A stretch of 64,000 bases of DNA from Thermodesulfobacteriota bacterium (GCA_040754095.1 JBFMFO010000011.1:13737-77736), one strand, 5' to 3'. Shown: positions 1-64,000, counted from the first letter of the stretch. Numbers and translations: made by a program. Notes: generated by a model not told the origin, from the letters alone.

Positions 1-570
1 ACTAAAAAAGATATTCATCCCGAGTTGAAAGCGGAAATAGCCGAAACCCCGGGGGGCGAATATATAAAGAGATGTTTTGCTTGCGGCGCCTGTACCGGTA
101 TCTGTCCGGTAAGTCGCGTAGTGCTGGAGTTTGATCCACGCAAGATCATTCATATGGCTGTGTTGGGGCTTAAAAAACGTTTATTCACTTCGCATTTAAT
201 CTGGCACTGTGCCCGTTGTCAAACTTGTACCTTTGTGTGTCCGCAGGATGTAAGATTTAGCGAAGTTGTCGGGGCAATGCGTTCGCTGGCTCTGAAAAGC
301 GGCCTGGTGGATATTTCCAAACTGGAAGACATCGGCAAGTTGGCGGTAGTGGAACAGTCCCGTTGTGTCGGGTGTCTGACCTGTGTGCGGGTTTGTCCCT
401 TTAAGGCCCCGCATGTGGGAGATGAAGGGGTGGCCTTTATCGATCCCGTCAAATGTCAGGCCTGCGGCATTTGCGTGGCCGAATGCCCGGCCAGGGCTAT
501 CCGTCTGAAAGAATCGGAAGAAGACAAAAGAATTGCTGGCGATGTAGTTTCGTATGCGAGGGCGATATGA
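1..570 (+). CDS. 4Fe-4S cluster protein, Hdr-associated (HdrC-like half plus 2x[4Fe-4S] ferredoxin half); the 5' end runs off the window
   Basis: Frame 1 is open from base 1. It has four Cys clusters: CFACGACTGICP, CARCQTCTFVCP, CVGCLTCVRVCP and CQACGICVAECP. It lies directly upstream of mvhD-metV-metF, where hdr genes sit in acetogen-type clusters. Confidence 0.6.
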   Translation, partial: TKKDIHPELKAEIAETPGGEYIKRCFACGACTGICPVSRVVLEFDPRKIIHMAVLGLKKRLFTSHLIWHCARCQTCTFVCPQDVRFSEVVGAMRSLALKSGLVDISKLEDIGKLAVVEQSRCVGCLTCVRVCPFKAPHVGDEGVAFIDPVKCQACGICVAECPARAIRLKESEEDKRIAGDVVSYARAI

Positions 571-986
571 GTAGCGCGTTTAAACCTGAAGTTACGGCTT
601 TCTGCTGCCGCTATGCTGTTTACAGCTTTGCAGAAGATATGGAGGCCCTGGCCAGGGCCGGATTTCCTGACGGCGTCAAGGTGGAGCAGATTTCGTGCTC
701 CGGGCGTGTGGATGTTGTTCGACTGCTTAAGGCATTGGAAAACGGCGCGGATGGGGTTTACGTTGTGGGGTGCGAGGAGGAAAAGTGCCACAACATGGCC
801 GGGAGTCAACGGGCGAAAAAACGGGTTGAGTATATAAAAGATGTCCTTTCGCAGCTCGGCATGGAGCCGGAGCGCGTAGAGATGTTTTTCATGCCCCGTG
901 GTGATGAGGCCAGATTTATCGAGATGGCCAGGGAAATGACAGGAAAGGTAATGGCCCTGGGGCCAAGTCCTTTAAGGGGAAGGTAA
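567..986 (+). CDS. mvhD: MvhD/FlpD-type methyl-viologen-reducing hydrogenase delta subunit-like electron-transfer protein
   Basis: Contains VTAFCCRYAVYSFAED...ISCSGRVDVVRLLKALENGADGVYVVGCEEEKCH, typical of MvhD. I moved the start to the ATG at 567, which forms an ATGA overlap with the upstream stop. The track ORF 453..986 has an implausible N-terminus. Confidence 0.8.
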   Translation: MSSAFKPEVTAFCCRYAVYSFAEDMEALARAGFPDGVKVEQISCSGRVDVVRLLKALENGADGVYVVGCEEEKCHNMAGSQRAKKRVEYIKDVLSQLGMEPERVEMFFMPRGDEARFIEMAREMTGKVMALGPSPLRGR

Positions 987-987
987 T

Positions 988-1656
988 ATGATCGTTGCGG
1001 AACGAAAACCTATTAAAGAGATTATATCCATGATAAGCGGCCTGAGAAAAATACTCGTTCTGGGTTGCAAAGGCTGCGTGACGGTGTGTTCGGCCGGCGG
1101 CGAGCGGGAAGTGGAGATATTGGCCGCCATTATTCGCATGGATCGAAAGAAAAAGGGTGAACCGGTGGAGGTCGTGGAAAGAACACTGGTCAGGCAGTGT
1201 GATCCGGAGTATCTCGACCTGCTTTCCGACACCATAGGTCAATTTGATGCGGTGTTATCCATGGCCTGCGGAGTGGGCGTTAATTTTCTCGCAGACAGGT
1301 ATCCGAAGACCGTCGTGCTCCCCGCGCTTAATACCAAGTTTTACGGCGTGGCCGAGGAGCAAGGGGTCTGGTCCGAACGTTGTGCGGGTTGCGGAGACTG
1401 TATCCTGGATCGCACCGGCGGATTATGCCCGGTGGCCCGGTGTTCCAAGGGCCTTTTTAACGGCCCCTGCGGCGGATCGGTAAACGGGAAGTGCGAGATC
1501 AATCCGGATATTCCTTGTGTGTGGCAATTGATATATGACCGTTTAAAAGATCTTAATCAACTGGATAAGTTAGACGAGATTCTCCCGGCTAAAGATTGGG
1601 GGGTAAGCCCCCATGGGGGTCCCAGGAAGATCGTAAGGGAGGATCTGAAGATATGA
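988..1656 (+). CDS. metV: Methylene-THF reductase-associated Cys-rich subunit MetV
   Basis: Contains LGCKGCVTVCSAGG and the C-terminal run CAGCGDCILDRTGGLCPVARCSKGLFNGPCGG. It sits immediately 5' of metF. Confidence 0.8.
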   Translation: MIVAERKPIKEIISMISGLRKILVLGCKGCVTVCSAGGEREVEILAAIIRMDRKKKGEPVEVVERTLVRQCDPEYLDLLSDTIGQFDAVLSMACGVGVNFLADRYPKTVVLPALNTKFYGVAEEQGVWSERCAGCGDCILDRTGGLCPVARCSKGLFNGPCGGSVNGKCEINPDIPCVWQLIYDRLKDLNQLDKLDEILPAKDWGVSPHGGPRKIVREDLKI

Positions 1657-2570
1657 AATCAGGAAGCAACTTAGAAAAGGTTTTGACCGGCGGACAGTTT
1701 GCGGTAACGGCTGAGTGCGGTCCTCCCAAAGGCACCTCGGCTGAGGCAGTCAAGCGCAAGGGAGAGATGCTTAAGTCCTGTTGCGATGCCCTGAATGTCA
1801 CGGACAACCAGACAGCTATTGTACGCATGTCCAGTATTAGCGGTTGCGTACTCCTGAAAGGGTTGGGAGTGGATCCGGTGATGCAGATGGTGGTGCGTGA
1901 CCGCAATCGCATTGCCATTCAAAGTGATATCCTGGGGGCCGTGGCCCTGGGAATTCGTAATATGCTCTGTCTCTCCGGCGATCACCAGAAATTCGGCAAT
2001 CACCCCTCGGCCAAGGGGGTTTACGATATCGACTCTATTCAGCTTATCCAGACCGTAAAAAGGATGCGGGACGAAAAGAAATTTTTGAACGGCGAGGACA
2101 TATCGGGAGAAGTGCCTCTTTTTATCGGTGCTGCGGCTAATCCATTTGCCGATCCTTTTGAATTCCGGGTAAGGAGACTGGCCAAGAAAATAAAGGCCGG
2201 CGTGGATTTTATCCAGACCCAGGCCATATTTGATATGGAAAGATTTTTACGTTGGATGGCCATGGCCCGGGATGAAGGGCTGCATGAAAAAGCCTACATA
2301 TTGGCCGGTGTCATTCCCATAAAATCAGCGGGCATGGCCCGGTATATGGCTAAGAACGTGGCCGGTATTACCGTCCCCAAAGAGATAGTGAACCGGATGA
2401 CCGGGGCCAAGGATGCCAAGGAAGAGGGCATAAAAATAGCTCTGGAAATTATTGAACAGGTCAGGGCTATTAAGGGAGTGCATGGCGTCCATATCATGGC
2501 CGTGGCCTGGGAGGATATTGTGCCGGTTATTGTGGAACGGGCCGGATTGATGCCCAGACCTACGTTATAA
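1653..2570 (+). CDS. metF: 5,10-methylenetetrahydrofolate reductase
   Basis: MetF-like sequence (FAVTAECGPPKG, NVTDNQTA, CLSGDH, GVDFIQTQAIFD). I chose the ATG at 1653, which makes an ATGA overlap with the metV stop. Confidence 0.85.
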   Translation: MKSGSNLEKVLTGGQFAVTAECGPPKGTSAEAVKRKGEMLKSCCDALNVTDNQTAIVRMSSISGCVLLKGLGVDPVMQMVVRDRNRIAIQSDILGAVALGIRNMLCLSGDHQKFGNHPSAKGVYDIDSIQLIQTVKRMRDEKKFLNGEDISGEVPLFIGAAANPFADPFEFRVRRLAKKIKAGVDFIQTQAIFDMERFLRWMAMARDEGLHEKAYILAGVIPIKSAGMARYMAKNVAGITVPKEIVNRMTGAKDAKEEGIKIALEIIEQVRAIKGVHGVHIMAVAWEDIVPVIVERAGLMPRPTL

Positions 2571-2642
2571 TGCGTATCCCGTGTCTTGTGTGTTTTTATT
2601 AGATTATAGGGTTACAGGCTTATATGAAGAGGAGGAAGGAGA

Positions 2643-3590
2643 ATGACGTTGGAGATACCGAAGGTTTCTTATTCAGGAAAAATAAAAGAGATTGTTTTGG
2701 GTAAAGGGGATAAGGCCCTCACCGTAGGTGGAGGAACTTCTTATCCTTTTTATCTTTTTGAGGGACAGATGCCGCTTAATCCGCATATTGCCATGGAGGT
2801 GTACGATAGTCCGCCCGAAGACTGGGCGTCTAAGGCATTGGAGCCTTTTGCCGACGTGGTTTCAGACCCGGCAGCCTGGGCGAAAAAATGTGTGGATGCT
2901 TATGGGGCGGAGATGATCGCCCTCCAATTGGTGAGTACGGACCCCAATGGCGAGAACCGCTCCGCAGAAGAAGCGGCCGCATTGACCAAAAAGGTAGCCG
3001 AGGCCGTGGACGTCCCGCTTATCGTATGGGGGTGTAATAATGCTGAGAAGGACATGGAAGTTTTACGCAAGATAGCCGAAGATTGCGCCGGCCGGAACCT
3101 TATGATAGGGCCGGTGACCGAGGCCAACTACAAACAGATCGGGGCCGTGGCCATCGGATATGAACATACAGTTATTGCCTCAACCCCTATCGACATAAAT
3201 CTGGCCAAACAGCTCAACATCCTGCTGGGCAATCTGGGCGTTCCGGACAGCCGTATTATTATTGACCCCACCACCGGCGCCCTGGGATATGGCCTTGAAT
3301 ATTCATATTCGGTCATGGAGCGTATCCGAATGGCGGCTTTGACCCAGGAAGACGAGCGGTTACAGTTCCCGATGATCTGTAATCTGGGCAAAGAGGTATG
3401 GAAAACCAAGGAGGCCAAGCAAAGCCGGGATGAGGCCCCCAAACTGGGTGATCCGGCAAACCGAGGTGTGCTTATGGAAGCCGTGACGGCGCAACTGCTT
3501 TTGCTGGCCGGGGCGGATATTTTAATTATGAGGCATCCGGAGTCTATTGCGCTTGTAAAAGACATGATCAGAGACCTGACAGCCGTATAA
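2643..3590 (+). CDS. acsD: Corrinoid iron-sulfur protein small subunit (CODH/ACS delta)
   Basis: 315 aa with a strong RBS (gaggaggaaggaga). The AcsD/CdhD-like N-terminus reads KVSYSGKIKEIVLGKG...TVGG. It lies between metF and acsB. Confidence 0.85.
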   Translation: MTLEIPKVSYSGKIKEIVLGKGDKALTVGGGTSYPFYLFEGQMPLNPHIAMEVYDSPPEDWASKALEPFADVVSDPAAWAKKCVDAYGAEMIALQLVSTDPNGENRSAEEAAALTKKVAEAVDVPLIVWGCNNAEKDMEVLRKIAEDCAGRNLMIGPVTEANYKQIGAVAIGYEHTVIASTPIDINLAKQLNILLGNLGVPDSRIIIDPTTGALGYGLEYSYSVMERIRMAALTQEDERLQFPMICNLGKEVWKTKEAKQSRDEAPKLGDPANRGVLMEAVTAQLLLLAGADILIMRHPESIALVKDMIRDLTAV

Positions 3591-3621
3591 GAGATAACAG
3601 GATAAACAGGGGGGAATTAAG

Positions 3622-5826
3622 GTGTCTAAGATTATCTGCTCAGCAGCTATTAGAGGGGCCTATAAGATTATAGAGAGGGCCGAAAAGAAATATGCGGAGG
3701 CCCTGGAGAAGTGGGGTCCGGATAAAGAGGTCGGTTTTCCGAATACGGCCTACTATCTTCCCATTATATATGGTGTTTTAGGAATACCGGTAGCCAGGTT
3801 GGGTGATATGAAGCAGGTGCTGGACAAATGCCGTTCCCTGCTTCCGCCGCCGGTGAGTGATAAGGTGTGGCTGCCGTATCTGGCCCCGGCCCTGGAGGCC
3901 GGCATGGCCACCTTTTTTGCCGAGGAGATTATAGAGGCTATAAGGTACTTGGAGGAACCGGATTTTTATACCAAACAGGAAGACCCGGCGGGCGGCAATA
4001 TCTGGCTTGGCGCAGCGGACGACATTATCCTGCGCAAACGGGGTGTGGAGTTTGTGGATGGGACGGCGCCGGGCTTTGCCGCCATCCTGGGCGCGCCTCC
4101 GACCAAGGAGATCGCCGTCAAGATAGCCCAGGAACTCCAGGAAAAGAACCTCTATGTCTTTATGTGTTCCGATAATAACGGCGTGAGGATGTCTGAGCAA
4201 CTGGTAGAGGCCGGCGTACAGATCGGGTGGCCTACCCGCCTGGTCTCTTTTGGTCCTGACTATACGGCTGCGGTTTTCGCTATGGGGTTTGCCACCCGTG
4301 CCGCCATGTCCTTCGGGGGCATAAAGCCGGGTGATTTCCGCGGGAATCTCATCTACAACAAGGATCGTATCTTTGCCTTTGCCCTGCCCATGGGGCCGGT
4401 TTCCGACGAGTGGTATGCTAATGCCGCGGGGGCTATTAACTGGGGATTCCCGGTTATAGCGGATACGCCGATACCGGAGATATTGCCTACCGGTATCTGT
4501 ACCTACGAGCACGTGGTCAGCAATGTGCCGCACGCCGAGATCGTTCAGCGAGCGGTGGAGGTAAGAGGCCTTAAGGTAAGCGTCTCCAAGATAGACATCC
4601 CCGTAGCCTATGGACCGGCCTTCGAAGGGGAGCGAATCCGGAAGGATGACCTCTATCTGGAATGCGGCGGAGGTAAGACCAAAGGCGTTGAATTGACGGT
4701 CAGCCGGGATATGGATGCGGTAGAAGACGGCCGTGTGGAGATGGTCGGCCCTGATCTTGAACAGATAAAAGAGGGCTCGCGGTTGCCTTTTGCCATGCTG
4801 GTTGAAGTGGCCGGCCGCCAGATGCAGGAAGACTTTGAGCCTATCCTGGAGAGGCAGATTCACCACCTGGTTAACTATGCCCAGGGCATCATGCATATCG
4901 GGCAGCGGAATATCATGTGGCTGCGCGTGGGCAAGGCGGCGGTGGAGAAGGGATTCCGCTTAAGAGACATCGGGAAGATCATGCATGCGAAATACCACCA
5001 GGATTTTGGCGCTATTTTGGATAAAGTCCAGGTGAAGATATACACCGACGAAGCCAAGGTTGATGAAGTGATGGACATGGCTCGCAAGGTCTATGCGGCC
5101 CGGGATAAGCGGGTTGAGGGTATGACCGATGAATCGGAAGAAATCTTCTATTCTTGTACCCTCTGTCAGTCCTTTGCGCCGCAACACGTGTGCGTGATTA
5201 CGCCGGAACGAACCGGGATGTGCGGGGCGTACAACTGGCTGGATGGGAAGGCGTCGTATGAGATCAATCCTACCGGCCCCAATCAGCCTATCGCCAAAGG
5301 TGAGTGCTACGATCCGGTCCTGGGCAAGTGGAAGGGGATTGACGAGTTTGTGTTTAAGGCCTCCAGACAGAAGGTTCCGACGGTGAGCGCATATAGTCTG
5401 GTTCACGATCCGATGACGGCCTGCGGCTGTTTTGAGTGCATCGCCACCATTCTGCCCTTGTGTAACGGGATAATGATTGTAAACCGTGATTATCTGGGCA
5501 TGACCCCCTGCGGTATGAAATTCACCACCCTGGCCGGTATGGTGGGCGGAGGGCAGGTTACACCGGGATTTTTAGGTGTAAGCAAACACTATATTGCCAG
5601 CCGGAAGTTCCTGCTGGCCGAGGGCGGGTTGAAACGTGTTGTGTGGATGCCGCAGATGTTGAAAAAGGAACTGGAGGCCAAACTGAAGAGCCGGGGAGAA
5701 GAGCTTGGGATTCCCAATCTCTTCGATATAATTGCTGACGAAACAAAGGGGGCCACGGAAGAAGAGGTTCTTCCCTTCCTGGAAGAGGTCGCACATCCGG
5801 CGCTCACCATGGAATCTATACTTTAA
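3622..5826 (+). CDS. acsB: Acetyl-CoA synthase catalytic subunit (CODH/ACS)
   Basis: 734 aa with a GTG start after a GGGGGG RBS. It carries the A-cluster region CTLCQSFAPQHVCVITPERTGMCGA and CGCFECI. Confidence 0.9.
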   Translation: MSKIICSAAIRGAYKIIERAEKKYAEALEKWGPDKEVGFPNTAYYLPIIYGVLGIPVARLGDMKQVLDKCRSLLPPPVSDKVWLPYLAPALEAGMATFFAEEIIEAIRYLEEPDFYTKQEDPAGGNIWLGAADDIILRKRGVEFVDGTAPGFAAILGAPPTKEIAVKIAQELQEKNLYVFMCSDNNGVRMSEQLVEAGVQIGWPTRLVSFGPDYTAAVFAMGFATRAAMSFGGIKPGDFRGNLIYNKDRIFAFALPMGPVSDEWYANAAGAINWGFPVIADTPIPEILPTGICTYEHVVSNVPHAEIVQRAVEVRGLKVSVSKIDIPVAYGPAFEGERIRKDDLYLECGGGKTKGVELTVSRDMDAVEDGRVEMVGPDLEQIKEGSRLPFAMLVEVAGRQMQEDFEPILERQIHHLVNYAQGIMHIGQRNIMWLRVGKAAVEKGFRLRDIGKIMHAKYHQDFGAILDKVQVKIYTDEAKVDEVMDMARKVYAARDKRVEGMTDESEEIFYSCTLCQSFAPQHVCVITPERTGMCGAYNWLDGKASYEINPTGPNQPIAKGECYDPVLGKWKGIDEFVFKASRQKVPTVSAYSLVHDPMTACGCFECIATILPLCNGIMIVNRDYLGMTPCGMKFTTLAGMVGGGQVTPGFLGVSKHYIASRKFLLAEGGLKRVVWMPQMLKKELEAKLKSRGEELGIPNLFDIIADETKGATEEEVLPFLEEVAHPALTMESIL

Positions 5827-5831
5827 AAAGA

Positions 5832-5933
5832 CAGCTTTCAGTAGTCAGCTATCAGCGTTCAGCAGAATAAAAAACAGCGGCCTTGGTTGTTTTGCTCTGA
5901 AGCTGACGGCTAAAAGCTGAATGCTGAAAGCTG
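5832..5933. repeat. Imperfect palindrome built from tandem NNTCAGC-type units, in the acsB-acsC spacer
   Basis: The left arm is cagctttcagtagtcagctatcagcgttcagc. The reverse complement of the right arm is cagctttcagcattcagcttttagccgtcagc. Confidence 0.8.
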
Positions 5934-5956
5934 CGAGATAGAAAGGAGATTTTAGA

Positions 5957-7306
5957 ATGGCATTAAGTGGCATAGAGATATTTAAGAAATTACCCAAGAA
6001 AAACTGTGGCGAATGCGGGGTTCCCACCTGTCTGGCCTTTGCCATGAAACTGGCAACCGGTCAGGCCGAATTGGCTGCCTGTCCTTATGTCTCGGACGAT
6101 GTAAGGGCGGAGATAGATGAGGCCTCGGCGCCGCCTATCCGCACCTTGACTATTGGTACGGGCGATCGTGCGGTTAAGCTGGGCGGTGAGACGGTGATGT
6201 TCAGGCATGAGAAGCGGTTTGAGAACCCTCCCGGTCTGGCCCTCATGCTTTCCGATACCATGGATGACTCCATAGTAAATGAAAAACTTTCCAAGTTTAA
6301 AGACCTGGAATTTGAACGAGTGGGGTTGATCCTGCGTCCGCAGATGCTGGCCCTCAAAGAAGAATCCGGAGATGCCGGTAAGTTTGCTGCTTTTGTAAAG
6401 AGGGTGATTGGTCAGATAGATGCCGCTATTATCCTGATGAGCGATAGACCGGAGGTAATGGCCGAGGCCTTGAAGGTTTGCAAGGACAAGAAACCTCTTA
6501 TCCATGCAGCAATCAAGGATACGGCAGAGGCTATGGGCAGCCTGGCCAAAGAGGCGGCCTGCCCTCTGGCAGTAAAAGGCTCCGGTCTGGATGAGGTCAT
6601 GGCTATTACAGATAAGCTCCTGGGGATGGGGCTTAAAGACTTGGTGATAGACAGCCAGCCGGCAAACGTTAAGAAGGCCCTGGAGGATCAGGTAGTCATC
6701 CGGCGTTCGGCCCTGGTAAAAAAGGTTAAACAACTGGGGTTCCCTACTATCACCTTCCCTGGCCAGTTGACGGACAACAGGATGAAGGAAGCCCTGATCG
6801 CCTCGATGCTTATTGCCAAGTATGCAGGGATTATTGTCCTTTCAGAGATGGAGGGCCATAACGTATTTCCACTTCTTCTGGACAGCTTGAATATCTATAC
6901 CGACCCGCAGCGTCCTATGGCCGTCGAGGAAAAGGTCTATGAGATCGGAGGCCCCAGGGAAGATTCGCCGGTTTTGATTACATCCAATTTTTCATTGACC
7001 TACTTTATTGTCTCCGGCGAAGTGGAGTCAAGCCGGGTGCCCTCCTGGCTGCTTATCAAAGACACAGAAGGTCTGTCCGTCCTCACGGCCTGGGCAGCAG
7101 GTAAGTTTGCCGCTGATACCGTGGCCATGTTTGTCAAAAAGTCAGGTATCGCCGATCGGGTGAAACACCGTAAGCTGGTTATCCCTGGTTACCTCGCGGG
7201 CATAAGCGGTGAACTGGAAGAGGAACTGCCGGATTGGCAGATATTGGTTGGCCCCCGCGAGGCGGCTCACCTGCCGGCGTATCTTAAGCAGTGGAGCGCG
7301 GCATAA
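5957..7306 (+). CDS. acsC: Corrinoid iron-sulfur protein large subunit (CODH/ACS gamma)
   Basis: The N-terminal [4Fe-4S] motif is KKNCGECGVPTCLAFAMKL...CPY. 449 aa with RBS gaaaggag. Confidence 0.9.
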   Translation: MALSGIEIFKKLPKKNCGECGVPTCLAFAMKLATGQAELAACPYVSDDVRAEIDEASAPPIRTLTIGTGDRAVKLGGETVMFRHEKRFENPPGLALMLSDTMDDSIVNEKLSKFKDLEFERVGLILRPQMLALKEESGDAGKFAAFVKRVIGQIDAAIILMSDRPEVMAEALKVCKDKKPLIHAAIKDTAEAMGSLAKEAACPLAVKGSGLDEVMAITDKLLGMGLKDLVIDSQPANVKKALEDQVVIRRSALVKKVKQLGFPTITFPGQLTDNRMKEALIASMLIAKYAGIIVLSEMEGHNVFPLLLDSLNIYTDPQRPMAVEEKVYEIGGPREDSPVLITSNFSLTYFIVSGEVESSRVPSWLLIKDTEGLSVLTAWAAGKFAADTVAMFVKKSGIADRVKHRKLVIPGYLAGISGELEEELPDWQILVGPREAAHLPAYLKQWSAA

Positions 7307-7311
7307 ATAAC

Positions 7312-7528
7312 AGAGTTCAAAGCTCAAAGTTCAAAGGAATGCACAAGTGCCAAAGTTCAAAACGTCACTCGTCACTGGTCATTGGTTATAGGATAGTTAC
7401 AGGTTACAGAAGTTACAAATTTGCAACTTGCAACTTCTTTAAATAGTGACAAATGACTATTGACTAATGACTTCTACTTTAGTTATTTGAGCTTCATTTG
7501 GACTTTGGATTTTATAATTTGAAATTTT
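7312..7528. repeat. Imperfect palindrome of about 215 nt made of blocks of 7-8 nt tandem units, in the acsC-acsE spacer
   Basis: Left-arm blocks are gttcaaagctcaaagttcaaagg, gtcactcgtcactggtcattgg and gttacaggttacagaagttacaaa. They are mirrored by ttgcaacttgcaacttc, agtgacaaatgactattgactaatgac and tttgagcttcatttggactttgg. Confidence 0.8.
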
Positions 7529-7544
7529 ACTATCGGAGGTTTTT

Positions 7545-8426
7545 ATGGTTGTTTGTGTGGCGGAAAACATCAATATTATGTCCAAGACCATCGGTGCGGC
7601 TATAAAGGGACGCGATGCCAAGCCGATCCAGGATATGGCCCGGGAGCTTACTAAAGTCGGGGCGGATTATCTTGATCTCAACATCGGTCCGGCCCGTAAG
7701 GGCGGCGATGAGACTATGGATTGGCTGGTTAAGACCGTACGTGAGGTGACGGACTTACCTCTTTCCCTGGATACCAGCAATCCGGCCGCTATTGAGGCCG
7801 GTCTAAAGGCCAATCCTGGTAAATCTCTTATAAATTCGATTTCTCTGCAGCCGGAACGGCTGGAGGCCCTTTTACCCATGGCGGTTAAGTACCATGCCGA
7901 TATGATCGGTCTTCTCTGGAGTCAGGAAGGTATGCCGCGGGATGCCAATGAGCGGGCGGCCCACTGCGTGGATATTATCTATAAGGCCAATGAGGCCGGT
8001 ATCCCAACAGAAAAGATATGGATAGATCCCATAGCCACTCCAATAAGCATGGATGTCAACCAGGTGCTGGCCGGCCTGGAATTTATGTCCATGCTTTCGG
8101 AGATTGCCCCGGGCGCCAAATCCATCGTCGGCCTTTCCAATATCTCGAACGGGACGCCGCACGAACTGAGACCTCATATCAACCGTTGTTACCTCATAAT
8201 GCTCATGAAATATGGCATGTATTCGGCCATCGTAGATGGTTATGATGCGGAATTATTAACTATTGCCAAGGGAGAGATGGCCGAAATAGTCAATCTCGTA
8301 CATGGCATGATGGACGGAAAGGAGCCTGATCCCAAGGGCCTCGGTCCAAAAGAACTTGAGTACTATAAGACGACGCGGGTCCTTATGGGAAAGACGCTCT
8401 ATTCTCACTCCTGGCTGACAGCGTAA
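7545..8426 (+). CDS. acsE: Methyl-THF:corrinoid iron-sulfur protein methyltransferase
   Basis: Pterin-binding fold signature: VAENINIMSKTIGAAIKGRD...GADYLDLNIGP...SLDTSN...INSIS. The RBS is ggagg. Confidence 0.85.
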   Translation: MVVCVAENINIMSKTIGAAIKGRDAKPIQDMARELTKVGADYLDLNIGPARKGGDETMDWLVKTVREVTDLPLSLDTSNPAAIEAGLKANPGKSLINSISLQPERLEALLPMAVKYHADMIGLLWSQEGMPRDANERAAHCVDIIYKANEAGIPTEKIWIDPIATPISMDVNQVLAGLEFMSMLSEIAPGAKSIVGLSNISNGTPHELRPHINRCYLIMLMKYGMYSAIVDGYDAELLTIAKGEMAEIVNLVHGMMDGKEPDPKGLGPKELEYYKTTRVLMGKTLYSHSWLTA

Positions 8427-8468
8427 TTTTTCAAAGCATATACCTGAATAATATTGTATAGATAAGGT

Positions 8469-11400
8469 ATGCCGGAAGTAACCTTAACCATTGATGGTCG
8501 AAAGATAACTGTCGAGAAAGGAACCACCATCCTGGAGGCAGCCCGCAGGGCTGCCATCCATATCCCTACTCTTTGCTACCTGCCCCAATTCAAAAAACCC
8601 CCGGCCTCCTGCCGTATGTGTGTCGTGGAGGTCGAAGGTAAAGACAAACTCATCGCTTCCTGTGCTACTCCGGTCTCTGAGGGCATGGTGGTAGCCACCC
8701 ATACCGAAAAAGTAAAGACCGCCCGCCGGGTTATTCTGGAACTCCTGTTTTCTGAACATTATGGCGACTGCATAGCACCGTGTTCTCTGGCCTGCCCTGC
8801 CAATATTGATATCCAGGGGTATATCGCCCATATTGCGTCCGGGAGATACCTTGAGGCCCTGGAGCTGATTAAGGAGAAAAATCCCCTGCCCCTTTCGGTA
8901 GGGCGGGTTTGCCCCCGTTTTTGTGAATCGCGCTGCCGTCGGAATCTCGTAGATGGTAGCGTGGCGATAAATCATCTGAAGAGGTTTGCAGCCGACTATG
9001 GACTCGCGCACAAGGAGTCCCTGCCTACACCTCAGCGACCCTCTACCGATCACCGGGTGGCCGTGATCGGAGGCGGGCCGGCCGGGCTGACTGCCGCATA
9101 CTATCTGGCCCGCAGGGGGCATCATGTGACCATTTTGGAAGCCATGCCTGCATTGGGCGGAATGCTTCGTTACGGCATCCCGGAATACCGCCTGCCCAAG
9201 AAAATATTGGATGCCGAGATACAATTTATCCTTGACCTGGGTGTTGAGGTGAGAGCCGGCCGGAGGTGGGGCAAGGATTTTTCTCTGGAGAGCCTGAAAC
9301 AGGAAGGGTTTGAGTCCATCTTCATCGGTATAGGGGCGTGGAATAGCCGTCCTATGGGTGTCGAAGGTGAAGATCTCCCCGGAGTTTTTTCCGGCATTGA
9401 TTTTCTTCGCAGGTTTGCCGAAGGCGAGAAGGTTCAGGTAGGGTCAAGGGTGGCTGTGATAGGCGGAGGCAATACCGCCATTGACGCCGCGCGCACCTGT
9501 CTCAGGATCGGGGCGAATGAGGTGATTATAGTTTACCGCCGGTCACGGATGGAGATGCCGGCCAGCCACCGCGAGATTAAAGAAGCGGAGGACGAAGGCG
9601 TTAAATTTTTCCTGATGGCGGCCCCAACCAGGATTACTCCGGGCGATGGTTTCCTTAATCTTGAGGTTCAAAGGATGAAACTGGGGGAACCGGATCAGAG
9701 CGGCCGGAGGCGTCCCGTGCCTGTCACCGGGTCTGAAAGTGTAATACGGGTGGATAGTGTTATTGCGGCTATCGGCCAGTCGGTAGAGATCGGGAAATGT
9801 CATGCCGAGGGCCTGACTGAGGGGTTGGGGCTTACCCGCGGGAACACTATCGAGGCGGCCTCCGATACTTTTGTCACCAATTTAGAGGGGATATTTGCCG
9901 GAGGCGATGCGGTCAGCGGACCGCGCACTGTTGTCGAGGCCATAGCTCAAGGCCGAAAAGCAGCCGATGCCATTCATATGTACTTGACCGAACGGAGAAT
10001 AGAGACGCCGCGTATTCCGTTTAATATTACAAAAGGCGAGTTTTTTGAGGACGTCGATCTGCGGAATTTCGAAGAAGTGCCCCAGCGTTCCAGGCATAAG
10101 ATGCCGATACGTCACCCCAAAACCCTGTTAGGTGACTTTGGCGAGTTAGAAACGGGTTATACTGAAAAGATGGCGGTGGAAGAGGCGGAGCGGTGCCTCG
10201 CGTGCGGGTGTCATGCCGTGGACAAATGCATTATTCGACGGGAGGCCCCTCAATATCATGTTGATTTCTCTCATTACGGGATCGGCACCCGCCTCAACTA
10301 CAAGGTGGACCGCAGTCATCCTTTTATAACCATTGACCGGAATAAATGTGTGCTTTGCCGGCGTTGTAAGAATGTCTGTGAATATGAGGCCATCAACTTA
10401 GAAGAAGGCGAACTGGAAACCCTTGACCGGTTACGGACGATTTCTCTGACTATTAATGACAACTGCGTGTTCTGCGGCCTCTGCGCCGATAATTGTCCTA
10501 CCGGAGCCCTGGTCAAGAAGGAAACAGAACAATCCCTGGCCGGAGAGCTTAAGCAGGTGAGGACTGTCTGCCCGTATTGCGGCACAGGTTGTAACCTGAT
10601 CCTCAATATCCGGGGGAAAAAGCTGGTAGAAGTAAGCTCTGACCCGGGCTTTATTCCCAATCAGGGACACCTCTGCGTAAAAGGCCGCTTCGGGCATGAT
10701 TTTATCAAACATCCGGACCGGCTTACTACACCTATGATACGGAGGGACGGCGAACTTCAGGCCTGCAGTTGGGATGAGGCCCTGGAGCTTATTGCCGATA
10801 GACTCAAGGAACTCAAAGAGGCGTATGGAGCGGAGGGTCTGGGGGTGCTCTGCTCGGCTAAATGTACTAATGAAGAAAACTATCTGATGCAAAAGCTGGC
10901 CCGGGCCGTCTTTGGCACGAATAATATAGACCACTGCGCCCGGCTCTGACACTCCTCCACGGTAGCCGGTCTGGCTGCCGCATTCGGCAGCGGGGCCATG
11001 ACCAATTCCATCCAGGACCTGGAGAAGGCCGACGTTATCCTGCTTACAGGCAGCAATACCACCGAGAACCACCCGATTATCAGCCTTCATATTATAAACG
11101 CGGTTACCCGGTTGCGTAAAAAGCTTATCGTGGTTGACCCCCGCGTGATCAAGATGACGCAGTATGCGGATATTTATCTCCGGCCCCGGCCGGGTACGGA
11201 TATAGCCTGGTTAAATGGGTTGGCCCATATCATTATTAAAGAGGAGCTATGGGATAAGGATTACGTTCAGGAGCGGACCGAAGGCTTCGAGGCCTTTGCC
11301 CAGACCGTGGGAAAATACACCCCTGAACTGGTGCAGATGATTACCGGGATACCGGCGGGAGACCTCAAAAAAGCCGCCCGTCTCTACGCGCAGGCGGGGC

Positions 11401-12587
11401 GGGCCGCCATTGTCTATTGCATGGGTATTACACAGCACCGGAGCGGCACGGACAATGTAAAGGCTATTGCCAACCTGGCCATGCTGTGCGGTAATGTAGG
11501 GATTGAAGGCGGCGGGGTGAATCCCCTGCGCGGACAGAATAACGTCCAGGGTGCTTGTGACATGGGGGCCTTGCCTGATGCGCTTCCCGGATATCAGAGC
11601 ATTGCCGATGCAGCCGTCAGGCGGAAATTTGAGGAGGCCTGGGATGCCCGGCTGCCCGAGGAAGCCGGCCTTACGGCCACGGAGATGATAAAACAGGCCG
11701 GCGAGGGGAAGATAAAGGGCCTTTACATCATGGGTGAGAACCCCATGATAAGCGACCCGGATATTAATCATGTCCGATCGGCCTTGGAGAAACTTGAATT
11801 GCTTGTAGTGCAGGATATCTTTCTTACCCGGACCGCCAGGCTGGCCGATGTGGTCTTGCCGGCGGCAAGTTACGCAGAGAAAGAGGGCACTTTTACCAAT
11901 ACGGAGAGGCGGATACAGAGGGTCAGACAGGCCCTTTCACCTCCGGGGCAAAGCAGCCCGGATTGGAGAATTATCTGCGACCTGTCGGCAAAGATGGGAT
12001 ACGATATGTTTTATCAGTCACCGGAAGAGATCATGGAGGAAATAGCCAGCCTGACGCCTATCTATGGGGGCATTTATTACGATCGCCTGGAAGATACAGG
12101 GATTCAATGGCCCTGCCCAACCCTGGACCACCCCGGTACGCCGGTCTTGCATTGCAATGGTTTTACCCGCGGTAAAGGTCTATTCCATGCGCTGGAAGTG
12201 ATCCCGGCCAGCGAGATGCCGGATGACGATTATCCTTTTTTACTCTCTACCGGACGGGTGCTCTATCACTACAATAGCGGCACCATGAGCCGCCGCGCTG
12301 AAGGTTTAAACAAGATGTACCCGGAAGTCATGGTAGAAATGAACCCCATTGACGCCTTTGCCCTGAACATTGATGACCATTCTCCGGTGCGTATTACCTC
12401 AAGGCGGGGTGACATAACGGTGCGGGTGGCGCTTACGGAAATGTGCCAGCGGGGTACGGTATTTTTACCTTTCCACTTCCGGGAGGCCGCCGCCAACCTC
12501 CTTACCAATCCCGGGGTTGACCCGGTCTCCAAGATACCCGAGTATAAGATCTGCGCCGTGCGGATCAGGCCGGTTCATGGGATGTAG
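8469..12587 (+). CDS. fdhA: Fused formate dehydrogenase selenoprotein: 2Fe-2S domain, GltD-like NAD(P)H/FAD module, 4Fe-4S domains and Mo/W-bisPGD catalytic subunit, with in-frame UGA read as Sec
   Basis: Track ORFs 8469..10949 and 10998..12587 share one frame. The junction reads [32 protein letters not shown], the conserved FDH Sec/Cys active-site context. Also present are VAVIGGGPAGLTAAYYL (GltD-like) and CPYCGTGCN...GHLCVKG (the molybdopterin 4Fe-4S domain). Confidence 0.85.
10947..10997 (+). promoter_or_regulatory. Sec-UGA codon (10947-10949) plus candidate bacterial SECIS hairpin (10968-10997)
   Basis: The stem gctgccg (10974-10980) pairs with cggcagc (10985-10991) around the loop catt. 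It extends by ggtctg/ggggcc with one G.G mismatch and two G.U pairs, and starts 19 nt after the UGA. Confidence 0.6.
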
Positions 12588-12743
12588 CCCCAGCCGTTAA
12601 AATGCAGAAAAGGGCACCAAGCCCACCCTACATAGCGGTGAGCAGGGCATTACTGCTGCTAGTCCTTCCTGTTTTGTCCAATGTCAAGAGCTGACCCCGC
12701 TGGCTCCCTAATTCCCGTTGGTTTCCACGGGGAGTTTCAATCG

Positions 12744-12989
12744 TTAGGTGCTTTTTTGATTTTTATAGTGTGAAGCATACCAATCTATAACCTGTCTGAT
12801 CATCTTTTGATACGAGGTATGCTGTTTTTTTGCCTCTTTTTTAAAAAAATCAATGCTCGATTTTTTCAGGGCAATCGTTACCTTCACGTTGTCCTCTTTC
12901 AAGACCAACTGGTCCGGCGGCGGAAGAAAATCCTTAACGACTCTTAACTCACCCAGCGGTTCATTCGTGTACTTTATTTTGCTCTTCAT
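12744..12989 (-). CDS. brnA: BrnA-like (CopG/RHH-type) antitoxin
   Basis: Reads MKSKIKYTNEPLGELRVVKDFLPPPDQLVLKEDNVKVTIALKKSSIDFFKKEAKK, typical of BrnA. The start overlaps the end of a BrnT-like reading frame. Confidence 0.6.
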   Translation of the reverse strand: MKSKIKYTNEPLGELRVVKDFLPPPDQLVLKEDNVKVTIALKKSSIDFFKKEAKKQHTSYQKMIRQVIDWYASHYKNQKST

Positions 12990-13209
12990 ATATCTGCCTC
13001 CCCTTCCTCCAATATCCGGCGCCATAGATACGGATAACATTACCCCGGTACGTAAACCTCACGGTCATTATGCCTCCACCGGCACGGCCAATGCAGTAAA
13101 GGCGTTTTTCCTCTGTACTATGATGTATTACTACGGCAATTAAAAACTTAAATTCCCCCGCACTCCCCTTTGGAAAAGGGCGGATGGGGGATTTGGCAAG
13201 TTTATATAT
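12961..13209 (-). pseudogene. BrnT (DUF497) toxin remnant; only the C-terminal half is recognisable and there is no start codon
   Basis: The minus frame reads ..LIAVVIHHSTEEKRLYCIGRAGGGIMTVRFTYRGNVIRIYGAGYWRKGRQIYEEQNKVHE*. The upstream part of the frame is encoded by a hairpin repeat and is closed by a stop at 13210-13212. Confidence 0.5.
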
Positions 13210-13224
13210 TTAATTGCCGTAGTA
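13129..13224. repeat. 15-bp perfect inverted repeat (tactacggcaattaa / ttaattgccgtagta) enclosing a family-E G/C hairpin (13151-13194)
   Basis: The repeat arms are at 13129-13143 and 13210-13224. The core aattcccccgcactcccctttggaaaagggcggatgggggattt resembles the element at 35548-35624. Confidence 0.75.
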
Positions 13225-13638
13225 CTATATTAAAATATGGTGGAATTAGCAATATAATTTTATGGCGATATATATGTATTATATTCGCGCTTGACGATGA
13301 AAGGAAGGTAAGTGGCAGTGGTGTCGCGCAACGCTGCCGGCGTCTATCCCAACCCTAGCTACACAAACCGGCATGACGAATCAATGGCTGAAGGAATAAA
13401 GGCTGGTCTTGAACAAGAACCTGTGGTGGACATTCACTATTCCGCCTTTGATCTTGTCACGATATCGCCACGTTTTAACCGTGTCTCATTATTCACAGCC
13501 GAATTTTATTAATGCAACTGATTGGATAGAAGGCGGGAATGGAGTCATGCAACGTAAGAATCAACGTCCCTGGATCAAAATCCCGATTAGGCATGATTGG
13601 ATTTTCCCCACTTTCTGAGTCGCCCGGTAATCCCCTCA

Positions 13639-14385
13639 TCACCGCGTCATCAGCGCGAACACGCCCCAGCCCAGGTATTCACGCGTGTAAGCGGCGTAGC
13701 GCTCGGGTTCCGAGGTTAGTTTGGCTCGAACATCTTTCGCGAACTCGTCGTCGGGATTGGCTTCAAGCCATCGGCGCATGGTGAGCCACTTGGCCGCCTC
13801 GTATCTGTCCCAGCTGTCTTGGTCTGCCAAAACCATTTCCACGACGTCGTAGCCGAGGTGGCCGAAAGACACGAGAAGTTCTGGAAGCAGGAGAAAGTCG
13901 GAGATTGAGCCGGCAAGACACCCCCTGGCAACATCTTCCGTCGGCGGTAACTGCCGCCAGTAGGGCTCGCCGATGAGGATGATCCCTCCGGGGCGGAGGC
14001 TCTGCGCCAGAAGCTCGATGGTGCCGACGACTCCCCCAGCGATCCACGTGGCACCGAGACAGGCTGCCACACCGGCCTTCTCGTCAGAGACGAAGCCGGC
14101 AGCATCGCCATGGATGAACTTGACTTGATCGGCGACACCGAGTTTTTCAGCGCGGAGTTTCGCTTGCTCGGTGAACAACTGGCTCATGTCGATGCCGGTG
14201 CCGATGACTCCGTAATCGCGTGCCCAGGTGCACAGCATCTCCCCCGAACCGCTGCCGAGGTCGAGCACTCGGGTTCCCGTTTCCAGACGCAGCGCCGCGC
14301 CGAGAGTGGCGAGCTTTTCGGGTGTGAACGGGTTATGGATGCGGTGAGCACTTTCGGTGATGTTGAAGATCCGTGGAATATCCAA
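13639..14385 (-). CDS. Class I SAM-dependent methyltransferase
   Basis: The SAM motif is VLDLGSGSGEM, followed by GIDMS and LRPGGIILIGEPYW. It is visibly more GC-rich than its neighbours. Confidence 0.75.
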   Translation of the reverse strand: MDIPRIFNITESAHRIHNPFTPEKLATLGAALRLETGTRVLDLGSGSGEMLCTWARDYGVIGTGIDMSQLFTEQAKLRAEKLGVADQVKFIHGDAAGFVSDEKAGVAACLGATWIAGGVVGTIELLAQSLRPGGIILIGEPYWRQLPPTEDVARGCLAGSISDFLLLPELLVSFGHLGYDVVEMVLADQDSWDRYEAAKWLTMRRWLEANPDDEFAKDVRAKLTSEPERYAAYTREYLGWGVFALMTR

Positions 14386-14510
14386 TGCAGAAAATCTCCT
14401 TACGGGTGTGAATAGATTCGGTCACTGCCTAATGCCTGCGTAACCGGCTGGCGCGGCTTCTTGTGCCAGTCCGAGTTGACGCAGTTGTTGTGCGTGAAGT
14501 TCCTCTCCAT

Positions 14511-15578
14511 TTAGGGCGACGGCTTCCATGTTGCTGTGGTCCTTACATCGCCTTTCTTGGACCGGGTGGCCGATATTTCTAATCGGTAGAGCCTAACGGT
14601 TCGAGACGAAGCATCTGATCGGGTCATAAGCCAAACGTCCTGCCAGCCGAGTGTACCTCCTACAGCATGGGAATTGACCTCCAGAAGAGCATCATCAAAC
14701 CCGTCATCGTCGAAGTCTCCAACGGAAATCACACTCAACTGCACGTCCCAGCTTTTGTCATAGGTGAAGCTCAGGGTCCCTGGGGGAGAGCGCTCAATAC
14801 TCACCTTCCGACTTTTCACGTAATCAGCCACGGTTCGGCCTTTTTTGGCGTCTTGTATTATCTCAGCTTTATCTTCATGTCGAATGGAGGGCATAATCGA
14901 GACCGGAATAGCAGAAAGGTCTTTTAAAATTCCGTTGGGAAGCAATGAACGTTTAGCTGACTTGGCCCTTTCTATAGCAAGCAAGGCCCCACAAGCTACT
15001 CGGAAGTCGCTTTCAACGTTCATGTCGAGCGTCGTTTGTGCGGATAGTCCTTCAGCGAGGGCTGAAAAATAGTCAGAGCATGTTCGTGTCTTGGTTCCCT
15101 CACCCATGAAGCTCGCATCTTCATCATCAAGGCGAAGGAAGAGACTTTGGTGTAGGTAATTCGACGCCTCAGATTTCGAAATACACCCTAGGGGCCTCCA
15201 ATTATGCCAAAGATAGGGTGGGTTAAAGACTGGGATGCAAGTACCCGGGCTTCCATATGCAGCCGCAGTTCCACGAAGTTCCTCGAGCCGCCTGCGGTAC
15301 CCCTTCTGGAGACATTCATTGTCAAAGCAGGACTGCATCTGCCGCAACCACCCTACTTGGCTCCTGGCAAGAGGCTGAGAGTCGGGAAAAGTCTGGCGTG
15401 CACTCTGGTAAGCCTTAGCCATCTCCTCGTCCATCTTTGACAGCTGCGGATCGGCGCAGATTGCCTTCTCATTTTTCGTCGTCGCCTTGGTGCAGTCGAA
15501 ACTCGCACTGAGTGCTGAAGAGGCAGCAAGCGTGGCAACCGCGGAGACGACCGCCAGTCCAAATAAGGCCTTTATCAT
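14511..15578 (-). CDS. Secreted hypothetical protein with an N-terminal DUF1311 (LprI-like) motif
   Basis: Signal-peptide-like MIKALFGLAVVSAVATLAASSALSA, then FDCTKATTKNEKAICADPQLSKMDEEMAKAY. The C-terminal part contains VGDFDDDGFDDALLE. Confidence 0.5.
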   Translation of the reverse strand: MIKALFGLAVVSAVATLAASSALSASFDCTKATTKNEKAICADPQLSKMDEEMAKAYQSARQTFPDSQPLARSQVGWLRQMQSCFDNECLQKGYRRRLEELRGTAAAYGSPGTCIPVFNPPYLWHNWRPLGCISKSEASNYLHQSLFLRLDDEDASFMGEGTKTRTCSDYFSALAEGLSAQTTLDMNVESDFRVACGALLAIERAKSAKRSLLPNGILKDLSAIPVSIMPSIRHEDKAEIIQDAKKGRTVADYVKSRKVSIERSPPGTLSFTYDKSWDVQLSVISVGDFDDDGFDDALLEVNSHAVGGTLGWQDVWLMTRSDASSRTVRLYRLEISATRSKKGDVRTTATWKPSP

Positions 15579-15979
15579 CTTCTCCTCCCTGTTTTAGATC
15601 TGTATTCGCAGAACATATTATCTAGTTTTCTGGATAATATCAGGAAGGTTCAGCATGGTCAATGATGCCGATGGGGACATCCTATATTGAGTCCTGTCAA
15701 GAATAAAATGATCGGTTTGTAACTATGTTATTTTTCAGTGGTTTTAGATTTGTACTATTTTTGAGCGCAATTGTCCTTACGACTTATTAAAGTCTATCAT
15801 TTGTGTTCGACGAGTCTCTCACCACGGATGAACCCTGTATCTAATCGTTATGTCTATCCGGCATGTCCGCCTCCGGCGGACCACCTCCATGCTGCGGCAG
15901 TAAACGAACCTTTTAACGATGGAGAACTGCTGAACGAATACTTTGAGTTATAGTGCATAATCTGACGCCCAACATGAAG

Positions 15980-16246
15980 CTAACCGGTGCTTAGTTTTTT
16001 TGCGCGTCCGGTTGGACGGCTTGTTAACCGTTTCGTGGAACGGGTCAATTCTAATAGTGATCTCAAGGCCTCATTCACTGATGCGGAATCATGGAAGGCT
16101 TTGGCTATGTCCGGATCAAGCACGGCCACGTTCGATCCTTCATCAAGCAATCGTCGGTAATACTTCCCGCGAACGGCTTTTGAATAGTCAAAATCGTACT
16201 CGGGACGTAACTCATCAGTTTTTTGTATTTTTCTTTTATCCTTCAT
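15980..16246 (-). CDS. Small antitoxin-like protein with no adjacent toxin gene
   Basis: Contains LRPEYDFDYSKAVRGKYYRRLLDEGSNVAVLDPDIAKAFHDSASVNEALRSLL, a pattern common in type II antitoxin-like ORFs. I moved the start to the internal MKDKRK, because the track start overlaps cysC. Confidence 0.4.
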   Translation of the reverse strand: MKDKRKIQKTDELRPEYDFDYSKAVRGKYYRRLLDEGSNVAVLDPDIAKAFHDSASVNEALRSLLELTRSTKRLTSRPTGRAKKLSTG

Positions 16247-16287
16247 GTTTTTTCCTCTCATGTGCGGTTGCACATCTTGCGCTGCGG

Positions 16288-16878
16288 TCATATTATCAAT
16301 TCTTCCTCCAGGTAGGTCAATATCTTTTCCAGGCAGGTCGGGACGTCGTACTTATCTGTTTCCAGGATCAGTTCAGGATCCTCCGGTTCCTCGTAAATAG
16401 AATCTACACCGGTAAATCCTTTGATGCGGCCGGAGCGGGCCTTCTCATAATATCCCTTGCCGTCTCTTTTTTCGCATTCCGCCAGGGGGCATTTTACATA
16501 GATTTCGACAAATTCACCGGGCCGGAATAGTTTGCGGGCAAACTTCCGGTCTTCGCGATAGGGAGCAGTGAAGGCGGCGATGGTTATGATCCCGGCATCC
16601 ACAAAGAGCCGTCCTGCCTCGGCCACCCGGCGGGCGCTTTCTTTGTGGTCCTCCCGGCCTGACCCAAGCCCGCCGCACAGGCCGTAACCGATATTGTCAT
16701 CATCCAAGGCATAGGTGTGAAAGCCCTTGTTATATAAGCACCTATCCAGTGCATAGGCCATGGTCGTCTTGCCCGCGCCGGGGAGTCCCGTAAACCAGAG
16801 AAGCACACTTTCGTGACAGTTCAGCCTTAACCGCTCATTTCGCCTTACCCTTCCTGCTTTCCACTCGACGTTTGACAT
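16288..16878 (-). CDS. cysC: Adenylyl-sulfate (APS) kinase
   Basis: The P-loop reads LWFTGLPGAGKTT, followed by LDDDNIGYGLCGGLG and AAFTAPYREDR. Confidence 0.85.
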   Translation of the reverse strand: MSNVEWKAGRVRRNERLRLNCHESVLLWFTGLPGAGKTTMAYALDRCLYNKGFHTYALDDDNIGYGLCGGLGSGREDHKESARRVAEAGRLFVDAGIITIAAFTAPYREDRKFARKLFRPGEFVEIYVKCPLAECEKRDGKGYYEKARSGRIKGFTGVDSIYEEPEDPELILETDKYDVPTCLEKILTYLEEELII

Positions 16879-16956
16879 GGGGTAGATATCCTTGATATGT
16901 TTGAGATACAGAGCGGACAGTATCAGAAAGGCACGGATAATTCAACCGTCTAGAAA

Positions 16957-17128
16957 TGGAAGCCATTATTCCTTCGCTTCATGGCTTGCGCAGTGACCCT
17001 TTCGGGACTCGCAGGCGGGGAATGCTTGCCCCTTCCAGCCACTGAAGGGCTGGCTTTCCCCTTCCTGCTTGCCCTCGAAGGGTGCCCCACTGCTTCAGCA
17101 AGTTTCGCTCAGGAACAACGGCTTCCAT
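16957..17128 (+). repeat. Family-A structured repeat, copy 1 (about 150-nt core with its own complementary flanks)
   Basis: The core ttcgcttcatggcttgcgcagtgaccctttcgggactcgcaggcggggaatgcttgcccc... is shared with 22554-22735 and 28738-28918. The flanks atggaagcc and ggcttccat are complementary. Confidence 0.85.
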
Positions 17129-17245
17129 AAGAATGTGGGAAGAGTCCTATTAAGTCCCTCCGAAAACAGGGATGAAAAGTTGAAAGCTGTTCGCCGGCAA
17201 AATATTGTTGACATACAGAGGACATTTTAGATTAACATAGTTTTG

Positions 17246-18145
17246 ATGTCTTATGACGTAGAGAATTTGATAACCCAGGTAGATATCGGGAATCTAAAAC
17301 GCTATACCTCGTCCATAACCGGTCTGCGCCATGCCTGGAAGGAGCCGGAGGCGCTGGAGGAGCGGGCGCGCTATGTGGAGGAGGCCCTTGCATCCTTTGG
17401 ACTTCAGGTAGAGAGCCAGGAAGTGCCGTTTCACGGCAGGACCTACAGGAACATTATCGGCACGCTCCAGGGAAAGAAAGATACTGATTTGCTCCTGGTC
17501 GGCGCCCATTATGACGCCGCCCTGGGCAGTCCGGGCGCCGATGACAATGCCAGCGGGGTGGCCGTGCTTCTGGAGACGGCGCATATTCTGTCTAAATATA
17601 ATCCTGATAATACCATACAGTTCGTGGCTTTTACCCTGGAAGAACCACAATTCCCGGTAATGACCCTCACCTTTCTCATCGGAAGCCGTCATTTTGCCCA
17701 GGAGGCCGGAAAAAAGGGACAGAGATATAAGGGCGTACTCATCTTAGAGTCTGTCGGCTACACGAGCGAAAGGCCGCAAAGCCAGTCCCTCCCGCCCTTG
17801 GTCAGGATCGCTGCGCCGGATACGGGAAATTTCCTGGCGGTTGTCGCCAACCGAAGATCGAAAAATCTTTTAGACGGCTTTTGCCGGTCTGCTGCTAAAT
17901 GGGCGCCAGAACTTAAAGTGGTGGGCTATAAGGTACCTTTTTCAGGCCGCCTGATACCGGAAATCAGGTTTAGCGACCATGCCCCCTTCTGGGATCAGGG
18001 GTATCCGGCCCTGATGCTCACCGATACCGCCATGTTCCGCAACCCTAACTATCACACGCCATATGACAGACTGGAGACCCTGGACTTCAATTTTATGTCC
18101 GGAGTGGCCAAGGCAGTAACGGCGGCCTGCTGTAATCCGGCCTGA
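17246..18145 (+). CDS. M28 family zinc aminopeptidase
   Basis: Contains LLVGAHYDAALGSPGADDNASGVAVLLE and FTLEEP, the M28 metal-ligand motifs. Confidence 0.75.
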   Translation: MSYDVENLITQVDIGNLKRYTSSITGLRHAWKEPEALEERARYVEEALASFGLQVESQEVPFHGRTYRNIIGTLQGKKDTDLLLVGAHYDAALGSPGADDNASGVAVLLETAHILSKYNPDNTIQFVAFTLEEPQFPVMTLTFLIGSRHFAQEAGKKGQRYKGVLILESVGYTSERPQSQSLPPLVRIAAPDTGNFLAVVANRRSKNLLDGFCRSAAKWAPELKVVGYKVPFSGRLIPEIRFSDHAPFWDQGYPALMLTDTAMFRNPNYHTPYDRLETLDFNFMSGVAKAVTAACCNPA

Positions 18146-18227
18146 GATATTATTTCTGTTTACTCCTTGACTATTTTTCAGAAATGCCGATATAATCCAT
18201 AGCATTTTTAATTCGGGGCCGGTCCCT

Positions 18228-18545
18228 GTGCATAAGGATGTGCCTATGTTCGTTTTTGGAAATTTTTTGCATGCCTTGGCCAAGATAATCGACATAGTAT
18301 TATCACTTTATATGTGGGTTATTATCGCCCGGGCGGTCATTTCCTGGGTCAGTCCTGATCCGTACAATCCCCTTGTTCGCTTCCTTTACGGGGTAACCGA
18401 ACCCGTTCTTTACCGGGTGCGCCGTCTTCTTCCCGTCAGCTTTGGCGGCATGGATTTTTCGCCGATAATTATCATATTGATCATTGTTTTCCTGCAAAGT
18501 TTCCTCGTGCCGACCCTGGCCGATATAGCCGGACAGCTTGGCTGA
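18228..18545 (+). CDS. yggT: YggT family membrane protein
   Basis: Contains ARAVISWVSPDPYNPLVRFLYGVTEPVLYRVRRLLP...DFSPII. The start is uncertain; an alternative ATG lies at 18246. Confidence 0.75.
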   Translation: MHKDVPMFVFGNFLHALAKIIDIVLSLYMWVIIARAVISWVSPDPYNPLVRFLYGVTEPVLYRVRRLLPVSFGGMDFSPIIIILIIVFLQSFLVPTLADIAGQLG

Positions 18546-18567
18546 TTAACCCATCCAAAGAGGGTGA

Positions 18568-19149
18568 TTGTATATGCGTATTACACCTATGGACATTCAA
18601 CAACAGGAGTTCCGGGTCCGTTTCCGCGGTTTTGATACGCGGGAGGTAGATTCCTTTCTGGAATTGGTGGCGGAAGAACTCAAAGAGGCGCTCCACGAAA
18701 ATAGCGCCCTTAAGGATGAGGTAAAAAGGCTCAGGGAAACCCAGGCTAATTTTGAAGAGAAGGAAAAGACTTTTCAAACGGCCTTTGTTTCTGCCCAGCG
18801 TGTAGTGGATGAAATGAAGGCCAATGCCGAGCGTCAGGCCAAGCTTATAGTAACTCAAGCCGAACTTGAAGCCAAAAAGATGGTGGAAAGCGCCCATGTT
18901 CAGGCGGCCCAGGTACAGGAAGAGATCAACCGGTTGAAACGTCAAAAGGCCCAGATGGAGTATCGGGTTAAGGCCTTTATTGAAAGCCTTTCGAAATGGC
19001 TGGCCACAGAGAAAGAACCTTCTGACTTTTCAGATAAAGAAGCGGCAGAAGAAGAGGGAGCCGGTACGAATGAGGCGCATCAGGCTATGGGCGCTATTAA
19101 CGAAATTATCTCCGGTGTGGATTTAGAGGGCGAAGACCCGGCAAAGTGA
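18568..19149 (+). CDS. divIVA: DivIVA domain protein
   Basis: Contains ITPMDIQQQEFRVRFRGFDTREVDSFLELVAEEL followed by a coiled-coil region. Confidence 0.8.
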   Translation: MYMRITPMDIQQQEFRVRFRGFDTREVDSFLELVAEELKEALHENSALKDEVKRLRETQANFEEKEKTFQTAFVSAQRVVDEMKANAERQAKLIVTQAELEAKKMVESAHVQAAQVQEEINRLKRQKAQMEYRVKAFIESLSKWLATEKEPSDFSDKEAAEEEGAGTNEAHQAMGAINEIISGVDLEGEDPAK

Positions 19150-19454
19150 CCCTATTTTTCCAACCATCAACTGACGGGGTACTTTTAAGGGTTTACGTAC
19201 AACCAAAGGCCTCACGCGAGGGTATAGCCGGCTGTCACGGCGATGCTCTTAAAATCAGGTTAAAGGCGCCTCCGGTAGAGGGAGCGGCTAATGCCGCCTG
19301 TATTCGATTTCTTGCCTCTCTGTTCGGCCTGCCTCAAACAAGCCTATCCATTAAGACCGGACATAAATCCCGTTTGAAACTCATAAAGATGGAAGGAATC
19401 TCTCTTGAGGAAGTGAAAAAAGTAATAGCTGCTCAGCCTGCCCTTTCTTCCTGA
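19146..19454 (+). CDS. yggU: DUF167 (YggU) family protein
   Basis: Contains LRVYVQPKASREGIAG..GDALKIRLKAPPVEGAANAACIRFLA. The start is GTG and overlaps the divIVA stop. Confidence 0.75.
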   Translation: MTLFFQPSTDGVLLRVYVQPKASREGIAGCHGDALKIRLKAPPVEGAANAACIRFLASLFGLPQTSLSIKTGHKSRLKLIKMEGISLEEVKKVIAAQPALSS

Positions 19455-20239
19455 AAGACAGCGGCCATTTGCCCGTGTATGTAGCCGTTGCTGGCCAATA
19501 TCTCAGGCATGGCCGGGGTAAAGGGCCGGGCTTGGAAGTCCGTTACCAATCCGCCGGCCTCCCGGACCAGCAGCGCCCCGGCCGCTGTATCCCATGGTTT
19601 CAGATTGGTCTCCCAGAAACCATCAAAACAGCCGCAGGCCACATAACAGAGATCCAGCGCGGCTGCCCCGGCCCGTCTTATGCCTCTGGAGCGTGTAAGA
19701 AATCTCTTAAAGTAGAAAACCGCCGGTTCCGGTTCGGTGTGTATGTTATAAGGAAATCCGGTAGCCAGGAGGCTGTCCCTGAGCTTGCCGGTGGTGGAGA
19801 CGCAAATAGGCTTTTCATTCAAATAAGCCCCTGCGCCTTTCCCGGCCCGGAAAAGCTGGTCCAGAAATGGGTGATAGACCACCCCAAGAACCGGTTCGTC
19901 ATGGACAGCAAGGGCGATAGAGACGCAGAACCATGGAAACCCATGGGCATAGTTTGTAGTCCCATCCAGGGGATCGATGATCCATTTGTAAGGTGACCGG
20001 CCTACCAGGGACTGTTTTTCTTCAGTGACAATAGTGTGCTCCGGGTATCCGGCGTGAATAGTCTTTACAATAAGCTCTTCGGCCCGGAGGTCGGCGTCAG
20101 TGACCAGATCGATCTCCCCTTTAAAATGGATCTCGCGCTTCCTGCCGAAGATTTCCTTCAGTAACCGGCCGCTTTCCCGGGCTGCGGTTATGGCCGTTTT
20201 TATAAGGCTGTCTGTATCAGTTAATAAAGACCCTGGCAT
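19433..20239 (-). CDS. suhB: Inositol monophosphatase family protein
   Basis: Contains the IMPase motifs VTDADLRAEE, WIIDPLDGTTNYAHG and WDTAAGALLVREAGG. Confidence 0.8.
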   Translation of the reverse strand: MPGSLLTDTDSLIKTAITAARESGRLLKEIFGRKREIHFKGEIDLVTDADLRAEELIVKTIHAGYPEHTIVTEEKQSLVGRSPYKWIIDPLDGTTNYAHGFPWFCVSIALAVHDEPVLGVVYHPFLDQLFRAGKGAGAYLNEKPICVSTTGKLRDSLLATGFPYNIHTEPEPAVFYFKRFLTRSRGIRRAGAAALDLCYVACGCFDGFWETNLKPWDTAAGALLVREAGGLVTDFQARPFTPAMPEILASNGYIHGQMAAVFQEERAG

Positions 20240-21239
20240 AATCCCTGATTTCTTCCAGTGCCCTGCCGGAGCCCATAACTACTGTGGTTAGGGGGTCTTC
20301 GGTCATTATGGTCTTGAGGCGTGTTTCCTCGGTGATGCGGCGATCCAGTCCCTTAAGGAGGGATCCCCCGCCGGCCATGTGAAGCCCGGCCTGGTAAATA
20401 TCGGCCACCAGTTCCGGCGGCGTATTGTCCAGGGTGCGCCTGATAGCCCCGATAATGCCGTTTACCGGCTCGGCTATGGCCTCGCGGATCTCGGCATCGG
20501 TGACGGGTATGGCTTTTGGAAATCCGGTAAGGATTTCCTTGCCGGATACAAACATACTCTGGGGTTCATCCAGGGGATAGGCAGAACCTATGTTTATTTT
20601 GATATGTTCGGATGTATTTTCACCGATGAGTATCTGATATTTTTTTTGCATATAACGGACAATAGACTCATTGATCTCGTCTCCGGCTACCCGGTGGGAC
20701 TCGCTGCAGGCTATGGCGGAAACAGATATTACGGCTACCTCTGTAGTCCCCCCGCCGATATCTATTACCATTTGGCCGCTTGGCTTCTCAATTTCCAACC
20801 CGGCGCCTATGGCGGCGGCCATAGGCTCTTCTATCAAAAACACTTTCCGGACTCCAGATTCCTCCGCCGCCTCGACGACCGCCCGCTTTTCTACCTGGGT
20901 GATGCCGGTGGGGACGCAGATGACCATCTTGGGCCGGATAAAGCGGCTTATATTTACCTTGCGGAGGAAATACTTGATCATCTGCTGGGTGACCTCAAAG
21001 TCGGCAATGACCCCGTCTTTCATCGGCCTGACGGCCCTGATCTTTTGCGGCGTGCGCCCCAGGTATTCCTTGGCCTCCCGGCCGACGGCTATGACCTGGT
21101 CCGTGTCTTTATTTATAGCCACAACGGAAGGTTCGTTTAAAACAATGCCTTCACCCGGCATATAAATCAGGGTATTGGCTGTGCCCAGGTCCATAGCGGC
21201 ATCTTTAGACAGAAAGCCGAGCAAGCGATCAAATAGCAT
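20217..21239 (-). CDS. mreB: Rod shape-determining protein MreB
   Basis: Contains DLGTANTLIYMPGEGIVLNEPSVVA, VIDIGGGTTEVAVIS and GGGSLLKGLD. Confidence 0.9.
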   Translation of the reverse strand: MLFDRLLGFLSKDAAMDLGTANTLIYMPGEGIVLNEPSVVAINKDTDQVIAVGREAKEYLGRTPQKIRAVRPMKDGVIADFEVTQQMIKYFLRKVNISRFIRPKMVICVPTGITQVEKRAVVEAAEESGVRKVFLIEEPMAAAIGAGLEIEKPSGQMVIDIGGGTTEVAVISVSAIACSESHRVAGDEINESIVRYMQKKYQILIGENTSEHIKINIGSAYPLDEPQSMFVSGKEILTGFPKAIPVTDAEIREAIAEPVNGIIGAIRRTLDNTPPELVADIYQAGLHMAGGGSLLKGLDRRITEETRLKTIMTEDPLTTVVMGSGRALEEIRDYARVFIN

Positions 21240-21285
21240 ATAAACTGTGTCCTCCTTAATTAGTGTTCATACGGCCCTGGGCCGG

Positions 21286-21400
21286 ATTGAAGCTCCCTGC
21301 AGCAAGCTGCAGGGAATCTCCGTATGCAAGGTAAAATGCATCGTATTCGCTCGCTGACCCCGCCGCAAGCAGCGGGGAATGCGCTCGCTATGCATGTTCA
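21286..21400 (-). repeat. Family-B double-hairpin repeat, copy 1 (inverted relative to the other three)
   Basis: The reverse complement matches tgaacatgcatagcgagcgcattccccgctgcttgcggcgggg...gattccctgcagcttgctgcagggagcttcaat. Confidence 0.85.
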
Positions 21401-21515
21401 AGCTCTCAGCGATCATCTCTCAGCCGTCAGCATGTTTGTTATCCGTTATCCGTTATCCGTTGTCCGACATTTTCTTTCGGTGAACGGTCAACAGTGAACG
21501 GTGGACCGGCTTCAT
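21401..21515 (+). repeat. Family-C quasi-palindrome, copy 1 (TCAGC units plus a heptamer-array core)
   Basis: Reads ctctcagcgatcatctctcagccgtcagc, then (ttatccg)x3 ttgtccg, a loop, then tcggtgaacggtcaacagtgaacggtggaccggcttcat. Confidence 0.85.
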
Positions 21516-21523
21516 AAGGCAGA

Positions 21524-22462
21524 TTATCCTTTCATGGACATTTTCGTCAAGATAATCCTTTGCCCGATACTCAAGAGGGCATCGATCTCCTCTGTCTCCC
21601 ACGTACATTTGCTGTAACTGGTGAAACCCATTACCCCGGGGATGAAATCCTGAAACAGGCAGGGGATACCTAAAAAGGCGCTGAAGCCCTTGAAAGGTTC
21701 TTCTGCTGTAAAAAGGTAGGATTTCCTCGGTTCTTGCCCTATCTTTTCCAAAACCAGCGGCTTTTTCTTTCTAAAGATCCAGCCCACCAGCCCCTTTTCT
21801 ACTGAAAACTGCTGTCTCTGGAGGTTGGATTTTATCGTACCGGTCAGGGCCGGAAGGCTATATTTGGCGTCCGGTTCAGGGGATGAAAGAAAGGCCATAA
21901 ATCCCATCTCGGCCCGGGTAAAAGAAAGACATAAGGTCAGGATGTTGATGAGATAAGCATTAAAATCTCCGGTTTGCTGTCCTATGCGGTCGGCCTGGTA
22001 GTGGAGATTTAGTATCCGGTCATAGAGGCGTTCTTTGGCCTGTAAGGAGGAGACTTCTGTTTCATGTACGATAAGATCGGCGAATCCCAGGAGCAGTTTC
22101 TGGCTTTTTTCAGTAAATATGTATTTATGCTTGCTGTCCACGGAAAGAACACCCTTGCCGTTGGGAAGGGGAACAGCCATGAAGGATTTGATATCCTCGT
22201 CTGCCGAGTAGAACTGCAATGTAGTGGTGTCTCTGTCAAATTGGTTGGCGATGATAGGCTTGTTATTTTTGGCCGCCCAGCCCACCATACCGTCTCCATA
22301 GCCGAATTGTACCCGGGGGATGACATTTTTGCTCAAACTGTAGTAAGATTGCAGGGTCAGGCTCTCATCTTTGGGGTCGGCCAAAAACAAGGCGGTAGTA
22401 AAGGCGTCGGTAACATTGCTGATTACCTTAATTATGTTTAAGAGATGGCTATCGGCGGACAT
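21524..22462 (-). CDS. GAF domain-containing protein
   Basis: The layout is GAF-like: FTTALFLADPKDESLTLQSYYS...GDGMVGWAAKNNKPIIAN...SFMAVPL, with a second similar half. Confidence 0.55.
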   Translation of the reverse strand: MSADSHLLNIIKVISNVTDAFTTALFLADPKDESLTLQSYYSLSKNVIPRVQFGYGDGMVGWAAKNNKPIIANQFDRDTTTLQFYSADEDIKSFMAVPLPNGKGVLSVDSKHKYIFTEKSQKLLLGFADLIVHETEVSSLQAKERLYDRILNLHYQADRIGQQTGDFNAYLINILTLCLSFTRAEMGFMAFLSSPEPDAKYSLPALTGTIKSNLQRQQFSVEKGLVGWIFRKKKPLVLEKIGQEPRKSYLFTAEEPFKGFSAFLGIPCLFQDFIPGVMGFTSYSKCTWETEEIDALLSIGQRIILTKMSMKG

Positions 22463-22498
22463 AATGATGTCTTATTCACACTATCTGGAGTTTCCCTG

Positions 22499-22553
22499 CT
22501 TTTTAAAGCAGGTATTTTCATGATACTATTATCTTATTGATGATTTTGCATTT
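22499..22553 (-). repeat. Module X (about 55 nt), copy abutting the left end of A2 in minus orientation
   Basis: The reverse complement aaagaaatgcaaaatcatcaataagataatagtatcatgaaaatacctgctttaaaaagca is about 90 percent identical to 28916-28972. Confidence 0.75.
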
Positions 22554-22735
22554 CTTTAGTGAACTCCTGGTTTCTTCGCTTCACGGCTTGCGCAGCGACC
22601 CTTTCGGGACTCGCAGGCAGGGAATGCTTGCCCCTTCCCGCCACTGAAGGGCGGGCTTTCCCCTTCCTGCTCGCTCTCGAAGGGTGCCCGCTGCTCCAGC
22701 AAGTTTCGCTCAGAAACATAGGGTTCCCTAAAAAG
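22554..22735 (+). repeat. Family-A structured repeat, copy 2
   Basis: The core is the same as A1 and A3. The central hairpin is cccgcc-actgaag-ggcggg, where A1 has ccagcc-actgaag-ggctgg and A3 has ccagcc-actaaag-ggctgg. Confidence 0.85.
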
Positions 22736-22868
22736 TAAGAAAACTTCAGCCACCCTATCCTTTGACTTTCCGGCGTCTGGCGGTTAGTATGTATCCGCTG
22801 TGGATACAATGATTTTTGTCACGCCACGGCCACAAAATCGTCTGGCATTATAGCCGATTTTAGGAATT

Positions 22869-24962
22869 ATGCAAAAACAAACCGAACTTCTGGCCCCGGC
22901 CGGTAATCTGGAGGCATTCTGGGCGGCGGTAGAGAAAAAGGCCGATGCCGTTTACATCGGTTGGAGCGACTTTAACGCCCGCGTCCAGGCCGAGAACTTT
23001 TCCCTGGAGGACATCAGCCGGACGATCCCTTTCGCCCATAAGCACGGCGTAAAGGTCTATATAGCCCTGAACATCCTGCTCAAGGAAAGAGACCTGCCGG
23101 AGATAGTAGAGGGTCTCAGGATATTAAAGGAGCTTTCTCCCGATGCCCTGATCATCCAGGATATGGGGCTGTATTATTTGATCAAAAGGTACTTTTCGGC
23201 CTTTCGTCTCCATGCCAGCACCCTTATGACCATTCACAACCACCCGGGAGCCGAGCATCTGCGCGAGCTTGGATTTCGGCGGGTGGTACTGGCCCGCGAA
23301 CTGTCCATAGATGAGATAAGAGCCATACACCGGCATTCTCCGATTGAGCTGGAGGTCTTTGTCCAGGGAGCCCTTTGTTACAGCTTTTCCGGACTTTGTC
23401 TGATGAGCAGTTATCTGGGCGGAAAATCCGGTATGCGCGGGCGATGTGTCCAGCCCTGCCGCCGGTTGTACGAAAGCGGTAAAAAACACGGCTCGTTTTT
23501 TTCCATGAATGATCTCTCGGCCATCAGGTTGCTGCCTGAACTAAAAAAGGCCGGTGTCACCTCCATCAAGCTCGAGGGGAGGATGCGCAGCGCCCACTAC
23601 GTAAGCTCTATAGTAGAAGCCTACCGCACGGTACTGGATGCGCCGGAGGGCGATGAAGAGGCCCTGGGCCGGGCTGAAGATTTAATAAGGCGGTGTCTGG
23701 GCCGAAAGCCGACTCCCGGGTACTTTCTGTATCCGCATCTTATGGATATCGTCACCCCGCATTTTTCAGGCACGGCCGGCCTTTTTCTGGGGAAGATCAT
23801 AACCGCACGCGGAGATGAAGCCATGGTGAAGCTCGCTGCTGCTGTCGGCATTGGGGACCGGCTGCGCCTGGTAAGGCCTGCCCATGACGAGAGACGCTCA
23901 TTTACTCTGGGAAAAATGATGGCCGGGGGGAAAGAACTGATAAATGCAGCACAAGGTCAGGAGATCACGCTTAAGATGCCCGTCCCTTGCCGCAAGGGAG
24001 ATCTGCTTTTTAAGGTAGATGCGAAGGACGCCGCGCTTGTGCGCGGCGCAGGCCGGATAAGAAATCTCATTTTTGCCGCTACCGGAGGCTGCGTTATCAG
24101 CCCGACAACAAAAAAAGGGTTAAGCATGGGCCCGGTTGTTTCAAAATTATTCCCGGAGAAGAGTCCCGGGGCCAGGCCGAGGAAAGACCTTAAGTGGTGG
24201 GTGAAATTGGGCGATCTGAATCACCTGTCTGACGTGTCAGGCCGTGGCGTACATCGCCTCCTGGTCCTCCTGGACGAGAAGACATTCGCCCAATACAGGC
24301 GTTACCACAGGCAGATTTTGCAGATGCGGCATCGATTCTCCTGGATGCTGCCGCCTGTCATGGAGGAAAAACAATGCCGGTTTTATGAGAAAGCGATAGA
24401 TGGATTGCGCCGGGCCGGGTTTACGTATTGGCACCTGGGCCATATAAGCCAGCGGCAATTTTTCTTACATAAAGGCAGAGACATACACCTTTCCGCCGGT
24501 TATACGGCCAACGCGCTTAATTCCCTGTCCGTCAGGGCCTTTTGCGATCTCGGGATCACGGAGGTGGAGTTTTCCATAGAAACAGACCTGGAAAACCTTA
24601 AAGAGGCATTGGCCCATGCCGGCGGGTGTCCGGTGGGGCTGGCCGTCTATGGCCGTCCGCCCCTTTTTACTTCCCGGCTGCTTCCCCCCGGCCTAAAACC
24701 GGGCGCCACCATACGAAGCCCCAAGAAAGAGAGTTTTTTCATTAACTGCTATCGGGAATTGACCCTGGTACACTCCTCGCACCCTTATTCTCTCCTGGCC
24801 TATGTGCAGGATTTGAAGAAGACAGGGATTTCTTTTGTGACGGCTGATTTCACCTGGGAGCGCCCTGCTAAAAATGTGCTCTCTGAGATTTTAGGCGGTA
24901 AGCCGGGTAAAAAACCGGGTGATAGGGTGAATACCTTTAATTTTCTGAGGACATTGGCCTGA
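22869..24962 (+). CDS. Peptidase U32 family protein (long form)
   Basis: The N-terminus LLAPAGNLEAFWAAVEKKADAVYIG...HGVKVYIALN and the stretch SYLGGKSGMRGRCVQPCR are typical of U32. Confidence 0.8.
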   Translation: MQKQTELLAPAGNLEAFWAAVEKKADAVYIGWSDFNARVQAENFSLEDISRTIPFAHKHGVKVYIALNILLKERDLPEIVEGLRILKELSPDALIIQDMGLYYLIKRYFSAFRLHASTLMTIHNHPGAEHLRELGFRRVVLARELSIDEIRAIHRHSPIELEVFVQGALCYSFSGLCLMSSYLGGKSGMRGRCVQPCRRLYESGKKHGSFFSMNDLSAIRLLPELKKAGVTSIKLEGRMRSAHYVSSIVEAYRTVLDAPEGDEEALGRAEDLIRRCLGRKPTPGYFLYPHLMDIVTPHFSGTAGLFLGKIITARGDEAMVKLAAAVGIGDRLRLVRPAHDERRSFTLGKMMAGGKELINAAQGQEITLKMPVPCRKGDLLFKVDAKDAALVRGAGRIRNLIFAATGGCVISPTTKKGLSMGPVVSKLFPEKSPGARPRKDLKWWVKLGDLNHLSDVSGRGVHRLLVLLDEKTFAQYRRYHRQILQMRHRFSWMLPPVMEEKQCRFYEKAIDGLRRAGFTYWHLGHISQRQFFLHKGRDIHLSAGYTANALNSLSVRAFCDLGITEVEFSIETDLENLKEALAHAGGCPVGLAVYGRPPLFTSRLLPPGLKPGATIRSPKKESFFINCYRELTLVHSSHPYSLLAYVQDLKKTGISFVTADFTWERPAKNVLSEILGGKPGKKPGDRVNTFNFLRTLA

Positions 24963-24997
24963 TAAAATTAACCGGCCTACGGTCGGCCTAAGCTAAA

Positions 24998-26620
24998 TTA
25001 GGCGGTGGATTTGGATATCCTGGATGAGACGATATTTTTGATATCTTCAACGGTAAAGGGCTTGGTTATGTAAGTTGCGCCGCTGGACTCAAGAAATCTC
25101 TTTGTCTCATAATTCATGGTATCACCGGTTATAAAGATCACCCCTCCCGGCGGCAGCAATCCCATATCCCTGATGGTGTTAAAAAGTTCCTTACCGTCAA
25201 TATCCGGCATTATTATATCCGTCAGCATCAGGTCATATCGCCCCGTTTCCAGCTTTTCCAGGGCTATCTTACCGGCTGTAACCGTTTCCACATCGTATCC
25301 TTCCCTTGTCAGTATATCGCATGTGAGTTTAAGGATTATGGGTTCGTCATCCACAACCAGCACCCGATATCCTCCCCGTATTTGGGGGACTGTTTTAGCC
25401 GGGGTAGAGGTAATTTCTTTTTTGATTGGGCACGGGAACCTTATGGTAAATATAGCGCCATGCGGTTCGTGCCAATCTGCAAATATGTCGCCATCATGTT
25501 CTTTAATTATACTGTACGAGACGCTGAGTCCCAATCCCGTTCCGCGTCCCGGTCTTTTCGTCGTAAAAAAAGGTTCGAATATGCGTTTTCGGATGTCATC
25601 CGGTATGCCCGGGCCGTCATCTGCAATTTCCGCTATGACCAGTGCGCGCTCCGGGTCGTAATGAGTCCTTACCTCCAGTGTCCCCATACGGAAGGCCTGG
25701 GTTATAGCCTGCTTGGCGTTAATGATAATATTGGCAAATACCTGTTGTATCTGATGTCCGTCACCCCTTATAACGGGGAGGGTTTTGTCGAAATCTTTCA
25801 TTACCCGGATATTGTGATTGTGCAGGTCATAGGATAGAAAATCCAGCGTTTGTTCTATTAATGTATTTATATTGACGGCTTCCTGCCGAATTTTACCTGT
25901 ATCAGAGAAGGCAAGCATATTCTTAACTATCTTGGCCGTGCGCAAGGCCTCTTTTTCGATTGTGCGCAGGCCGTTTCTAATCCTGTCCTTATCGGATACT
26001 TGAGACAGAAGCTGGGCATACCCCAGGATAGAGGTAAGGGGGTTGTTAATCTCGTGGGCAACCGCAGATACCAGTTCCCCTATGGCCGAAAGTTTCTCGG
26101 AACGAATGAGCATCTCTTGTGTTTCTTTCAACTGCCGGTAGGCATTTTCCGTAGCAGCCGCTTTTTCTTCAAGTTCTGCCCCGGCTTTTTCCAGCTTTTT
26201 ATTCGTCTGTTTAAGGGCCTCTAAATAATTATTTTTTTCTATGATGAGCCGTCTCTTCTCTATGGCCCGTTGTACCGTATAGATAAAATCCTCCATGTTC
26301 GACAAAGGCTTTACCAGATAATCATAAACCAGGTTCTGATGAATACATTGCAGAACGGACTCAATAGAGGCATACCCGGTCAGTATTATAAACTGGGCCA
26401 TGTCGTCTAATTTTCTCATCTCCCGGATCATGGCCATGCCGTCCATCCCGGGCATCCTGAGATCGGCGATTACCAGATCGGGATGTTCGGCTTTGAACCT
26501 TTCTATCCCCTCCGGACCGTTTCCAGCCTCCGGGACAGTGAATCCTCTTTCTTCGAGTTCCATGCGCAGAAGCAGCCGGATATCGGCTTCATCATCAACT
26601 ACCAAGATTTTTCCGTTCAT
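24998..26620 (-). CDS. Hybrid sensor histidine kinase (REC, HisKA, HATPase, REC)
   Basis: Contains ILVVDDEADIR..DLVIADLRMPGMDG, the H-box [23 protein letters not shown], and a second REC domain VLVVDDEPII..DLMLTDIIMPDIDG. Confidence 0.8.
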   Translation of the reverse strand: MNGKILVVDDEADIRLLLRMELEERGFTVPEAGNGPEGIERFKAEHPDLVIADLRMPGMDGMAMIREMRKLDDMAQFIILTGYASIESVLQCIHQNLVYDYLVKPLSNMEDFIYTVQRAIEKRRLIIEKNNYLEALKQTNKKLEKAGAELEEKAAATENAYRQLKETQEMLIRSEKLSAIGELVSAVAHEINNPLTSILGYAQLLSQVSDKDRIRNGLRTIEKEALRTAKIVKNMLAFSDTGKIRQEAVNINTLIEQTLDFLSYDLHNHNIRVMKDFDKTLPVIRGDGHQIQQVFANIIINAKQAITQAFRMGTLEVRTHYDPERALVIAEIADDGPGIPDDIRKRIFEPFFTTKRPGRGTGLGLSVSYSIIKEHDGDIFADWHEPHGAIFTIRFPCPIKKEITSTPAKTVPQIRGGYRVLVVDDEPIILKLTCDILTREGYDVETVTAGKIALEKLETGRYDLMLTDIIMPDIDGKELFNTIRDMGLLPPGGVIFITGDTMNYETKRFLESSGATYITKPFTVEDIKNIVSSRISKSTA

Positions 26621-26641
26621 GACCTGTTTTTTAATCCTTTC

Positions 26642-26857
26642 TAATTGGTGCTCAGCCGGAAATTACTGTTTCCGGCTTCACGCTTTCAGCGATCAGCATG
26701 ATTGTTATCCGTTAACCGTTAGCCGTTTTCCGACATTTTTTTCGGTAAACGGTCAACAGTGAACGGTGGACCGGCTTCATGCCGATAGCTGACTGCTGAT
26801 ATCTGACTGCTGATTGCTCCATCCGGAATTCTTGGGTTTTCGGATGGAAACTAATTA
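26642..26857 (+). repeat. Family-C quasi-palindrome, copy 2 (fullest form, with terminal hairpins)
   Basis: The terminal hairpins are ccggaaattactgtttccgg and ccatccggaattcttgggttttcggatgg. The core is the same as 21401-21515, and the ends are taattggtgc... and ...ggaaactaatta. Confidence 0.85.
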
Positions 26858-26867
26858 AAATAACCGC

Positions 26868-28658
26868 TTAACAAGCGGGCAGTATCACCCTTATCTCCGT
26901 GCCTTCCCCCTGGCCGGAAACTACCTCGATCTCGCCCTTGTGTTCCTCGACTATGTTGTAGCTTACGGAGAGGCCCAGGCCCGTGCCTTTGCCTGCCTCC
27001 TTGGTAGTAAAAAATGGATCAAAAACCTTATCCAGGTTTTCCGGGGCGATGCCTATGCCGTTATCTCTTACGCTAAGGATTACATGGCTGTTATCGCCTG
27101 CTTCAGTCTTTATGGTCAATATTTTTTTGTAATTTCTTGCTTTCTCCGGCCCTTCCAGAGACGTTTCCCGTTCCATCAGGGAATCTTTGGCATTGCTCAG
27201 AAGGTTCAAGACTACCTGCTCCAGTTGCCCGGGATGGCCGTGACAGAAGAGGCCTTGCGAACTATAGTCCTTAATTACCATTATGCCATACAGTTCGATC
27301 TGCCTCCCCATAAGGAGCAGGGCGTTTTCTATAACCTGGTTAATATTTACCGCTTCCATCTTCGTATGGGGCAGACGTGAGAAGGTGCGTAGATGGTCTA
27401 TAATCTCTCCCATGCGCATGGCATTTTTCTCGACGACCGGGAGTACTTCCTGCAATAATTCTTTATCTAGAATTTCCTGGTTGGTTTTCCGCAGTAAGGA
27501 TTGGGCAAAGCCCTTAATAACCGTCAAGGGCTGATTGAGTTCGTGGGCTACGCCGGCGGCCAGTTCTCCGATGGAAGCCAGTTTGGCCGACTGGAGCAGT
27601 TGGGCATTCGTCTTCCTGAGTTCGTATTCCGCCTCCTTTTTTTCGGTAAGATCTCTGGCCATGATCTGTGCCACTTTACTGCCTGCCTGAGAGGAGACGG
27701 TCCCGTTTACTTCTACCGGCAGGGTAGCACCGGCCTTTCTTCTGAAACTTATCTCTATTGTCTGAGAGCCTCCGGCCTCGATTGCCCGCATCATGTTTGT
27801 CCAGTCCGCCTCGTCCGCATAGATATCTTGCATAAACTGATCCCGGAGTCTTTCGGGACTAAACCCAAGGCAGCGGCAGGCCGAGGGATTGGCATCAATA
27901 AGCTTACCGCTTGGATCGGCGATGAAGATCATATCCTTGGCCGCTTCAAACAGGCTTCGATATTTGGCCTCTGATTTTTCCAGTTGCACCAGGTGATCTT
28001 TCCATTTTTCCAGAAGACGGACCCGCTCCAGGGCGCTTCCGGCCATCAGGGCCAGAGTCCTCAGCAGCTCCAGATCATTTTCCGTGAGGTCTGTGTCACT
28101 GGTCAGGGCTATGGCCCCTGCCACCTTATTTTCCGCCACAATAGGCATATCTATTACCGACTTATAGGGGAGCATGGGAACGACGAGTGTCTTGATAAGG
28201 AGCCGCAGAGGACTGCCGGGAGAGGTATAATCCATGGCTATTCGTTCTACAGTGGCTCTGATAACACTATCTTTATCTTGCATAACGATGTTCCCGGTAG
28301 CAATGGGTTTCCCTGTATCCCGCATCTTTTTGTAGATGCTTTCTTCATAGAGGGGTATCTTATAGCCGAGGAGGGAAATGCCCGGTATGACACGCCATGC
28401 GATTCTTTCTATATTCTTGGCCAATCCGGATTCGATGCCCACGCGAACCAGTTGTATATAACGGCCGTCTTCGGTAAACATGCATATATTGCTTATTTCC
28501 CGTCCAAGTTTTTCCACGCTCCGGTAGGCTGCATCGAGCACCTCGTCCTGGGTGCCGGCCGAGTAAAGATCGCGACTGATCTGGCCGAGCAGATTTCTCT
28601 CAAAAAGGGCCTGTTTTAATTCTCGTTCCACGGGCGGCACGTTTACCGATAGACTCAA
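26868..28658 (-). CDS. Sensor histidine kinase (GAF, PAS, HisKA, HATPase)
   Basis: The H-box is [12 protein letters not shown] and the G-box is [15 protein letters not shown]-like stretch reads [23 protein letters not shown]. Confidence 0.8.
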
Positions 28659-28737
28659 CTACTTGATTCTGCAAGATTTCATATAGCAACCCCAGCCGGG
28701 ATTTACAAGAGAAATCGTAATAGGACTTTCCCCGCTT

Positions 28738-28918
28738 TTTTAGAGAACCCTTAGTTTCTTCGCTTCACGGCTTACGCAGCGACCCTTTCGGGACTCGCAG
28801 GCGGGGAATGTTTGCCCCTTCCAGCCACTAAAGGGCTGGCTTTCCCCTTCCTGCTCGCCCTCGAAGGGAACCCCGCTGCTCCAGCAAGTTACGCTCAGAA
28901 CCATAAGGGTTCTCTAAA
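28738..28918 (+). repeat. Family-A structured repeat, copy 3 (15-bp perfect terminal inverted repeats)
   Basis: tttagagaaccctta (28738-28752) pairs with taagggttctctaaa (28904-28918). The core is about 90 percent identical to A1 and A2. Confidence 0.9.
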
Positions 28919-28972
28919 GAAATGCGAAACCATCAATAACATAATAGTATCAAAATACCTGCCTTAAAAAAC
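28919..28972 (+). repeat. Module X, copy abutting the right end of A3 in plus orientation
   Basis: Reads gaaatgcgaaaccatcaataacataatagtatcaaaatacctgccttaaaaaac. See 22499-22553. Confidence 0.75.
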
Positions 28973-29065
28973 AATGTAGGGTGGGCTTTGCCCACCAAGA
29001 AAATGATGGTGGATCAAGGTAATAATATATTGACCCACGTCATGATTTAAGGTTATTTAGGTGTT

Positions 29066-29572
29066 ATGTGGGGGATGTTTAGTTTTCTGTTAAAGATGGT
29101 TAGGCCTGCTTCCGACCGCAACACGGCGGCAAAGGTCCCATCGGCGGAATTATCCGCGCTGGAGAAGGAGGCGGCCAACCATCATATAGAGGCCATGAGC
29201 TATCTGCGCCGGGCCGTCTATGATCAGGCCGGAAAAAGGGCGCTCCAGGCCCGGGATGTGTGGATGCGGCTGCGCGACTTGGGGAGGCAGGGCGGTTACG
29301 GCGGTCACTTGACCGACCGTTTCGTCGCTAACCAAATAAAAACCCTTGCCGATCTTTACGCCCTCGCGCAGGAATGTAAGGAACTCTCGGCATCAGTCCT
29401 GTCCCACCTTGATGCAGAGAATTTCCTCGATCAGGACAAGCTGCGGGAAAAGATAAGTTGCGCCGGAGAAAGATTGACGTACCTCCTGGGCGAGATGGAG
29501 ACGGCAGGTATGGTCGAAAAATACCAGGGGGAAAACGGCGGAGTCCTATGGCGTAAGCGGACGGATCACTGA
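29066..29572 (+). CDS. Hypothetical protein (168 aa) with a possible C-terminal winged-helix
   Basis: An ORF only, with no family recognised. The C-terminal LTYLLGEMETAGMVEKYQGENGGVLWRK looks wHTH-like. Confidence 0.3.
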   Translation: MWGMFSFLLKMVRPASDRNTAAKVPSAELSALEKEAANHHIEAMSYLRRAVYDQAGKRALQARDVWMRLRDLGRQGGYGGHLTDRFVANQIKTLADLYALAQECKELSASVLSHLDAENFLDQDKLREKISCAGERLTYLLGEMETAGMVEKYQGENGGVLWRKRTDH

Positions 29573-30811
29573 ACCGGGCAAGACCTCTTTCTGAACAAAA
29601 TCGGCCTCGCCGCACCCCGGATAGACAATACTATTCGGCCCTATACGGACACCTGTGGGTAAGATAGTTTTTTTGCCCACGACGGTCAATCCGGTAAACA
29701 GTTGTTTGGGGAACTCCTGATTGGGTATGTCTTTGGGGCCGACTCCGATGATGACACCTTTCCTGATCTCTACTTTCTTATCCAGGATGGACATGGTTAT
29801 ACGGCTGCCGGTCATAATCCGGCATTCGTGCATAATCACCGAGTCTGTTACTCTGGCCCCCCTTGCCACATAGACGCCCGGTGACAGGACAGAGCGCTCA
29901 ACCGTTCCCTCAATAACGCAGCCGGCAGATATAACCGAGTTGGAGACCTTTGCCCCGGGCAGGATCATGGCCGGCGGCCAGTCGGACATTAAACCGGCTT
30001 CTTCAAGGTTTGGTCTGACTCCCCAGGCCTCGGGGGTAAGTCCGCCTGCCGGATCGAGGAGATCCATATTCGTCCTCCAGTAGGCATCGAGAGTGCCCAC
30101 GTCGCGCCAGTATCCCTGAAAAGGATAGGCATAGACCGCGTCTTTGTTGATGGCCATGGGTATAATATGTTTGCCGAAGTCATGTTCCCCGGTTTTTTGC
30201 AATACAGAGAGAAGATAGGAGGTCTTGAAGACATAGATGCCCATGGAGGCCAGGTTGGTTCTGGGCACTTCCGGCTTTTCTTCCCATTCCATTATGCGTC
30301 CCTTCCGGTCCGTGATGGCCGTGCCGAAGTTTCTTATCTGGTCTATGGGGACGGTCATCATGGCGATGGTCATATCCGCCCTTTTCCTGCGGTGAAACTG
30401 GATCACAGGACGATAATCCATGTAGTAGATATGGTCGCCGGAGAGGACCAGTACCTCCCGCGAGGGATGAGAATTGATATAATCTATATTCTGGCGCATG
30501 GCATCGGCCGTGCCTTTGTACCAGTCGGAATCCTTCTGGCCGGTGCGCGGCGGGAGTATCTTGGCCCCGCGGCCGCGGCCGATAAAGTCCCACGGAGCAC
30601 CGGTGCCGATGTGCTCCATAAGGGACAGGGGCTTATACTGGGTAAGGACGGCTACGTTGTTAATGCCGGAATTCATCACATTGCTGAGTGTAAAGTCTAT
30701 GATACGGTAAATCCCGCCGAACGGCACCGCAGGCTTGGCGCGCGCCTCCACCATAATATTGAGGCGGCTCCCTACGCCGCCGGCCAAAAGCATGACGAGC
30801 GTTTCATTCAT
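29546..30811 (-). CDS. glgC: Glucose-1-phosphate adenylyltransferase (catalytic-type)
   Basis: Contains LLAGGVGSRL...RAKPAVPFGGIYRIIDFTLSNVMNSGI..VLTQYKPLSLMEH and a C-terminal left-handed beta-helix region. Confidence 0.8.
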   Translation of the reverse strand: MNETLVMLLAGGVGSRLNIMVEARAKPAVPFGGIYRIIDFTLSNVMNSGINNVAVLTQYKPLSLMEHIGTGAPWDFIGRGRGAKILPPRTGQKDSDWYKGTADAMRQNIDYINSHPSREVLVLSGDHIYYMDYRPVIQFHRRKRADMTIAMMTVPIDQIRNFGTAITDRKGRIMEWEEKPEVPRTNLASMGIYVFKTSYLLSVLQKTGEHDFGKHIIPMAINKDAVYAYPFQGYWRDVGTLDAYWRTNMDLLDPAGGLTPEAWGVRPNLEEAGLMSDWPPAMILPGAKVSNSVISAGCVIEGTVERSVLSPGVYVARGARVTDSVIMHECRIMTGSRITMSILDKKVEIRKGVIIGVGPKDIPNQEFPKQLFTGLTVVGKKTILPTGVRIGPNSIVYPGCGEADFVQKEVLPGSVIRPLTP

Positions 30812-32061
30812 TGTACGGCCTCACCGGATGGGATTTCTTTCTTTGTAAATTGCTCAGGCCTGAGGTCCGGATAGATAGTGCACCCTGTTCCGATGGCCAT
30901 ACCGGCCGGTATCCGGGTAGAGCGGCCGATGACCGTGATCCCGCCCTGAGGCGCGTCCGCCCCGTTTTTTTTGCCGATGACCGTATGCGCGCCGATCACG
31001 ACATCAACATCGGATATGACCCTTTCCAGAGAGGCCCCTTCTTCCACGGTAGTATCAAAAAACAATACAGAGTCTTTTACGATGGCCCCTTTTGCTATCC
31101 TGACGCCGGGGAAAAGCACGCTATTTTCCACCTGCCCTTCGATGCGGCAGCCGTGATAAAAGCTGGAATTGTTAATGCGCGCCGTTTTTCCGATGACGGC
31201 GGGTTGACGGTCACAAATAGCCTGGTGTTCCAGATTGGTCCTGAGCATCCATTCCCCGAGGACGATCTTCGGCCTTCGGCCCAGTGTATCCATATTGGCC
31301 TGCCAGTACTCCTCGATCTTACGGCTATAGCCCCAGTATCCGGTATGCTTGTATCCATAGACCTTATAGCGCCCCAGCATAGCGGGGATGATATCCCGGC
31401 CAAACTCATGGGAATCACTTTTAACGTTTTCCTGCAGCGCTTCTCTCAGGGCCTCGGGCCGGAATAAGTAAATGGTCATGGAGGCCCACGTTGAGGCCGG
31501 TTCGGCCGGTTTTTCCTGGTATAATAAAATTCTCCCGCCCGCCCTGTCCTCATCTGCTATCTGCGCCAGGCCGAAACGCGGGGCCTCTTCGGTTTCTACC
31601 GCTACGAAGGCTGCCGTAAGATCGGCCTTTTTTTTAAGGTGATAGGCAATCATAGGCTGGTAGTTCATCCTGTAGATATGGTCGCCGGACAGAACCATAA
31701 CCAGGTCCGGCTTATGGTAGTCGATAAAATCCAGATTCTGGAATACGGCATCTGCCGTTCCCTTGTACCAGTCAGAGGCCTTATGTCCTTGAAAGGGGGG
31801 GAGCATGGTGACCCCGCGATGCCTGCCCACCATATCCCAGGAGGCCCCCTGGCCGATGTGGTTTATCAGGGAGTAAGATCGATACTGGGAAAGGATGCCC
31901 ACGTTTTCGATGTTTGAATACCGAAGATTGCTCAAGGGGCAGTCGATGACGCGATAGATCCCGCCAAAGGGGACAGCGGATTTAGGCCGGTAGAAGGTTA
32001 ATACATTCAGTTCGTCCACGCGGCCCCCGGCCAGAATCATAGCCAGAATCTTTTGCATCAA
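30808..32061 (-). CDS. GlgC-family paralog with a degenerate catalytic N-terminus (GlgD-like)
   Basis: The fold is the same, but GGxGxRL is replaced by ILAGGRVDELNVLT and RAKPA by YRPKSA. The start overlaps the downstream glgC stop. Confidence 0.65.
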   Translation of the reverse strand: MMQKILAMILAGGRVDELNVLTFYRPKSAVPFGGIYRVIDCPLSNLRYSNIENVGILSQYRSYSLINHIGQGASWDMVGRHRGVTMLPPFQGHKASDWYKGTADAVFQNLDFIDYHKPDLVMVLSGDHIYRMNYQPMIAYHLKKKADLTAAFVAVETEEAPRFGLAQIADEDRAGGRILLYQEKPAEPASTWASMTIYLFRPEALREALQENVKSDSHEFGRDIIPAMLGRYKVYGYKHTGYWGYSRKIEEYWQANMDTLGRRPKIVLGEWMLRTNLEHQAICDRQPAVIGKTARINNSSFYHGCRIEGQVENSVLFPGVRIAKGAIVKDSVLFFDTTVEEGASLERVISDVDVVIGAHTVIGKKNGADAPQGGITVIGRSTRIPAGMAIGTGCTIYPDLRPEQFTKKEIPSGEAVQ

Positions 32062-32080
32062 AACGCTCCTTGACTGGTTT

Positions 32081-32215
32081 CCATTCGGAACTCCAGGAGT
32101 TTCGAATGGAGCGGTCAGCAGTCAGCTATCAGCATGAAGCCGGTTCACCGTTCACTGTTGACCGTTTACCGAAAGAAAATGTCGGACAACGGTTAACGGT
32201 TAACAAACATGCCGA
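32081..32215 (-). repeat. Family-C quasi-palindrome, copy 3 (inverted)
   Basis: The terminal hairpin is ccattcggaactccaggagtttcgaatgg. The reverse complement of the core matches 21401-21515 and 26690-26790. Confidence 0.85.
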
Positions 32216-32220
32216 AGGCT

Positions 32221-33444
32221 TTATATCTCAGCTTTCGGCACCACCACAATGCCGGAGGGATCGACAAAGTAACGCCGGCGATCTTGTTCCATATCATAAC
32301 CTATACGCGTGCCCGGAGGCAGAGTAACATTTTTATCGATGATCGTCCTTTTTATCATTACGTCTTCCATCAGGGTAACGTGATCGAATATAATGGAGTC
32401 TTCAACTACACACCGGCTGCCCACAAAAACGTGTCTCCCCACAATCGAATTTTTTATCTCGCCGCCGCTTATGATGGTTCCGCCGGCAATCAGGGAATCT
32501 CTGACCATGGCTTCCCGGCCATACTGGTCATAGATAAGTTTTACCGGCGGCGTGGCGTAGCCGGCGGTTCTAAGCGGCCAGCGCCGGTTATAAAGATTAA
32601 AAGACGGCACAGGTGCTGTAAGGTCCATGTTGGCCTCGTAGTAGGCCTTAAGAGTTCCGATATCCCGCCAATAAATATTTTCTCCATTATTAAGGGCCCC
32701 GGGGATTTTATTTATTCGAAAATCATAGGCAAAAACCCGCCTTTTCTGGAATAAAATAGGGATAATCTCACCCGCCAGATCATATTTGCCGCTTGCTTCA
32801 ACGTCCTTTTTCAATGTTTCACAAAGCACTGTAGTATCAAACAGGTAATTACCCATGGAAACCAGGGCCGTATCCGGCCTTCCGGGAATGGGATGCGGGT
32901 TTTCCGGTTTTTCTTCGTAACCGATGATCCGCCAGTTATCGTCAACCTGTATGACTCCGAAAGGGTAGCTTTTTTCTATAGGCAAGGGTATGGCGGCAAC
33001 CGTCACCTCTGCCTCTTTTTCCCGGTGGTATTGCAGCATTTGCCTGATATCCATACGGTAGATATGGTCGGCGTTGAATATAGCCACCACTTCAGGATAA
33101 ATTTTCTCGATGAGGTGCAGGTTCTGATATACCGCATCTGCTGTCCCCCTGTACCAGTCTTCATCGGTGCGCATTTGGGCGGGCGCCGGCATAATGAAAA
33201 AGTCACTGACAGCGCTTCCTATCGTCCATCCGTTCCGTAAGTGCTCCATGAGCGACTGACACTTAAATTGCGTCAGCACATAGATGGAGTAGATTCCGGA
33301 ATTAATGAAATTGCTGAGCACAAAGTCAATAATTCTATATTTTCCACCAAAAGGAACGCTGGGCTTGGCGCGTTGCCGGGTGAGAGGGGAGAGTCTCCTG
33401 CCTAAGCCTCCCGCCAGTATGATGCCTAATACTTTAATCGGCAT
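32221..33444 (-). CDS. glgC: Glucose-1-phosphate adenylyltransferase
   Basis: Contains ILAGGLGRRLSPLTRQRAKPSVPFGGKYRIIDFVLSNFINSGI, close to the canonical GlgC N-terminus. Confidence 0.85.
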   Translation of the reverse strand: MPIKVLGIILAGGLGRRLSPLTRQRAKPSVPFGGKYRIIDFVLSNFINSGIYSIYVLTQFKCQSLMEHLRNGWTIGSAVSDFFIMPAPAQMRTDEDWYRGTADAVYQNLHLIEKIYPEVVAIFNADHIYRMDIRQMLQYHREKEAEVTVAAIPLPIEKSYPFGVIQVDDNWRIIGYEEKPENPHPIPGRPDTALVSMGNYLFDTTVLCETLKKDVEASGKYDLAGEIIPILFQKRRVFAYDFRINKIPGALNNGENIYWRDIGTLKAYYEANMDLTAPVPSFNLYNRRWPLRTAGYATPPVKLIYDQYGREAMVRDSLIAGGTIISGGEIKNSIVGRHVFVGSRCVVEDSIIFDHVTLMEDVMIKRTIIDKNVTLPPGTRIGYDMEQDRRRYFVDPSGIVVVPKAEI

Positions 33445-33453
33445 AAACCCCTT

Positions 33454-34467
33454 TCAGGTCTTTAAGTGCCGGACGATTAATCTCTCTAAACTCCGCGAAG
33501 AAAACTCCCGGGCGGATGGCGGCATGTTGGTTTTTGGGATTTCGGCCCGGGCGCTCTGGCGATGTCCACCGGCCGAGCCCATAGCCCCAAAGACCTGTAT
33601 GGCCAAGTTGCCCGCATTTTTCCGGTATCCGTCAGAGCGAAAAATTACTATGAACTTTTCTCCGCAGAAACCCGAAACAATGCCCCAGCCGATCTCATAC
33701 ACACGCATAAAATAATCAGCCAGAAGCACCAGGATATCCGGGTGCTCCACTTTTCCTACATGGCAGTAAATACGTTTTCGGGAATAACGCATTTTATCCA
33801 AAGCCAGTCTGAAATATGCCAGGTCGCTCAGTTTAATATCGGAAGATTCGATCTTTCGGATAAGCGCCTGGTTTACCCGGTCAAAGAGACGGGTAAAGGC
33901 CGCAATGTCCTGACTCGTAGCCCGTTTGGTAAAGTTTTCCGTATCCACCTTGATAGCATGAAAAAGGGCTGTAGCTATGCGCACCGAGGGCTTGATGCGT
34001 GCGGCGCGCAGATATTCGAACATGATGGAGGCCGTGGCCCCATATTTCGGCCTTATATCAACCCAGGAGGCATTGACCGGTCCAACGGCAGGGTGGTGGT
34101 CAATCACCGCATCATAGTCAATATGGGCAAAGTCCGGATTGTGGTAAGGCTGTGAATCAAGCATTATTTTGCGGGTAAAGGTCTCGGTCGCCAGCGTCTG
34201 CAGGCGTTGCAGGGGGACATTGAGGAGCCTTACCATAGCCAGATTGTCAAGACGTTTGATTTCGTTGTTATGGGCTATGGTCACACCCTGTACGCGTCTC
34301 CAGAGGAGCCTTTTCATGGCCAGGGCGCTGGCTATGGAGTCCGGATCGGCGTTAATGACGATGAGTACGCGGTCGGTCTTGTCAAAAATCTTCACGAGAT
34401 TTTGCAGCCGCTCTACTGAAGGATTTTTGTTTTTTGAGTGTGTGACTTTAGCTTTTGTTAAAGGCAT
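33454..34467 (-). CDS. DHH family phosphoesterase (NrnA-like)
   Basis: Contains INADPDSIASALAM, DYDAVIDHHP and GGHRQSARAE (the DHHA1 GGH motif). I set the start at the MPLTKAK ATG, just downstream of the stop codon (34472) of the preceding minus-strand GalT-like gene. Confidence 0.7.
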   Translation of the reverse strand: MPLTKAKVTHSKNKNPSVERLQNLVKIFDKTDRVLIVINADPDSIASALAMKRLLWRRVQGVTIAHNNEIKRLDNLAMVRLLNVPLQRLQTLATETFTRKIMLDSQPYHNPDFAHIDYDAVIDHHPAVGPVNASWVDIRPKYGATASIMFEYLRAARIKPSVRIATALFHAIKVDTENFTKRATSQDIAAFTRLFDRVNQALIRKIESSDIKLSDLAYFRLALDKMRYSRKRIYCHVGKVEHPDILVLLADYFMRVYEIGWGIVSGFCGEKFIVIFRSDGYRKNAGNLAIQVFGAMGSAGGHRQSARAEIPKTNMPPSAREFSSRSLERLIVRHLKT

Positions 34468-34471
34468 ATCT

Positions 34472-35485
34472 TCAGACCTGTACACTGCGCATGAATTGAG
34501 CGGTTTCCTCCGGTATGGCAGTATTGATGTATATGCCGGTTCCCATCTCAAAACCGGCTGCGGTAGTCAGGCGGGGCCGGATCTGCAGATGCCAGTGGAA
34601 GTAATCCTCGTGCTCATCCTTTACCGGTGCGGTATGTATTATGTAATTAAAATCCGGGTTATGCAGGCCGATGTATTGTTTTTTAAGAACTGTCTTCAGT
34701 ATAACGGCAAAGGCCTTGGCATCCTCCATAGTGATAAGGCCAAATGAGGCGCTGTGTTCCTTGGGCATAATCCAGGTCTCGAAGGGCACCTGGGAGGCAA
34801 AAGGGTGGACAGCGATAAATTTATCGGTCTCCAATATCACCCGTTCGCCGCCCTGCTTTTCTTCCCGGATTATATCACAATAGACACACTTGCCGGTGTC
34901 GTCGTAATAATATGCGGCGCGGTCAAACCGGATGCGGATATCCGTCGGCACAATGGGTGTGGCCACTAACTGGGAATGTGGATGTTCAAGGGAGGTTCCG
35001 GCGGAAAGGCCATGATTTTTAAAGATGATGATAAATTTGCAGCGGGGGTCGATGTGCAGTATCTGGTAACGTTCCAGGTAGGCCAGAACAACCTCTTGCA
35101 CATGCCAATCATCCATCAGGAATAGATGCTCGTTGTGTTTATTGGATTCGATAATGACCTCATGGTGGCCTACGGCATCCATACGATGAAAGAAGTTGGC
35201 CCCGTCATGCTGCCGCTCTAAATTTCCTTCAGAGACAAAGGCGGCAAATTTATTGGAAACCGCCCGTACCCACCACCCCGGGCCGTTGGCCTGGCCTCCC
35301 CTTCGATAAGCCAGGGTCTCCGGGGGAGTAAGGAGTTCATTGCCCTCACAGAAAGGGCACGCCGCCAGATAGGGTTCTGTGGACATGGCGGGCTTGACCT
35401 GGATGAAGTTATGCGGACGCCTTGAACGTTCCTTGGCTATAACCACCCAGAAGCGTGTGGCCGGATTTTGTCTTAGCTCTGGCAA
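34472..35485 (-). CDS. GalT-like HIT-family nucleotidyltransferase (galactose-1-P uridylyltransferase / ADP-glucose phosphorylase type)
   Basis: Contains CPFCEGNE and HPHSQL, with N-terminal RQNPATRFWVVIAKERSRRP. Confidence 0.75.
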   Translation of the reverse strand: MPELRQNPATRFWVVIAKERSRRPHNFIQVKPAMSTEPYLAACPFCEGNELLTPPETLAYRRGGQANGPGWWVRAVSNKFAAFVSEGNLERQHDGANFFHRMDAVGHHEVIIESNKHNEHLFLMDDWHVQEVVLAYLERYQILHIDPRCKFIIIFKNHGLSAGTSLEHPHSQLVATPIVPTDIRIRFDRAAYYYDDTGKCVYCDIIREEKQGGERVILETDKFIAVHPFASQVPFETWIMPKEHSASFGLITMEDAKAFAVILKTVLKKQYIGLHNPDFNYIIHTAPVKDEHEDYFHWHLQIRPRLTTAAGFEMGTGIYINTAIPEETAQFMRSVQV

Positions 35486-35547
35486 TTATTTCCCCGCCTT
35501 GCCTTTGTTATTATTCAGCGTAGGTCCCTTATATCAAGTTCCATTCA

Positions 35548-35624
35548 AATCCCCCTTGATCCCCCTTTTTCAAAGGGGGAGATTATATCCCCCTCTTTGG
35601 AAAAGAGGGGTGAGGGGAGATTTT
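35548..35624. repeat. Family-E nested G/C hairpin element
   Basis: The hairpins are tccccctttttcaaaggggga and cccctctttggaaaagagggg, inside the outer pair aatccccc / ggggagatt. It is related to 13151-13194. Confidence 0.75.
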
Positions 35625-35811
35625 ATGGGTATATTTTTGATTACAACTTGGTATTAGGCGCAAGCAAGCTTCTCTATTCGCCAAATTGTAACAAAACGAT
35701 CGAGACATGTCAAAGTAAAAGGTCCGCCGGGTCCAGGACTTCCCTGGATATGTACCTCGATCCACCATAGGGTGTCCCCCCTTTTAGTTTTATGTTTCTA
35801 TGAGAGTCCGC

Positions 35812-38800
35812 TCAAATCCTCCGGCATCCGGGGCCGCTCAGGTTGCTGCGACCGCCTGTCTCGGGTATTACCTGTATTTGTGTGCCGATGCGCTCCTTGA
35901 GCGTTGTGACATGTGATATGACACCAATAAGTTTGCCGTCCTGCTGCAGTTCCGCAAGAGTCTCCAAGGCTGTTTCAAGTGCATCTTCATCGAGGGTCCC
36001 AAACCCTTCATCAAGGAAGAGTGAGTCAACCCGCACATTTCTGCTTGCCATATGAGAAAGGCCGAGCGCCAGGGCAAGGCTCACAATAAAGCTTTCGCCG
36101 CCGGAGAGATTCTTCGTGGAACGTATCTCACCCGCCTGGTAGTTGTCGATGACATTCAGCTCCAGCGGTTGTGATGTATCGCGTATGAGCAGATAGCGAT
36201 CCGTCATCTTCCTGAGCCGGCGGTTGGCATGCGCTGTCATCATCTCGAATGTCAGACCCTGTGCAAAGTTCCGGAATTTCTTTCCGTCGGCTGAGCCGAT
36301 AAGTTGATGCAGGTCATCCCAGCGTGTGCATTCCTTTTTCCGGGTTTCAGTGCTCTTTATGCGTTCCTGCTGCTTTTTCCTTAGTTTCTCGTTTTCACTT
36401 AAACTCCTTATGATTCCGCCAATATCAAGTCTTATCTGTTTCAGTTCTGAATCACAGGCGCTTATGTTTTCTTTAAGCGCCTCAACGGGTTGATATGTCA
36501 GGTTTTTTTCACGTTCGGAGGCAAGCGCCTCCGACCTGTCCTTCCGGCGGGCGTCAAGTTCCGTTTTTTCCTTGATCAGGCGTTTCTCTTTGTCAGCGAG
36601 GATTCCCCGTTCTTCCTCCGTCAGGCGTGATGAAAGGTAGTCTGCCTCGTCTTCAAATCCCGCCGTTTTGATCCGCTCCATCAGTTTCGGCCCGGCCTGC
36701 GCCAGTTCTTTTGCCCGCTTTCCTGTTTTTACTTTCAATAAATCTATTTTCTCTTTCAGGGCGCTGATCTCTTTTTCAATTTGCCCGTATTCTTCGCGTG
36801 CTTTTTCATAAGCTTTACCCGCCTTATCCACGGCGTCCGCCAGATGTTTTTCCTCCTGGTCAGCGTTCTTTTCTCCGAAGAGTCCCCGGCGTGAAGCACA
36901 CAATGATTCATACTCCATCTTTAGATCGTCACGATCTTTGCGCCTTGCCGCCAGATCTTCTTCCAGGCTGCTCAGGAGGGCATTATATTTCTCAATCTCC
37001 GCTTTCAGTTCACGGATCTGTTTTTCCAGCGTGATTTTTTCAGCCTCTTTTGCCTGCCAGATATCTTTGTGTCCGGTCAGGTCTTTCAATAGGGCGTCGA
37101 GACTGTCTAACGGAATCCGGCTGATCCCGAATGGTACGACATCCTTAAGGGCATCGTTACGGGCCTTTTGAGTCTCTTCCGCCAGAGCGGCGCAATCTTT
37201 GGTCAGCCGTTCATGATCACGACCGGCCGTCTCCAGTTTGTGTCTGGCCTCCTGTAAGGCCTTTCCTGCGTTGTCAAGGGTCTTTCTTGTTTTTTCCAGT
37301 ACCGTCTGCGCCGATTTTTCCTGTCGGCCATTTTCTTCGACCAGGGCAACGATACCCCTTGTTTCGGCAATTTTCGCCTGTACGCCGGCAATCTCTTTGC
37401 GAATCTTCCCGGCGCGATCCAACCGTGAAACTTCTATTTTCAGACTCAACAGGGCGTCGGCGCACTGTTTTTCGTCGGCGTCCAGCGTCGCATTCTTTTC
37501 TGCCATCTCTTTTTCAATATGCTGGATTTCAGTTGCGGTCCGAACCCGGTCGGCTTCCAGCTTGTTCAGATGACGAGACACCTTTTTGCATTCATCCTTC
37601 GTTTTTTGAAGCTCCGCCTCCGCCTCGTTCAAGACCGGGACATTCCCCTTTGCATAGGGATGCTCCGTAGCGCCGCACAGCGGGCATGGTTTGCCGTCTT
37701 CAAGTTGTTTCCTTTCTTCCTCAAGGTCACGGATACGGCTGAGGAGTAATGCCTGTGTTTCCAGGGTTACAATATCTTTTTCCAAAATCGCTTTTTTATC
37801 GGCGCAGGATTTTATCTCGTCGGAAAGTTTCGCATAACAGACTTTTAATGTTTCAAGACCTGTTTTCAGGCTGTCCAGCGCAGTGTATGTCTTGTCAATC
37901 CGTGCAATGGTCTCGCCTGTCTGGATCAAAAGACGCTCGCGGTCTTTAAGGGCATCTGTATCATGACGCCACTGGCTGATTTCACGTCCCCTGAGGATAG
38001 CCGTGATTTCATCAGTCAGGTGCTTAAGTTCACTTTGTCCTTTCTCAAATTCCTGGCGGGATTTTTCATGATCGGCTTCGCTTTTGGCGCACCCGGCAAG
38101 GGCGGATTCCTTTTTCGCGGCTGCCGTGGACAGTTCTTCCCGGGCTTTTATATGCTTTGCCTCAATATCGCGAAGCAATGCAAATCCCTTGTCGATGGCG
38201 CTGAGGTTGGTCAGCAACGCGGCATCGGCAGCGTGTTTTGCCTGGTATTCACGGATAGCTTTCAGGGCGGCATGAGCCTTTTTCAGCTCCTGTTCACCGC
38301 TTTTGACAAGGCTTCTGTAGCCTTCCCCCTGTTTTTCGATTTCTCCGATTGCCTTGTTTTTCTCTGCGAGCTGCTTTTTCTGTTCACCCAGCCGGGTGTC
38401 GATCTCACGCACCTTTTTGATGACATCCCTTTCCGACATCTGCCTGGTTCGTGCCTCATTCAGCCGGGCCTCTGCGGCCTGCCTTACGGTATGCGCATCT
38501 GCACAGGCCTTATCCTTTTCAGGCAGAATCGCGATTGCGCCATTAAGCTCCTTTGTCTCATTGTCCTGCTGTACGCGCAAAGCATCTACCCTGCTGTAAT
38601 CGCCTTCAAGACTGAGGGCCTTGCGGGATTTTTCCAGCTTTTTTGATTCCGGCGCAAACGCCTGCCGGCGCTTCTCGAAATCCTGCTGTTTCTTGTCCAG
38701 TTCTACCAGCTCTTTCTCCAGGGCAACCATCCCCTCGATCCAGGTCAGGGCCTTGCGCATTTCACTCACTTTTCCGGCAAGTTCCGTCTCCTGGCCTTGC

Positions 38801-39483
38801 TTTTCTTTCAGGCCGGATTGCAGTTCCCTTTCTTCATCTTCGTTTAAAACCTGGATTCCTTTCAGTTCGGCCTGCAATATCTCAAGCTTGTTGTGTTCTT
38901 CCGTACGGCGTTGATGAACTTTCATGGATATCCGGCTGTAGATTTCGGTCCCGGTGATCTGCTCCAGGATGGGCGCCCGCTCGTCGGGAGGGGCCTGGAG
39001 AAAGGCCGCGAATCCCCCCTGGGCCAGCAGCATCGAACGGGTGAAGCGCTCGAAGTCCATGCCCGTGGCCTTCTCGATGAATTCGCCCACCTGGGTTATC
39101 TTTGATTCCAGGACGGCCCCGGAATCGGCATCGGCTATTTCATGCCTGGCCTGCTGAAGCTCACCCTCAGGCTGTTTCCGGGCGCGGTGCTGGCTCCAGT
39201 GGCAACGGTAACGGCCCTTCTGCGTCTGGAATGTCACCTCGGCAAAGCATTCACCCGTTTGGCGCGACATGATTTCGTTGCTGCTTTTCGTAACCTTATC
39301 CAGGCGGGGCGTCCGGCCGTAAAGCCCGAGGCAGATGGCGTCCAGGATGGTCGTCTTTCCTGAGCCTGTAGGGCCTGTGATGGCAAATATACCGTCAGAC
39401 GAATAATCCGGGTGGGTGAAATCAACCTGCCATTCGCCCGTGAGTGAATTAAGGTTCTTGAACCGGACACCAAGTATCTTCAT
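35812..39483 (-). CDS. sbcC: SbcC/Rad50-type exonuclease ATPase subunit
   Basis: The Walker A reads FAITGPTGSGKTTILDAI. It has a long coiled coil, the zinc hook GKPCPLCGATEHP, the signature LSGGESF, and the D-loop LFLDEGFGTLD. Confidence 0.85.
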   Translation of the reverse strand: MKILGVRFKNLNSLTGEWQVDFTHPDYSSDGIFAITGPTGSGKTTILDAICLGLYGRTPRLDKVTKSSNEIMSRQTGECFAEVTFQTQKGRYRCHWSQHRARKQPEGELQQARHEIADADSGAVLESKITQVGEFIEKATGMDFERFTRSMLLAQGGFAAFLQAPPDERAPILEQITGTEIYSRISMKVHQRRTEEHNKLEILQAELKGIQVLNEDEERELQSGLKEKQGQETELAGKVSEMRKALTWIEGMVALEKELVELDKKQQDFEKRRQAFAPESKKLEKSRKALSLEGDYSRVDALRVQQDNETKELNGAIAILPEKDKACADAHTVRQAAEARLNEARTRQMSERDVIKKVREIDTRLGEQKKQLAEKNKAIGEIEKQGEGYRSLVKSGEQELKKAHAALKAIREYQAKHAADAALLTNLSAIDKGFALLRDIEAKHIKAREELSTAAAKKESALAGCAKSEADHEKSRQEFEKGQSELKHLTDEITAILRGREISQWRHDTDALKDRERLLIQTGETIARIDKTYTALDSLKTGLETLKVCYAKLSDEIKSCADKKAILEKDIVTLETQALLLSRIRDLEEERKQLEDGKPCPLCGATEHPYAKGNVPVLNEAEAELQKTKDECKKVSRHLNKLEADRVRTATEIQHIEKEMAEKNATLDADEKQCADALLSLKIEVSRLDRAGKIRKEIAGVQAKIAETRGIVALVEENGRQEKSAQTVLEKTRKTLDNAGKALQEARHKLETAGRDHERLTKDCAALAEETQKARNDALKDVVPFGISRIPLDSLDALLKDLTGHKDIWQAKEAEKITLEKQIRELKAEIEKYNALLSSLEEDLAARRKDRDDLKMEYESLCASRRGLFGEKNADQEEKHLADAVDKAGKAYEKAREEYGQIEKEISALKEKIDLLKVKTGKRAKELAQAGPKLMERIKTAGFEDEADYLSSRLTEEERGILADKEKRLIKEKTELDARRKDRSEALASEREKNLTYQPVEALKENISACDSELKQIRLDIGGIIRSLSENEKLRKKQQERIKSTETRKKECTRWDDLHQLIGSADGKKFRNFAQGLTFEMMTAHANRRLRKMTDRYLLIRDTSQPLELNVIDNYQAGEIRSTKNLSGGESFIVSLALALGLSHMASRNVRVDSLFLDEGFGTLDEDALETALETLAELQQDGKLIGVISHVTTLKERIGTQIQVIPETGGRSNLSGPGCRRI

Positions 39484-39494
39484 TCCCCTTTTTC

Positions 39495-40724
39495 CTATTC
39501 AGCCATCTGGTCTTGCTCGTTGAGGGAGACTATGATTTCCCGGTAGGCGCTCAAAAGCTCCTGACGCTGATCCTCCGGGACTTCGTGCGATTCAAGGCAG
39601 CGTTTAAACACGTCTGTTACGTCCAGGTCGTCGAGTGTTTCATCCACATCCATTCCGCTCATGGCGCGTTCCAGCACCCGGTTGTTCTTGACGCGGAGAA
39701 TCTCTATACCGGTCCCTTCGATTGCCTCATCCAATCGCTCGCGGAGGCTGCCGGCTATCTCATCTCCTTCATATACTATTTCCAGCCAGGCGTTGCTTCC
39801 CCCGGACTTTAGTTCTTCGATATTTCGTGCGATGGTTGGCCAATCCCCTTGCAGGGTCTTCAGTTCCTGGAACCTGGGTACTGGAATAATTGCGACAGTG
39901 GGCGAATTACCCGAAAAGTCCACGAGGACCACGCCCTTTTCCTGTTCAGCTTCCCCGAAGCCGATGGGCAGGGGTGAACCTGAATAGCGTATGAAATCTG
40001 AACCGCCCACCGTTTGAGGAATATGAAGATGCCCCAAGGCAAGGTAATCGATATGTTCGGGAAACACATCTGTTTTGACCTTTAAAAGGGAGCCAATATA
40101 CAGTTCGCGCACTCCATCGCCCTCAATGGTCTGGCCGCCTGCGGTGAACAGATGCCCCATGGCGACAATCGGAACAGGCTTTTTCAGCGTGGAGCGTTTC
40201 TGTTCGGCCGCCTCATACACCATATGGTAATGAGCCCTGATCCCTTCTATGATTTTCCTCTCCTTGTCCTCAACGCTCTCACCGGCCTCGGCAGTGCGGA
40301 TATCGCGGTCTCTGAGATAAGGGATGGCGCAGACAATGAGCCGGGGCTCCTGATCCGGCCCGGCAATCACGATCAGTTCATCCGCAGGAGAATCGGATGC
40401 ACACCCCACGACATGGATGTTCAGAAATTGCAGGAGCTCCCTGGGGGCATTTAAAAAAGACGGCGAATCATGATTTCCTGCCGTGACCACTACATGACGG
40501 TTTGGAGAGGCCGCCACACGGTACAGGAAACGGTAATACATCTCCTGTGCAAGGTTGCTGGGCGTGCTGTTGTCAAAAACGTCTCCAGCCACAAGCAGCA
40601 CATCTATGTCTTCATCCTCAATAAAACCAGCCAGCCAGTCAAGGAACGCCTTGAGTTCCTCGTATCTCTTGCGGCCATACAGAGCGCGGCCGATATGCCA
40701 GTCGGAGGTGTGGAGAAGCTTCAT
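39495..40724 (-). CDS. sbcD: SbcD/Mre11-type nuclease subunit
   Basis: Contains MKLLHTSDWHIG, LLVAGDVFD, GNHDS and GHLH, the calcineurin-like phosphoesterase motifs. Confidence 0.9.
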   Translation of the reverse strand: MKLLHTSDWHIGRALYGRKRYEELKAFLDWLAGFIEDEDIDVLLVAGDVFDNSTPSNLAQEMYYRFLYRVAASPNRHVVVTAGNHDSPSFLNAPRELLQFLNIHVVGCASDSPADELIVIAGPDQEPRLIVCAIPYLRDRDIRTAEAGESVEDKERKIIEGIRAHYHMVYEAAEQKRSTLKKPVPIVAMGHLFTAGGQTIEGDGVRELYIGSLLKVKTDVFPEHIDYLALGHLHIPQTVGGSDFIRYSGSPLPIGFGEAEQEKGVVLVDFSGNSPTVAIIPVPRFQELKTLQGDWPTIARNIEELKSGGSNAWLEIVYEGDEIAGSLRERLDEAIEGTGIEILRVKNNRVLERAMSGMDVDETLDDLDVTDVFKRCLESHEVPEDQRQELLSAYREIIVSLNEQDQMAE

Positions 40725-40851
40725 GATTTTCCTTCCTTCGAGACTTTAAAAAATACTCTACATGTCATTGCGAAAGCGAAGCACACAAGAATCAGATCAT
40801 TCTTTTTGATAATCCATGTAAATTTGTCTTTGTCTATGTTGCCAATGAATG

Positions 40852-43800
40852 TCAATCCTTGCCTTGCTGAGTAGTCCGTAAATACTTGGCATTGCGATAA
40901 CGACCAAGAAGGCTTTGCAATTCCATCTCTTGTGAAATATTTGTCGGACCGAAAGTTGAGGTGTCAGAAGTTTTGATGTCGTTGATATTTCCTATTTTCT
41001 TAAGGCAGGCTTGTGCGAAATCCAACCACTCACTTGCAGCGGAATTTCCATTTGCAAATTGGAGCATCTGTTCAAATAAGTTGGAAACACCAGCAGAAAT
41101 CTGTTCTATTTCAGAATCGAATCTACCCAATAGTTTCTCAGCAAGTTGGATCTCAAAAGGCTGATTTTCATCTATCCGATTTCTCACAAAATGGACCGTG
41201 TTACGTATGATATTAAGGGAGCCATAAAGGCGATAGAACTCATTCTCTAAGTATGCTTCATCAAGCGAGATTTGCTCAAGGGGTGGCAAGACCTTAAATA
41301 AAGTTGCTGGTGGCTCAAGTGGCAAGAGAGCCCACTCTTTGCTCTCCGCCTTTCCTTCTATAATTTCTTTGATTTTATCGAACGCGATTCGCCAGACATG
41401 CGAGGAATAGCGAGATCCTTTCAAAAGCGGTACGAGATAGACAAAATGACATTGATGGGGGAACGAAGCTAATTGTTCAAGGATTAATGCAATCTCTAAG
41501 AAGACATGTTCAAAATTTACAACATCAAAGCCTAACACAAGTCCAATTAGGGGATGTTCCAAGAAAGGAGCTGTAGGATAAACAAACGAGAACCCTTGTT
41601 CCGTGAGCGGGATTAATGTCGCACAAAGAGCATCTGTAAACTGTTTTCTTTGATTATGCCGCCGTGCATCGATAGCGGACCGTAAATTGTGCACTTTACC
41701 CGATGGACGTTCGAACCAGAAATCCAATATGTCTGCGAGATATGAATAGCTTGCCGATTCCTGTTCATCAAGGTCACTCATATCAAAATATGATTGCGTT
41801 TCTGTAACTATGCTATGGAAAGCCCGATGCGCGCCAGGTATTTGCGTGACAGCATCCTTGAGATTGTAACGCATAAGCCGACTTGATTTTTGTGCGTCAT
41901 CATTTAGGTCATGTTCGGCGAACTGCATGACAAAGTTTCTCATGCTCGTTTCCCAGCCACCAATAAGCTTCTGTTCTTCATTGAATCGTTCTGCCAACTT
42001 GACAGGTAAGTCTTTCAATCGCTGTGCCTGTTGTAATGATTTTCTCAACGAATCATTCAAAGCATCTACTTTCGGTTGCCGACCATTAAATAACCATTTA
42101 TAGAACTCAGTACATTTACTAACAAAGTCCAACAGTTCTGTCCGGAGGATAAACCATTGTTTTTGCCACTCGTAGACTGATTGGGAAGTATAATAGGCTT
42201 TAATAGCCTTCATATATATTGCGTTTTTCTCAGCATCTATTTCTAATCTGAGCGTATCATTTGATATTGCCTTTTTTGTATCATCCACAGGTGGTTGCAG
42301 TCCAAGAAGCGAGACGTAAAGACCTTGGCTGCAATAATGCTGGTAATCGGGAAAGAACTTACGGAGATTGCGGAGTCGTTCAACAGCCTGGTCACTTGGT
42401 CTCATGTTTCCTTTTTGCTCATCAACGATGAATTCGATATAAATATCACCATTTCGTTCATTAATCAGTAAAGTATCGCTGCTTAGCTTGAAGAAACTCA
42501 TAAGCGAATCTTTTTCAGTGGCTAAAATATGGTCATAATTTTCGCGGGCATGATCATGGAGAACTATGAGGAAATTCGCTGCTGATAGCAGGTCCGCCTT
42601 ATAGATTTGATCTTGCCAGTCGCGTTCACTGAGAGTCTGTACTATTCGGTATGGGCTAATTCCAGGGAGCTGGCACCAACCCAACAAAGCGCCGATTTCT
42701 GAGAAGTCCGTTATCAGGCGATCAGCAGTGACATTATCGATGGCCATTTGCAAGAACTTGACTTCATAACGTTCATCCCATTGCCGTGGGGTGAATTGTT
42801 TTGCCAGATCGGATAACAGCGTATAATTAGGATGATCTACCCCAAAGACTCCCTTCAAATTTTCCAACAAGTTGATTGTTTGGAAAGGCAGTGTCCCTGA
42901 GCAAAGAATAAATATGCCAGGAGAGCCTATCTGATCGAATGCTGTATCAAATAAGCCCTGATGCAGGCGATAGTAAGTTACCTCGCTGGCTCTGAACAGG
43001 GCTTTGGCGATTTTGTTGATTATGCTAAGAGGTTCTTGCTGACATTTAGAAACCAATGCATCGAGTAAACAGGCATGATCTAAGCCGGAATCAGCAAATG
43101 TACTGCTGATGAAAGGTTCAAGGTTATCCGCATCAAGTATTTGGACCGATTCGATCATTGTATTTTCAACTGGAATAACACCATGCAGCAGCGGGATAAG
43201 ATGCTGAGACCGCACAAAGTGCAACCCCTCGCAAACACCATCAGTAAATAGCAGATATTCTCTTTCCAGTGACCTGAGCGTTGAATCAGGATCTTGTTCA
43301 AAAGGAATATGCTGCAAAATCGACTTAATAGCTACCTTTGCACCATAAGCCTGCGCGACGCTGACCAATCGCAATATTTGCAGCTTGGCTTGATCCTCAC
43401 CAAGACGCTGCAATTGTTTCACCTGATCCTTTAGCCGATCCGCAAGCATCTGTCCGTGTGTGACAAGGTAAGTGTATTCAATCAACAACTGACGATCCGC
43501 AACCTGTTCGTAGGCCCACTCTGCGGAAGGCACACCACTGGCTATTTTCCCTTTGCTCTGAAACTGGGAAAAGATGTTCTGCGCTTCTTGGAGGGATAGC
43601 GTAGGTGTTACTATTTCCCATACAAATCCACTTGCATTGCCCGAGTAGCGAAACCAATCCTCTTCACGGATGGTGATCAGAAAATAGACTTCCTGACCTG
43701 CAAATTCGGCTGCCAGTTTGTGCCAAAACTGCAATCCCTCACTCACGTTGTCAATAAAGATAAGTATCGGTAAGCCAAGTCGCTGCCGGGCAACGACGGC

Positions 43801-44823
43801 CTGCTTGATCGGGCTTACCATACTCTCATCACTCAATTGTTTAATGACTAGTGCCGTTTCCGGATGATAATGTTCGAAAGCATAACGATAGAGCAAGGTT
43901 GACTTTCCCTGACCACTTGATGCCCTGACAATACAAACGTGAGAACGCTGCAGTGCTTCGTGAATACGAATTTCCCAATCATGTCTGCGCACATCCAGAT
44001 CCGCCAGAATGTGACCAAGACGAGCATTTTTCCCTTCGTAGTAATCTTCAGGATGCTCTTCTTTCTCGAACTTGAGCCGTTCTATCCATCCATTTTGAGT
44101 GGCTGGGTTCTTTGATCCTAAATTTATTTGTTCTTGAACGAAAAGACGAATAGACTCCAGATCAACACGCCGCACTTCTTTACGCTGGGAAGCCAGCTCA
44201 ATAAAATTGCTCATCAACACGCCGAAATACAAATCGGCATTACATGTGGTTAAATCAAACGCTGTTATAATTGCATCCGTGACCTTCTTCATCAATTCTT
44301 CATCAATGATACGGACAAACGAAATGTGTCTTATCAGTTCTTTAAGATCAATACCCTGATAACCTGCACGCCTACAAAGGTCATGAAGATTACGGTTCAT
44401 CTTATTGGACAGGATGTTGCGGTCACCTTTGCAGAATTTGACAAATTCATCAAGTGCACCAGTGTATCCAAAATTGGTTACAACTAACAGGGTGGCTGTC
44501 TGATCAGCCGATAAGACGGGCAGAAAGTTCTGGATAATTCCTGACCTAGCGAATCTACTCCAATCCCAAGCTTTTTTTGAGGTTTTGACCTGAACATACT
44601 CATTGGATACATTGAATCCGGTGAACTCAATATGTTTATGGCCTTTGAGGTCCACGTCTTCAATGCCCTCCAACTGAATGCTATCAGGTGCATCAGGCTT
44701 AAAAAGATCGAATGTTCGGTATACGGCATAAGTTAATTGATATTTGATGCCTGATATATTTGCAGCTCCGTGATAACGGCTTTCAAATAATTGATTCAGT
44801 TGGTTATCGATACTCGGTTCCAT
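40852..44823 (-). CDS. Large (1323 aa) candidate defence protein: Cap4/DUF4297-like PD-(D/E)xK nuclease head, P-loop STAND-like NTPase, and about 900 aa of unassigned C-terminal region
   Basis: Residues 25-80 read GIKYQ...IQLEGIEDVDL...EYVQVKTS. The Walker A is VCIVRASSGQGKSTLLY (nt 43897-43923) and the Walker B-like motif is LPILIFIDNV. It is AT-rich relative to its neighbours and lies between sbcCD and a type I R-M operon. Confidence 0.6.
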   Translation of the reverse strand: MEPSIDNQLNQLFESRYHGAANISGIKYQLTYAVYRTFDLFKPDAPDSIQLEGIEDVDLKGHKHIEFTGFNVSNEYVQVKTSKKAWDWSRFARSGIIQNFLPVLSADQTATLLVVTNFGYTGALDEFVKFCKGDRNILSNKMNRNLHDLCRRAGYQGIDLKELIRHISFVRIIDEELMKKVTDAIITAFDLTTCNADLYFGVLMSNFIELASQRKEVRRVDLESIRLFVQEQINLGSKNPATQNGWIERLKFEKEEHPEDYYEGKNARLGHILADLDVRRHDWEIRIHEALQRSHVCIVRASSGQGKSTLLYRYAFEHYHPETALVIKQLSDESMVSPIKQAVVARQRLGLPILIFIDNVSEGLQFWHKLAAEFAGQEVYFLITIREEDWFRYSGNASGFVWEIVTPTLSLQEAQNIFSQFQSKGKIASGVPSAEWAYEQVADRQLLIEYTYLVTHGQMLADRLKDQVKQLQRLGEDQAKLQILRLVSVAQAYGAKVAIKSILQHIPFEQDPDSTLRSLEREYLLFTDGVCEGLHFVRSQHLIPLLHGVIPVENTMIESVQILDADNLEPFISSTFADSGLDHACLLDALVSKCQQEPLSIINKIAKALFRASEVTYYRLHQGLFDTAFDQIGSPGIFILCSGTLPFQTINLLENLKGVFGVDHPNYTLLSDLAKQFTPRQWDERYEVKFLQMAIDNVTADRLITDFSEIGALLGWCQLPGISPYRIVQTLSERDWQDQIYKADLLSAANFLIVLHDHARENYDHILATEKDSLMSFFKLSSDTLLINERNGDIYIEFIVDEQKGNMRPSDQAVERLRNLRKFFPDYQHYCSQGLYVSLLGLQPPVDDTKKAISNDTLRLEIDAEKNAIYMKAIKAYYTSQSVYEWQKQWFILRTELLDFVSKCTEFYKWLFNGRQPKVDALNDSLRKSLQQAQRLKDLPVKLAERFNEEQKLIGGWETSMRNFVMQFAEHDLNDDAQKSSRLMRYNLKDAVTQIPGAHRAFHSIVTETQSYFDMSDLDEQESASYSYLADILDFWFERPSGKVHNLRSAIDARRHNQRKQFTDALCATLIPLTEQGFSFVYPTAPFLEHPLIGLVLGFDVVNFEHVFLEIALILEQLASFPHQCHFVYLVPLLKGSRYSSHVWRIAFDKIKEIIEGKAESKEWALLPLEPPATLFKVLPPLEQISLDEAYLENEFYRLYGSLNIIRNTVHFVRNRIDENQPFEIQLAEKLLGRFDSEIEQISAGVSNLFEQMLQFANGNSAASEWLDFAQACLKKIGNINDIKTSDTSTFGPTNISQEMELQSLLGRYRNAKYLRTTQQGKD

Positions 44824-45138
44824 AAAGAGCCTGATATTAAAAAGTTATGAGTTAGAATGCTATTTTTTCAAATTATACTCAACTGCACATTTCAGGAAGA
44901 ACGCAGCCGGATTTTCCCCGATCAGGAAATACGCTGTCAAGCATTAGCACATTTCATTAGGTATTTAACAGGTTACTCCGGAAGTCCACACTGAACATTT
45001 GTATTTGAAATACAGGTTCTCCTATTTTTTTAGGCGGCAGGAAACTAAACGTTTAAAATAGCGCATAGCTACCGAGGAGAACGGTTCTTCTTGCAGCACC
45101 CGCAATCATTAACTTATGACCTGAGCAGTTTTTTATAT

Positions 45139-45486
45139 TCATAAGCTCCTTGTCACACTTCCATTTCGTTCCGCCAAAATCGCTTCCCACCCAGGTAGAT
45201 AGGCGTTCATCAGGCTCTTGAAGAGTTTGCCGTGATTGGGAACCTGGAGGTGGAGGAGTTCATGGATGATGACGTATTCCTGAAAAACTCTCGGCTCCTG
45301 AAGAAGATCAGCGCTGAAACATATCCGTCCTTTGGCTGAGCATGACGCCCACTTTTTCTTCATGATTTGGACTCGAATCTGCACGGGGTTCACCTTCATG
45401 ATGGCAGCCCAACGGGCAATTTCGGATTTAAACTGTTCTTTCGCAGACAAGCCCTTTCCTTTGTTATTGGATGGTTGAACATGCAT
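45139..45486 (-). CDS. DUF45/YgjP-like zinc metallohydrolase, N-terminally short (possibly truncated)
   Basis: Contains KKKWASCSAKGRICFSADLL...EYVIIHELLHLQVPNHGKLF (HExxH). The first 22 codons of the track ORF are encoded by repeat B2, so I moved the start to the ATG at 45486. Confidence 0.6.
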   Translation of the reverse strand: MHVQPSNNKGKGLSAKEQFKSEIARWAAIMKVNPVQIRVQIMKKKWASCSAKGRICFSADLLQEPRVFQEYVIIHELLHLQVPNHGKLFKSLMNAYLPGWEAILAERNGSVTRSL

Positions 45487-45590
45487 AGCGAGCGCATTCC
45501 CCGCTGCTTGCGGCGGGGTTAGCGAGCGAATATGATGCATTTTACCTTGCATACGGAGATTCCCCGCAGCTTGCTGCGGGGAGCTTCAAT
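45475..45590 (+). repeat. Family-B double-hairpin repeat, copy 2
   Basis: Reads ttgaacatgcatagcgagcgcattccccgctgcttgcggcggggttagcgagcgaatatgatgcattttaccttgcatacggagattccccgcagcttgctgcggggagcttcaat. Its last base touches the hsdR stop codon. Confidence 0.9.
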
Positions 45591-48505
45591 CATTTACGAT
45601 CCAGCCTCAAGAGTTTTTCAACAATGCCCAGCATCAAATCCTTACCGACGACGGGCAGCATCAGCTTGTACAGTTCCGCTTTGAGCTGCCTCAGTTCCGC
45701 AATGTTGTCCTTGAAATTCGGGAAGCGGAGAAATGCGTTATTGACAATCGGGGCGAGGCTATCAAACCACTTCACGTTTTCCTGTTTGAACAGCCAGTAA
45801 ATTGTGAAGGTGTTTATGTCGAAACCTGTCTCTTCCTGCTGTCTCCGGGCTTCGAGAACCTCTTTGATCAGCGCCTCTATTTTCTTAAGAGCGTCAAGAG
45901 CTGTTATCTGCCGGTCATCGAAAGCCTCCTGAATGGCTTCCGCCCTTTCCCCGATGGGTTTCAGATATGGACTTTCTTCGCCTTCATCCGTTGCCGTTTT
46001 GATGATACTGTTGATGAGATTGATGACTTTTATATTGGTCGATGCTTTGCTGTCTTTCAGCGCCTTCAAGGTCGTTTCATCGATCTTGACTGCCGGCGTT
46101 GTGGCCTCCAGGCCAAAGGTTGCGGCCTTTTCCCTGACCAGTTGCTCCGTCTTTTTTGCGATGTCACCGTAGAACCCCGTTTTTTTTCTGAAGGCATTGC
46201 GAACAATCTGGTAGAGTATCGAGAGCAGGCCAAAGTCTTCCATATGGTCCCGAAGGGCGGGGGAAGGAGATAATATCTCGTAAAGCGTTTCCAGCTCTTT
46301 AAATAACTTATAAAATTCCTCTCTCTTGCCCTGATCAACGAAGGCATCTATTGCCCTTTCGACCATCTTATCATCTACCTTGCCGCGGGTCAGATCGAGG
46401 TACGGCCGGGCTTGTCCCTTCATCAATTCGATAAAGCGAGCGAGCAGGACATCGAGGTTGTTGATCACCCCGCTGACGACGTCGGAATCGAAGGCCAAGG
46501 CCTTTTCCAGTTTCTCAAAGATTCCTACAAAATCAACCACCAGCCCGCAGGGTTTCTTGATGTCCCCTTCTTCCTCGTAGGGGCGGTTGACGCGCGCGAT
46601 GGCCTGAAGAAGGACATGGTCGCGCATCGGTTTATCCAGATACATGCAATACAGGATAGGGGCATCAAAGCCGGTAAGCAGCTTATCCGTTACAATGAAG
46701 ATTTTTGGCAGGGCATCCGGCTTCGGGAAAAGCTTTCTGGCTTTCTTCTCCTCTTCCGCTGTCTGCTGGTGTTTGTAAACGAGGGGGTATTTTTCACTGT
46801 CATGCTGGGCGGCGGTATAAATAGCCGATGAATAGTCCGGCGGCAGGAGTTTATCGAGGGCTTCCTTGTAAAGGGCGCAGGCCTCCCGATCCACACCAAC
46901 CACAAAGGCCTTATAACCCAGTGGCTCAACATTCTCACGGAAGTGCCCGGCAATGAAGGCCGCCACCTTCTCCACACGGTCCGCCGACTTGAGAAAGGTC
47001 TTGAGCTTTACCGCCCGGTCGAGAATCTTGTTCAATTCATCGACATCGCTGACCCCTTCCGCCTCAACAAGGTCGAGAAATTCCCTTTCCAGTTCTTCTC
47101 CGGGTACACGAATTTCATTCGGGGTCAACATATAATTGAGGGGAAGCGTCGTGCCGTCTTTGATGGATTCCGCAACGGAATATTTGTCCAGGTAACCTTT
47201 ATCATCCTCTTTTCCGAAGATTTTGAAGGTTCCCTTGCCATAGGCCGTTTTGTCAATCGGCGTGCCTGTAAAACCGATAAGAGTTGCCTGCGGGAGGGCG
47301 GCGACCAGGTAGTTGCCCAGGTCTCCCCCGACAGACCGGTGCGCCTCATCCAGCATGACGATGACGTTGGGGCGGGTGCAGATGTTCTTCGGAATCCCTT
47401 CAAACTTATGGATCATGGAAATAATCAGCCCTCTGAAGTCCGCCTTGAGGAGTTGCCTCAGGCGAACCTTGTTGTAAGCCTGTTCAATGCTGATATCATG
47501 GGACTGCATCTCGCCGAGAATCCGCTCCACCCAGCCGGAAAGTTGGCCCTCCAGCTCATTGCGGTCGATCATCAGGATAACCGTCGCCTTCCCGAAGACA
47601 TCCTTTTTCTCAAGAATCTGCTGCGCCGCCGTGATCATCGTGAAGGTTTTTCCCGATCCCTGGGTATGCCATATCAGGCCGGTTTTTTTGTTTTCATCGG
47701 CGCACCGCTGAACGATTTTCTCGATAGCCCTGGTCTGATGCTGGCGCAGGATCGTTTTCTGGAGTTCATCATCCTTGACGTAGAACAGGATCCATTCCCC
47801 CAGCATCTTGAGGAAATGCTCCCGGTCAAAAAAACGCTTTACCTTCTTTTCGAAGTTTCCCTTTTCCTCATCCTTCCAGTTGAAGATGTTTTTCCGGTTC
47901 AGATTCCAGGTGGGGCCGTAGAAAAAATCAACCAGATGGGTCATATCAAAGACCTGCGGCGCCGTCAGCATTTCCGGGGTCTCCCGGTGATACCGCCGGA
48001 TTTGAATGAGCGCCTCTTCCATTCCATTGGCCTTTTTCGCACTCTTGGTCTCCACGATGGCAACGGGAATCCCGTTGATGAGAAACATGATGTCCGCGCG
48101 GTTTGTCTCACGGCCGTTTGTGTACTGCCACTCGGAGGTCACCTGAAACAGGTTACGCCCGGCGCGGGCAAAATCAATAACCGTCACGTTGCGCCGCCGC
48201 TTTTCGTTTTCATCGTAAATGGCCTGCTCCCCCCGGAGCCAGGACAGGATTTCCGCATTCCCCTCGATATTATTCCGGACGGCTTCCATGCGGTGAATAA
48301 TGTCATCCACATTTTCACGGCACACCAATCCCGGATTCAGTTCAATCAGCTTTTCTTCGAGAACCCGGTAGAACAGAGGCCCGCTTTCCCCTTTTCTAAG
48401 GGAAAGGGCCTCCTCCTGGGGGACGACTTCCCAGCCGATTTCGTCCGCATACTTAACGATCGGGTCCTGCACGGTTGGTTTTTCTGTGCCTAAAGTCGGC
48501 GTCAT
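45590..48505 (-). CDS. hsdR: Type I restriction enzyme R subunit
   Basis: 971 aa. Contains the helicase motif I WHTQGSGKT, the DEAH box MLDEAHRS, FTGTP, and an N-terminal nuclease region ADIMFLINGIPVAIVETK. Confidence 0.9.
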   Translation of the reverse strand: MTPTLGTEKPTVQDPIVKYADEIGWEVVPQEEALSLRKGESGPLFYRVLEEKLIELNPGLVCRENVDDIIHRMEAVRNNIEGNAEILSWLRGEQAIYDENEKRRRNVTVIDFARAGRNLFQVTSEWQYTNGRETNRADIMFLINGIPVAIVETKSAKKANGMEEALIQIRRYHRETPEMLTAPQVFDMTHLVDFFYGPTWNLNRKNIFNWKDEEKGNFEKKVKRFFDREHFLKMLGEWILFYVKDDELQKTILRQHQTRAIEKIVQRCADENKKTGLIWHTQGSGKTFTMITAAQQILEKKDVFGKATVILMIDRNELEGQLSGWVERILGEMQSHDISIEQAYNKVRLRQLLKADFRGLIISMIHKFEGIPKNICTRPNVIVMLDEAHRSVGGDLGNYLVAALPQATLIGFTGTPIDKTAYGKGTFKIFGKEDDKGYLDKYSVAESIKDGTTLPLNYMLTPNEIRVPGEELEREFLDLVEAEGVSDVDELNKILDRAVKLKTFLKSADRVEKVAAFIAGHFRENVEPLGYKAFVVGVDREACALYKEALDKLLPPDYSSAIYTAAQHDSEKYPLVYKHQQTAEEEKKARKLFPKPDALPKIFIVTDKLLTGFDAPILYCMYLDKPMRDHVLLQAIARVNRPYEEEGDIKKPCGLVVDFVGIFEKLEKALAFDSDVVSGVINNLDVLLARFIELMKGQARPYLDLTRGKVDDKMVERAIDAFVDQGKREEFYKLFKELETLYEILSPSPALRDHMEDFGLLSILYQIVRNAFRKKTGFYGDIAKKTEQLVREKAATFGLEATTPAVKIDETTLKALKDSKASTNIKVINLINSIIKTATDEGEESPYLKPIGERAEAIQEAFDDRQITALDALKKIEALIKEVLEARRQQEETGFDINTFTIYWLFKQENVKWFDSLAPIVNNAFLRFPNFKDNIAELRQLKAELYKLMLPVVGKDLMLGIVEKLLRLDRK

Positions 48506-49035
48506 GATTTCGCCCTTATTGTATATTGTCCCTGTTGATCAGGTTCACTATGACCTTGACGATGATGTCCTTGTCTTCGGGCTGGCTCCCGGCCTTCCAT
48601 GACCCGCTGCATCAGGCTGACTGTCTTCTGCAATTCAAGCAGGCGGGCATTCTGTTCCTTTAGCCGCTTCTCATTGAGCGAATAGCCTTTCAGGATATGA
48701 TCTTTGAGGACCTGCGTGGCCCAAATGCGGAACTGGGTGCCGCGTTTTGAGTTCACGCGGTAGCCAAGTGAAATAATGACATCCAGATTATAGTAAACTA
48801 CCGGTTTATCGGAACCAGCAATGTGCATTTTTTGCACATTGCTTTTTTTATCCAATTCCCCGCTCTTGAATATACTGCTCAAGTGCTTTGTGATGACGGA
48901 CCGGTCCCTGTCAAAAAGGATGGACATCTGACCTTGATTCAACCAAAGGGTCTCTCCGCTCAGGTTGACTTCCATGGCAGCCTTACCGTCCTTTGTACGA
49001 TAGATGACTATTTCGCCTTTGGATTCTTCCTTCAT
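48502..49035 (-). CDS. RhuM-family protein, C-terminally truncated or frameshifted
   Basis: Contains IVIYRTKDGKAAMEVNLSGETLWLNQGQMSILFDRDRSVITKHL...YYNLDVIISLGYRVNSKRGTQFRIWATQVL. The tail GREPARRQGHHRQGHSEPDQQ has no family character. Confidence 0.65.
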   Translation of the reverse strand: MKEESKGEIVIYRTKDGKAAMEVNLSGETLWLNQGQMSILFDRDRSVITKHLSSIFKSGELDKKSNVQKMHIAGSDKPVVYYNLDVIISLGYRVNSKRGTQFRIWATQVLKDHILKGYSLNEKRLKEQNARLLELQKTVSLMQRVMEGREPARRQGHHRQGHSEPDQQGQYTIRAKS

Positions 49036-50333
49036 GCGCTTACCTCGGACACATCAATGTCCAGATCCTTCACACGAATCGCGCCCGTCATCAGCTTATT
49101 CAACATGGTTTTGAAGAGGTCTTGCAGGGCGGATTTCTTTGCTGTGTGGTGATCAATCTTGTGGTCAATAGCTCGGAGAATTTTTACGATTTCAAGCTGC
49201 TCTCTATCAGATGGAAAAGGGATTGATATCGGTTCGACATCTTTTTTATTCAGCTGAGGGGTCGGACCTAAATCTTGGATACTGGCTAAATCAAACGTCA
49301 AGAACCAATAATATAAAAACTCACTTGTGATACGAGCACGTGGGATTATAGCAATCAAATTAGGATCAAGAAGTGACCATAGTGTCGTGAGCCTTTTCTT
49401 ATTGGTTGCTATAGCAGCTCCTCTCTTTGGAAAAATAACGGAATTAGCTGGGATGGCTTTTTCATAAACAAGTTTTGATGAAAGCTCTACCTCTATATTT
49501 GCAGCAAAGATATATTTTTCGTTTCCAGGTAAATTCATATCTGACACTTTAATCGCGTGGCAAAGAACATCGTTATTCTTTGATCTTCCTCGATTCAATT
49601 CATTAAAGGAAATCGTAGAACTCCGCACATCGCAGCATTCACCTATCTTTATAAGGTCCCAACTCTCGGGCATCGGTCCAATCTCCGTTTCTTTCAATCT
49701 CTCTCCACGCAGGCCGTGAGTAAAAACATGGTGCAGGGTAGATTTTTTCAGCACCCGCGTCTTTTCGATAATGGATTCCTGAATCTCAATAGCTTTTTGA
49801 ATCTTGAAGAGAACGGCGGCGATTTTTTGCTGCTCACTTAATAAAGGAAAAGGGATGAATAGTTGTTTTATGAGGTGAACCGGAACCCTTTGTCTTCCCG
49901 TTGCCCCTTCCATTTTCCCGGCGATTAGTTTACGGACATCACTTTTTAAAAGGTAGTAATATAGAAAGTATTTGCTGCTCGTTCCGGCTTTTTCCTTGAT
50001 TGGAATTATCTCTGTTGAGGCAATGCCAAATCCATTAGGTAATCCGGTGACAATACATTGCTTACCATTTTCAAAACACGGGGTGATTTTCGCTAAAAGA
50101 ATGTCACCATCTTCAATGTATGTCCCGCTTGAAATTTCCGTTGATTTCTTTAATTTGAATTTGTCCAAATATAGTATGTCAATGGGTATCAAGTCCATTG
50201 CAATGAAAGGTAACTGGTCATAATTAGAGTATAATATCTCTTTCGGTTTTTTCGTAAAATCATACAGCTTCCCTATGGGCACAACATCCCAGTCCTCAGG
50301 TAAGCGGCCCAAAATATTGTCATTATTTCTCAC
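49032..50333 (-). CDS. hsdS: Type I restriction enzyme S (specificity) subunit with two target-recognition domains
   Basis: It lies between hsdM and hsdR with overlapping stops and starts. It has two half-repeats, each ending in a conserved helix ([33 protein letters not shown]). It is AT-rich. Confidence 0.8.
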
Positions 50334-52159
50334 AGGGTTTTCCCGCCAATTTGAGTTCCTAATTTGTTGAAAATTACATCCAAGTCAGTATTTATGGCTC
50401 TGGCTTTCTTCTCTAAAACGGAAAGCTCGTCCAGAATCTCGGGTATCGGCCGGTAGGTTTCTCCTTCATTCACATCCACATACCTTGACGGCGACAGGTT
50501 GAAGTCGTTCTCGGCCGTCTGTGCTTTTGTAATGACTTTGACGAACTTCTCGATATCTTCCCCTTTGATGAAGGCATCGGCGATTTTGCGGACATTTTCA
50601 TCGGGGATATAATTTTTCGGCCTGCCTTTCTTGAATTCCCGCCCGGCGTTGACCAGGATGATCTTTCCCTGCCGCACCTTCGGTTTTGCCTTGTTGAAGA
50701 CGATGATGATTCCGGCGGCGGTGGTGTTGTAGAAAAGGTTGTCCGGCAGGAGGATCACGCCTTCAATCCAGTCACGCTCGACAAACCATTGGCGGATTTT
50801 TTTCTCCCTGTCCTCACTTTTGCTTCCGCTGCCCCGCGTGACGGCCCCCGTGTCGAGGACGATGGCGGCGCGGCCGTGGGTATTCAGCGATGCGACCGTA
50901 TGCTGCAACCAGGCCCAGTCCGCCTTGCCGGTGGTGACGCCGCCCTGGGCTTCAAAACGATCGAAGGGATCATTTTCATAAATGGCCGGATCGAAGGGCT
51001 GGTTCCACATTGGATTGGAAACGACGATGTCGAATTTCTTCAGGCTGGAATCAGAGTCTTTGAATTTAGGATTGGTCATGGAATTGCCGCGGACGATCTC
51101 GCCTTCCATGTCATGAACGACCATGTTCATCCGGGCAATGGCATAGCTGGAACCCATCAGCTCCTGCCCATAGAGTTTCAGCGGCCTCTGCACCTTGATC
51201 TCACGTTCCTGCAAAGCGAGTTCGCATTTGATCAAGAGGCCCGCTGAGCCGCAGGCATAATCATAAACCTCTTCTCCCTGGCGCGGACGCAGTATATAGG
51301 CCATCAGCCATCCCACCTCCGTAGGCGTGAAGAATTCACCGGCGCTCTGTCCCTGGCCTTCGGCAAATTTGCGCAAAAGATATTCATAGGCACGGCCGAG
51401 AAAATCCGGCTCGACATCGTAAAGACCTAAACGGTAGCGGGGATCTGAAAGGGTTTCGATTACACCGGACAGCGCCTTATCGCTGATTTCACGTTCTCCG
51501 CTGCGGGTTTCGTTATAATCAACAATATCGATCACCCCCGTTAAAGACGGATTGGCCTTAGCGATCGCTCGGACGGTCATTGTGAGCTGCTCACCCAGTG
51601 TTTTTGGTTTGCGGTCTTCAGGCCAGTTGAATTTTTCACGACCGCTGACCACCGGCCAGCGTGCCTCCGTAGGAATATAAAACCGGACCAGTTGATGATC
51701 GGCCTCGATGATGGTAAGCGCTGTTTCCCTGTCTCCGTAAGTTTCGGCCAGCCGTTCAACTTCATCCTCAAAGACATCAGAGAGGCGCTTAATAAAAACA
51801 AGGGGGAGGATATAGTCTTTGAACTTCGGTGCGTCTTTTTCACCGCGGATGGAACAGGCGGCGCTCCAGAGCATCTGTTCCATGGACTTCGTACTCAAAA
51901 CATCCTCCTTGGACAGCTTCCGGCGTCGATTCTTGTGATTGATGCCAATATCCCCTGCGCTCTCCAGGTCGAAGCCCGACTCTTCTATTAACTTTAAAAT
52001 AGCTTCCCTGGCCTTTCCGCGGGGCGATATCTTCTCGTTTTCCCAGCGGTTCACAGTGGCAAAAGAAACGTTTAGTTTTGCCGCTAATTCTTCCTGACTA
52101 AGATTTAATCTATTTCTGATCTCTTTGACGACCTTACTTATATCTTTGCTATCGAGCAT
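50330..52159 (-). CDS. hsdM: Type I R-M N6-adenine DNA methyltransferase M subunit with an N-terminal XRE-type HTH
   Basis: Contains [19 protein letters not shown] and VVSNPMWNQ (an NPPW-like motif). The N-terminus [26 protein letters not shown] is an XRE-type HTH. Confidence 0.9.
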
Positions 52160-52219
52160 AACAACCTCCGTGGTGATTATGCTATAGCATTTATAACATT
52201 ATTGAGTCAAGAGCTATTT

Positions 52220-52335
52220 TTGAACATGCATAGCGAGCGCATTCCCCACTACTTGCAGCGGGGTTAGCGAGCGAATACGATGCATTTTACCTTGCATACG
52301 GAGATTCCCCGCAGCTTGCTGCGGGGAGCTTCAAT
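52220..52335 (+). repeat. Family-B double-hairpin repeat, copy 3
   Basis: Reads ttgaacatgcatagcgagcgcattccccactacttgcagcgggg...ccccgcagcttgctgcggggagcttcaat, 60 nt upstream of the hsdM start. Confidence 0.9.
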
Positions 52336-52470
52336 TCATCCACTCTAATTATTTATTGCATAATCTCCTATCGATGTCCGAACGCTTATCATTGACAAAC
52401 CATCCGGAATATGAAACTCTTGCCCCGGTTATGCCTTATCCATTCCCGTCAGGAACTTTAAGAACCGGCC

Positions 52471-53775
52471 ATGAATAAAAAACCAGCGGCAATCAATATC
52501 ATCTGGCTTTTTCTGATCCTTCTGTCCGTGGTGGCAGCGGGCTATAGCGGAAGGATGAAAGAGACCCTGGATGCCTCTTTTGAGGCGGCGAAGGGCGCGG
52601 TGGAACTGGCCATTGGGTTGGTAGGCATTATGGCCCTCTGGCTGGGCCTAATGAAGGTGGCTGAGGTTGGGGGACTGCTTTCTATGGTGGCCAAGGCAGT
52701 GCGGCCGGTAATGGTGCGGCTGTTCCCGGAGGTGCCGTCCGGTCACTCTGCCATGTCGGCCATGATCATGAATATCTCGGCCAATGTCCTCGGCTTGGGC
52801 AATGCCGCCACGCCGATGGGCATAAAGGCCATGATGGAACTTGACAAACTCAATCCGCATAAGGGGCGGGCGACAAATGCCATGGCCCTTTTCCTGGCCA
52901 TAAATACCTCCAGCGTCACTATCCTGCCTCTTGGAATAATCGGTGTGCGGGCGGCAGCCGGGGCGGCCGATCCGGCCTCCATTATTATCCCCACCCTTAT
53001 TGCTACTATTTGCTCGACTACAGTAGCTATTGCCGCGGCCAAGGTCCTGGCCCGACGCGGTGAACCAGAAGGATACCCGGCAGATTTCGCTGCTAATCCT
53101 GGGGATGCCTCAGATTCTTCGGGAGGAGAGACGCCTGAAAAAACGGATCTGTCACCGCCCGGCCGTCCGGGCAAGGTGGTGGCCATCTCCATCATGGCGG
53201 CTATAGTCAGCGCCTTCATCTATCGGCTCACCAGGGATGGCGATGCCCTGGCCCTGGGTAAGGAGGTCATTACTTATTGGCTGGTGCCTCTTATCATGTG
53301 CGGACTTTTACTGTTCGGCTATATGCGCGGGGTCAGGGTTTACGAGGCGGCCACGGAAGGGGCCAAGGAGGGATTTCAGGTAGCCATTCGTATTATCCCG
53401 TTTCTGGTTATGATCCTGGTGGCCATCGGCATGTTCCGGGCCTCCGGGGCATTTGATGTATTGGTCAGAATACTGGAGCCGGTTACTTCCCTGATCGGTA
53501 TGCCGGTTGATGCCCTGCCGGTGGCCCTCATGCGCCCGCTTTCCGGAACCGGCGCTTTTGGTCTGGTCAGCGAGGTGGTCAGCCGTGACCCGAATGGTTT
53601 TTCATCTTTTCTGGTCTCAACCATGCAGGGATCTACGGAAACCACCTTCTATGTGCTGGCTATTTATTTCGGCGCCATAGGGATTACCCAAATACGTCAC
53701 ACCCTGGCGGCCGCCCTCACGGCCGACGTTGCCGGTATCGGTGCTGCCCTGGCTGTCTGCCATCTCATGTATTGA
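52471..53775 (+). CDS. Nucleoside-recognition (Gate) domain membrane protein, SpmA/SpmB-like fusion
   Basis: Polytopic. Contains GLMKVAEVGGLL and NISANVLGLGNAATPMGIKAM, with a second similar half after a Pro/Gly/Asp-rich linker. Confidence 0.7.
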   Translation: MNKKPAAINIIWLFLILLSVVAAGYSGRMKETLDASFEAAKGAVELAIGLVGIMALWLGLMKVAEVGGLLSMVAKAVRPVMVRLFPEVPSGHSAMSAMIMNISANVLGLGNAATPMGIKAMMELDKLNPHKGRATNAMALFLAINTSSVTILPLGIIGVRAAAGAADPASIIIPTLIATICSTTVAIAAAKVLARRGEPEGYPADFAANPGDASDSSGGETPEKTDLSPPGRPGKVVAISIMAAIVSAFIYRLTRDGDALALGKEVITYWLVPLIMCGLLLFGYMRGVRVYEAATEGAKEGFQVAIRIIPFLVMILVAIGMFRASGAFDVLVRILEPVTSLIGMPVDALPVALMRPLSGTGAFGLVSEVVSRDPNGFSSFLVSTMQGSTETTFYVLAIYFGAIGITQIRHTLAAALTADVAGIGAALAVCHLMY

Positions 53776-53972
53776 TGAATTCGTAAAAATTAGATTTTTA
53801 CCGCAGGGACGCTGAGATAACATATTAAAGAAATTTGTAACTATTCAGCCACTAAGACACCAAGCCACTAAGACTAAATTTGTTCCTTTGTGTCTTGGTG
53901 CCTTGGTGTCAAAAGCTTTTCTCTGCGGGCACTGCGCACTCGGCGGTGAAAAGGCTTTTTTACGAATTCATC
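53774..53972. repeat. Palindrome of about 200 nt filling the convergent gap between 52471..53775 and 53960..54751
   Basis: The 16-bp perfect ends are gatgaattcgtaaaaa (53774-53789) and tttttacgaattcatc (53957-53972). The inner arms are ccactaagacaccaagccactaagac and gtcttggtgccttggtgtc. Confidence 0.8.
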
Positions 53973-54751
53973 GAATTTGAGATTTCTTCTTTCAGCACGG
54001 ATGGAATCTTGATGCGCTGTTCCTTTTCCATGGCCAGTAAGTAGTTGGATATATACTCTACCTCAATATCCATTACTTCACCGAGGTGTGTGAGGGTAAC
54101 GGGATTTTCTTCGATGAGGACGGAGAGCCAATTTTTGATATATTCGTCCTGACGGGCGGTCGCTGAGGATGGGCATAGTCTCTTCTTCCCGGTTTTCCTG
54201 GGATTCACCTGACTCAGGCCGGCGGCAACAAGGCCCCGGATTCTTTTGGTCTCAAGATTGTTTTGTAACGTCCTGAGTTTTTCGCGGGCTACTTTATTCA
54301 GATGTAACGGCCCCAGGGATATTATCTTCTCTGTAAATTTTCCGGCTATGTCATACAGCCCGCTGTCTTTTATAGCCGGGATCCTGTCAAGGCATAATCT
54401 GTCTGTTTGTATGTGTGCCGCAGCAAGTACGGCGGTTATCTCGTAGAATCTTTCAGCGCCGGAGTCAGTCTCTGTCCGGCTGCGGCAGTAACCCGGAGGG
54501 CATTCCAATATCAGGACGCCGTCAAAATTGGCCAGGAACGGCTCCAGCATTATCTCCGGCTCTATCCGGTGTGAACAAGTCACCTTGACTACGCGGATAT
54601 CAACCGGCGCCCGGCCTCTTAAGCGTTTCGTTAAGTCCAGGGGATGGCCGGTGCATATAAATGTCAGTATGCGGGGTTCGAAACCGGATGTCACTTGTTG
54701 CTCTGCCTTTTCTTGTACTCCATACGTTATAAATTGCCATTTCCATGCCAA
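53960..54751 (-). CDS. Hypothetical protein with a degenerate MvhD/FlpD-like N-domain and a possible wHTH C-domain
   Basis: RILTFICTGHP...VDIRVVKVTCSHRIEPEIMLEPFLANFDGVLILECPPGYC parallels the MvhD layout, but several Cys are missing. Confidence 0.4.
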   Translation of the reverse strand: MAWKWQFITYGVQEKAEQQVTSGFEPRILTFICTGHPLDLTKRLRGRAPVDIRVVKVTCSHRIEPEIMLEPFLANFDGVLILECPPGYCRSRTETDSGAERFYEITAVLAAAHIQTDRLCLDRIPAIKDSGLYDIAGKFTEKIISLGPLHLNKVAREKLRTLQNNLETKRIRGLVAAGLSQVNPRKTGKKRLCPSSATARQDEYIKNWLSVLIEENPVTLTHLGEVMDIEVEYISNYLLAMEKEQRIKIPSVLKEEISNSMNS

Positions 54752-54949
54752 ACCATGTATTTATATATAACTAGTTGATTATATTATATATTTATTTCAG
54801 CCTGTTTTCCTAAGACGTTATTTTTGGGTAAATACTCCGCAGGGTAACGCAAAATGCCCCTTTTCAGGGATGTATCGAGGATGTCCTTGATACACCATCG
54901 AAATGTTGATAGAGAGCAATCGGTGATCTCCGATTACCAGGCAGCCGGG

Positions 54950-55215
54950 TTCAAATCCGAATATCGAATATCGAAATCCGAAACAAATTCAAATGTCCAA
55001 ATTCCCAATGTTCCAAACGGCAGCAGCGCTGATTATTTTGGATTTGAACATGCATAGCGAGCGCATTTCCCGCTGCTTGCAGCGGGGTTAGCGAGCGGAT
55101 ACGATGCATTTTACCTTGCATACGGAGATTCCCCGGAGCTTGCTGCGGGGAGCTTCAATTTTGGTGATTCGATATTGTTTCGAGATTCGTGCTTCGGATT
55201 TCGGATTTGAAATCA
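54950..55215. repeat. Family-D quasi-palindrome (ATCCGAA/ATCGAA units) with family-B copy 4 (55044-55159) nested in its loop
   Basis: The left arm is tcaaatccgaatatcgaatatcgaaatccgaaacaaattcaaat. The right arm is ttcgatattgtttcgagattcgtgcttcggatttcggatttgaaat. Confidence 0.85.
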
Positions 55216-55378
55216 CGCTGGACAGCAACCATAGTGTGTTTACGGTCAAGAGCTAACTCGTACGAAGATAGGCGGTGGATTCAAGGATGTCGTTTATCCT
55301 TGACTCCAGGTGTCACAGTCAATAGTATGAGTGGCGTAATAGGGTTTTCCGAGTTTCCGGTACAGGCAGAAAATTGTA

Positions 55379-56515
55379 TTGATCTACCTTGACTACAACG
55401 CCACTACCCCGGTTGACCGCGAAGTGGCCGCGGCCATGATGCCTTATATAGAAGAGAAATGGGGCAATCCCGGCAGTTCGCACCAAATGGGCAGGGAGGC
55501 CCGGGCGGCGGTGGAAACTGCCCGGGGGCAGGTCGCCAGCCTCCTTAGGTGCGGGCCGCAGGAAGTGGTTTTTACCGGCGGGGGTACGGAATCCAATAAC
55601 GCCGTATTGAAAGGCGTAGCTCACGCCCTGCGCAAGAAGGGGAGGCATATCATCACCTCGGGGATTGAGCACCCTTCCATCCTGCAGCCGGCCATTTTTT
55701 TGATGGAGAACGGATGGGAAGTCACCTTTCTTCCCGTAGATAGCTATGGCATGGTTGATCCGGATAATGTCCGCCGGGCGCTACGCAAGGACACCGTCCT
55801 GATCAGTATTATGCATGCCAACAATGAGACCGGGACTATCCAGCCCGTGGCCGAGATAGGGGCGATGACGCGGGAGCATGGTGTTTACTTCCATAGTGAT
55901 GCCGCGCAGTCCGTAGGAAAGGTCGAGACTTACGTTGAAGATATGGGCGTAGATTTCCTGACCGTGGCCGGACACAAGGTTTATGCGCCTAAAGGGATCG
56001 GCGCCCTCTATATACGCGAGGGGGCTGCGCTGGAGCCGCTTCTGCATGGCGCGGGCCAGGAAGGCGGCCGCCGTGCCGGTACGGAAAACGTCATCCTGGC
56101 GGTAGCCCTTGGGGCGGCCTGCGCGATTGCCGCCCGGCGTCTGCATGATGAGGCAGACCGGCAAAGGGGTCTGCGGGATCAACTCTTTGAAGGCATTATT
56201 TCAGAGATTCCAGACGCAGTGCTCAACGGTCATAAGGATAAAAGGCTCCCCAATACCCTGAATATCGCCTTTCCCGGCCTGTCCGGCGGGGAAATACTGG
56301 ATGGTATCCCCGGGCTATGCGCCTCTACCGGCGCGGCCTGTCATGACCGTTCGGTTACCCTGTCACATGTCCTGGCCGCCATGGGGGTATCCAGGGAGGC
56401 CGGGATGGGGGCTATACGCCTGACGGTGGGCCGATATACAACCGAAGAGGAGATTGACCGGGCCGTTTCCCGGATCGTGGCTGCGGTCAAAAAAACAAAA
56501 AAAAGGAGCTATTAG
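55379..56515 (+). CDS. Cysteine desulfurase (NifS/IscS family)
   Basis: Contains IYLDYNATTPVD, GNPGSSH, SDAAQSVGK and AGHKVYAPKGIGALY (PLP lysine), plus the active-site loop STGAACH. The start is TTG. Confidence 0.85.
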   Translation: MIYLDYNATTPVDREVAAAMMPYIEEKWGNPGSSHQMGREARAAVETARGQVASLLRCGPQEVVFTGGGTESNNAVLKGVAHALRKKGRHIITSGIEHPSILQPAIFLMENGWEVTFLPVDSYGMVDPDNVRRALRKDTVLISIMHANNETGTIQPVAEIGAMTREHGVYFHSDAAQSVGKVETYVEDMGVDFLTVAGHKVYAPKGIGALYIREGAALEPLLHGAGQEGGRRAGTENVILAVALGAACAIAARRLHDEADRQRGLRDQLFEGIISEIPDAVLNGHKDKRLPNTLNIAFPGLSGGEILDGIPGLCASTGAACHDRSVTLSHVLAAMGVSREAGMGAIRLTVGRYTTEEEIDRAVSRIVAAVKKTKKRSY

Positions 56516-59206
56516 GTGGAGAAAACAAGGCGTCTTCTTATTATAGCGGCGGTGGTCGCATTCCTGGCCCTGGTCTTTGGACAGACGGCGGCAATACTTT
56601 ATACGGACTGGTTGTGGTTTAAGTCCCTCGATCTTTCTCTGCTCTTTACCCGGGTCTTCAACATCCAGGCCCTTTTGGGACTGGTCTTTGGTCTGGTCTC
56701 CGGGCTGCTTTTTTATCTGAACGGGATTTTCGCTCACCGCTGGGGCGGACCGGCGGTCCTCGGCTCCGGTGAGTATCTACAGTTTTCAGCCATGGATCGC
56801 CTGTCAGAAAAGATTCCCTATCTCTTAAAAGGCGCGTCCATTCTGATAGGCGTGGTAATGGCCTTTTATGGGGCGGCCCAGTGGGAGGCTTTTCTCAATT
56901 TCTCGTACGGCGTCCCATTCGGCAAGAGCGATCCGCTTTTTGGGCATGATATCGGATTTTATATCTTTAAGTTGCCGTTTATCGAACTCTTGCTCGGGTG
57001 GCTGTTCAGACTCCTGTTTGTAATGTTTTTAGCTGCCATGGTGATCTTCGCCCTCCGCCTGCAGATTGTGCTGTCGCCGCAAGGCGTCGATTTCCGGCTG
57101 CCGGCCAAGAGATATCTGGTCCTGTTCGGCGCGCCGTTTTTTGTTATTATAGCCGGTTATTTTTTTCTGGCGCGGTATGGCTTGCTTTATGAAAGCCGCG
57201 GCGTTGTCTTCGGGGCCGGTTACGCGGATGAAAACGGGCTTCTTCCGGCCTTGAATGTAATGGTCGCGATTTCCCTGGGCACAGCCGGCGCTTTCTTTTA
57301 CAACTTCTTTCGCTACAATGTTAAGGCCATCTACGGCACGCTGGCCGCCTTTGCCGGCATCTACCTCCTCGGCATCCACATCTACCCCATGGCCCTCCAG
57401 CGCCTGGTGGTGCTGCCGAACGAGATAGCCAAGGAAACCCCATACCTCATGCGTGATATAGCGGCTACGCGCGCCGGGTACGGCATTACGGGTGTCGAGG
57501 AGCGCGACCTTTCCGCCGCCGCATCCTTGACGCCGGACAGCCTGGCCAGAAACGACCTGACCATCAAGAATATACGGCTCTGGGATCACCAGCCTTTACT
57601 GGAGACGTATGGTCAGATACAGGAGATACGGACCTATTACAAGTTCCTGTCTGTGGATAACGACCGCTACTATATAAACGGCGAATACCGTCAGGTCATG
57701 CTTTCGCCGCGGGAGCTTTCCTATGACGATCTCCCCAGCCGGGTATGGATCAACGAACACCAGATCTATACCCACGGTTATGGACTGACCCTGGGCGTGG
57801 TCAATCAGGTAACCAGGGAGGGGCTGCCGTCGCTCATAATTCAGGATATCCCGCCGGTTTCCAGGACCAATCTCAGGGTGGACAGGCCTGAGATCTACTT
57901 CGGAGAGATTGATAACGACTATGTCTTTGTCAATACCAGGCTTAAAGAATTTGATTATCCTTCCGGGGAACAAAATGTATTTGCCCGCTACGAGGGCAGG
58001 GATGGAATCACAATAAATTCAATATTGGACAAGGCCTTGTGGGCGTTTCGGTTCGGCTCTTTGAAGATACTTCTTTCTACGGATATAACACCCGGAAGCC
58101 GCCTTCTGTTTGATCGTAATGTCTATTCGCGGGTAAAAAAGCTGGCCCCTTTCCTCCGGATAGATCGCGACCCATATATGGTAATCTCCGGCGGCAGGCT
58201 CTACTGGCTTATAGACGGCTATACCACTTCCGATCTGTATCCCTACTCCAGACGGGTGAAAGGCGGGGATAATTATATACGCAACTCGGTAGTGGCCGTG
58301 GTTGATGCCTACAATGGGAATGTGGATTTTTTTATCAAGGATGCCGAAGACCCGATAATCCGCACCTATGCCAGGATATTCCCCGGTGTATTCAAGCCTC
58401 TTTCCGCCATGGATGCCGATCTTCAGAATCATCTCCGCTATCCGCACTGGCTCTTCCGCACCCAGGCAAGCATATATGCCACGTATCACATGACAGAGCC
58501 CCAGGCCTTTTACAACAAAGAAGATCTATGGGAGATACCGGGAAGCCTGCGCGCCGAAAATGTCCAGATGGAGCCTTATTATACCATCATGCGGCTTCCG
58601 GGCGAGGACAAAGAAGAGTTTATCCTCATGACGCCGTTTAATCCCAGTAAAAAAGATAACCTGTCCGCCTGGATGTGCGCCAAATGCGATCCCAAAGAGT
58701 ATGGAAAGTTGGTAGTTTATCGATTTCCCAAACAGAAACTCATATACGGACCACGACAAATCGAGTCCAGAATCAATCAGGAGCCGGAGATTTCCCGGCA
58801 GCTTTCGCTTTGGGATCAGCGAGGCTCAAACGTTATCCCCGGGACGCTTCTCGTTATTCCTGTCGAGGAGTCCCTGATCTATGTGCAGCCCATATACCTA
58901 AAGGCTGAAACCGGGCAGATTCCTGAATTAAAACGCATTATCGTGGCCTACGAAAACTCGATAGCGATGGAAGAGACACTGGAGCAATCTCTGGCCAGGG
59001 TCTTTGGATCGGGATTTTCCAGGACAGTCCAGTCGCCGGCATCCGTCCCGTCCGTAGCCGGAGAGCGGCCTTCTGATCTTGGAGAGTCGGCCTGGCGTCA
59101 TTTTGAAAGCGCCCGGCGATATCTGAAAGAAGAAAATTGGGCTGCCTACGGTGAAGAACTAAGGAAATTGGGGGATGTGCTGAAAAGGCTCAAGGAGAAG
59201 AAATAA
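56516..59206 (+). CDS. UPF0182 family membrane protein
   Basis: 896 aa. The N-terminal membrane region reads YTDWLWFKSL and the soluble part contains the conserved IRLWD and YYKF. The start is GTG. Confidence 0.75.
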   Translation: MEKTRRLLIIAAVVAFLALVFGQTAAILYTDWLWFKSLDLSLLFTRVFNIQALLGLVFGLVSGLLFYLNGIFAHRWGGPAVLGSGEYLQFSAMDRLSEKIPYLLKGASILIGVVMAFYGAAQWEAFLNFSYGVPFGKSDPLFGHDIGFYIFKLPFIELLLGWLFRLLFVMFLAAMVIFALRLQIVLSPQGVDFRLPAKRYLVLFGAPFFVIIAGYFFLARYGLLYESRGVVFGAGYADENGLLPALNVMVAISLGTAGAFFYNFFRYNVKAIYGTLAAFAGIYLLGIHIYPMALQRLVVLPNEIAKETPYLMRDIAATRAGYGITGVEERDLSAAASLTPDSLARNDLTIKNIRLWDHQPLLETYGQIQEIRTYYKFLSVDNDRYYINGEYRQVMLSPRELSYDDLPSRVWINEHQIYTHGYGLTLGVVNQVTREGLPSLIIQDIPPVSRTNLRVDRPEIYFGEIDNDYVFVNTRLKEFDYPSGEQNVFARYEGRDGITINSILDKALWAFRFGSLKILLSTDITPGSRLLFDRNVYSRVKKLAPFLRIDRDPYMVISGGRLYWLIDGYTTSDLYPYSRRVKGGDNYIRNSVVAVVDAYNGNVDFFIKDAEDPIIRTYARIFPGVFKPLSAMDADLQNHLRYPHWLFRTQASIYATYHMTEPQAFYNKEDLWEIPGSLRAENVQMEPYYTIMRLPGEDKEEFILMTPFNPSKKDNLSAWMCAKCDPKEYGKLVVYRFPKQKLIYGPRQIESRINQEPEISRQLSLWDQRGSNVIPGTLLVIPVEESLIYVQPIYLKAETGQIPELKRIIVAYENSIAMEETLEQSLARVFGSGFSRTVQSPASVPSVAGERPSDLGESAWRHFESARRYLKEENWAAYGEELRKLGDVLKRLKEKK

Positions 59207-59233
59207 AACAGGCATGATAGCTCCCCTGATCCA

Positions 59234-59343
59234 CCGGCAAGACATCATCTGCGGCGTTGCCTTCGATCGCTCCTCCTTGCGGCGTATTGCTCCATACGCC
59301 TCAGTCGTCGCTCCTCGGCGCCTTGCATCTAATATCTTGCCGG
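59234..59343. repeat. Inverted-repeat-bounded 110-nt element downstream of the UPF0182 gene
   Basis: The ends are ccggcaaga (59234-59242) and tcttgccgg (59335-59343). The interior carries duplicated gcggcgt, cgctcct and ccttgc motifs. Confidence 0.5.
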
Positions 59344-59452
59344 TGTTCAGGAATACTATATAACCTGTTGATTTTAATCTTTATAGCAAAATTAGACGGT
59401 GGATTTGGGGTTCATGGCTGATGGCTGATGGTTGATAGCTGGAAGCTTACTC

Positions 59453-59821
59453 TCACGCAAAACGAAGCAGGAAGACATGATAGAGGGTGAGTGCGCTGTA
59501 TAAGACGGCGATGCCGGTAATCAACCAGTTGACGCGCAGGTGCCTGCTCAGGGCGCAGAGCAGGAGCAGCCCCCCGGCGGTCATAAAATACTTGAAAAGG
59601 AAGGCCTGATAATCGCCCAGTGTAAAGAGATAATGCATAATCGGGTTCAATTCTCTTAGTCCAAGGGCTATCATATGTCTTACGGTAAAGAGATAATCAA
59701 GTATTGAGCAGGAGAGGATGAATAACACAAAGAAGGGAAGGCGGTATCCCATGGGTATGGACATCACGGCGGTCCGACTGTTCCTGTTATACTTAGCGGC
59801 AACAGATTCTTTGGTCAACAT
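59453..59821 (-). CDS. Small membrane protein, DUF5658-like
   Basis: Four predicted transmembrane helices. Contains DYLFTVRHMIALGLRELNPIMHYLF. Confidence 0.5.
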   Translation of the reverse strand: MLTKESVAAKYNRNSRTAVMSIPMGYRLPFFVLFILSCSILDYLFTVRHMIALGLRELNPIMHYLFTLGDYQAFLFKYFMTAGGLLLLCALSRHLRVNWLITGIAVLYSALTLYHVFLLRFA

Positions 59822-59860
59822 TTCTCTCTCCCTAAGTTACACAGCGCGGCATAGCCGCAA

Positions 59861-60015
59861 CCAAATCCGAATCTCGAAATGCGAAATACGAAACAAATCC
59901 GAAATTCAAATATCAAATGTTCGAAACGTCCATCAGCAACGCCTTCGATTTTTAGTTTTTGTCATTGCTCTCATTTGAATTTGTTTCGAGTTTCGTGCTT
60001 CGGATTTCGAATTTT
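59861..60015. repeat. Family-D quasi-palindrome, second locus
   Basis: The left arm is aaatccgaatctcgaaatgcgaaatacgaaacaaatccgaaattcaaat. The right arm is atttgaatttgtttcgagtttcgtgcttcggatttcgaatttt. Confidence 0.85.
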
Positions 60016-60057
60016 CCATCTCTGTGGTTCCTTTTTCACGAAACTTTTCACATTACC

Positions 60058-60414
60058 CTATTGCTTATATTTTATCTCATGGAAAGCGGCTGAGTCTTCT
60101 CTGCAAGACGCTGCAACGGCGGAAAGGCGGAGGCATGGAAGTAAATACTTGCAGTTAGACTGGTCGCAAAACCCGCCGGCGGCTTTACCAAAACAATCAA
60201 AATTACCTTCCTTTAATTGCCTTCTGCGAATAACCGGGGTTACGGTTTGTACCTGACAAATATCACACAGCCCGGAGGATGGGCTGTTGGATTGATAAGG
60301 AGTAGAACAGGTCACCTCCCATTTTTTACCGCATACGATACATATTACCGGTTTTTTATAGCCCGCTCCGGCGGATATTCGACTAGCAATGTTTCCATTA
60401 CCTCTTTGTAACAT
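60058..60414 (-). CDS. Cys-rich hypothetical protein
   Basis: Contains CIVCGKKWEVTC...GLCDICQ (zinc-ribbon-like) and NFDCFGKAAGGFCDQSNCKYLLPC. No family was assigned. Confidence 0.3.
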   Translation of the reverse strand: MLQRGNGNIASRISAGAGYKKPVICIVCGKKWEVTCSTPYQSNSPSSGLCDICQVQTVTPVIRRRQLKEGNFDCFGKAAGGFCDQSNCKYLLPCLRLSAVAASCREDSAAFHEIKYKQ

Positions 60415-60654
60415 GCCCCTTTCCCTTGTTGTTATGGGTGAGCATATTTCATGCCATAACTCCGTTGTCCCTAATCTATTGTTTTAATTGGTATTTGTTA
60501 GTAGTGCGGCGTTCTGTGTGTAATATTTTACCATTTCGGGGGAAAATGTTTTCCACAATGTGGTATTCTATTACCCACCGTCCTGTTTGCCTCTGGCGCA
60601 CGCGGCCCGCCGAAGGTGGACCGTGACCAAGCGCAGAATTAGCCCCATTTCAAT

Positions 60655-60811
60655 TAATTAGCTTCCATCCGAAAGCCCCGGTTTTCTGAATGGAGCAATC
60701 AACCCTCAGCTATCAGCGCTCAGCTTAACATGTTGTTTGTCTTATTATTTTGCTGACGGCTGAAAGCTGATCGCTGAGAGCGTGAATCTGGAAACGGTAG
60801 TTTCCGGATGA
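60655..60811 (-). repeat. Family-C quasi-palindrome, copy 4 (outer modules only, inverted)
   Basis: The reverse complement taattagtgctcatccggaaactaccgtttccag...cagcgatcagctttcagccgtcagc...gctgatagctgagg...ccattcagaaaaccggggctttcggatgg parallels 26642-26857 but lacks the heptamer core. Confidence 0.8.
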
Positions 60812-60884
60812 GCACTAATTACCCTTCTATTTAAAGTCAATGGTTCTTTCTGCCGATTTCTATAAGTAAACGTTCAGTTATCAA

Positions 60885-62159
60885 ATGTACCATCAGCTTT
60901 TCCCTGCTGAATACTTGTCAGATCAAAACGAGGGGGATCCAATGGAAAGCGGAGAGATTTGTGTATCTGCCGGGGCCGGGCCGTTAACTACAAACCTGGC
61001 GGCTATGGGTATTGAAGATGAGGCAGTGAAACAGCTTAACGGCGTATTTGCCAGAAATTTTATATGTATGCCGTTAAAGGTCGCGGATGAAAAACTTCAG
61101 GTGGCCGTGGCCGACTCCGACGATTATGAAACTCTGGATGCCATTAAGTCTTATACCGGCAAGGACGTGATACCGGTAGTCACGCCTGCCGCCGAGATAT
61201 TAACGGCGATCGATACATTTTACGGAGACCTGGAATATAATGATGCCGAAGTATCATGCCTGGAGGATATCCGGCCTACCCATAAAACCTTTGCGGTTAT
61301 CTCGAATAAGGGAGGGGTGGGCAAGACACACCTCTCCATCAACCTGAGCTGTGCCCTGTCTAAACTGGGCAAACACATCCTCCTTATCGACGGCGATCTG
61401 GCCAATGCCGATGTCTCCAACAAGCTGGGGATATTTCCTTCATGCAGCCTCCAGCATTTTTTCAGCCATGCCAAAAAGATAGAGGAGATTATTTACCGGA
61501 CTGCTTACGGTTTTGAACTGATAGGAGGGGTCGCCGGAGAGTACAAACTGGCCAATCTCAATTATACCCAGCGGCATAAGTTTATTAAACATTTTTTGGC
61601 CACAAGCAAGTATTATGATATGACCATATTCGATCTTGGGGCGGGTATCAGCTATGCGGTGCTCGACTTTGCCCTGGCCATGGACGAGATAATCATTGTG
61701 ACTACGCCTCAGGATATAATCAGCGGATATGCGTGTGTAAAAGCCGCTTTCCAGCGTTTTATGGAAATCGAGAACAAACTCAGACGTAATAAGAAATATG
61801 AGGCCAAAGATTGTTTTGCGCCCTACATAGCGGTCAATCAGACGAGGAATCCCCGGCAGGGCAGGATGGTTTTTGAAAATATTGTAAAAACCGCGGACGA
61901 GAACATAAATGCCAACGAGACAGAGTTTGTTTTAAGGCCGAACTATATAGGCTCCCTGCCTTATGAGGCCGAGGTTATTAACAGGGCCGAGATGAAGAAA
62001 AGGCCGCTTTTTACCGAATTTTCTCAATCGGGCTTTTCCCGTTCTATTGAATCCCTGGCGAAGCGCTTGCGCGACCCATCAGCCGGACCGGAGGAAGAGA
62101 CAGAGCCTGCCGGTAAGCTGTGGCGTATCTCTAAGATATTAGGTTTAAATTTTTTCTAG
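60885..62159 (+). CDS. MinD/ParA/FlhG-type P-loop ATPase with an N-terminal T2SSE_N (MshEN-like) domain
   Basis: FICMPLKVADEKLQVAVADSDDYETLDAIKSYTGKDVIPVVTP resembles the GspE N-domain. The deviant Walker A is ISNKGGVGKTHLSINL, followed by LLIDGDL. The start is uncertain. Confidence 0.65.
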   Translation: MYHQLFPAEYLSDQNEGDPMESGEICVSAGAGPLTTNLAAMGIEDEAVKQLNGVFARNFICMPLKVADEKLQVAVADSDDYETLDAIKSYTGKDVIPVVTPAAEILTAIDTFYGDLEYNDAEVSCLEDIRPTHKTFAVISNKGGVGKTHLSINLSCALSKLGKHILLIDGDLANADVSNKLGIFPSCSLQHFFSHAKKIEEIIYRTAYGFELIGGVAGEYKLANLNYTQRHKFIKHFLATSKYYDMTIFDLGAGISYAVLDFALAMDEIIIVTTPQDIISGYACVKAAFQRFMEIENKLRRNKKYEAKDCFAPYIAVNQTRNPRQGRMVFENIVKTADENINANETEFVLRPNYIGSLPYEAEVINRAEMKKRPLFTEFSQSGFSRSIESLAKRLRDPSAGPEEETEPAGKLWRISKILGLNFF

Positions 62160-63507
62160 GTTGACCTTTGTGCCGTTTGCTAATGGCCCGGGCGGCCACC
62201 AGACCGCTCACCGAGGCCTGTATAAGCCCGCGGGTAATACCTGACCCATCTCCTGTGATGAAGAGATTTTTGGCCTCTGATTCCAGTTCGGTATTCAAAC
62301 GAATGCGATGTGAGTAAAACTTGACCTCCACTCCGTAGAGGAGTGTGTGCCGGGAATATACACCGGGCACAATCCTTTCCAGGGCCTCCAGCATTTCCAT
62401 GATATTTTTAAGGTGGCGGTAAGGGAAGACAAAGCTGAGGTCACCGGGTGTGGCCTCGGGCAGCGTCGGCCGGGTGATACACCGGGAAATTCTTCTTTCG
62501 GTGGTGCGCCGCCCGGCCAGCAGATCGCCCAGGCGTTGGACTATTACCCCTTTTCCCAATAGATTGGCCAGGGAAACGATGGCCCGGCCATAGCCTATAG
62601 GATCATCAAAAGGTTCGGTAAAGCGACTGCTTACCAGAAGCGCAAAATTTGTGTTTTCCGAGCGTTTTTCCGCATAACTATGGCCGTTTACAGAGATGAG
62701 GCCATCGACGGCTTCGCTGACCACCTCGCCATAGGGATTCATGCAGAAGGTTCGAATCCGGTCGTCAAAGGTCTGTGAATAGTAGATAAGCTTGGCCTCA
62801 TAAACCACATCCGTCAGCCTTTGCATAACTACTGCGGGCACTTCCACCCGGACGCCGAGGTCCACCGGATTGGGCGTGGCCGTAAGACCCAGGCGGGCCG
62901 CTTCTTTTTTCATCCAGCTAGCTCCTACCCGGCCCGGAGCGGCAATCACATATTCTCCCCGGACCTCCCCGGAAGGTAATCGCACCCCCTTTGCCTGGCC
63001 TGATTCCACCACAATCTGATCCACTTTTGTCTCTGTCCGGATATCTATTTTGTCCTGTAGATATTCCCGGATGTTGGTCAGGACCCTTACGCAGTTTTCC
63101 GTGCCCAGATGTCTTATGGGTGAATAGATAAACTCCATCTGGGCCAGCTTGGCCTGTATTTCCAGATTTTCCAGGACCTCCCGTGGCGGGCTGTAGGTTT
63201 TAGCAGGGGCGCCGAAGGAAAGGAATATATCATCGGCCTGCTGCAGGAGGCTTTTTACTTCTTTTCGGGGTATAATCTCACCCAGGAATCCCCCTACATC
63301 CGGGGAAAGGGTGAGTTTGCCGTCGCTGAAGGCCCCGGCGCCTCCCCATCCGCAGAGGAGGTCTTTACCGGAGCGATCTGTCCTCTCGTAAATGTCTTTG
63401 CCCTGTTCAATAAGCAGTATGGGGCCGATCCCGGCTTTAGTCAATTCCAGACAGCTAAAAAGACCGGACGGTCCGGCGCCTATAACGATTACTTTATATT
63501 TCTTCAT
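62131..63507 (-). CDS. FAD-dependent oxidoreductase (COG2509-like)
   Basis: The dinucleotide motif is KVIVIGAGPSGLFSCLEL and the C-terminus contains LFITGDGSG. An alternative upstream start is at 63525. Confidence 0.7.
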   Translation of the reverse strand: MKKYKVIVIGAGPSGLFSCLELTKAGIGPILLIEQGKDIYERTDRSGKDLLCGWGGAGAFSDGKLTLSPDVGGFLGEIIPRKEVKSLLQQADDIFLSFGAPAKTYSPPREVLENLEIQAKLAQMEFIYSPIRHLGTENCVRVLTNIREYLQDKIDIRTETKVDQIVVESGQAKGVRLPSGEVRGEYVIAAPGRVGASWMKKEAARLGLTATPNPVDLGVRVEVPAVVMQRLTDVVYEAKLIYYSQTFDDRIRTFCMNPYGEVVSEAVDGLISVNGHSYAEKRSENTNFALLVSSRFTEPFDDPIGYGRAIVSLANLLGKGVIVQRLGDLLAGRRTTERRISRCITRPTLPEATPGDLSFVFPYRHLKNIMEMLEALERIVPGVYSRHTLLYGVEVKFYSHRIRLNTELESEAKNLFITGDGSGITRGLIQASVSGLVAARAISKRHKGQPRKNLNLIS

Positions 63508-63637
63508 ATCATCTCGCCTCATCAATAACAGTTCAAACTGTTTAAACTGTTCAAACGGTTCAAGTCGTATTTCCTCAGTGCGCTCTGTAGTTTCTTTTTC
63601 ATAGAGCTTTTGACATTACCTGTTTTGGTCCTTCTGT

Positions 63638-64000
63638 CTATTTTATCGTTTCTCTACATTTCGCACAGGGCTCTTCACTTTTTCTGTCGGTATCCTGGAG
63701 GCTGTTTGAAAAATGCATGACGCAGCGTGTGTCCGGACAATGGGATAGCCCGTAGAGATGTCCTATCTCATGCACTGCCTCCTTGATTGCCCGTGAGGTA
63801 AAACGGGCGGGGTCTGCCGGCAGCTGATAAAACTCCTGCCTGAGGCGGGAAATGGAGATTATGGCTATGTCCGTGAGCAGGCCGGCCAGGCCAAAGACAA
63901 AATTCAGAGAAGGCGCATAGAGGTCAAAGTCGGCCACAGCCAATACCTTTCCGGATTTCCTTTCTCTTTCAAGAAACTGTACGATCATTTCGGCGCTGTA
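63638..64000 (-). CDS. amzA: Archaemetzincin-like zinc metallopeptidase; the N-terminus runs off the window
   Basis: Contains HEIGHLYGLSHCPDTRCVMHFSNS...CAKC. The frame stays open to base 64000. Confidence 0.7.
   Translation of the reverse strand, partial: YSAEMIVQFLERERKSGKVLAVADFDLYAPSLNFVFGLAGLLTDIAIISISRLRQEFYQLPADPARFTSRAIKEAVHEIGHLYGLSHCPDTRCVMHFSNSLQDTDRKSEEPCAKCRETIK

Follow-up and report, generated by a model that had tools for sequence, protein, structure and literature searches.

The window analysed here is a stretch of 64,000 nucleotides from a Thermodesulfobacteriota bacterium (GCA_040754095.1, JBFMFO010000011.1:13737-77736), in which a long nuclease-STAND gene lies between sbcCD and a type I restriction–modification (R-M) operon. 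Both the reading frame and the placement given in the original prediction were recovered, the frame from the ORF list and translation on the minus strand and the neighbours from Pfam. Downstream of the gene are SbcD (39495-40724) and SbcC (35812-39483); upstream, all on the same strand, are a YgjP-like ORF, HsdR, a RhuM-family ORF, HsdS and HsdM. The features of the locus are:

40852..44823, minus strand: complete gene with an ATG start, 1323 amino acids plus stop, encoding a Cap4 nuclease, an nSTAND5 NTPase and a family-specific sensor
44824..45138, minus strand: upstream intergenic region, 315 bp, AT-rich, without a counterpart in genome L099
45139..52159, minus strand: type I R-M operon (HTH-HsdM, HsdS, RhuM-family ORF, HsdR, YgjP-like ORF), from Pfam and PADLOC
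40733..45136, strand not applicable: insertion of ~4.4 kb, present in the window and missing from L099, from synteny comparison

The gene had been described as much more AT-rich than its surroundings. It is indeed AT-richer, with a GC content of 0.430 against 0.506 for the window and a GC3 of 0.415 against 0.58-0.65 for sbcC, sbcD, hsdR and hsdM, but the shift is moderate, about 8 GC points, rather than extreme. In L099, the closest syntenic genome, the gene order is the same and SbcD and HsdR are 92% and 96% identical to those of the window, and ygjP is separated from sbcD by only 128 bp that lack the nuclease-STAND gene. Homology to L099 stops at window position 45137 and restarts at 40732, and no direct or inverted repeats of at least 9 nt were found at the insertion junctions. 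By this alignment, the 315-bp upstream region came in together with the gene. A consensus scan of the region gave TTGACA-18-GAAAAT at 44940..44911 as the best promoter-like site, which we consider a candidate only because the number of such sites was not above shuffle expectation.

The R-M operon, in which the RhuM-family ORF matches PADLOC PDC-S05/S23, and the nuclease-STAND gene make up a defence island of ~11 kb flanked by housekeeping genes. Between ygjP and sbcD, the related genome L085 carries a PDC-S06 ATPase (PADLOC 3e-297), and L083 a DUF2779/Cas4-like gene and an AEP-primase-RT fusion (DRT UG10-like, 6e-48). These comparisons show that the gene occupies a variable defence-gene slot. 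Across related Thermodesulfobacteriota, three different defence cargos occur in this slot, which can also be empty. It provides a clean natural experiment and should be useful for the study of defence-island turnover.

The modules and motifs of the encoded protein are:

44074..44823, minus strand: Cap4/DUF4297-type PD-(D/E)xK nuclease effector, residues 1-250 (Pfam PF14130, PADLOC LmuA model, Foldseek)
44584..44670, minus strand: predicted catalytic motif E52, E55, D56, D58 ... Q78-x-K80, residues 52-80 (conservation)
43144..44046, minus strand: STAND nucleotide-binding/oligomerisation module, residues 260-560, with NBD, helical domain and winged helix (PF25199, AF2, Foldseek)
43897..43923, minus strand: Walker A ASSGQGKST, residues 301-309, including K307; S303, G304, Q305, G306, K307 and S308 invariant in 40 homologs
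43744..43767, minus strand: Walker B strand ILIFIDNV, residues 353-360, including D358, which at least 90% of 40 homologs retain
40855..43026, minus strand: family-specific C-terminal sensor, residues 600-1323 (AF2 model, Foldseek, Pfam, profile)
42214..42474, minus strand: conserved alpha/beta core of the sensor, residues 784-870, carrying R816, P825, Y830, K851 and N867
40855..41226, minus strand: C-terminal helical tail, residues 1200-1323, the fastest-evolving part (identity profiles)

The N-terminal domain passed the Pfam cut-off for Cap4_nuclease (residues 25-89, 28.2 bits against 26.2), and its matches in Foldseek were the Cap4 structures 6vm5/6wan and the N-terminus of Avs3. The best PADLOC match of the protein was the LmuA nuclease-domain model, covering residues 23-269 at 9.8e-9. 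The predicted nuclease motifs were found at their expected places as G25-IKYQ29, L51-EGIEDVDL59 and V77-QVK80. E52, D56, D58, Q78 and K80 were invariant in 40 homologs with identities down to 27%; among 101 homologs, E52, D56, D58 and K80 were invariant and Q78 was conserved in at least 90%.

The NTPase domain belongs to the nSTAND5 clade by the Pfam gathering threshold: nSTAND_NTPase5 (PF25199) matched residues 260-395 over profile positions 2-142 of 145 with 42.5 bits against a cut-off of 34, and all 120 homologs among the matches listed carried a precomputed nSTAND5 annotation. The name nSTAND5 was not found in the literature searched. The STAND module, residues 260-560, is the most conserved stretch of the family. 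A Walker A motif followed about 50 residues later by ILIFIDNV had been proposed, and D358 sits 51 residues past K307. With Pfam thresholds passed and the residues conserved, the nuclease and Walker motifs are not chance matches. Of the 40 homologs, all retained R386, E388, W390 and R392 and at least 90% retained D389; the AF2 model has strands at 353-357 and 379-385, the second of them followed by R386, E388, D389 and W390. By analogy with K292/D358/R395 of SeAvs7 (PMC13581612), R386 is a candidate sensor-1 arginine. In the model of residues 1-640 (pLDDT 89.5), the NBD and the helical domain are visible, as is, at 524-533, a beta-hairpin 'wing'. In Foldseek, the top match of this model was Avs3 (8dgc, 5e-12), followed by Avs4 (8dgf), SAMD9, EfAvs5, CED-4 and Cap4, with ZAR1 also found; the highest TM-scores of the NTPase module were against SAMD9 (TMq 0.33-0.36).

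Past the winged helix lie ~760 residues that had been left without an assignable domain, and no Pfam family, TPR or other, matched this region in 66 family members. Its AF2 model is confident (pLDDT 92.9, pTM 0.87) and predicts, in order, a helical array, an alpha/beta subdomain, a long-helix bundle, a second alpha/beta subdomain and a helical tail. Foldseek searches with the sensor model gave nothing at E ≤ 1e-3 in PDB and BFVD and no match to the structures of Avs3, Avs4, Avs5 and SAMD9. The expectation that the sensor would be unlike the TPR type agrees with the lack of TPR matches, the two predicted alpha/beta subdomains and the empty structure search. A profile of the sensor found 614 representative proteins, in which the full-length hits sit behind an N-terminus of NTPase length; nSTAND5 was matched in all six carriers examined, and in two of these the score passed the Pfam cut-off.

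Conservation within the sensor is uneven. The mean identity is 0.45 in residues 784-870 against 0.23-0.34 in the remaining sensor, and R816, P825, Y830, K851 and N867 are invariant or nearly so among 66 C-termini with identities of 13-42%; R894 and E1022 lie beyond this core. Tail 1200-1323 has the lowest identity across the family (0.23), and in the five closest homologs its identity is 0.60 against 0.74-0.86 elsewhere. Polar residues as nearly invariant as R816, Y830, K851, N867, R894 and E1022 are expected in a ligand pocket, or in a latch between domains, rather than across a broad surface that binds proteins, and they make a phage protein as the sensor cue a tentative assignment.

The homolog search gave 610 homologs, the full-length ones being ~1300 amino acids. 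Clustered at 50%, the family comprises at least 614 representative sequences. It occurs in the genomes of at least 169 species, bacterial and archaeal, in a patchy distribution over at least 10 phyla. No conserved partner gene was found in 80 loci: no neighbour family was common to more than 13 of them, and gaps to same-strand neighbours were mostly longer than 90 bp. Near the homologs, most annotated loci contained R-M, AbiE, KAP NTPase or mobile-element genes, and the 129 immediate neighbours included GajA/PtuA/AriA-type ATPases, Old, AbiLi, type IIG R-M and PD-T4-6. Of 11 loci annotated independently, 4 had R-M or AbiE genes within 5 kb, where the published null is 0.0153 (P ~2e-5, a rough binomial calculation of our own), a count that comes from Pfam- and PADLOC-based names rather than DefenseFinder and from a small sample; two of the 11 loci (L162 and L170) had no defence gene nearby. 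The slot cargo, these loci and the immediate neighbours place the family near defence systems and in defence islands, with the small sample in mind.

There are signs of mobility. A 78%-identical homolog has a tyrosine integrase and a KAP NTPase as its neighbours. Matches, at least in part, were found in 13 PLSDB records, seven of them conjugative plasmids, and further copies are on a conjugative element and on integrase-bearing islands. Modules change as well. In P0221, a Metallophos (calcineurin-like phosphoesterase) domain replaces Cap4, and the NTPase and sensor behind it are those of this family (31% identity over residues 247-1217); a Ruegeria plasmid protein has the Cap4 and NTPase in common (residues 25-597) and a different C-terminus. 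These relatives show that effector and sensor modules are exchanged around the NTPase.

We consider it likely that the gene encodes a horizontally acquired, stand-alone antiviral STAND (Avs-like, NLR-like) immune protein that works by the mechanism outlined below. Structural marks of the Avs class were found in this family: an intact STAND NTPase (PF25199, invariant GQGK307S and R386, D358 in at least 90%, model, Foldseek), an N-terminal cell-killing effector of a defence-associated type (Cap4_nuclease, invariant motif, 6vm5/6wan), a C-terminal sensor of at least 400 residues (~760, with a confident fold not of the usual TPR type) and effectors and sensors that are swapped about a common NTPase (P0221, the Ruegeria plasmid protein). 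The single-gene, Avs-like reading of the original prediction is supported by the domains, the structural likeness to Avs3, Avs4 and Avs5, the lack of a conserved partner, the slot and the neighbourhoods. Of the checks proposed with it, Foldseek placed the N-terminal half nearest Avs3, Avs4, SAMD9 and Avs5. Against the reading stand a sensor that matched nothing solved, the Avs sensors included, and the PADLOC result, in which no Avs or bNACHT model matched any of 35 family members and only nuclease-domain models did.

The steps of the mechanism are drawn by analogy with Avs3, Avs4 and Avs7. In an uninfected cell, the protein would exist as a monomer, autoinhibited and bound to ADP. On infection, a cue would bind the C-terminal sensor and lift the autoinhibition; as the family occurs in both bacteria and archaea, this cue is most likely a fold conserved among phage proteins. 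ATP binding (K307, D358, R386) would then drive oligomerisation of the NTPase module. The Cap4 domains brought together (E52/D56/D58/Q78/K80) may form an active multimer, whose indiscriminate cleavage of double-stranded DNA would abort the infection.

An alternative that keeps the same defence-STAND chassis concerns the cue. The unseen sensor fold, with its polar site of R816, Y830, K851, N867, R894 and E1022, could recognise something other than a phage structural protein, such as a nucleic-acid feature, a nucleotide-derived small-molecule signal or, in a guard-type arrangement, a host factor altered on infection, and it could even be active in its own right. The sensor shows two alpha/beta subdomains and no likeness to TPR; the subdomain at residues 780-870 equals the nuclease in conservation, and the six polar residues together with N987 are near-invariant at 13-25% identity across bacteria and archaea. 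Published STANDs include ones triggered by perturbation of a host chaperone and not by binding a phage protein directly (PMC13581612). On the other hand, no similarity to a known ligand-binding or enzymatic fold was found in PDB, BFVD and Pfam, and the invariant residues could equally form an autoinhibitory latch onto the NTPase, as described for SeAvs7 (PMC13581612). The tail, moreover, is most variable in the close homologs, which is what an arms race with a protein would be expected to produce at a surface. We judge this alternative unlikely; if true, it would represent a sensing mode undescribed for prokaryotic STAND immunity and conserved from Bacteroidota to methanogen-related archaea.

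We find it quite improbable that the protein is not primarily antiviral but either a STAND regulator outside immunity or a mobile-element cargo that serves plasmid/ICE competition or addiction. The copies on plasmids, the conjugative element and integrase-bearing islands would fit such roles, and the census describes defence and non-defence STAND clades as interspersed (PMC13581612). Bona fide defence genes, however, also typically ride mobile elements, and both the slot-mates and the neighbours here are defence genes. The outputs of non-immune STANDs are normally DNA binding or signalling, not a Cap4 nuclease whose catalytic motif is intact. Least probable is an LmuA-type Lamassu effector with an SMC-like partner in the adjacent SbcC/SbcD: LmuA is the best PADLOC match, 25 of 35 family members match it and the gene abuts sbcD-sbcC with its SMC/Rad50-like SbcC, but the match is limited to the nuclease domain of a protein with its own complete STAND NTPase, the 80 loci show no conserved partner, LmuB-like, LmuC-like or otherwise, and synteny, by which L099 has sbcCD without the gene and the 78%-identical homolog sits elsewhere beside its KAP NTPase and integrase, largely refutes it.

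Antiviral STAND proteins correspond in bacteria to the NLRs of animals and plants, and, to our knowledge, every characterised antiviral STAND family has revealed the conserved phage component that it recognises. Here, the sensor matches no solved structure, viral model or Pfam family, and the family is missed by PADLOC v2 and NCBIfam, in which we found no model for it. Identifying the trigger would add a receptor–ligand pair to the prokaryotic pattern-recognition map and could show non-TPR sensing. The suggestion that the family is undescribed stands in part: the literature searched contained no characterisation of, or experiment on, any member, but Pfam already includes a model of the NTPase clade, nSTAND5. 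The 2026 census covers 589 STAND clades and was seeded partly on Cap4 fusions (PMC13581612), and it very probably lists this clade. The family is thus an uncharacterised, though not necessarily unlisted, member of the Avs kind.

Of the known systems, CBASS Cap4 and Lamassu LmuA share a homologous PD-(D/E)xK nuclease domain. In CBASS, control of Cap4 lies with a SAVED domain and with the signal from a CD-NTase, and LmuA is under the control of LmuB/LmuC; the protein here has no SAVED domain and no partner genes of these kinds. Membership in CBASS was rejected on the lack of a SAVED Pfam match and of a CD-NTase among the commonest neighbour families, and membership in Lamassu on the lack of a conserved neighbour, the LmuA model spanning the nuclease only, and the adjacency to sbcCD not being conserved. 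The family shares its NTPase domain with Pfam PF25199, which is a domain model only, without sensor, function or trigger. The SAMD9-like STANDs (Avs5, Avs6, Avs9 and human SAMD9/9L) are all 'novel STAND' clades, as is this one, and the NTPase matches SAMD9 and EfAvs5; their effectors are SIR2 (Avs5, nSTAND3), PNP (Avs6) and AlbA_2 (Avs9), in contrast to Cap4 here. With this effector in place of theirs, and with a sensor model that, unlike the N-terminal model, matches neither SAMD9 (9zjv etc.) nor EfAvs5 (9jap) and so shows no sign of the SAMD9-like TPR/OB sensor that marks this group, the protein was not assigned to them.

Avs7 (SeAvs7; Lee et al. 2026, PMC13581612) is described in that paper as a Cap4, a STAND and a bilobed TPR sensor that recognises the major capsid protein, with EF-Tu. 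The two have in common the Cap4 effector, the positions of the Walker A Lys, the Walker B Asp and the sensor-1 Arg, the stand-alone gene and effector swapping (PMC13581612). The Avs7 sensor, as described there, is a bent TPR array that also occurs in non-STAND systems (Dsr1) (PMC13581612), whereas every examined carrier of the sensor studied here has an nSTAND5 match, two of the six above cut-off. The two alpha/beta subdomains, the long helices and the lack of TPR Pfam matches speak against placing our protein in Avs7, in a comparison based on the published description, as the PDB copy searched (entries to April 2026) probably does not include the Avs7 structures.

Avs3 (AVAST type 3; SeAvs3, PDB 8DGC) combines a Cap4 nuclease, a STAND NTPase and a TPR sensor of the phage large terminase. 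Membership in Avs3 was rejected, as the PADLOC Avs models find neither the protein nor any of 34 relatives and the sensor model has no match to 8DGC. The differences are the lack of a sequence-level relationship, the family profile finding no PDB chain, 8DGC included; an NTPase of another Pfam clade, nSTAND5; and a sensor that is shorter (~760 residues), is of a non-TPR type and fails to superpose on 8DGC. The module order, the effector family and the single, very long gene are nevertheless the same, Avs3 is the best structural match to residues 1-640, and the two presumably follow one logic, in which sensor binding would lead to NTPase oligomerisation, a Cap4 multimer and dsDNA cleavage.

The domains, stand-alone layout, position in a defence slot and modular exchange of the 1323-aa gene support its original reading as a single-gene, Avs-like STAND defence protein, here an uncharacterised one. 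The open reading frame was present exactly as predicted, its catalytic and nucleotide-binding motifs were intact, and each motif quoted for the nuclease and the Walker boxes was found at its predicted residues:

40852-44823, minus strand: target open reading frame, ATG start, 1323 aa
Residues 25-29: GIKYQ, nuclease part
Residues 51-59: LEGIEDVDL, nuclease part
Residues 77-80: VQVK, nuclease part
Residues 301-309: ASSGQGKST, Walker A of the NTPase
Residues 353-360: ILIFIDNV, NTPase, with D358 as Walker B

Both domain assignments exceeded the Pfam cut-offs, with Cap4_nuclease at residues 25-89 (28.2 bits, cut-off 26.2) and nSTAND_NTPase5 at residues 260-395 (42.5 bits, cut-off 34). The AT-richness originally counted by hand was borne out by a GC content of 0.430 against 0.506 for the window and a GC3 of 0.415 against 0.58-0.65 for sbcC, sbcD, hsdR and hsdM. 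The placement between sbcCD and type I R-M genes was likewise correct: all neighbours lie on the same strand, with SbcD and SbcC downstream and a YgjP-like ORF, HsdR, a RhuM-family ORF, HsdS and an HTH-fused HsdM upstream, and the rest of the window holds ordinary metabolic genes.

A model of residues 1-640, built with the family alignment (pLDDT 89.5, pTM 0.79), found its best solved match in Avs3 (8dgc, 5e-12), and the other top matches were Avs4 (8dgf, 4e-9), human SAMD9 (7e-9, with the highest TM-score, 0.36), EfAvs5 (1e-8), CED-4 and the CBASS nuclease Cap4 (4e-6). These matches identify the N-terminal half as a Cap4 nuclease followed by a STAND module, the arrangement of Avs3 and the one originally proposed. 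Sequence searches of the PDB with the target protein and with the family profile gave no match. In an alignment of 40 homologs, the nuclease residues E52, D56, D58, Q78 and K80, the Walker A stretch S303-G-Q-G-K307-S308, residues R386, E388, W390 and R392, and H535, R538, S539 and H547 of the winged-helix region were invariant, as were several further residues in the C-terminal third; the Walker B D358 and D389 were each kept in at least 90%. In SeAvs7, K292, D358 and R395 contact the nucleotide (PMC13581612), and we infer by analogy that K307, D358 and R386 of the target are their positional equivalents; H535 or H547 may be the counterpart of the winged-helix histidine.

The gene was acquired by insertion. 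The host belongs to the Thermodesulfobacteriota, is uncultured and has Syntrophales and Desulfomonilia as relatives; its closest SbcD (92% identity) is that of MAG151 (locus L099), followed by those of Desulfobacteraceae and Syntrophus/Smithella MAGs. Gene order in L099 matches both flanks at 87-97% protein identity, running HsdM, HsdS, RhuM, HsdR, YgjP, SbcD and SbcC and then the same sugar-nucleotide genes. There the interval from the end of the ygjP match (9872) to the start of sbcD (10001) is too short for the 1323-aa gene, which L099 therefore lacks. DNA homology to L099 stops at window position 45137 and restarts at 40732, and the gene, with 315 bp of upstream and approximately 120 bp of downstream spacer, is therefore an insertion of about 4.4 kb. 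The junctions share no 9-mer, direct or inverted, and show no target-site duplication or terminal repeats; no RNA or tRNA landmark that could serve as an integration site was found within the window. As the counts from a promoter and terminator scan were not above shuffle expectation, we retain one candidate promoter only.

The ygjP-sbcD slot is a hotspot in which defence cargo is exchanged, and this context is unusually clear for the target. In a second related MAG (L085, 7589-9982) the slot is occupied by a 797-aa AAA_13 ATPase matching the PADLOC candidate system PDC-S06 (3e-297), which also has weaker PrrC and LmuB similarity. In a third (L083, 3038-9758) it holds a 486-aa DUF2779/Cas4-like gene together with a 1721-aa protein in which a TOTE-type archaeo-eukaryotic primase is fused to a reverse transcriptase and which resembles the defence-associated RT UG10 (PADLOC RT_UG10_large 6e-48, PrimPol 2e-29).

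Several other genes around the slot deserve mention:

45139-45552, minus strand: YgjP-like metallopeptidase ORF, 137 aa, at the upstream boundary of the variable slot
48502-49035, minus strand: RhuM-family ORF, 177 aa, in the hsdR-hsdS interval of the type I R-M operon
49032-50333, minus strand: HsdS, GC 0.40 and GC3 0.41
50330-52159, minus strand: HsdM, 609 aa, with an N-terminal Xre-type HTH_3 (residues 11-49) fused to the methyltransferase
29546-33444, minus strand: three tandem paralogous genes beyond sbcC, of 421, 417 and 407 aa

The YgjP-like ORF, the last of the R-M operon, aligns with just 112-199 of the 207 positions in the Pfam profile, which suggests a short or truncated version. 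In PADLOC, the RhuM-family ORF hits PDC-S05/PDC-S23, both candidate defence families (~1e-57), and it keeps the same position in L099. HsdS is approximately 44% identical between the window and L099 (partial alignment) against 95-96% for HsdM and HsdR, and the specificity subunit seems to have been exchanged. Each of the tandem paralogs has both an NTP_transferase and a GlmU-like hexapeptide domain, their mutual identity being 32-43% (tblastn on L099).

A search of 5.8 billion proteins returned 610 relatives of the target. The 120 listed were nearly all 1300-1340 aa long and unnamed or "hypothetical," with 89-100% query coverage and 29-87% identity. A single-sequence scan of species genome contigs found no close relative, so an alignment-based scan was needed; this placed the family in at least 169 species-representative genomes, a lower bound. 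The distribution is patchy, with bacterial carriers including Acidobacteriota, Chloroflexota, Bacteroidota, Cyanobacteria, Planctomycetota, Firmicutes, Campylobacterota and Deinococcota and archaeal carriers in Methanophagales, Methanocellaceae and Halobacteria. Chryseobacterium, Flavobacterium, Mucilaginibacter, Brevibacillus and Engelhardtia mirabilis are among the carriers that can be cultured, and the proteins MCX5806770.1, RCV65353.1, MCC6612633.1 and WP_243803491.1 belong to the family. The sole match in a phage collection was weak and partial, and the family is therefore not typically phage-borne. One member, on the Acaryochloris marina plasmid pREB4 (NC_009929.1 65631-70310), is an inactivated copy, split into two ORFs by insertion of an IS1-like ISAcma4 transposase.

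Across 80 homolog loci the most widespread neighbour family occurred in at most 13, and same-strand neighbours were mostly more than 90 bp distant, consistent with the stand-alone organisation of the target gene. Among 129 immediate neighbours, PADLOC identified GajA/PtuA/AriA-type ATPases (4), Old (3), AbiLi (3), mad3 (3), type IIG R-M (2) and PD-T4-6 (2), and Pfam additionally DUF932, RadC, integrases and Eco57I. Individual loci held the following:

L163: Eco57I-type methylase, HNH, two integrases and a TIR-NB-ARC-TPR protein near the homolog
L164: IS element and AbiEii fragment near the homolog
L166: AbiEii adjoining the homolog; also DUF6094 helicase and Nmad3
L168: HsdR, large helicase and integrase near the homolog
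L169: type IIG enzyme and PLD-SNF2 helicase adjoining the homolog
L171: conjugative element with ParDE and KAP NTPase
L172: Hymenobacter plasmid, MmeI at 3 kb
L174: 78%-identical homolog, KAP NTPase and tyrosine integrase adjoining
L162 and L170: nothing suggestive near the homolog

R-M or AbiE genes lay within 5 kb in 4 of 11 loci, a small, Pfam-annotated sample; set against the probability of 0.0153 that PMC13581612 gives for a random gene, our own rough binomial estimate for these 11 Pfam-annotated loci is P ~2e-5, in favour of defence-island enrichment. Two neighbours stand apart. The TIR-NB-ARC-TPR protein of L163 (6439-8880, 813 aa) is an NLR-like candidate 1.1 kb upstream of homolog P0009. 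In L168, the start of a 1675-aa ORF lacking a Pfam hit (13986-19013) lies 10 bp ahead of the stop codon of homolog P0036, and given this overlap the two may be co-transcribed in that lineage; no such partner was found in the other loci.

The family exchanges modules at both ends. A sensor-only profile, built from eight C-termini, recovered 614 representative proteins from a set of 1.84 billion (235 at E<=1e-30), and in full-length matches the sensor occupied approximately residues 610-1300 of proteins of about 1300 aa. One homolog, P0221 (L175, 10001-14356), aligns over target residues 247-1217 at 31% identity, but where the target has Cap4 it has a calcineurin-like phosphoesterase (Metallophos); genes for an integrase, a relaxase and a TraG-like coupling protein lie on the same element. 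The opposite exchange is seen on a Ruegeria plasmid, in a protein next to AbiE and an IS110 element: Cap4 and the NTPase are shared (residues 25-597, 25% identity), and the C-terminus is unrelated. A subgroup of 1380-1465 aa keeps only the sensor core, with nSTAND5 below threshold in three of the five members examined. Effector and sensor swaps around a conserved NTPase are typical of Avs families (PMC13581612).

The sensor, residues 600-1323, was modelled more confidently than the N-terminal half (pLDDT 92.9, pTM 0.87). Its predicted elements are as follows:

Residues ~600-780: short helices in series
Residues 784-854: beta-beta-alpha-beta-beta subdomain
Residues 855-1075: seven long helices
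Residues 1087-1169: second alpha/beta subdomain, with a topology like the first
After residue 1169: helical tail

Foldseek found no match at E<=1e-3 among 350,542 PDB chains (best 0.47), a library that includes Avs3, Avs4, EfAvs5 and SAMD9, nor among viral models (BFVD); this supports the original description of the sensor as unlike the TPR sensors of described Avs types. Pfam searches of 66 family C-termini at E<=1 gave scattered noise only (e.g., PSDC, six members, 0.004). An internal duplication giving rise to the two alpha/beta subdomains was rejected at the sequence level (hhalign sub-profile probabilities <=3%), as was a relationship between these subdomains and the N-terminal nuclease (2.9%).

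Mean identity to the target, 39 homologs
NTPase NBD: 0.54
NTPase helical/winged-helix part: 0.50
Nuclease: 0.40
Sensor alpha/beta subdomain 780-870: 0.45
Sensor, other parts: 0.31-0.34
Sensor, last 140 residues: 0.23

In the 66 C-termini, merely 13-42% identical to the target, P646, W716, R816, P825, Y830, K851, N867, Y878, R894, Q967, N987, E1022 and P1083 were at least 90% conserved. The tail (1200-1323) was the most variable part even in the five closest homologs (identity 0.60 vs. 0.74-0.86 elsewhere), so that, within the sensor, a polar core is strongly conserved across the family while the tip evolves fast.

By analogy with Avs3, Avs4 and Avs7 (PMC13581612), the resting protein would be an ADP-bound monomer. 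Binding of a cue by the sensor would lead to ATP-dependent oligomerisation of the NTPase, bringing the Cap4 domains together into an active multimer that degrades dsDNA, with abortive infection as the expected outcome. The bacterial and archaeal spread of the family suggests a trigger that tailed viruses have in common; with its invariant polar core, the sensor could also respond to a non-protein ligand or act by a guard mechanism.

Membership in Lamassu or CBASS fails, since partner genes and a SAVED domain are lacking. In PADLOC v2, the target and 34 relatives matched nuclease-domain models only (LmuA, DUF4297, HamA), whereas no Avs/bNACHT model matched, and NCBIfam has no model for the target. 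The suggestion of an undescribed family held in part: our literature search found no paper describing this architecture, and none naming nSTAND5 (unrelated botany papers only), but the NTPase is a member of Pfam nSTAND5 and the family is probably already listed in the 2026 STAND census of 589 clades and 684 sensor clusters, since that was seeded with Cap4 fusions and marks nSTAND clades in its tree (PMC13581612). Among characterised systems, the target comes closest to Avs3 and Avs7 in architecture and effector, and to the SAMD9-like Avs5, Avs6 and Avs9 in NTPase fold. The target belongs to none of these and is distinguished by a confidently folded predicted sensor with no known relatives found and by its clear hotspot context.
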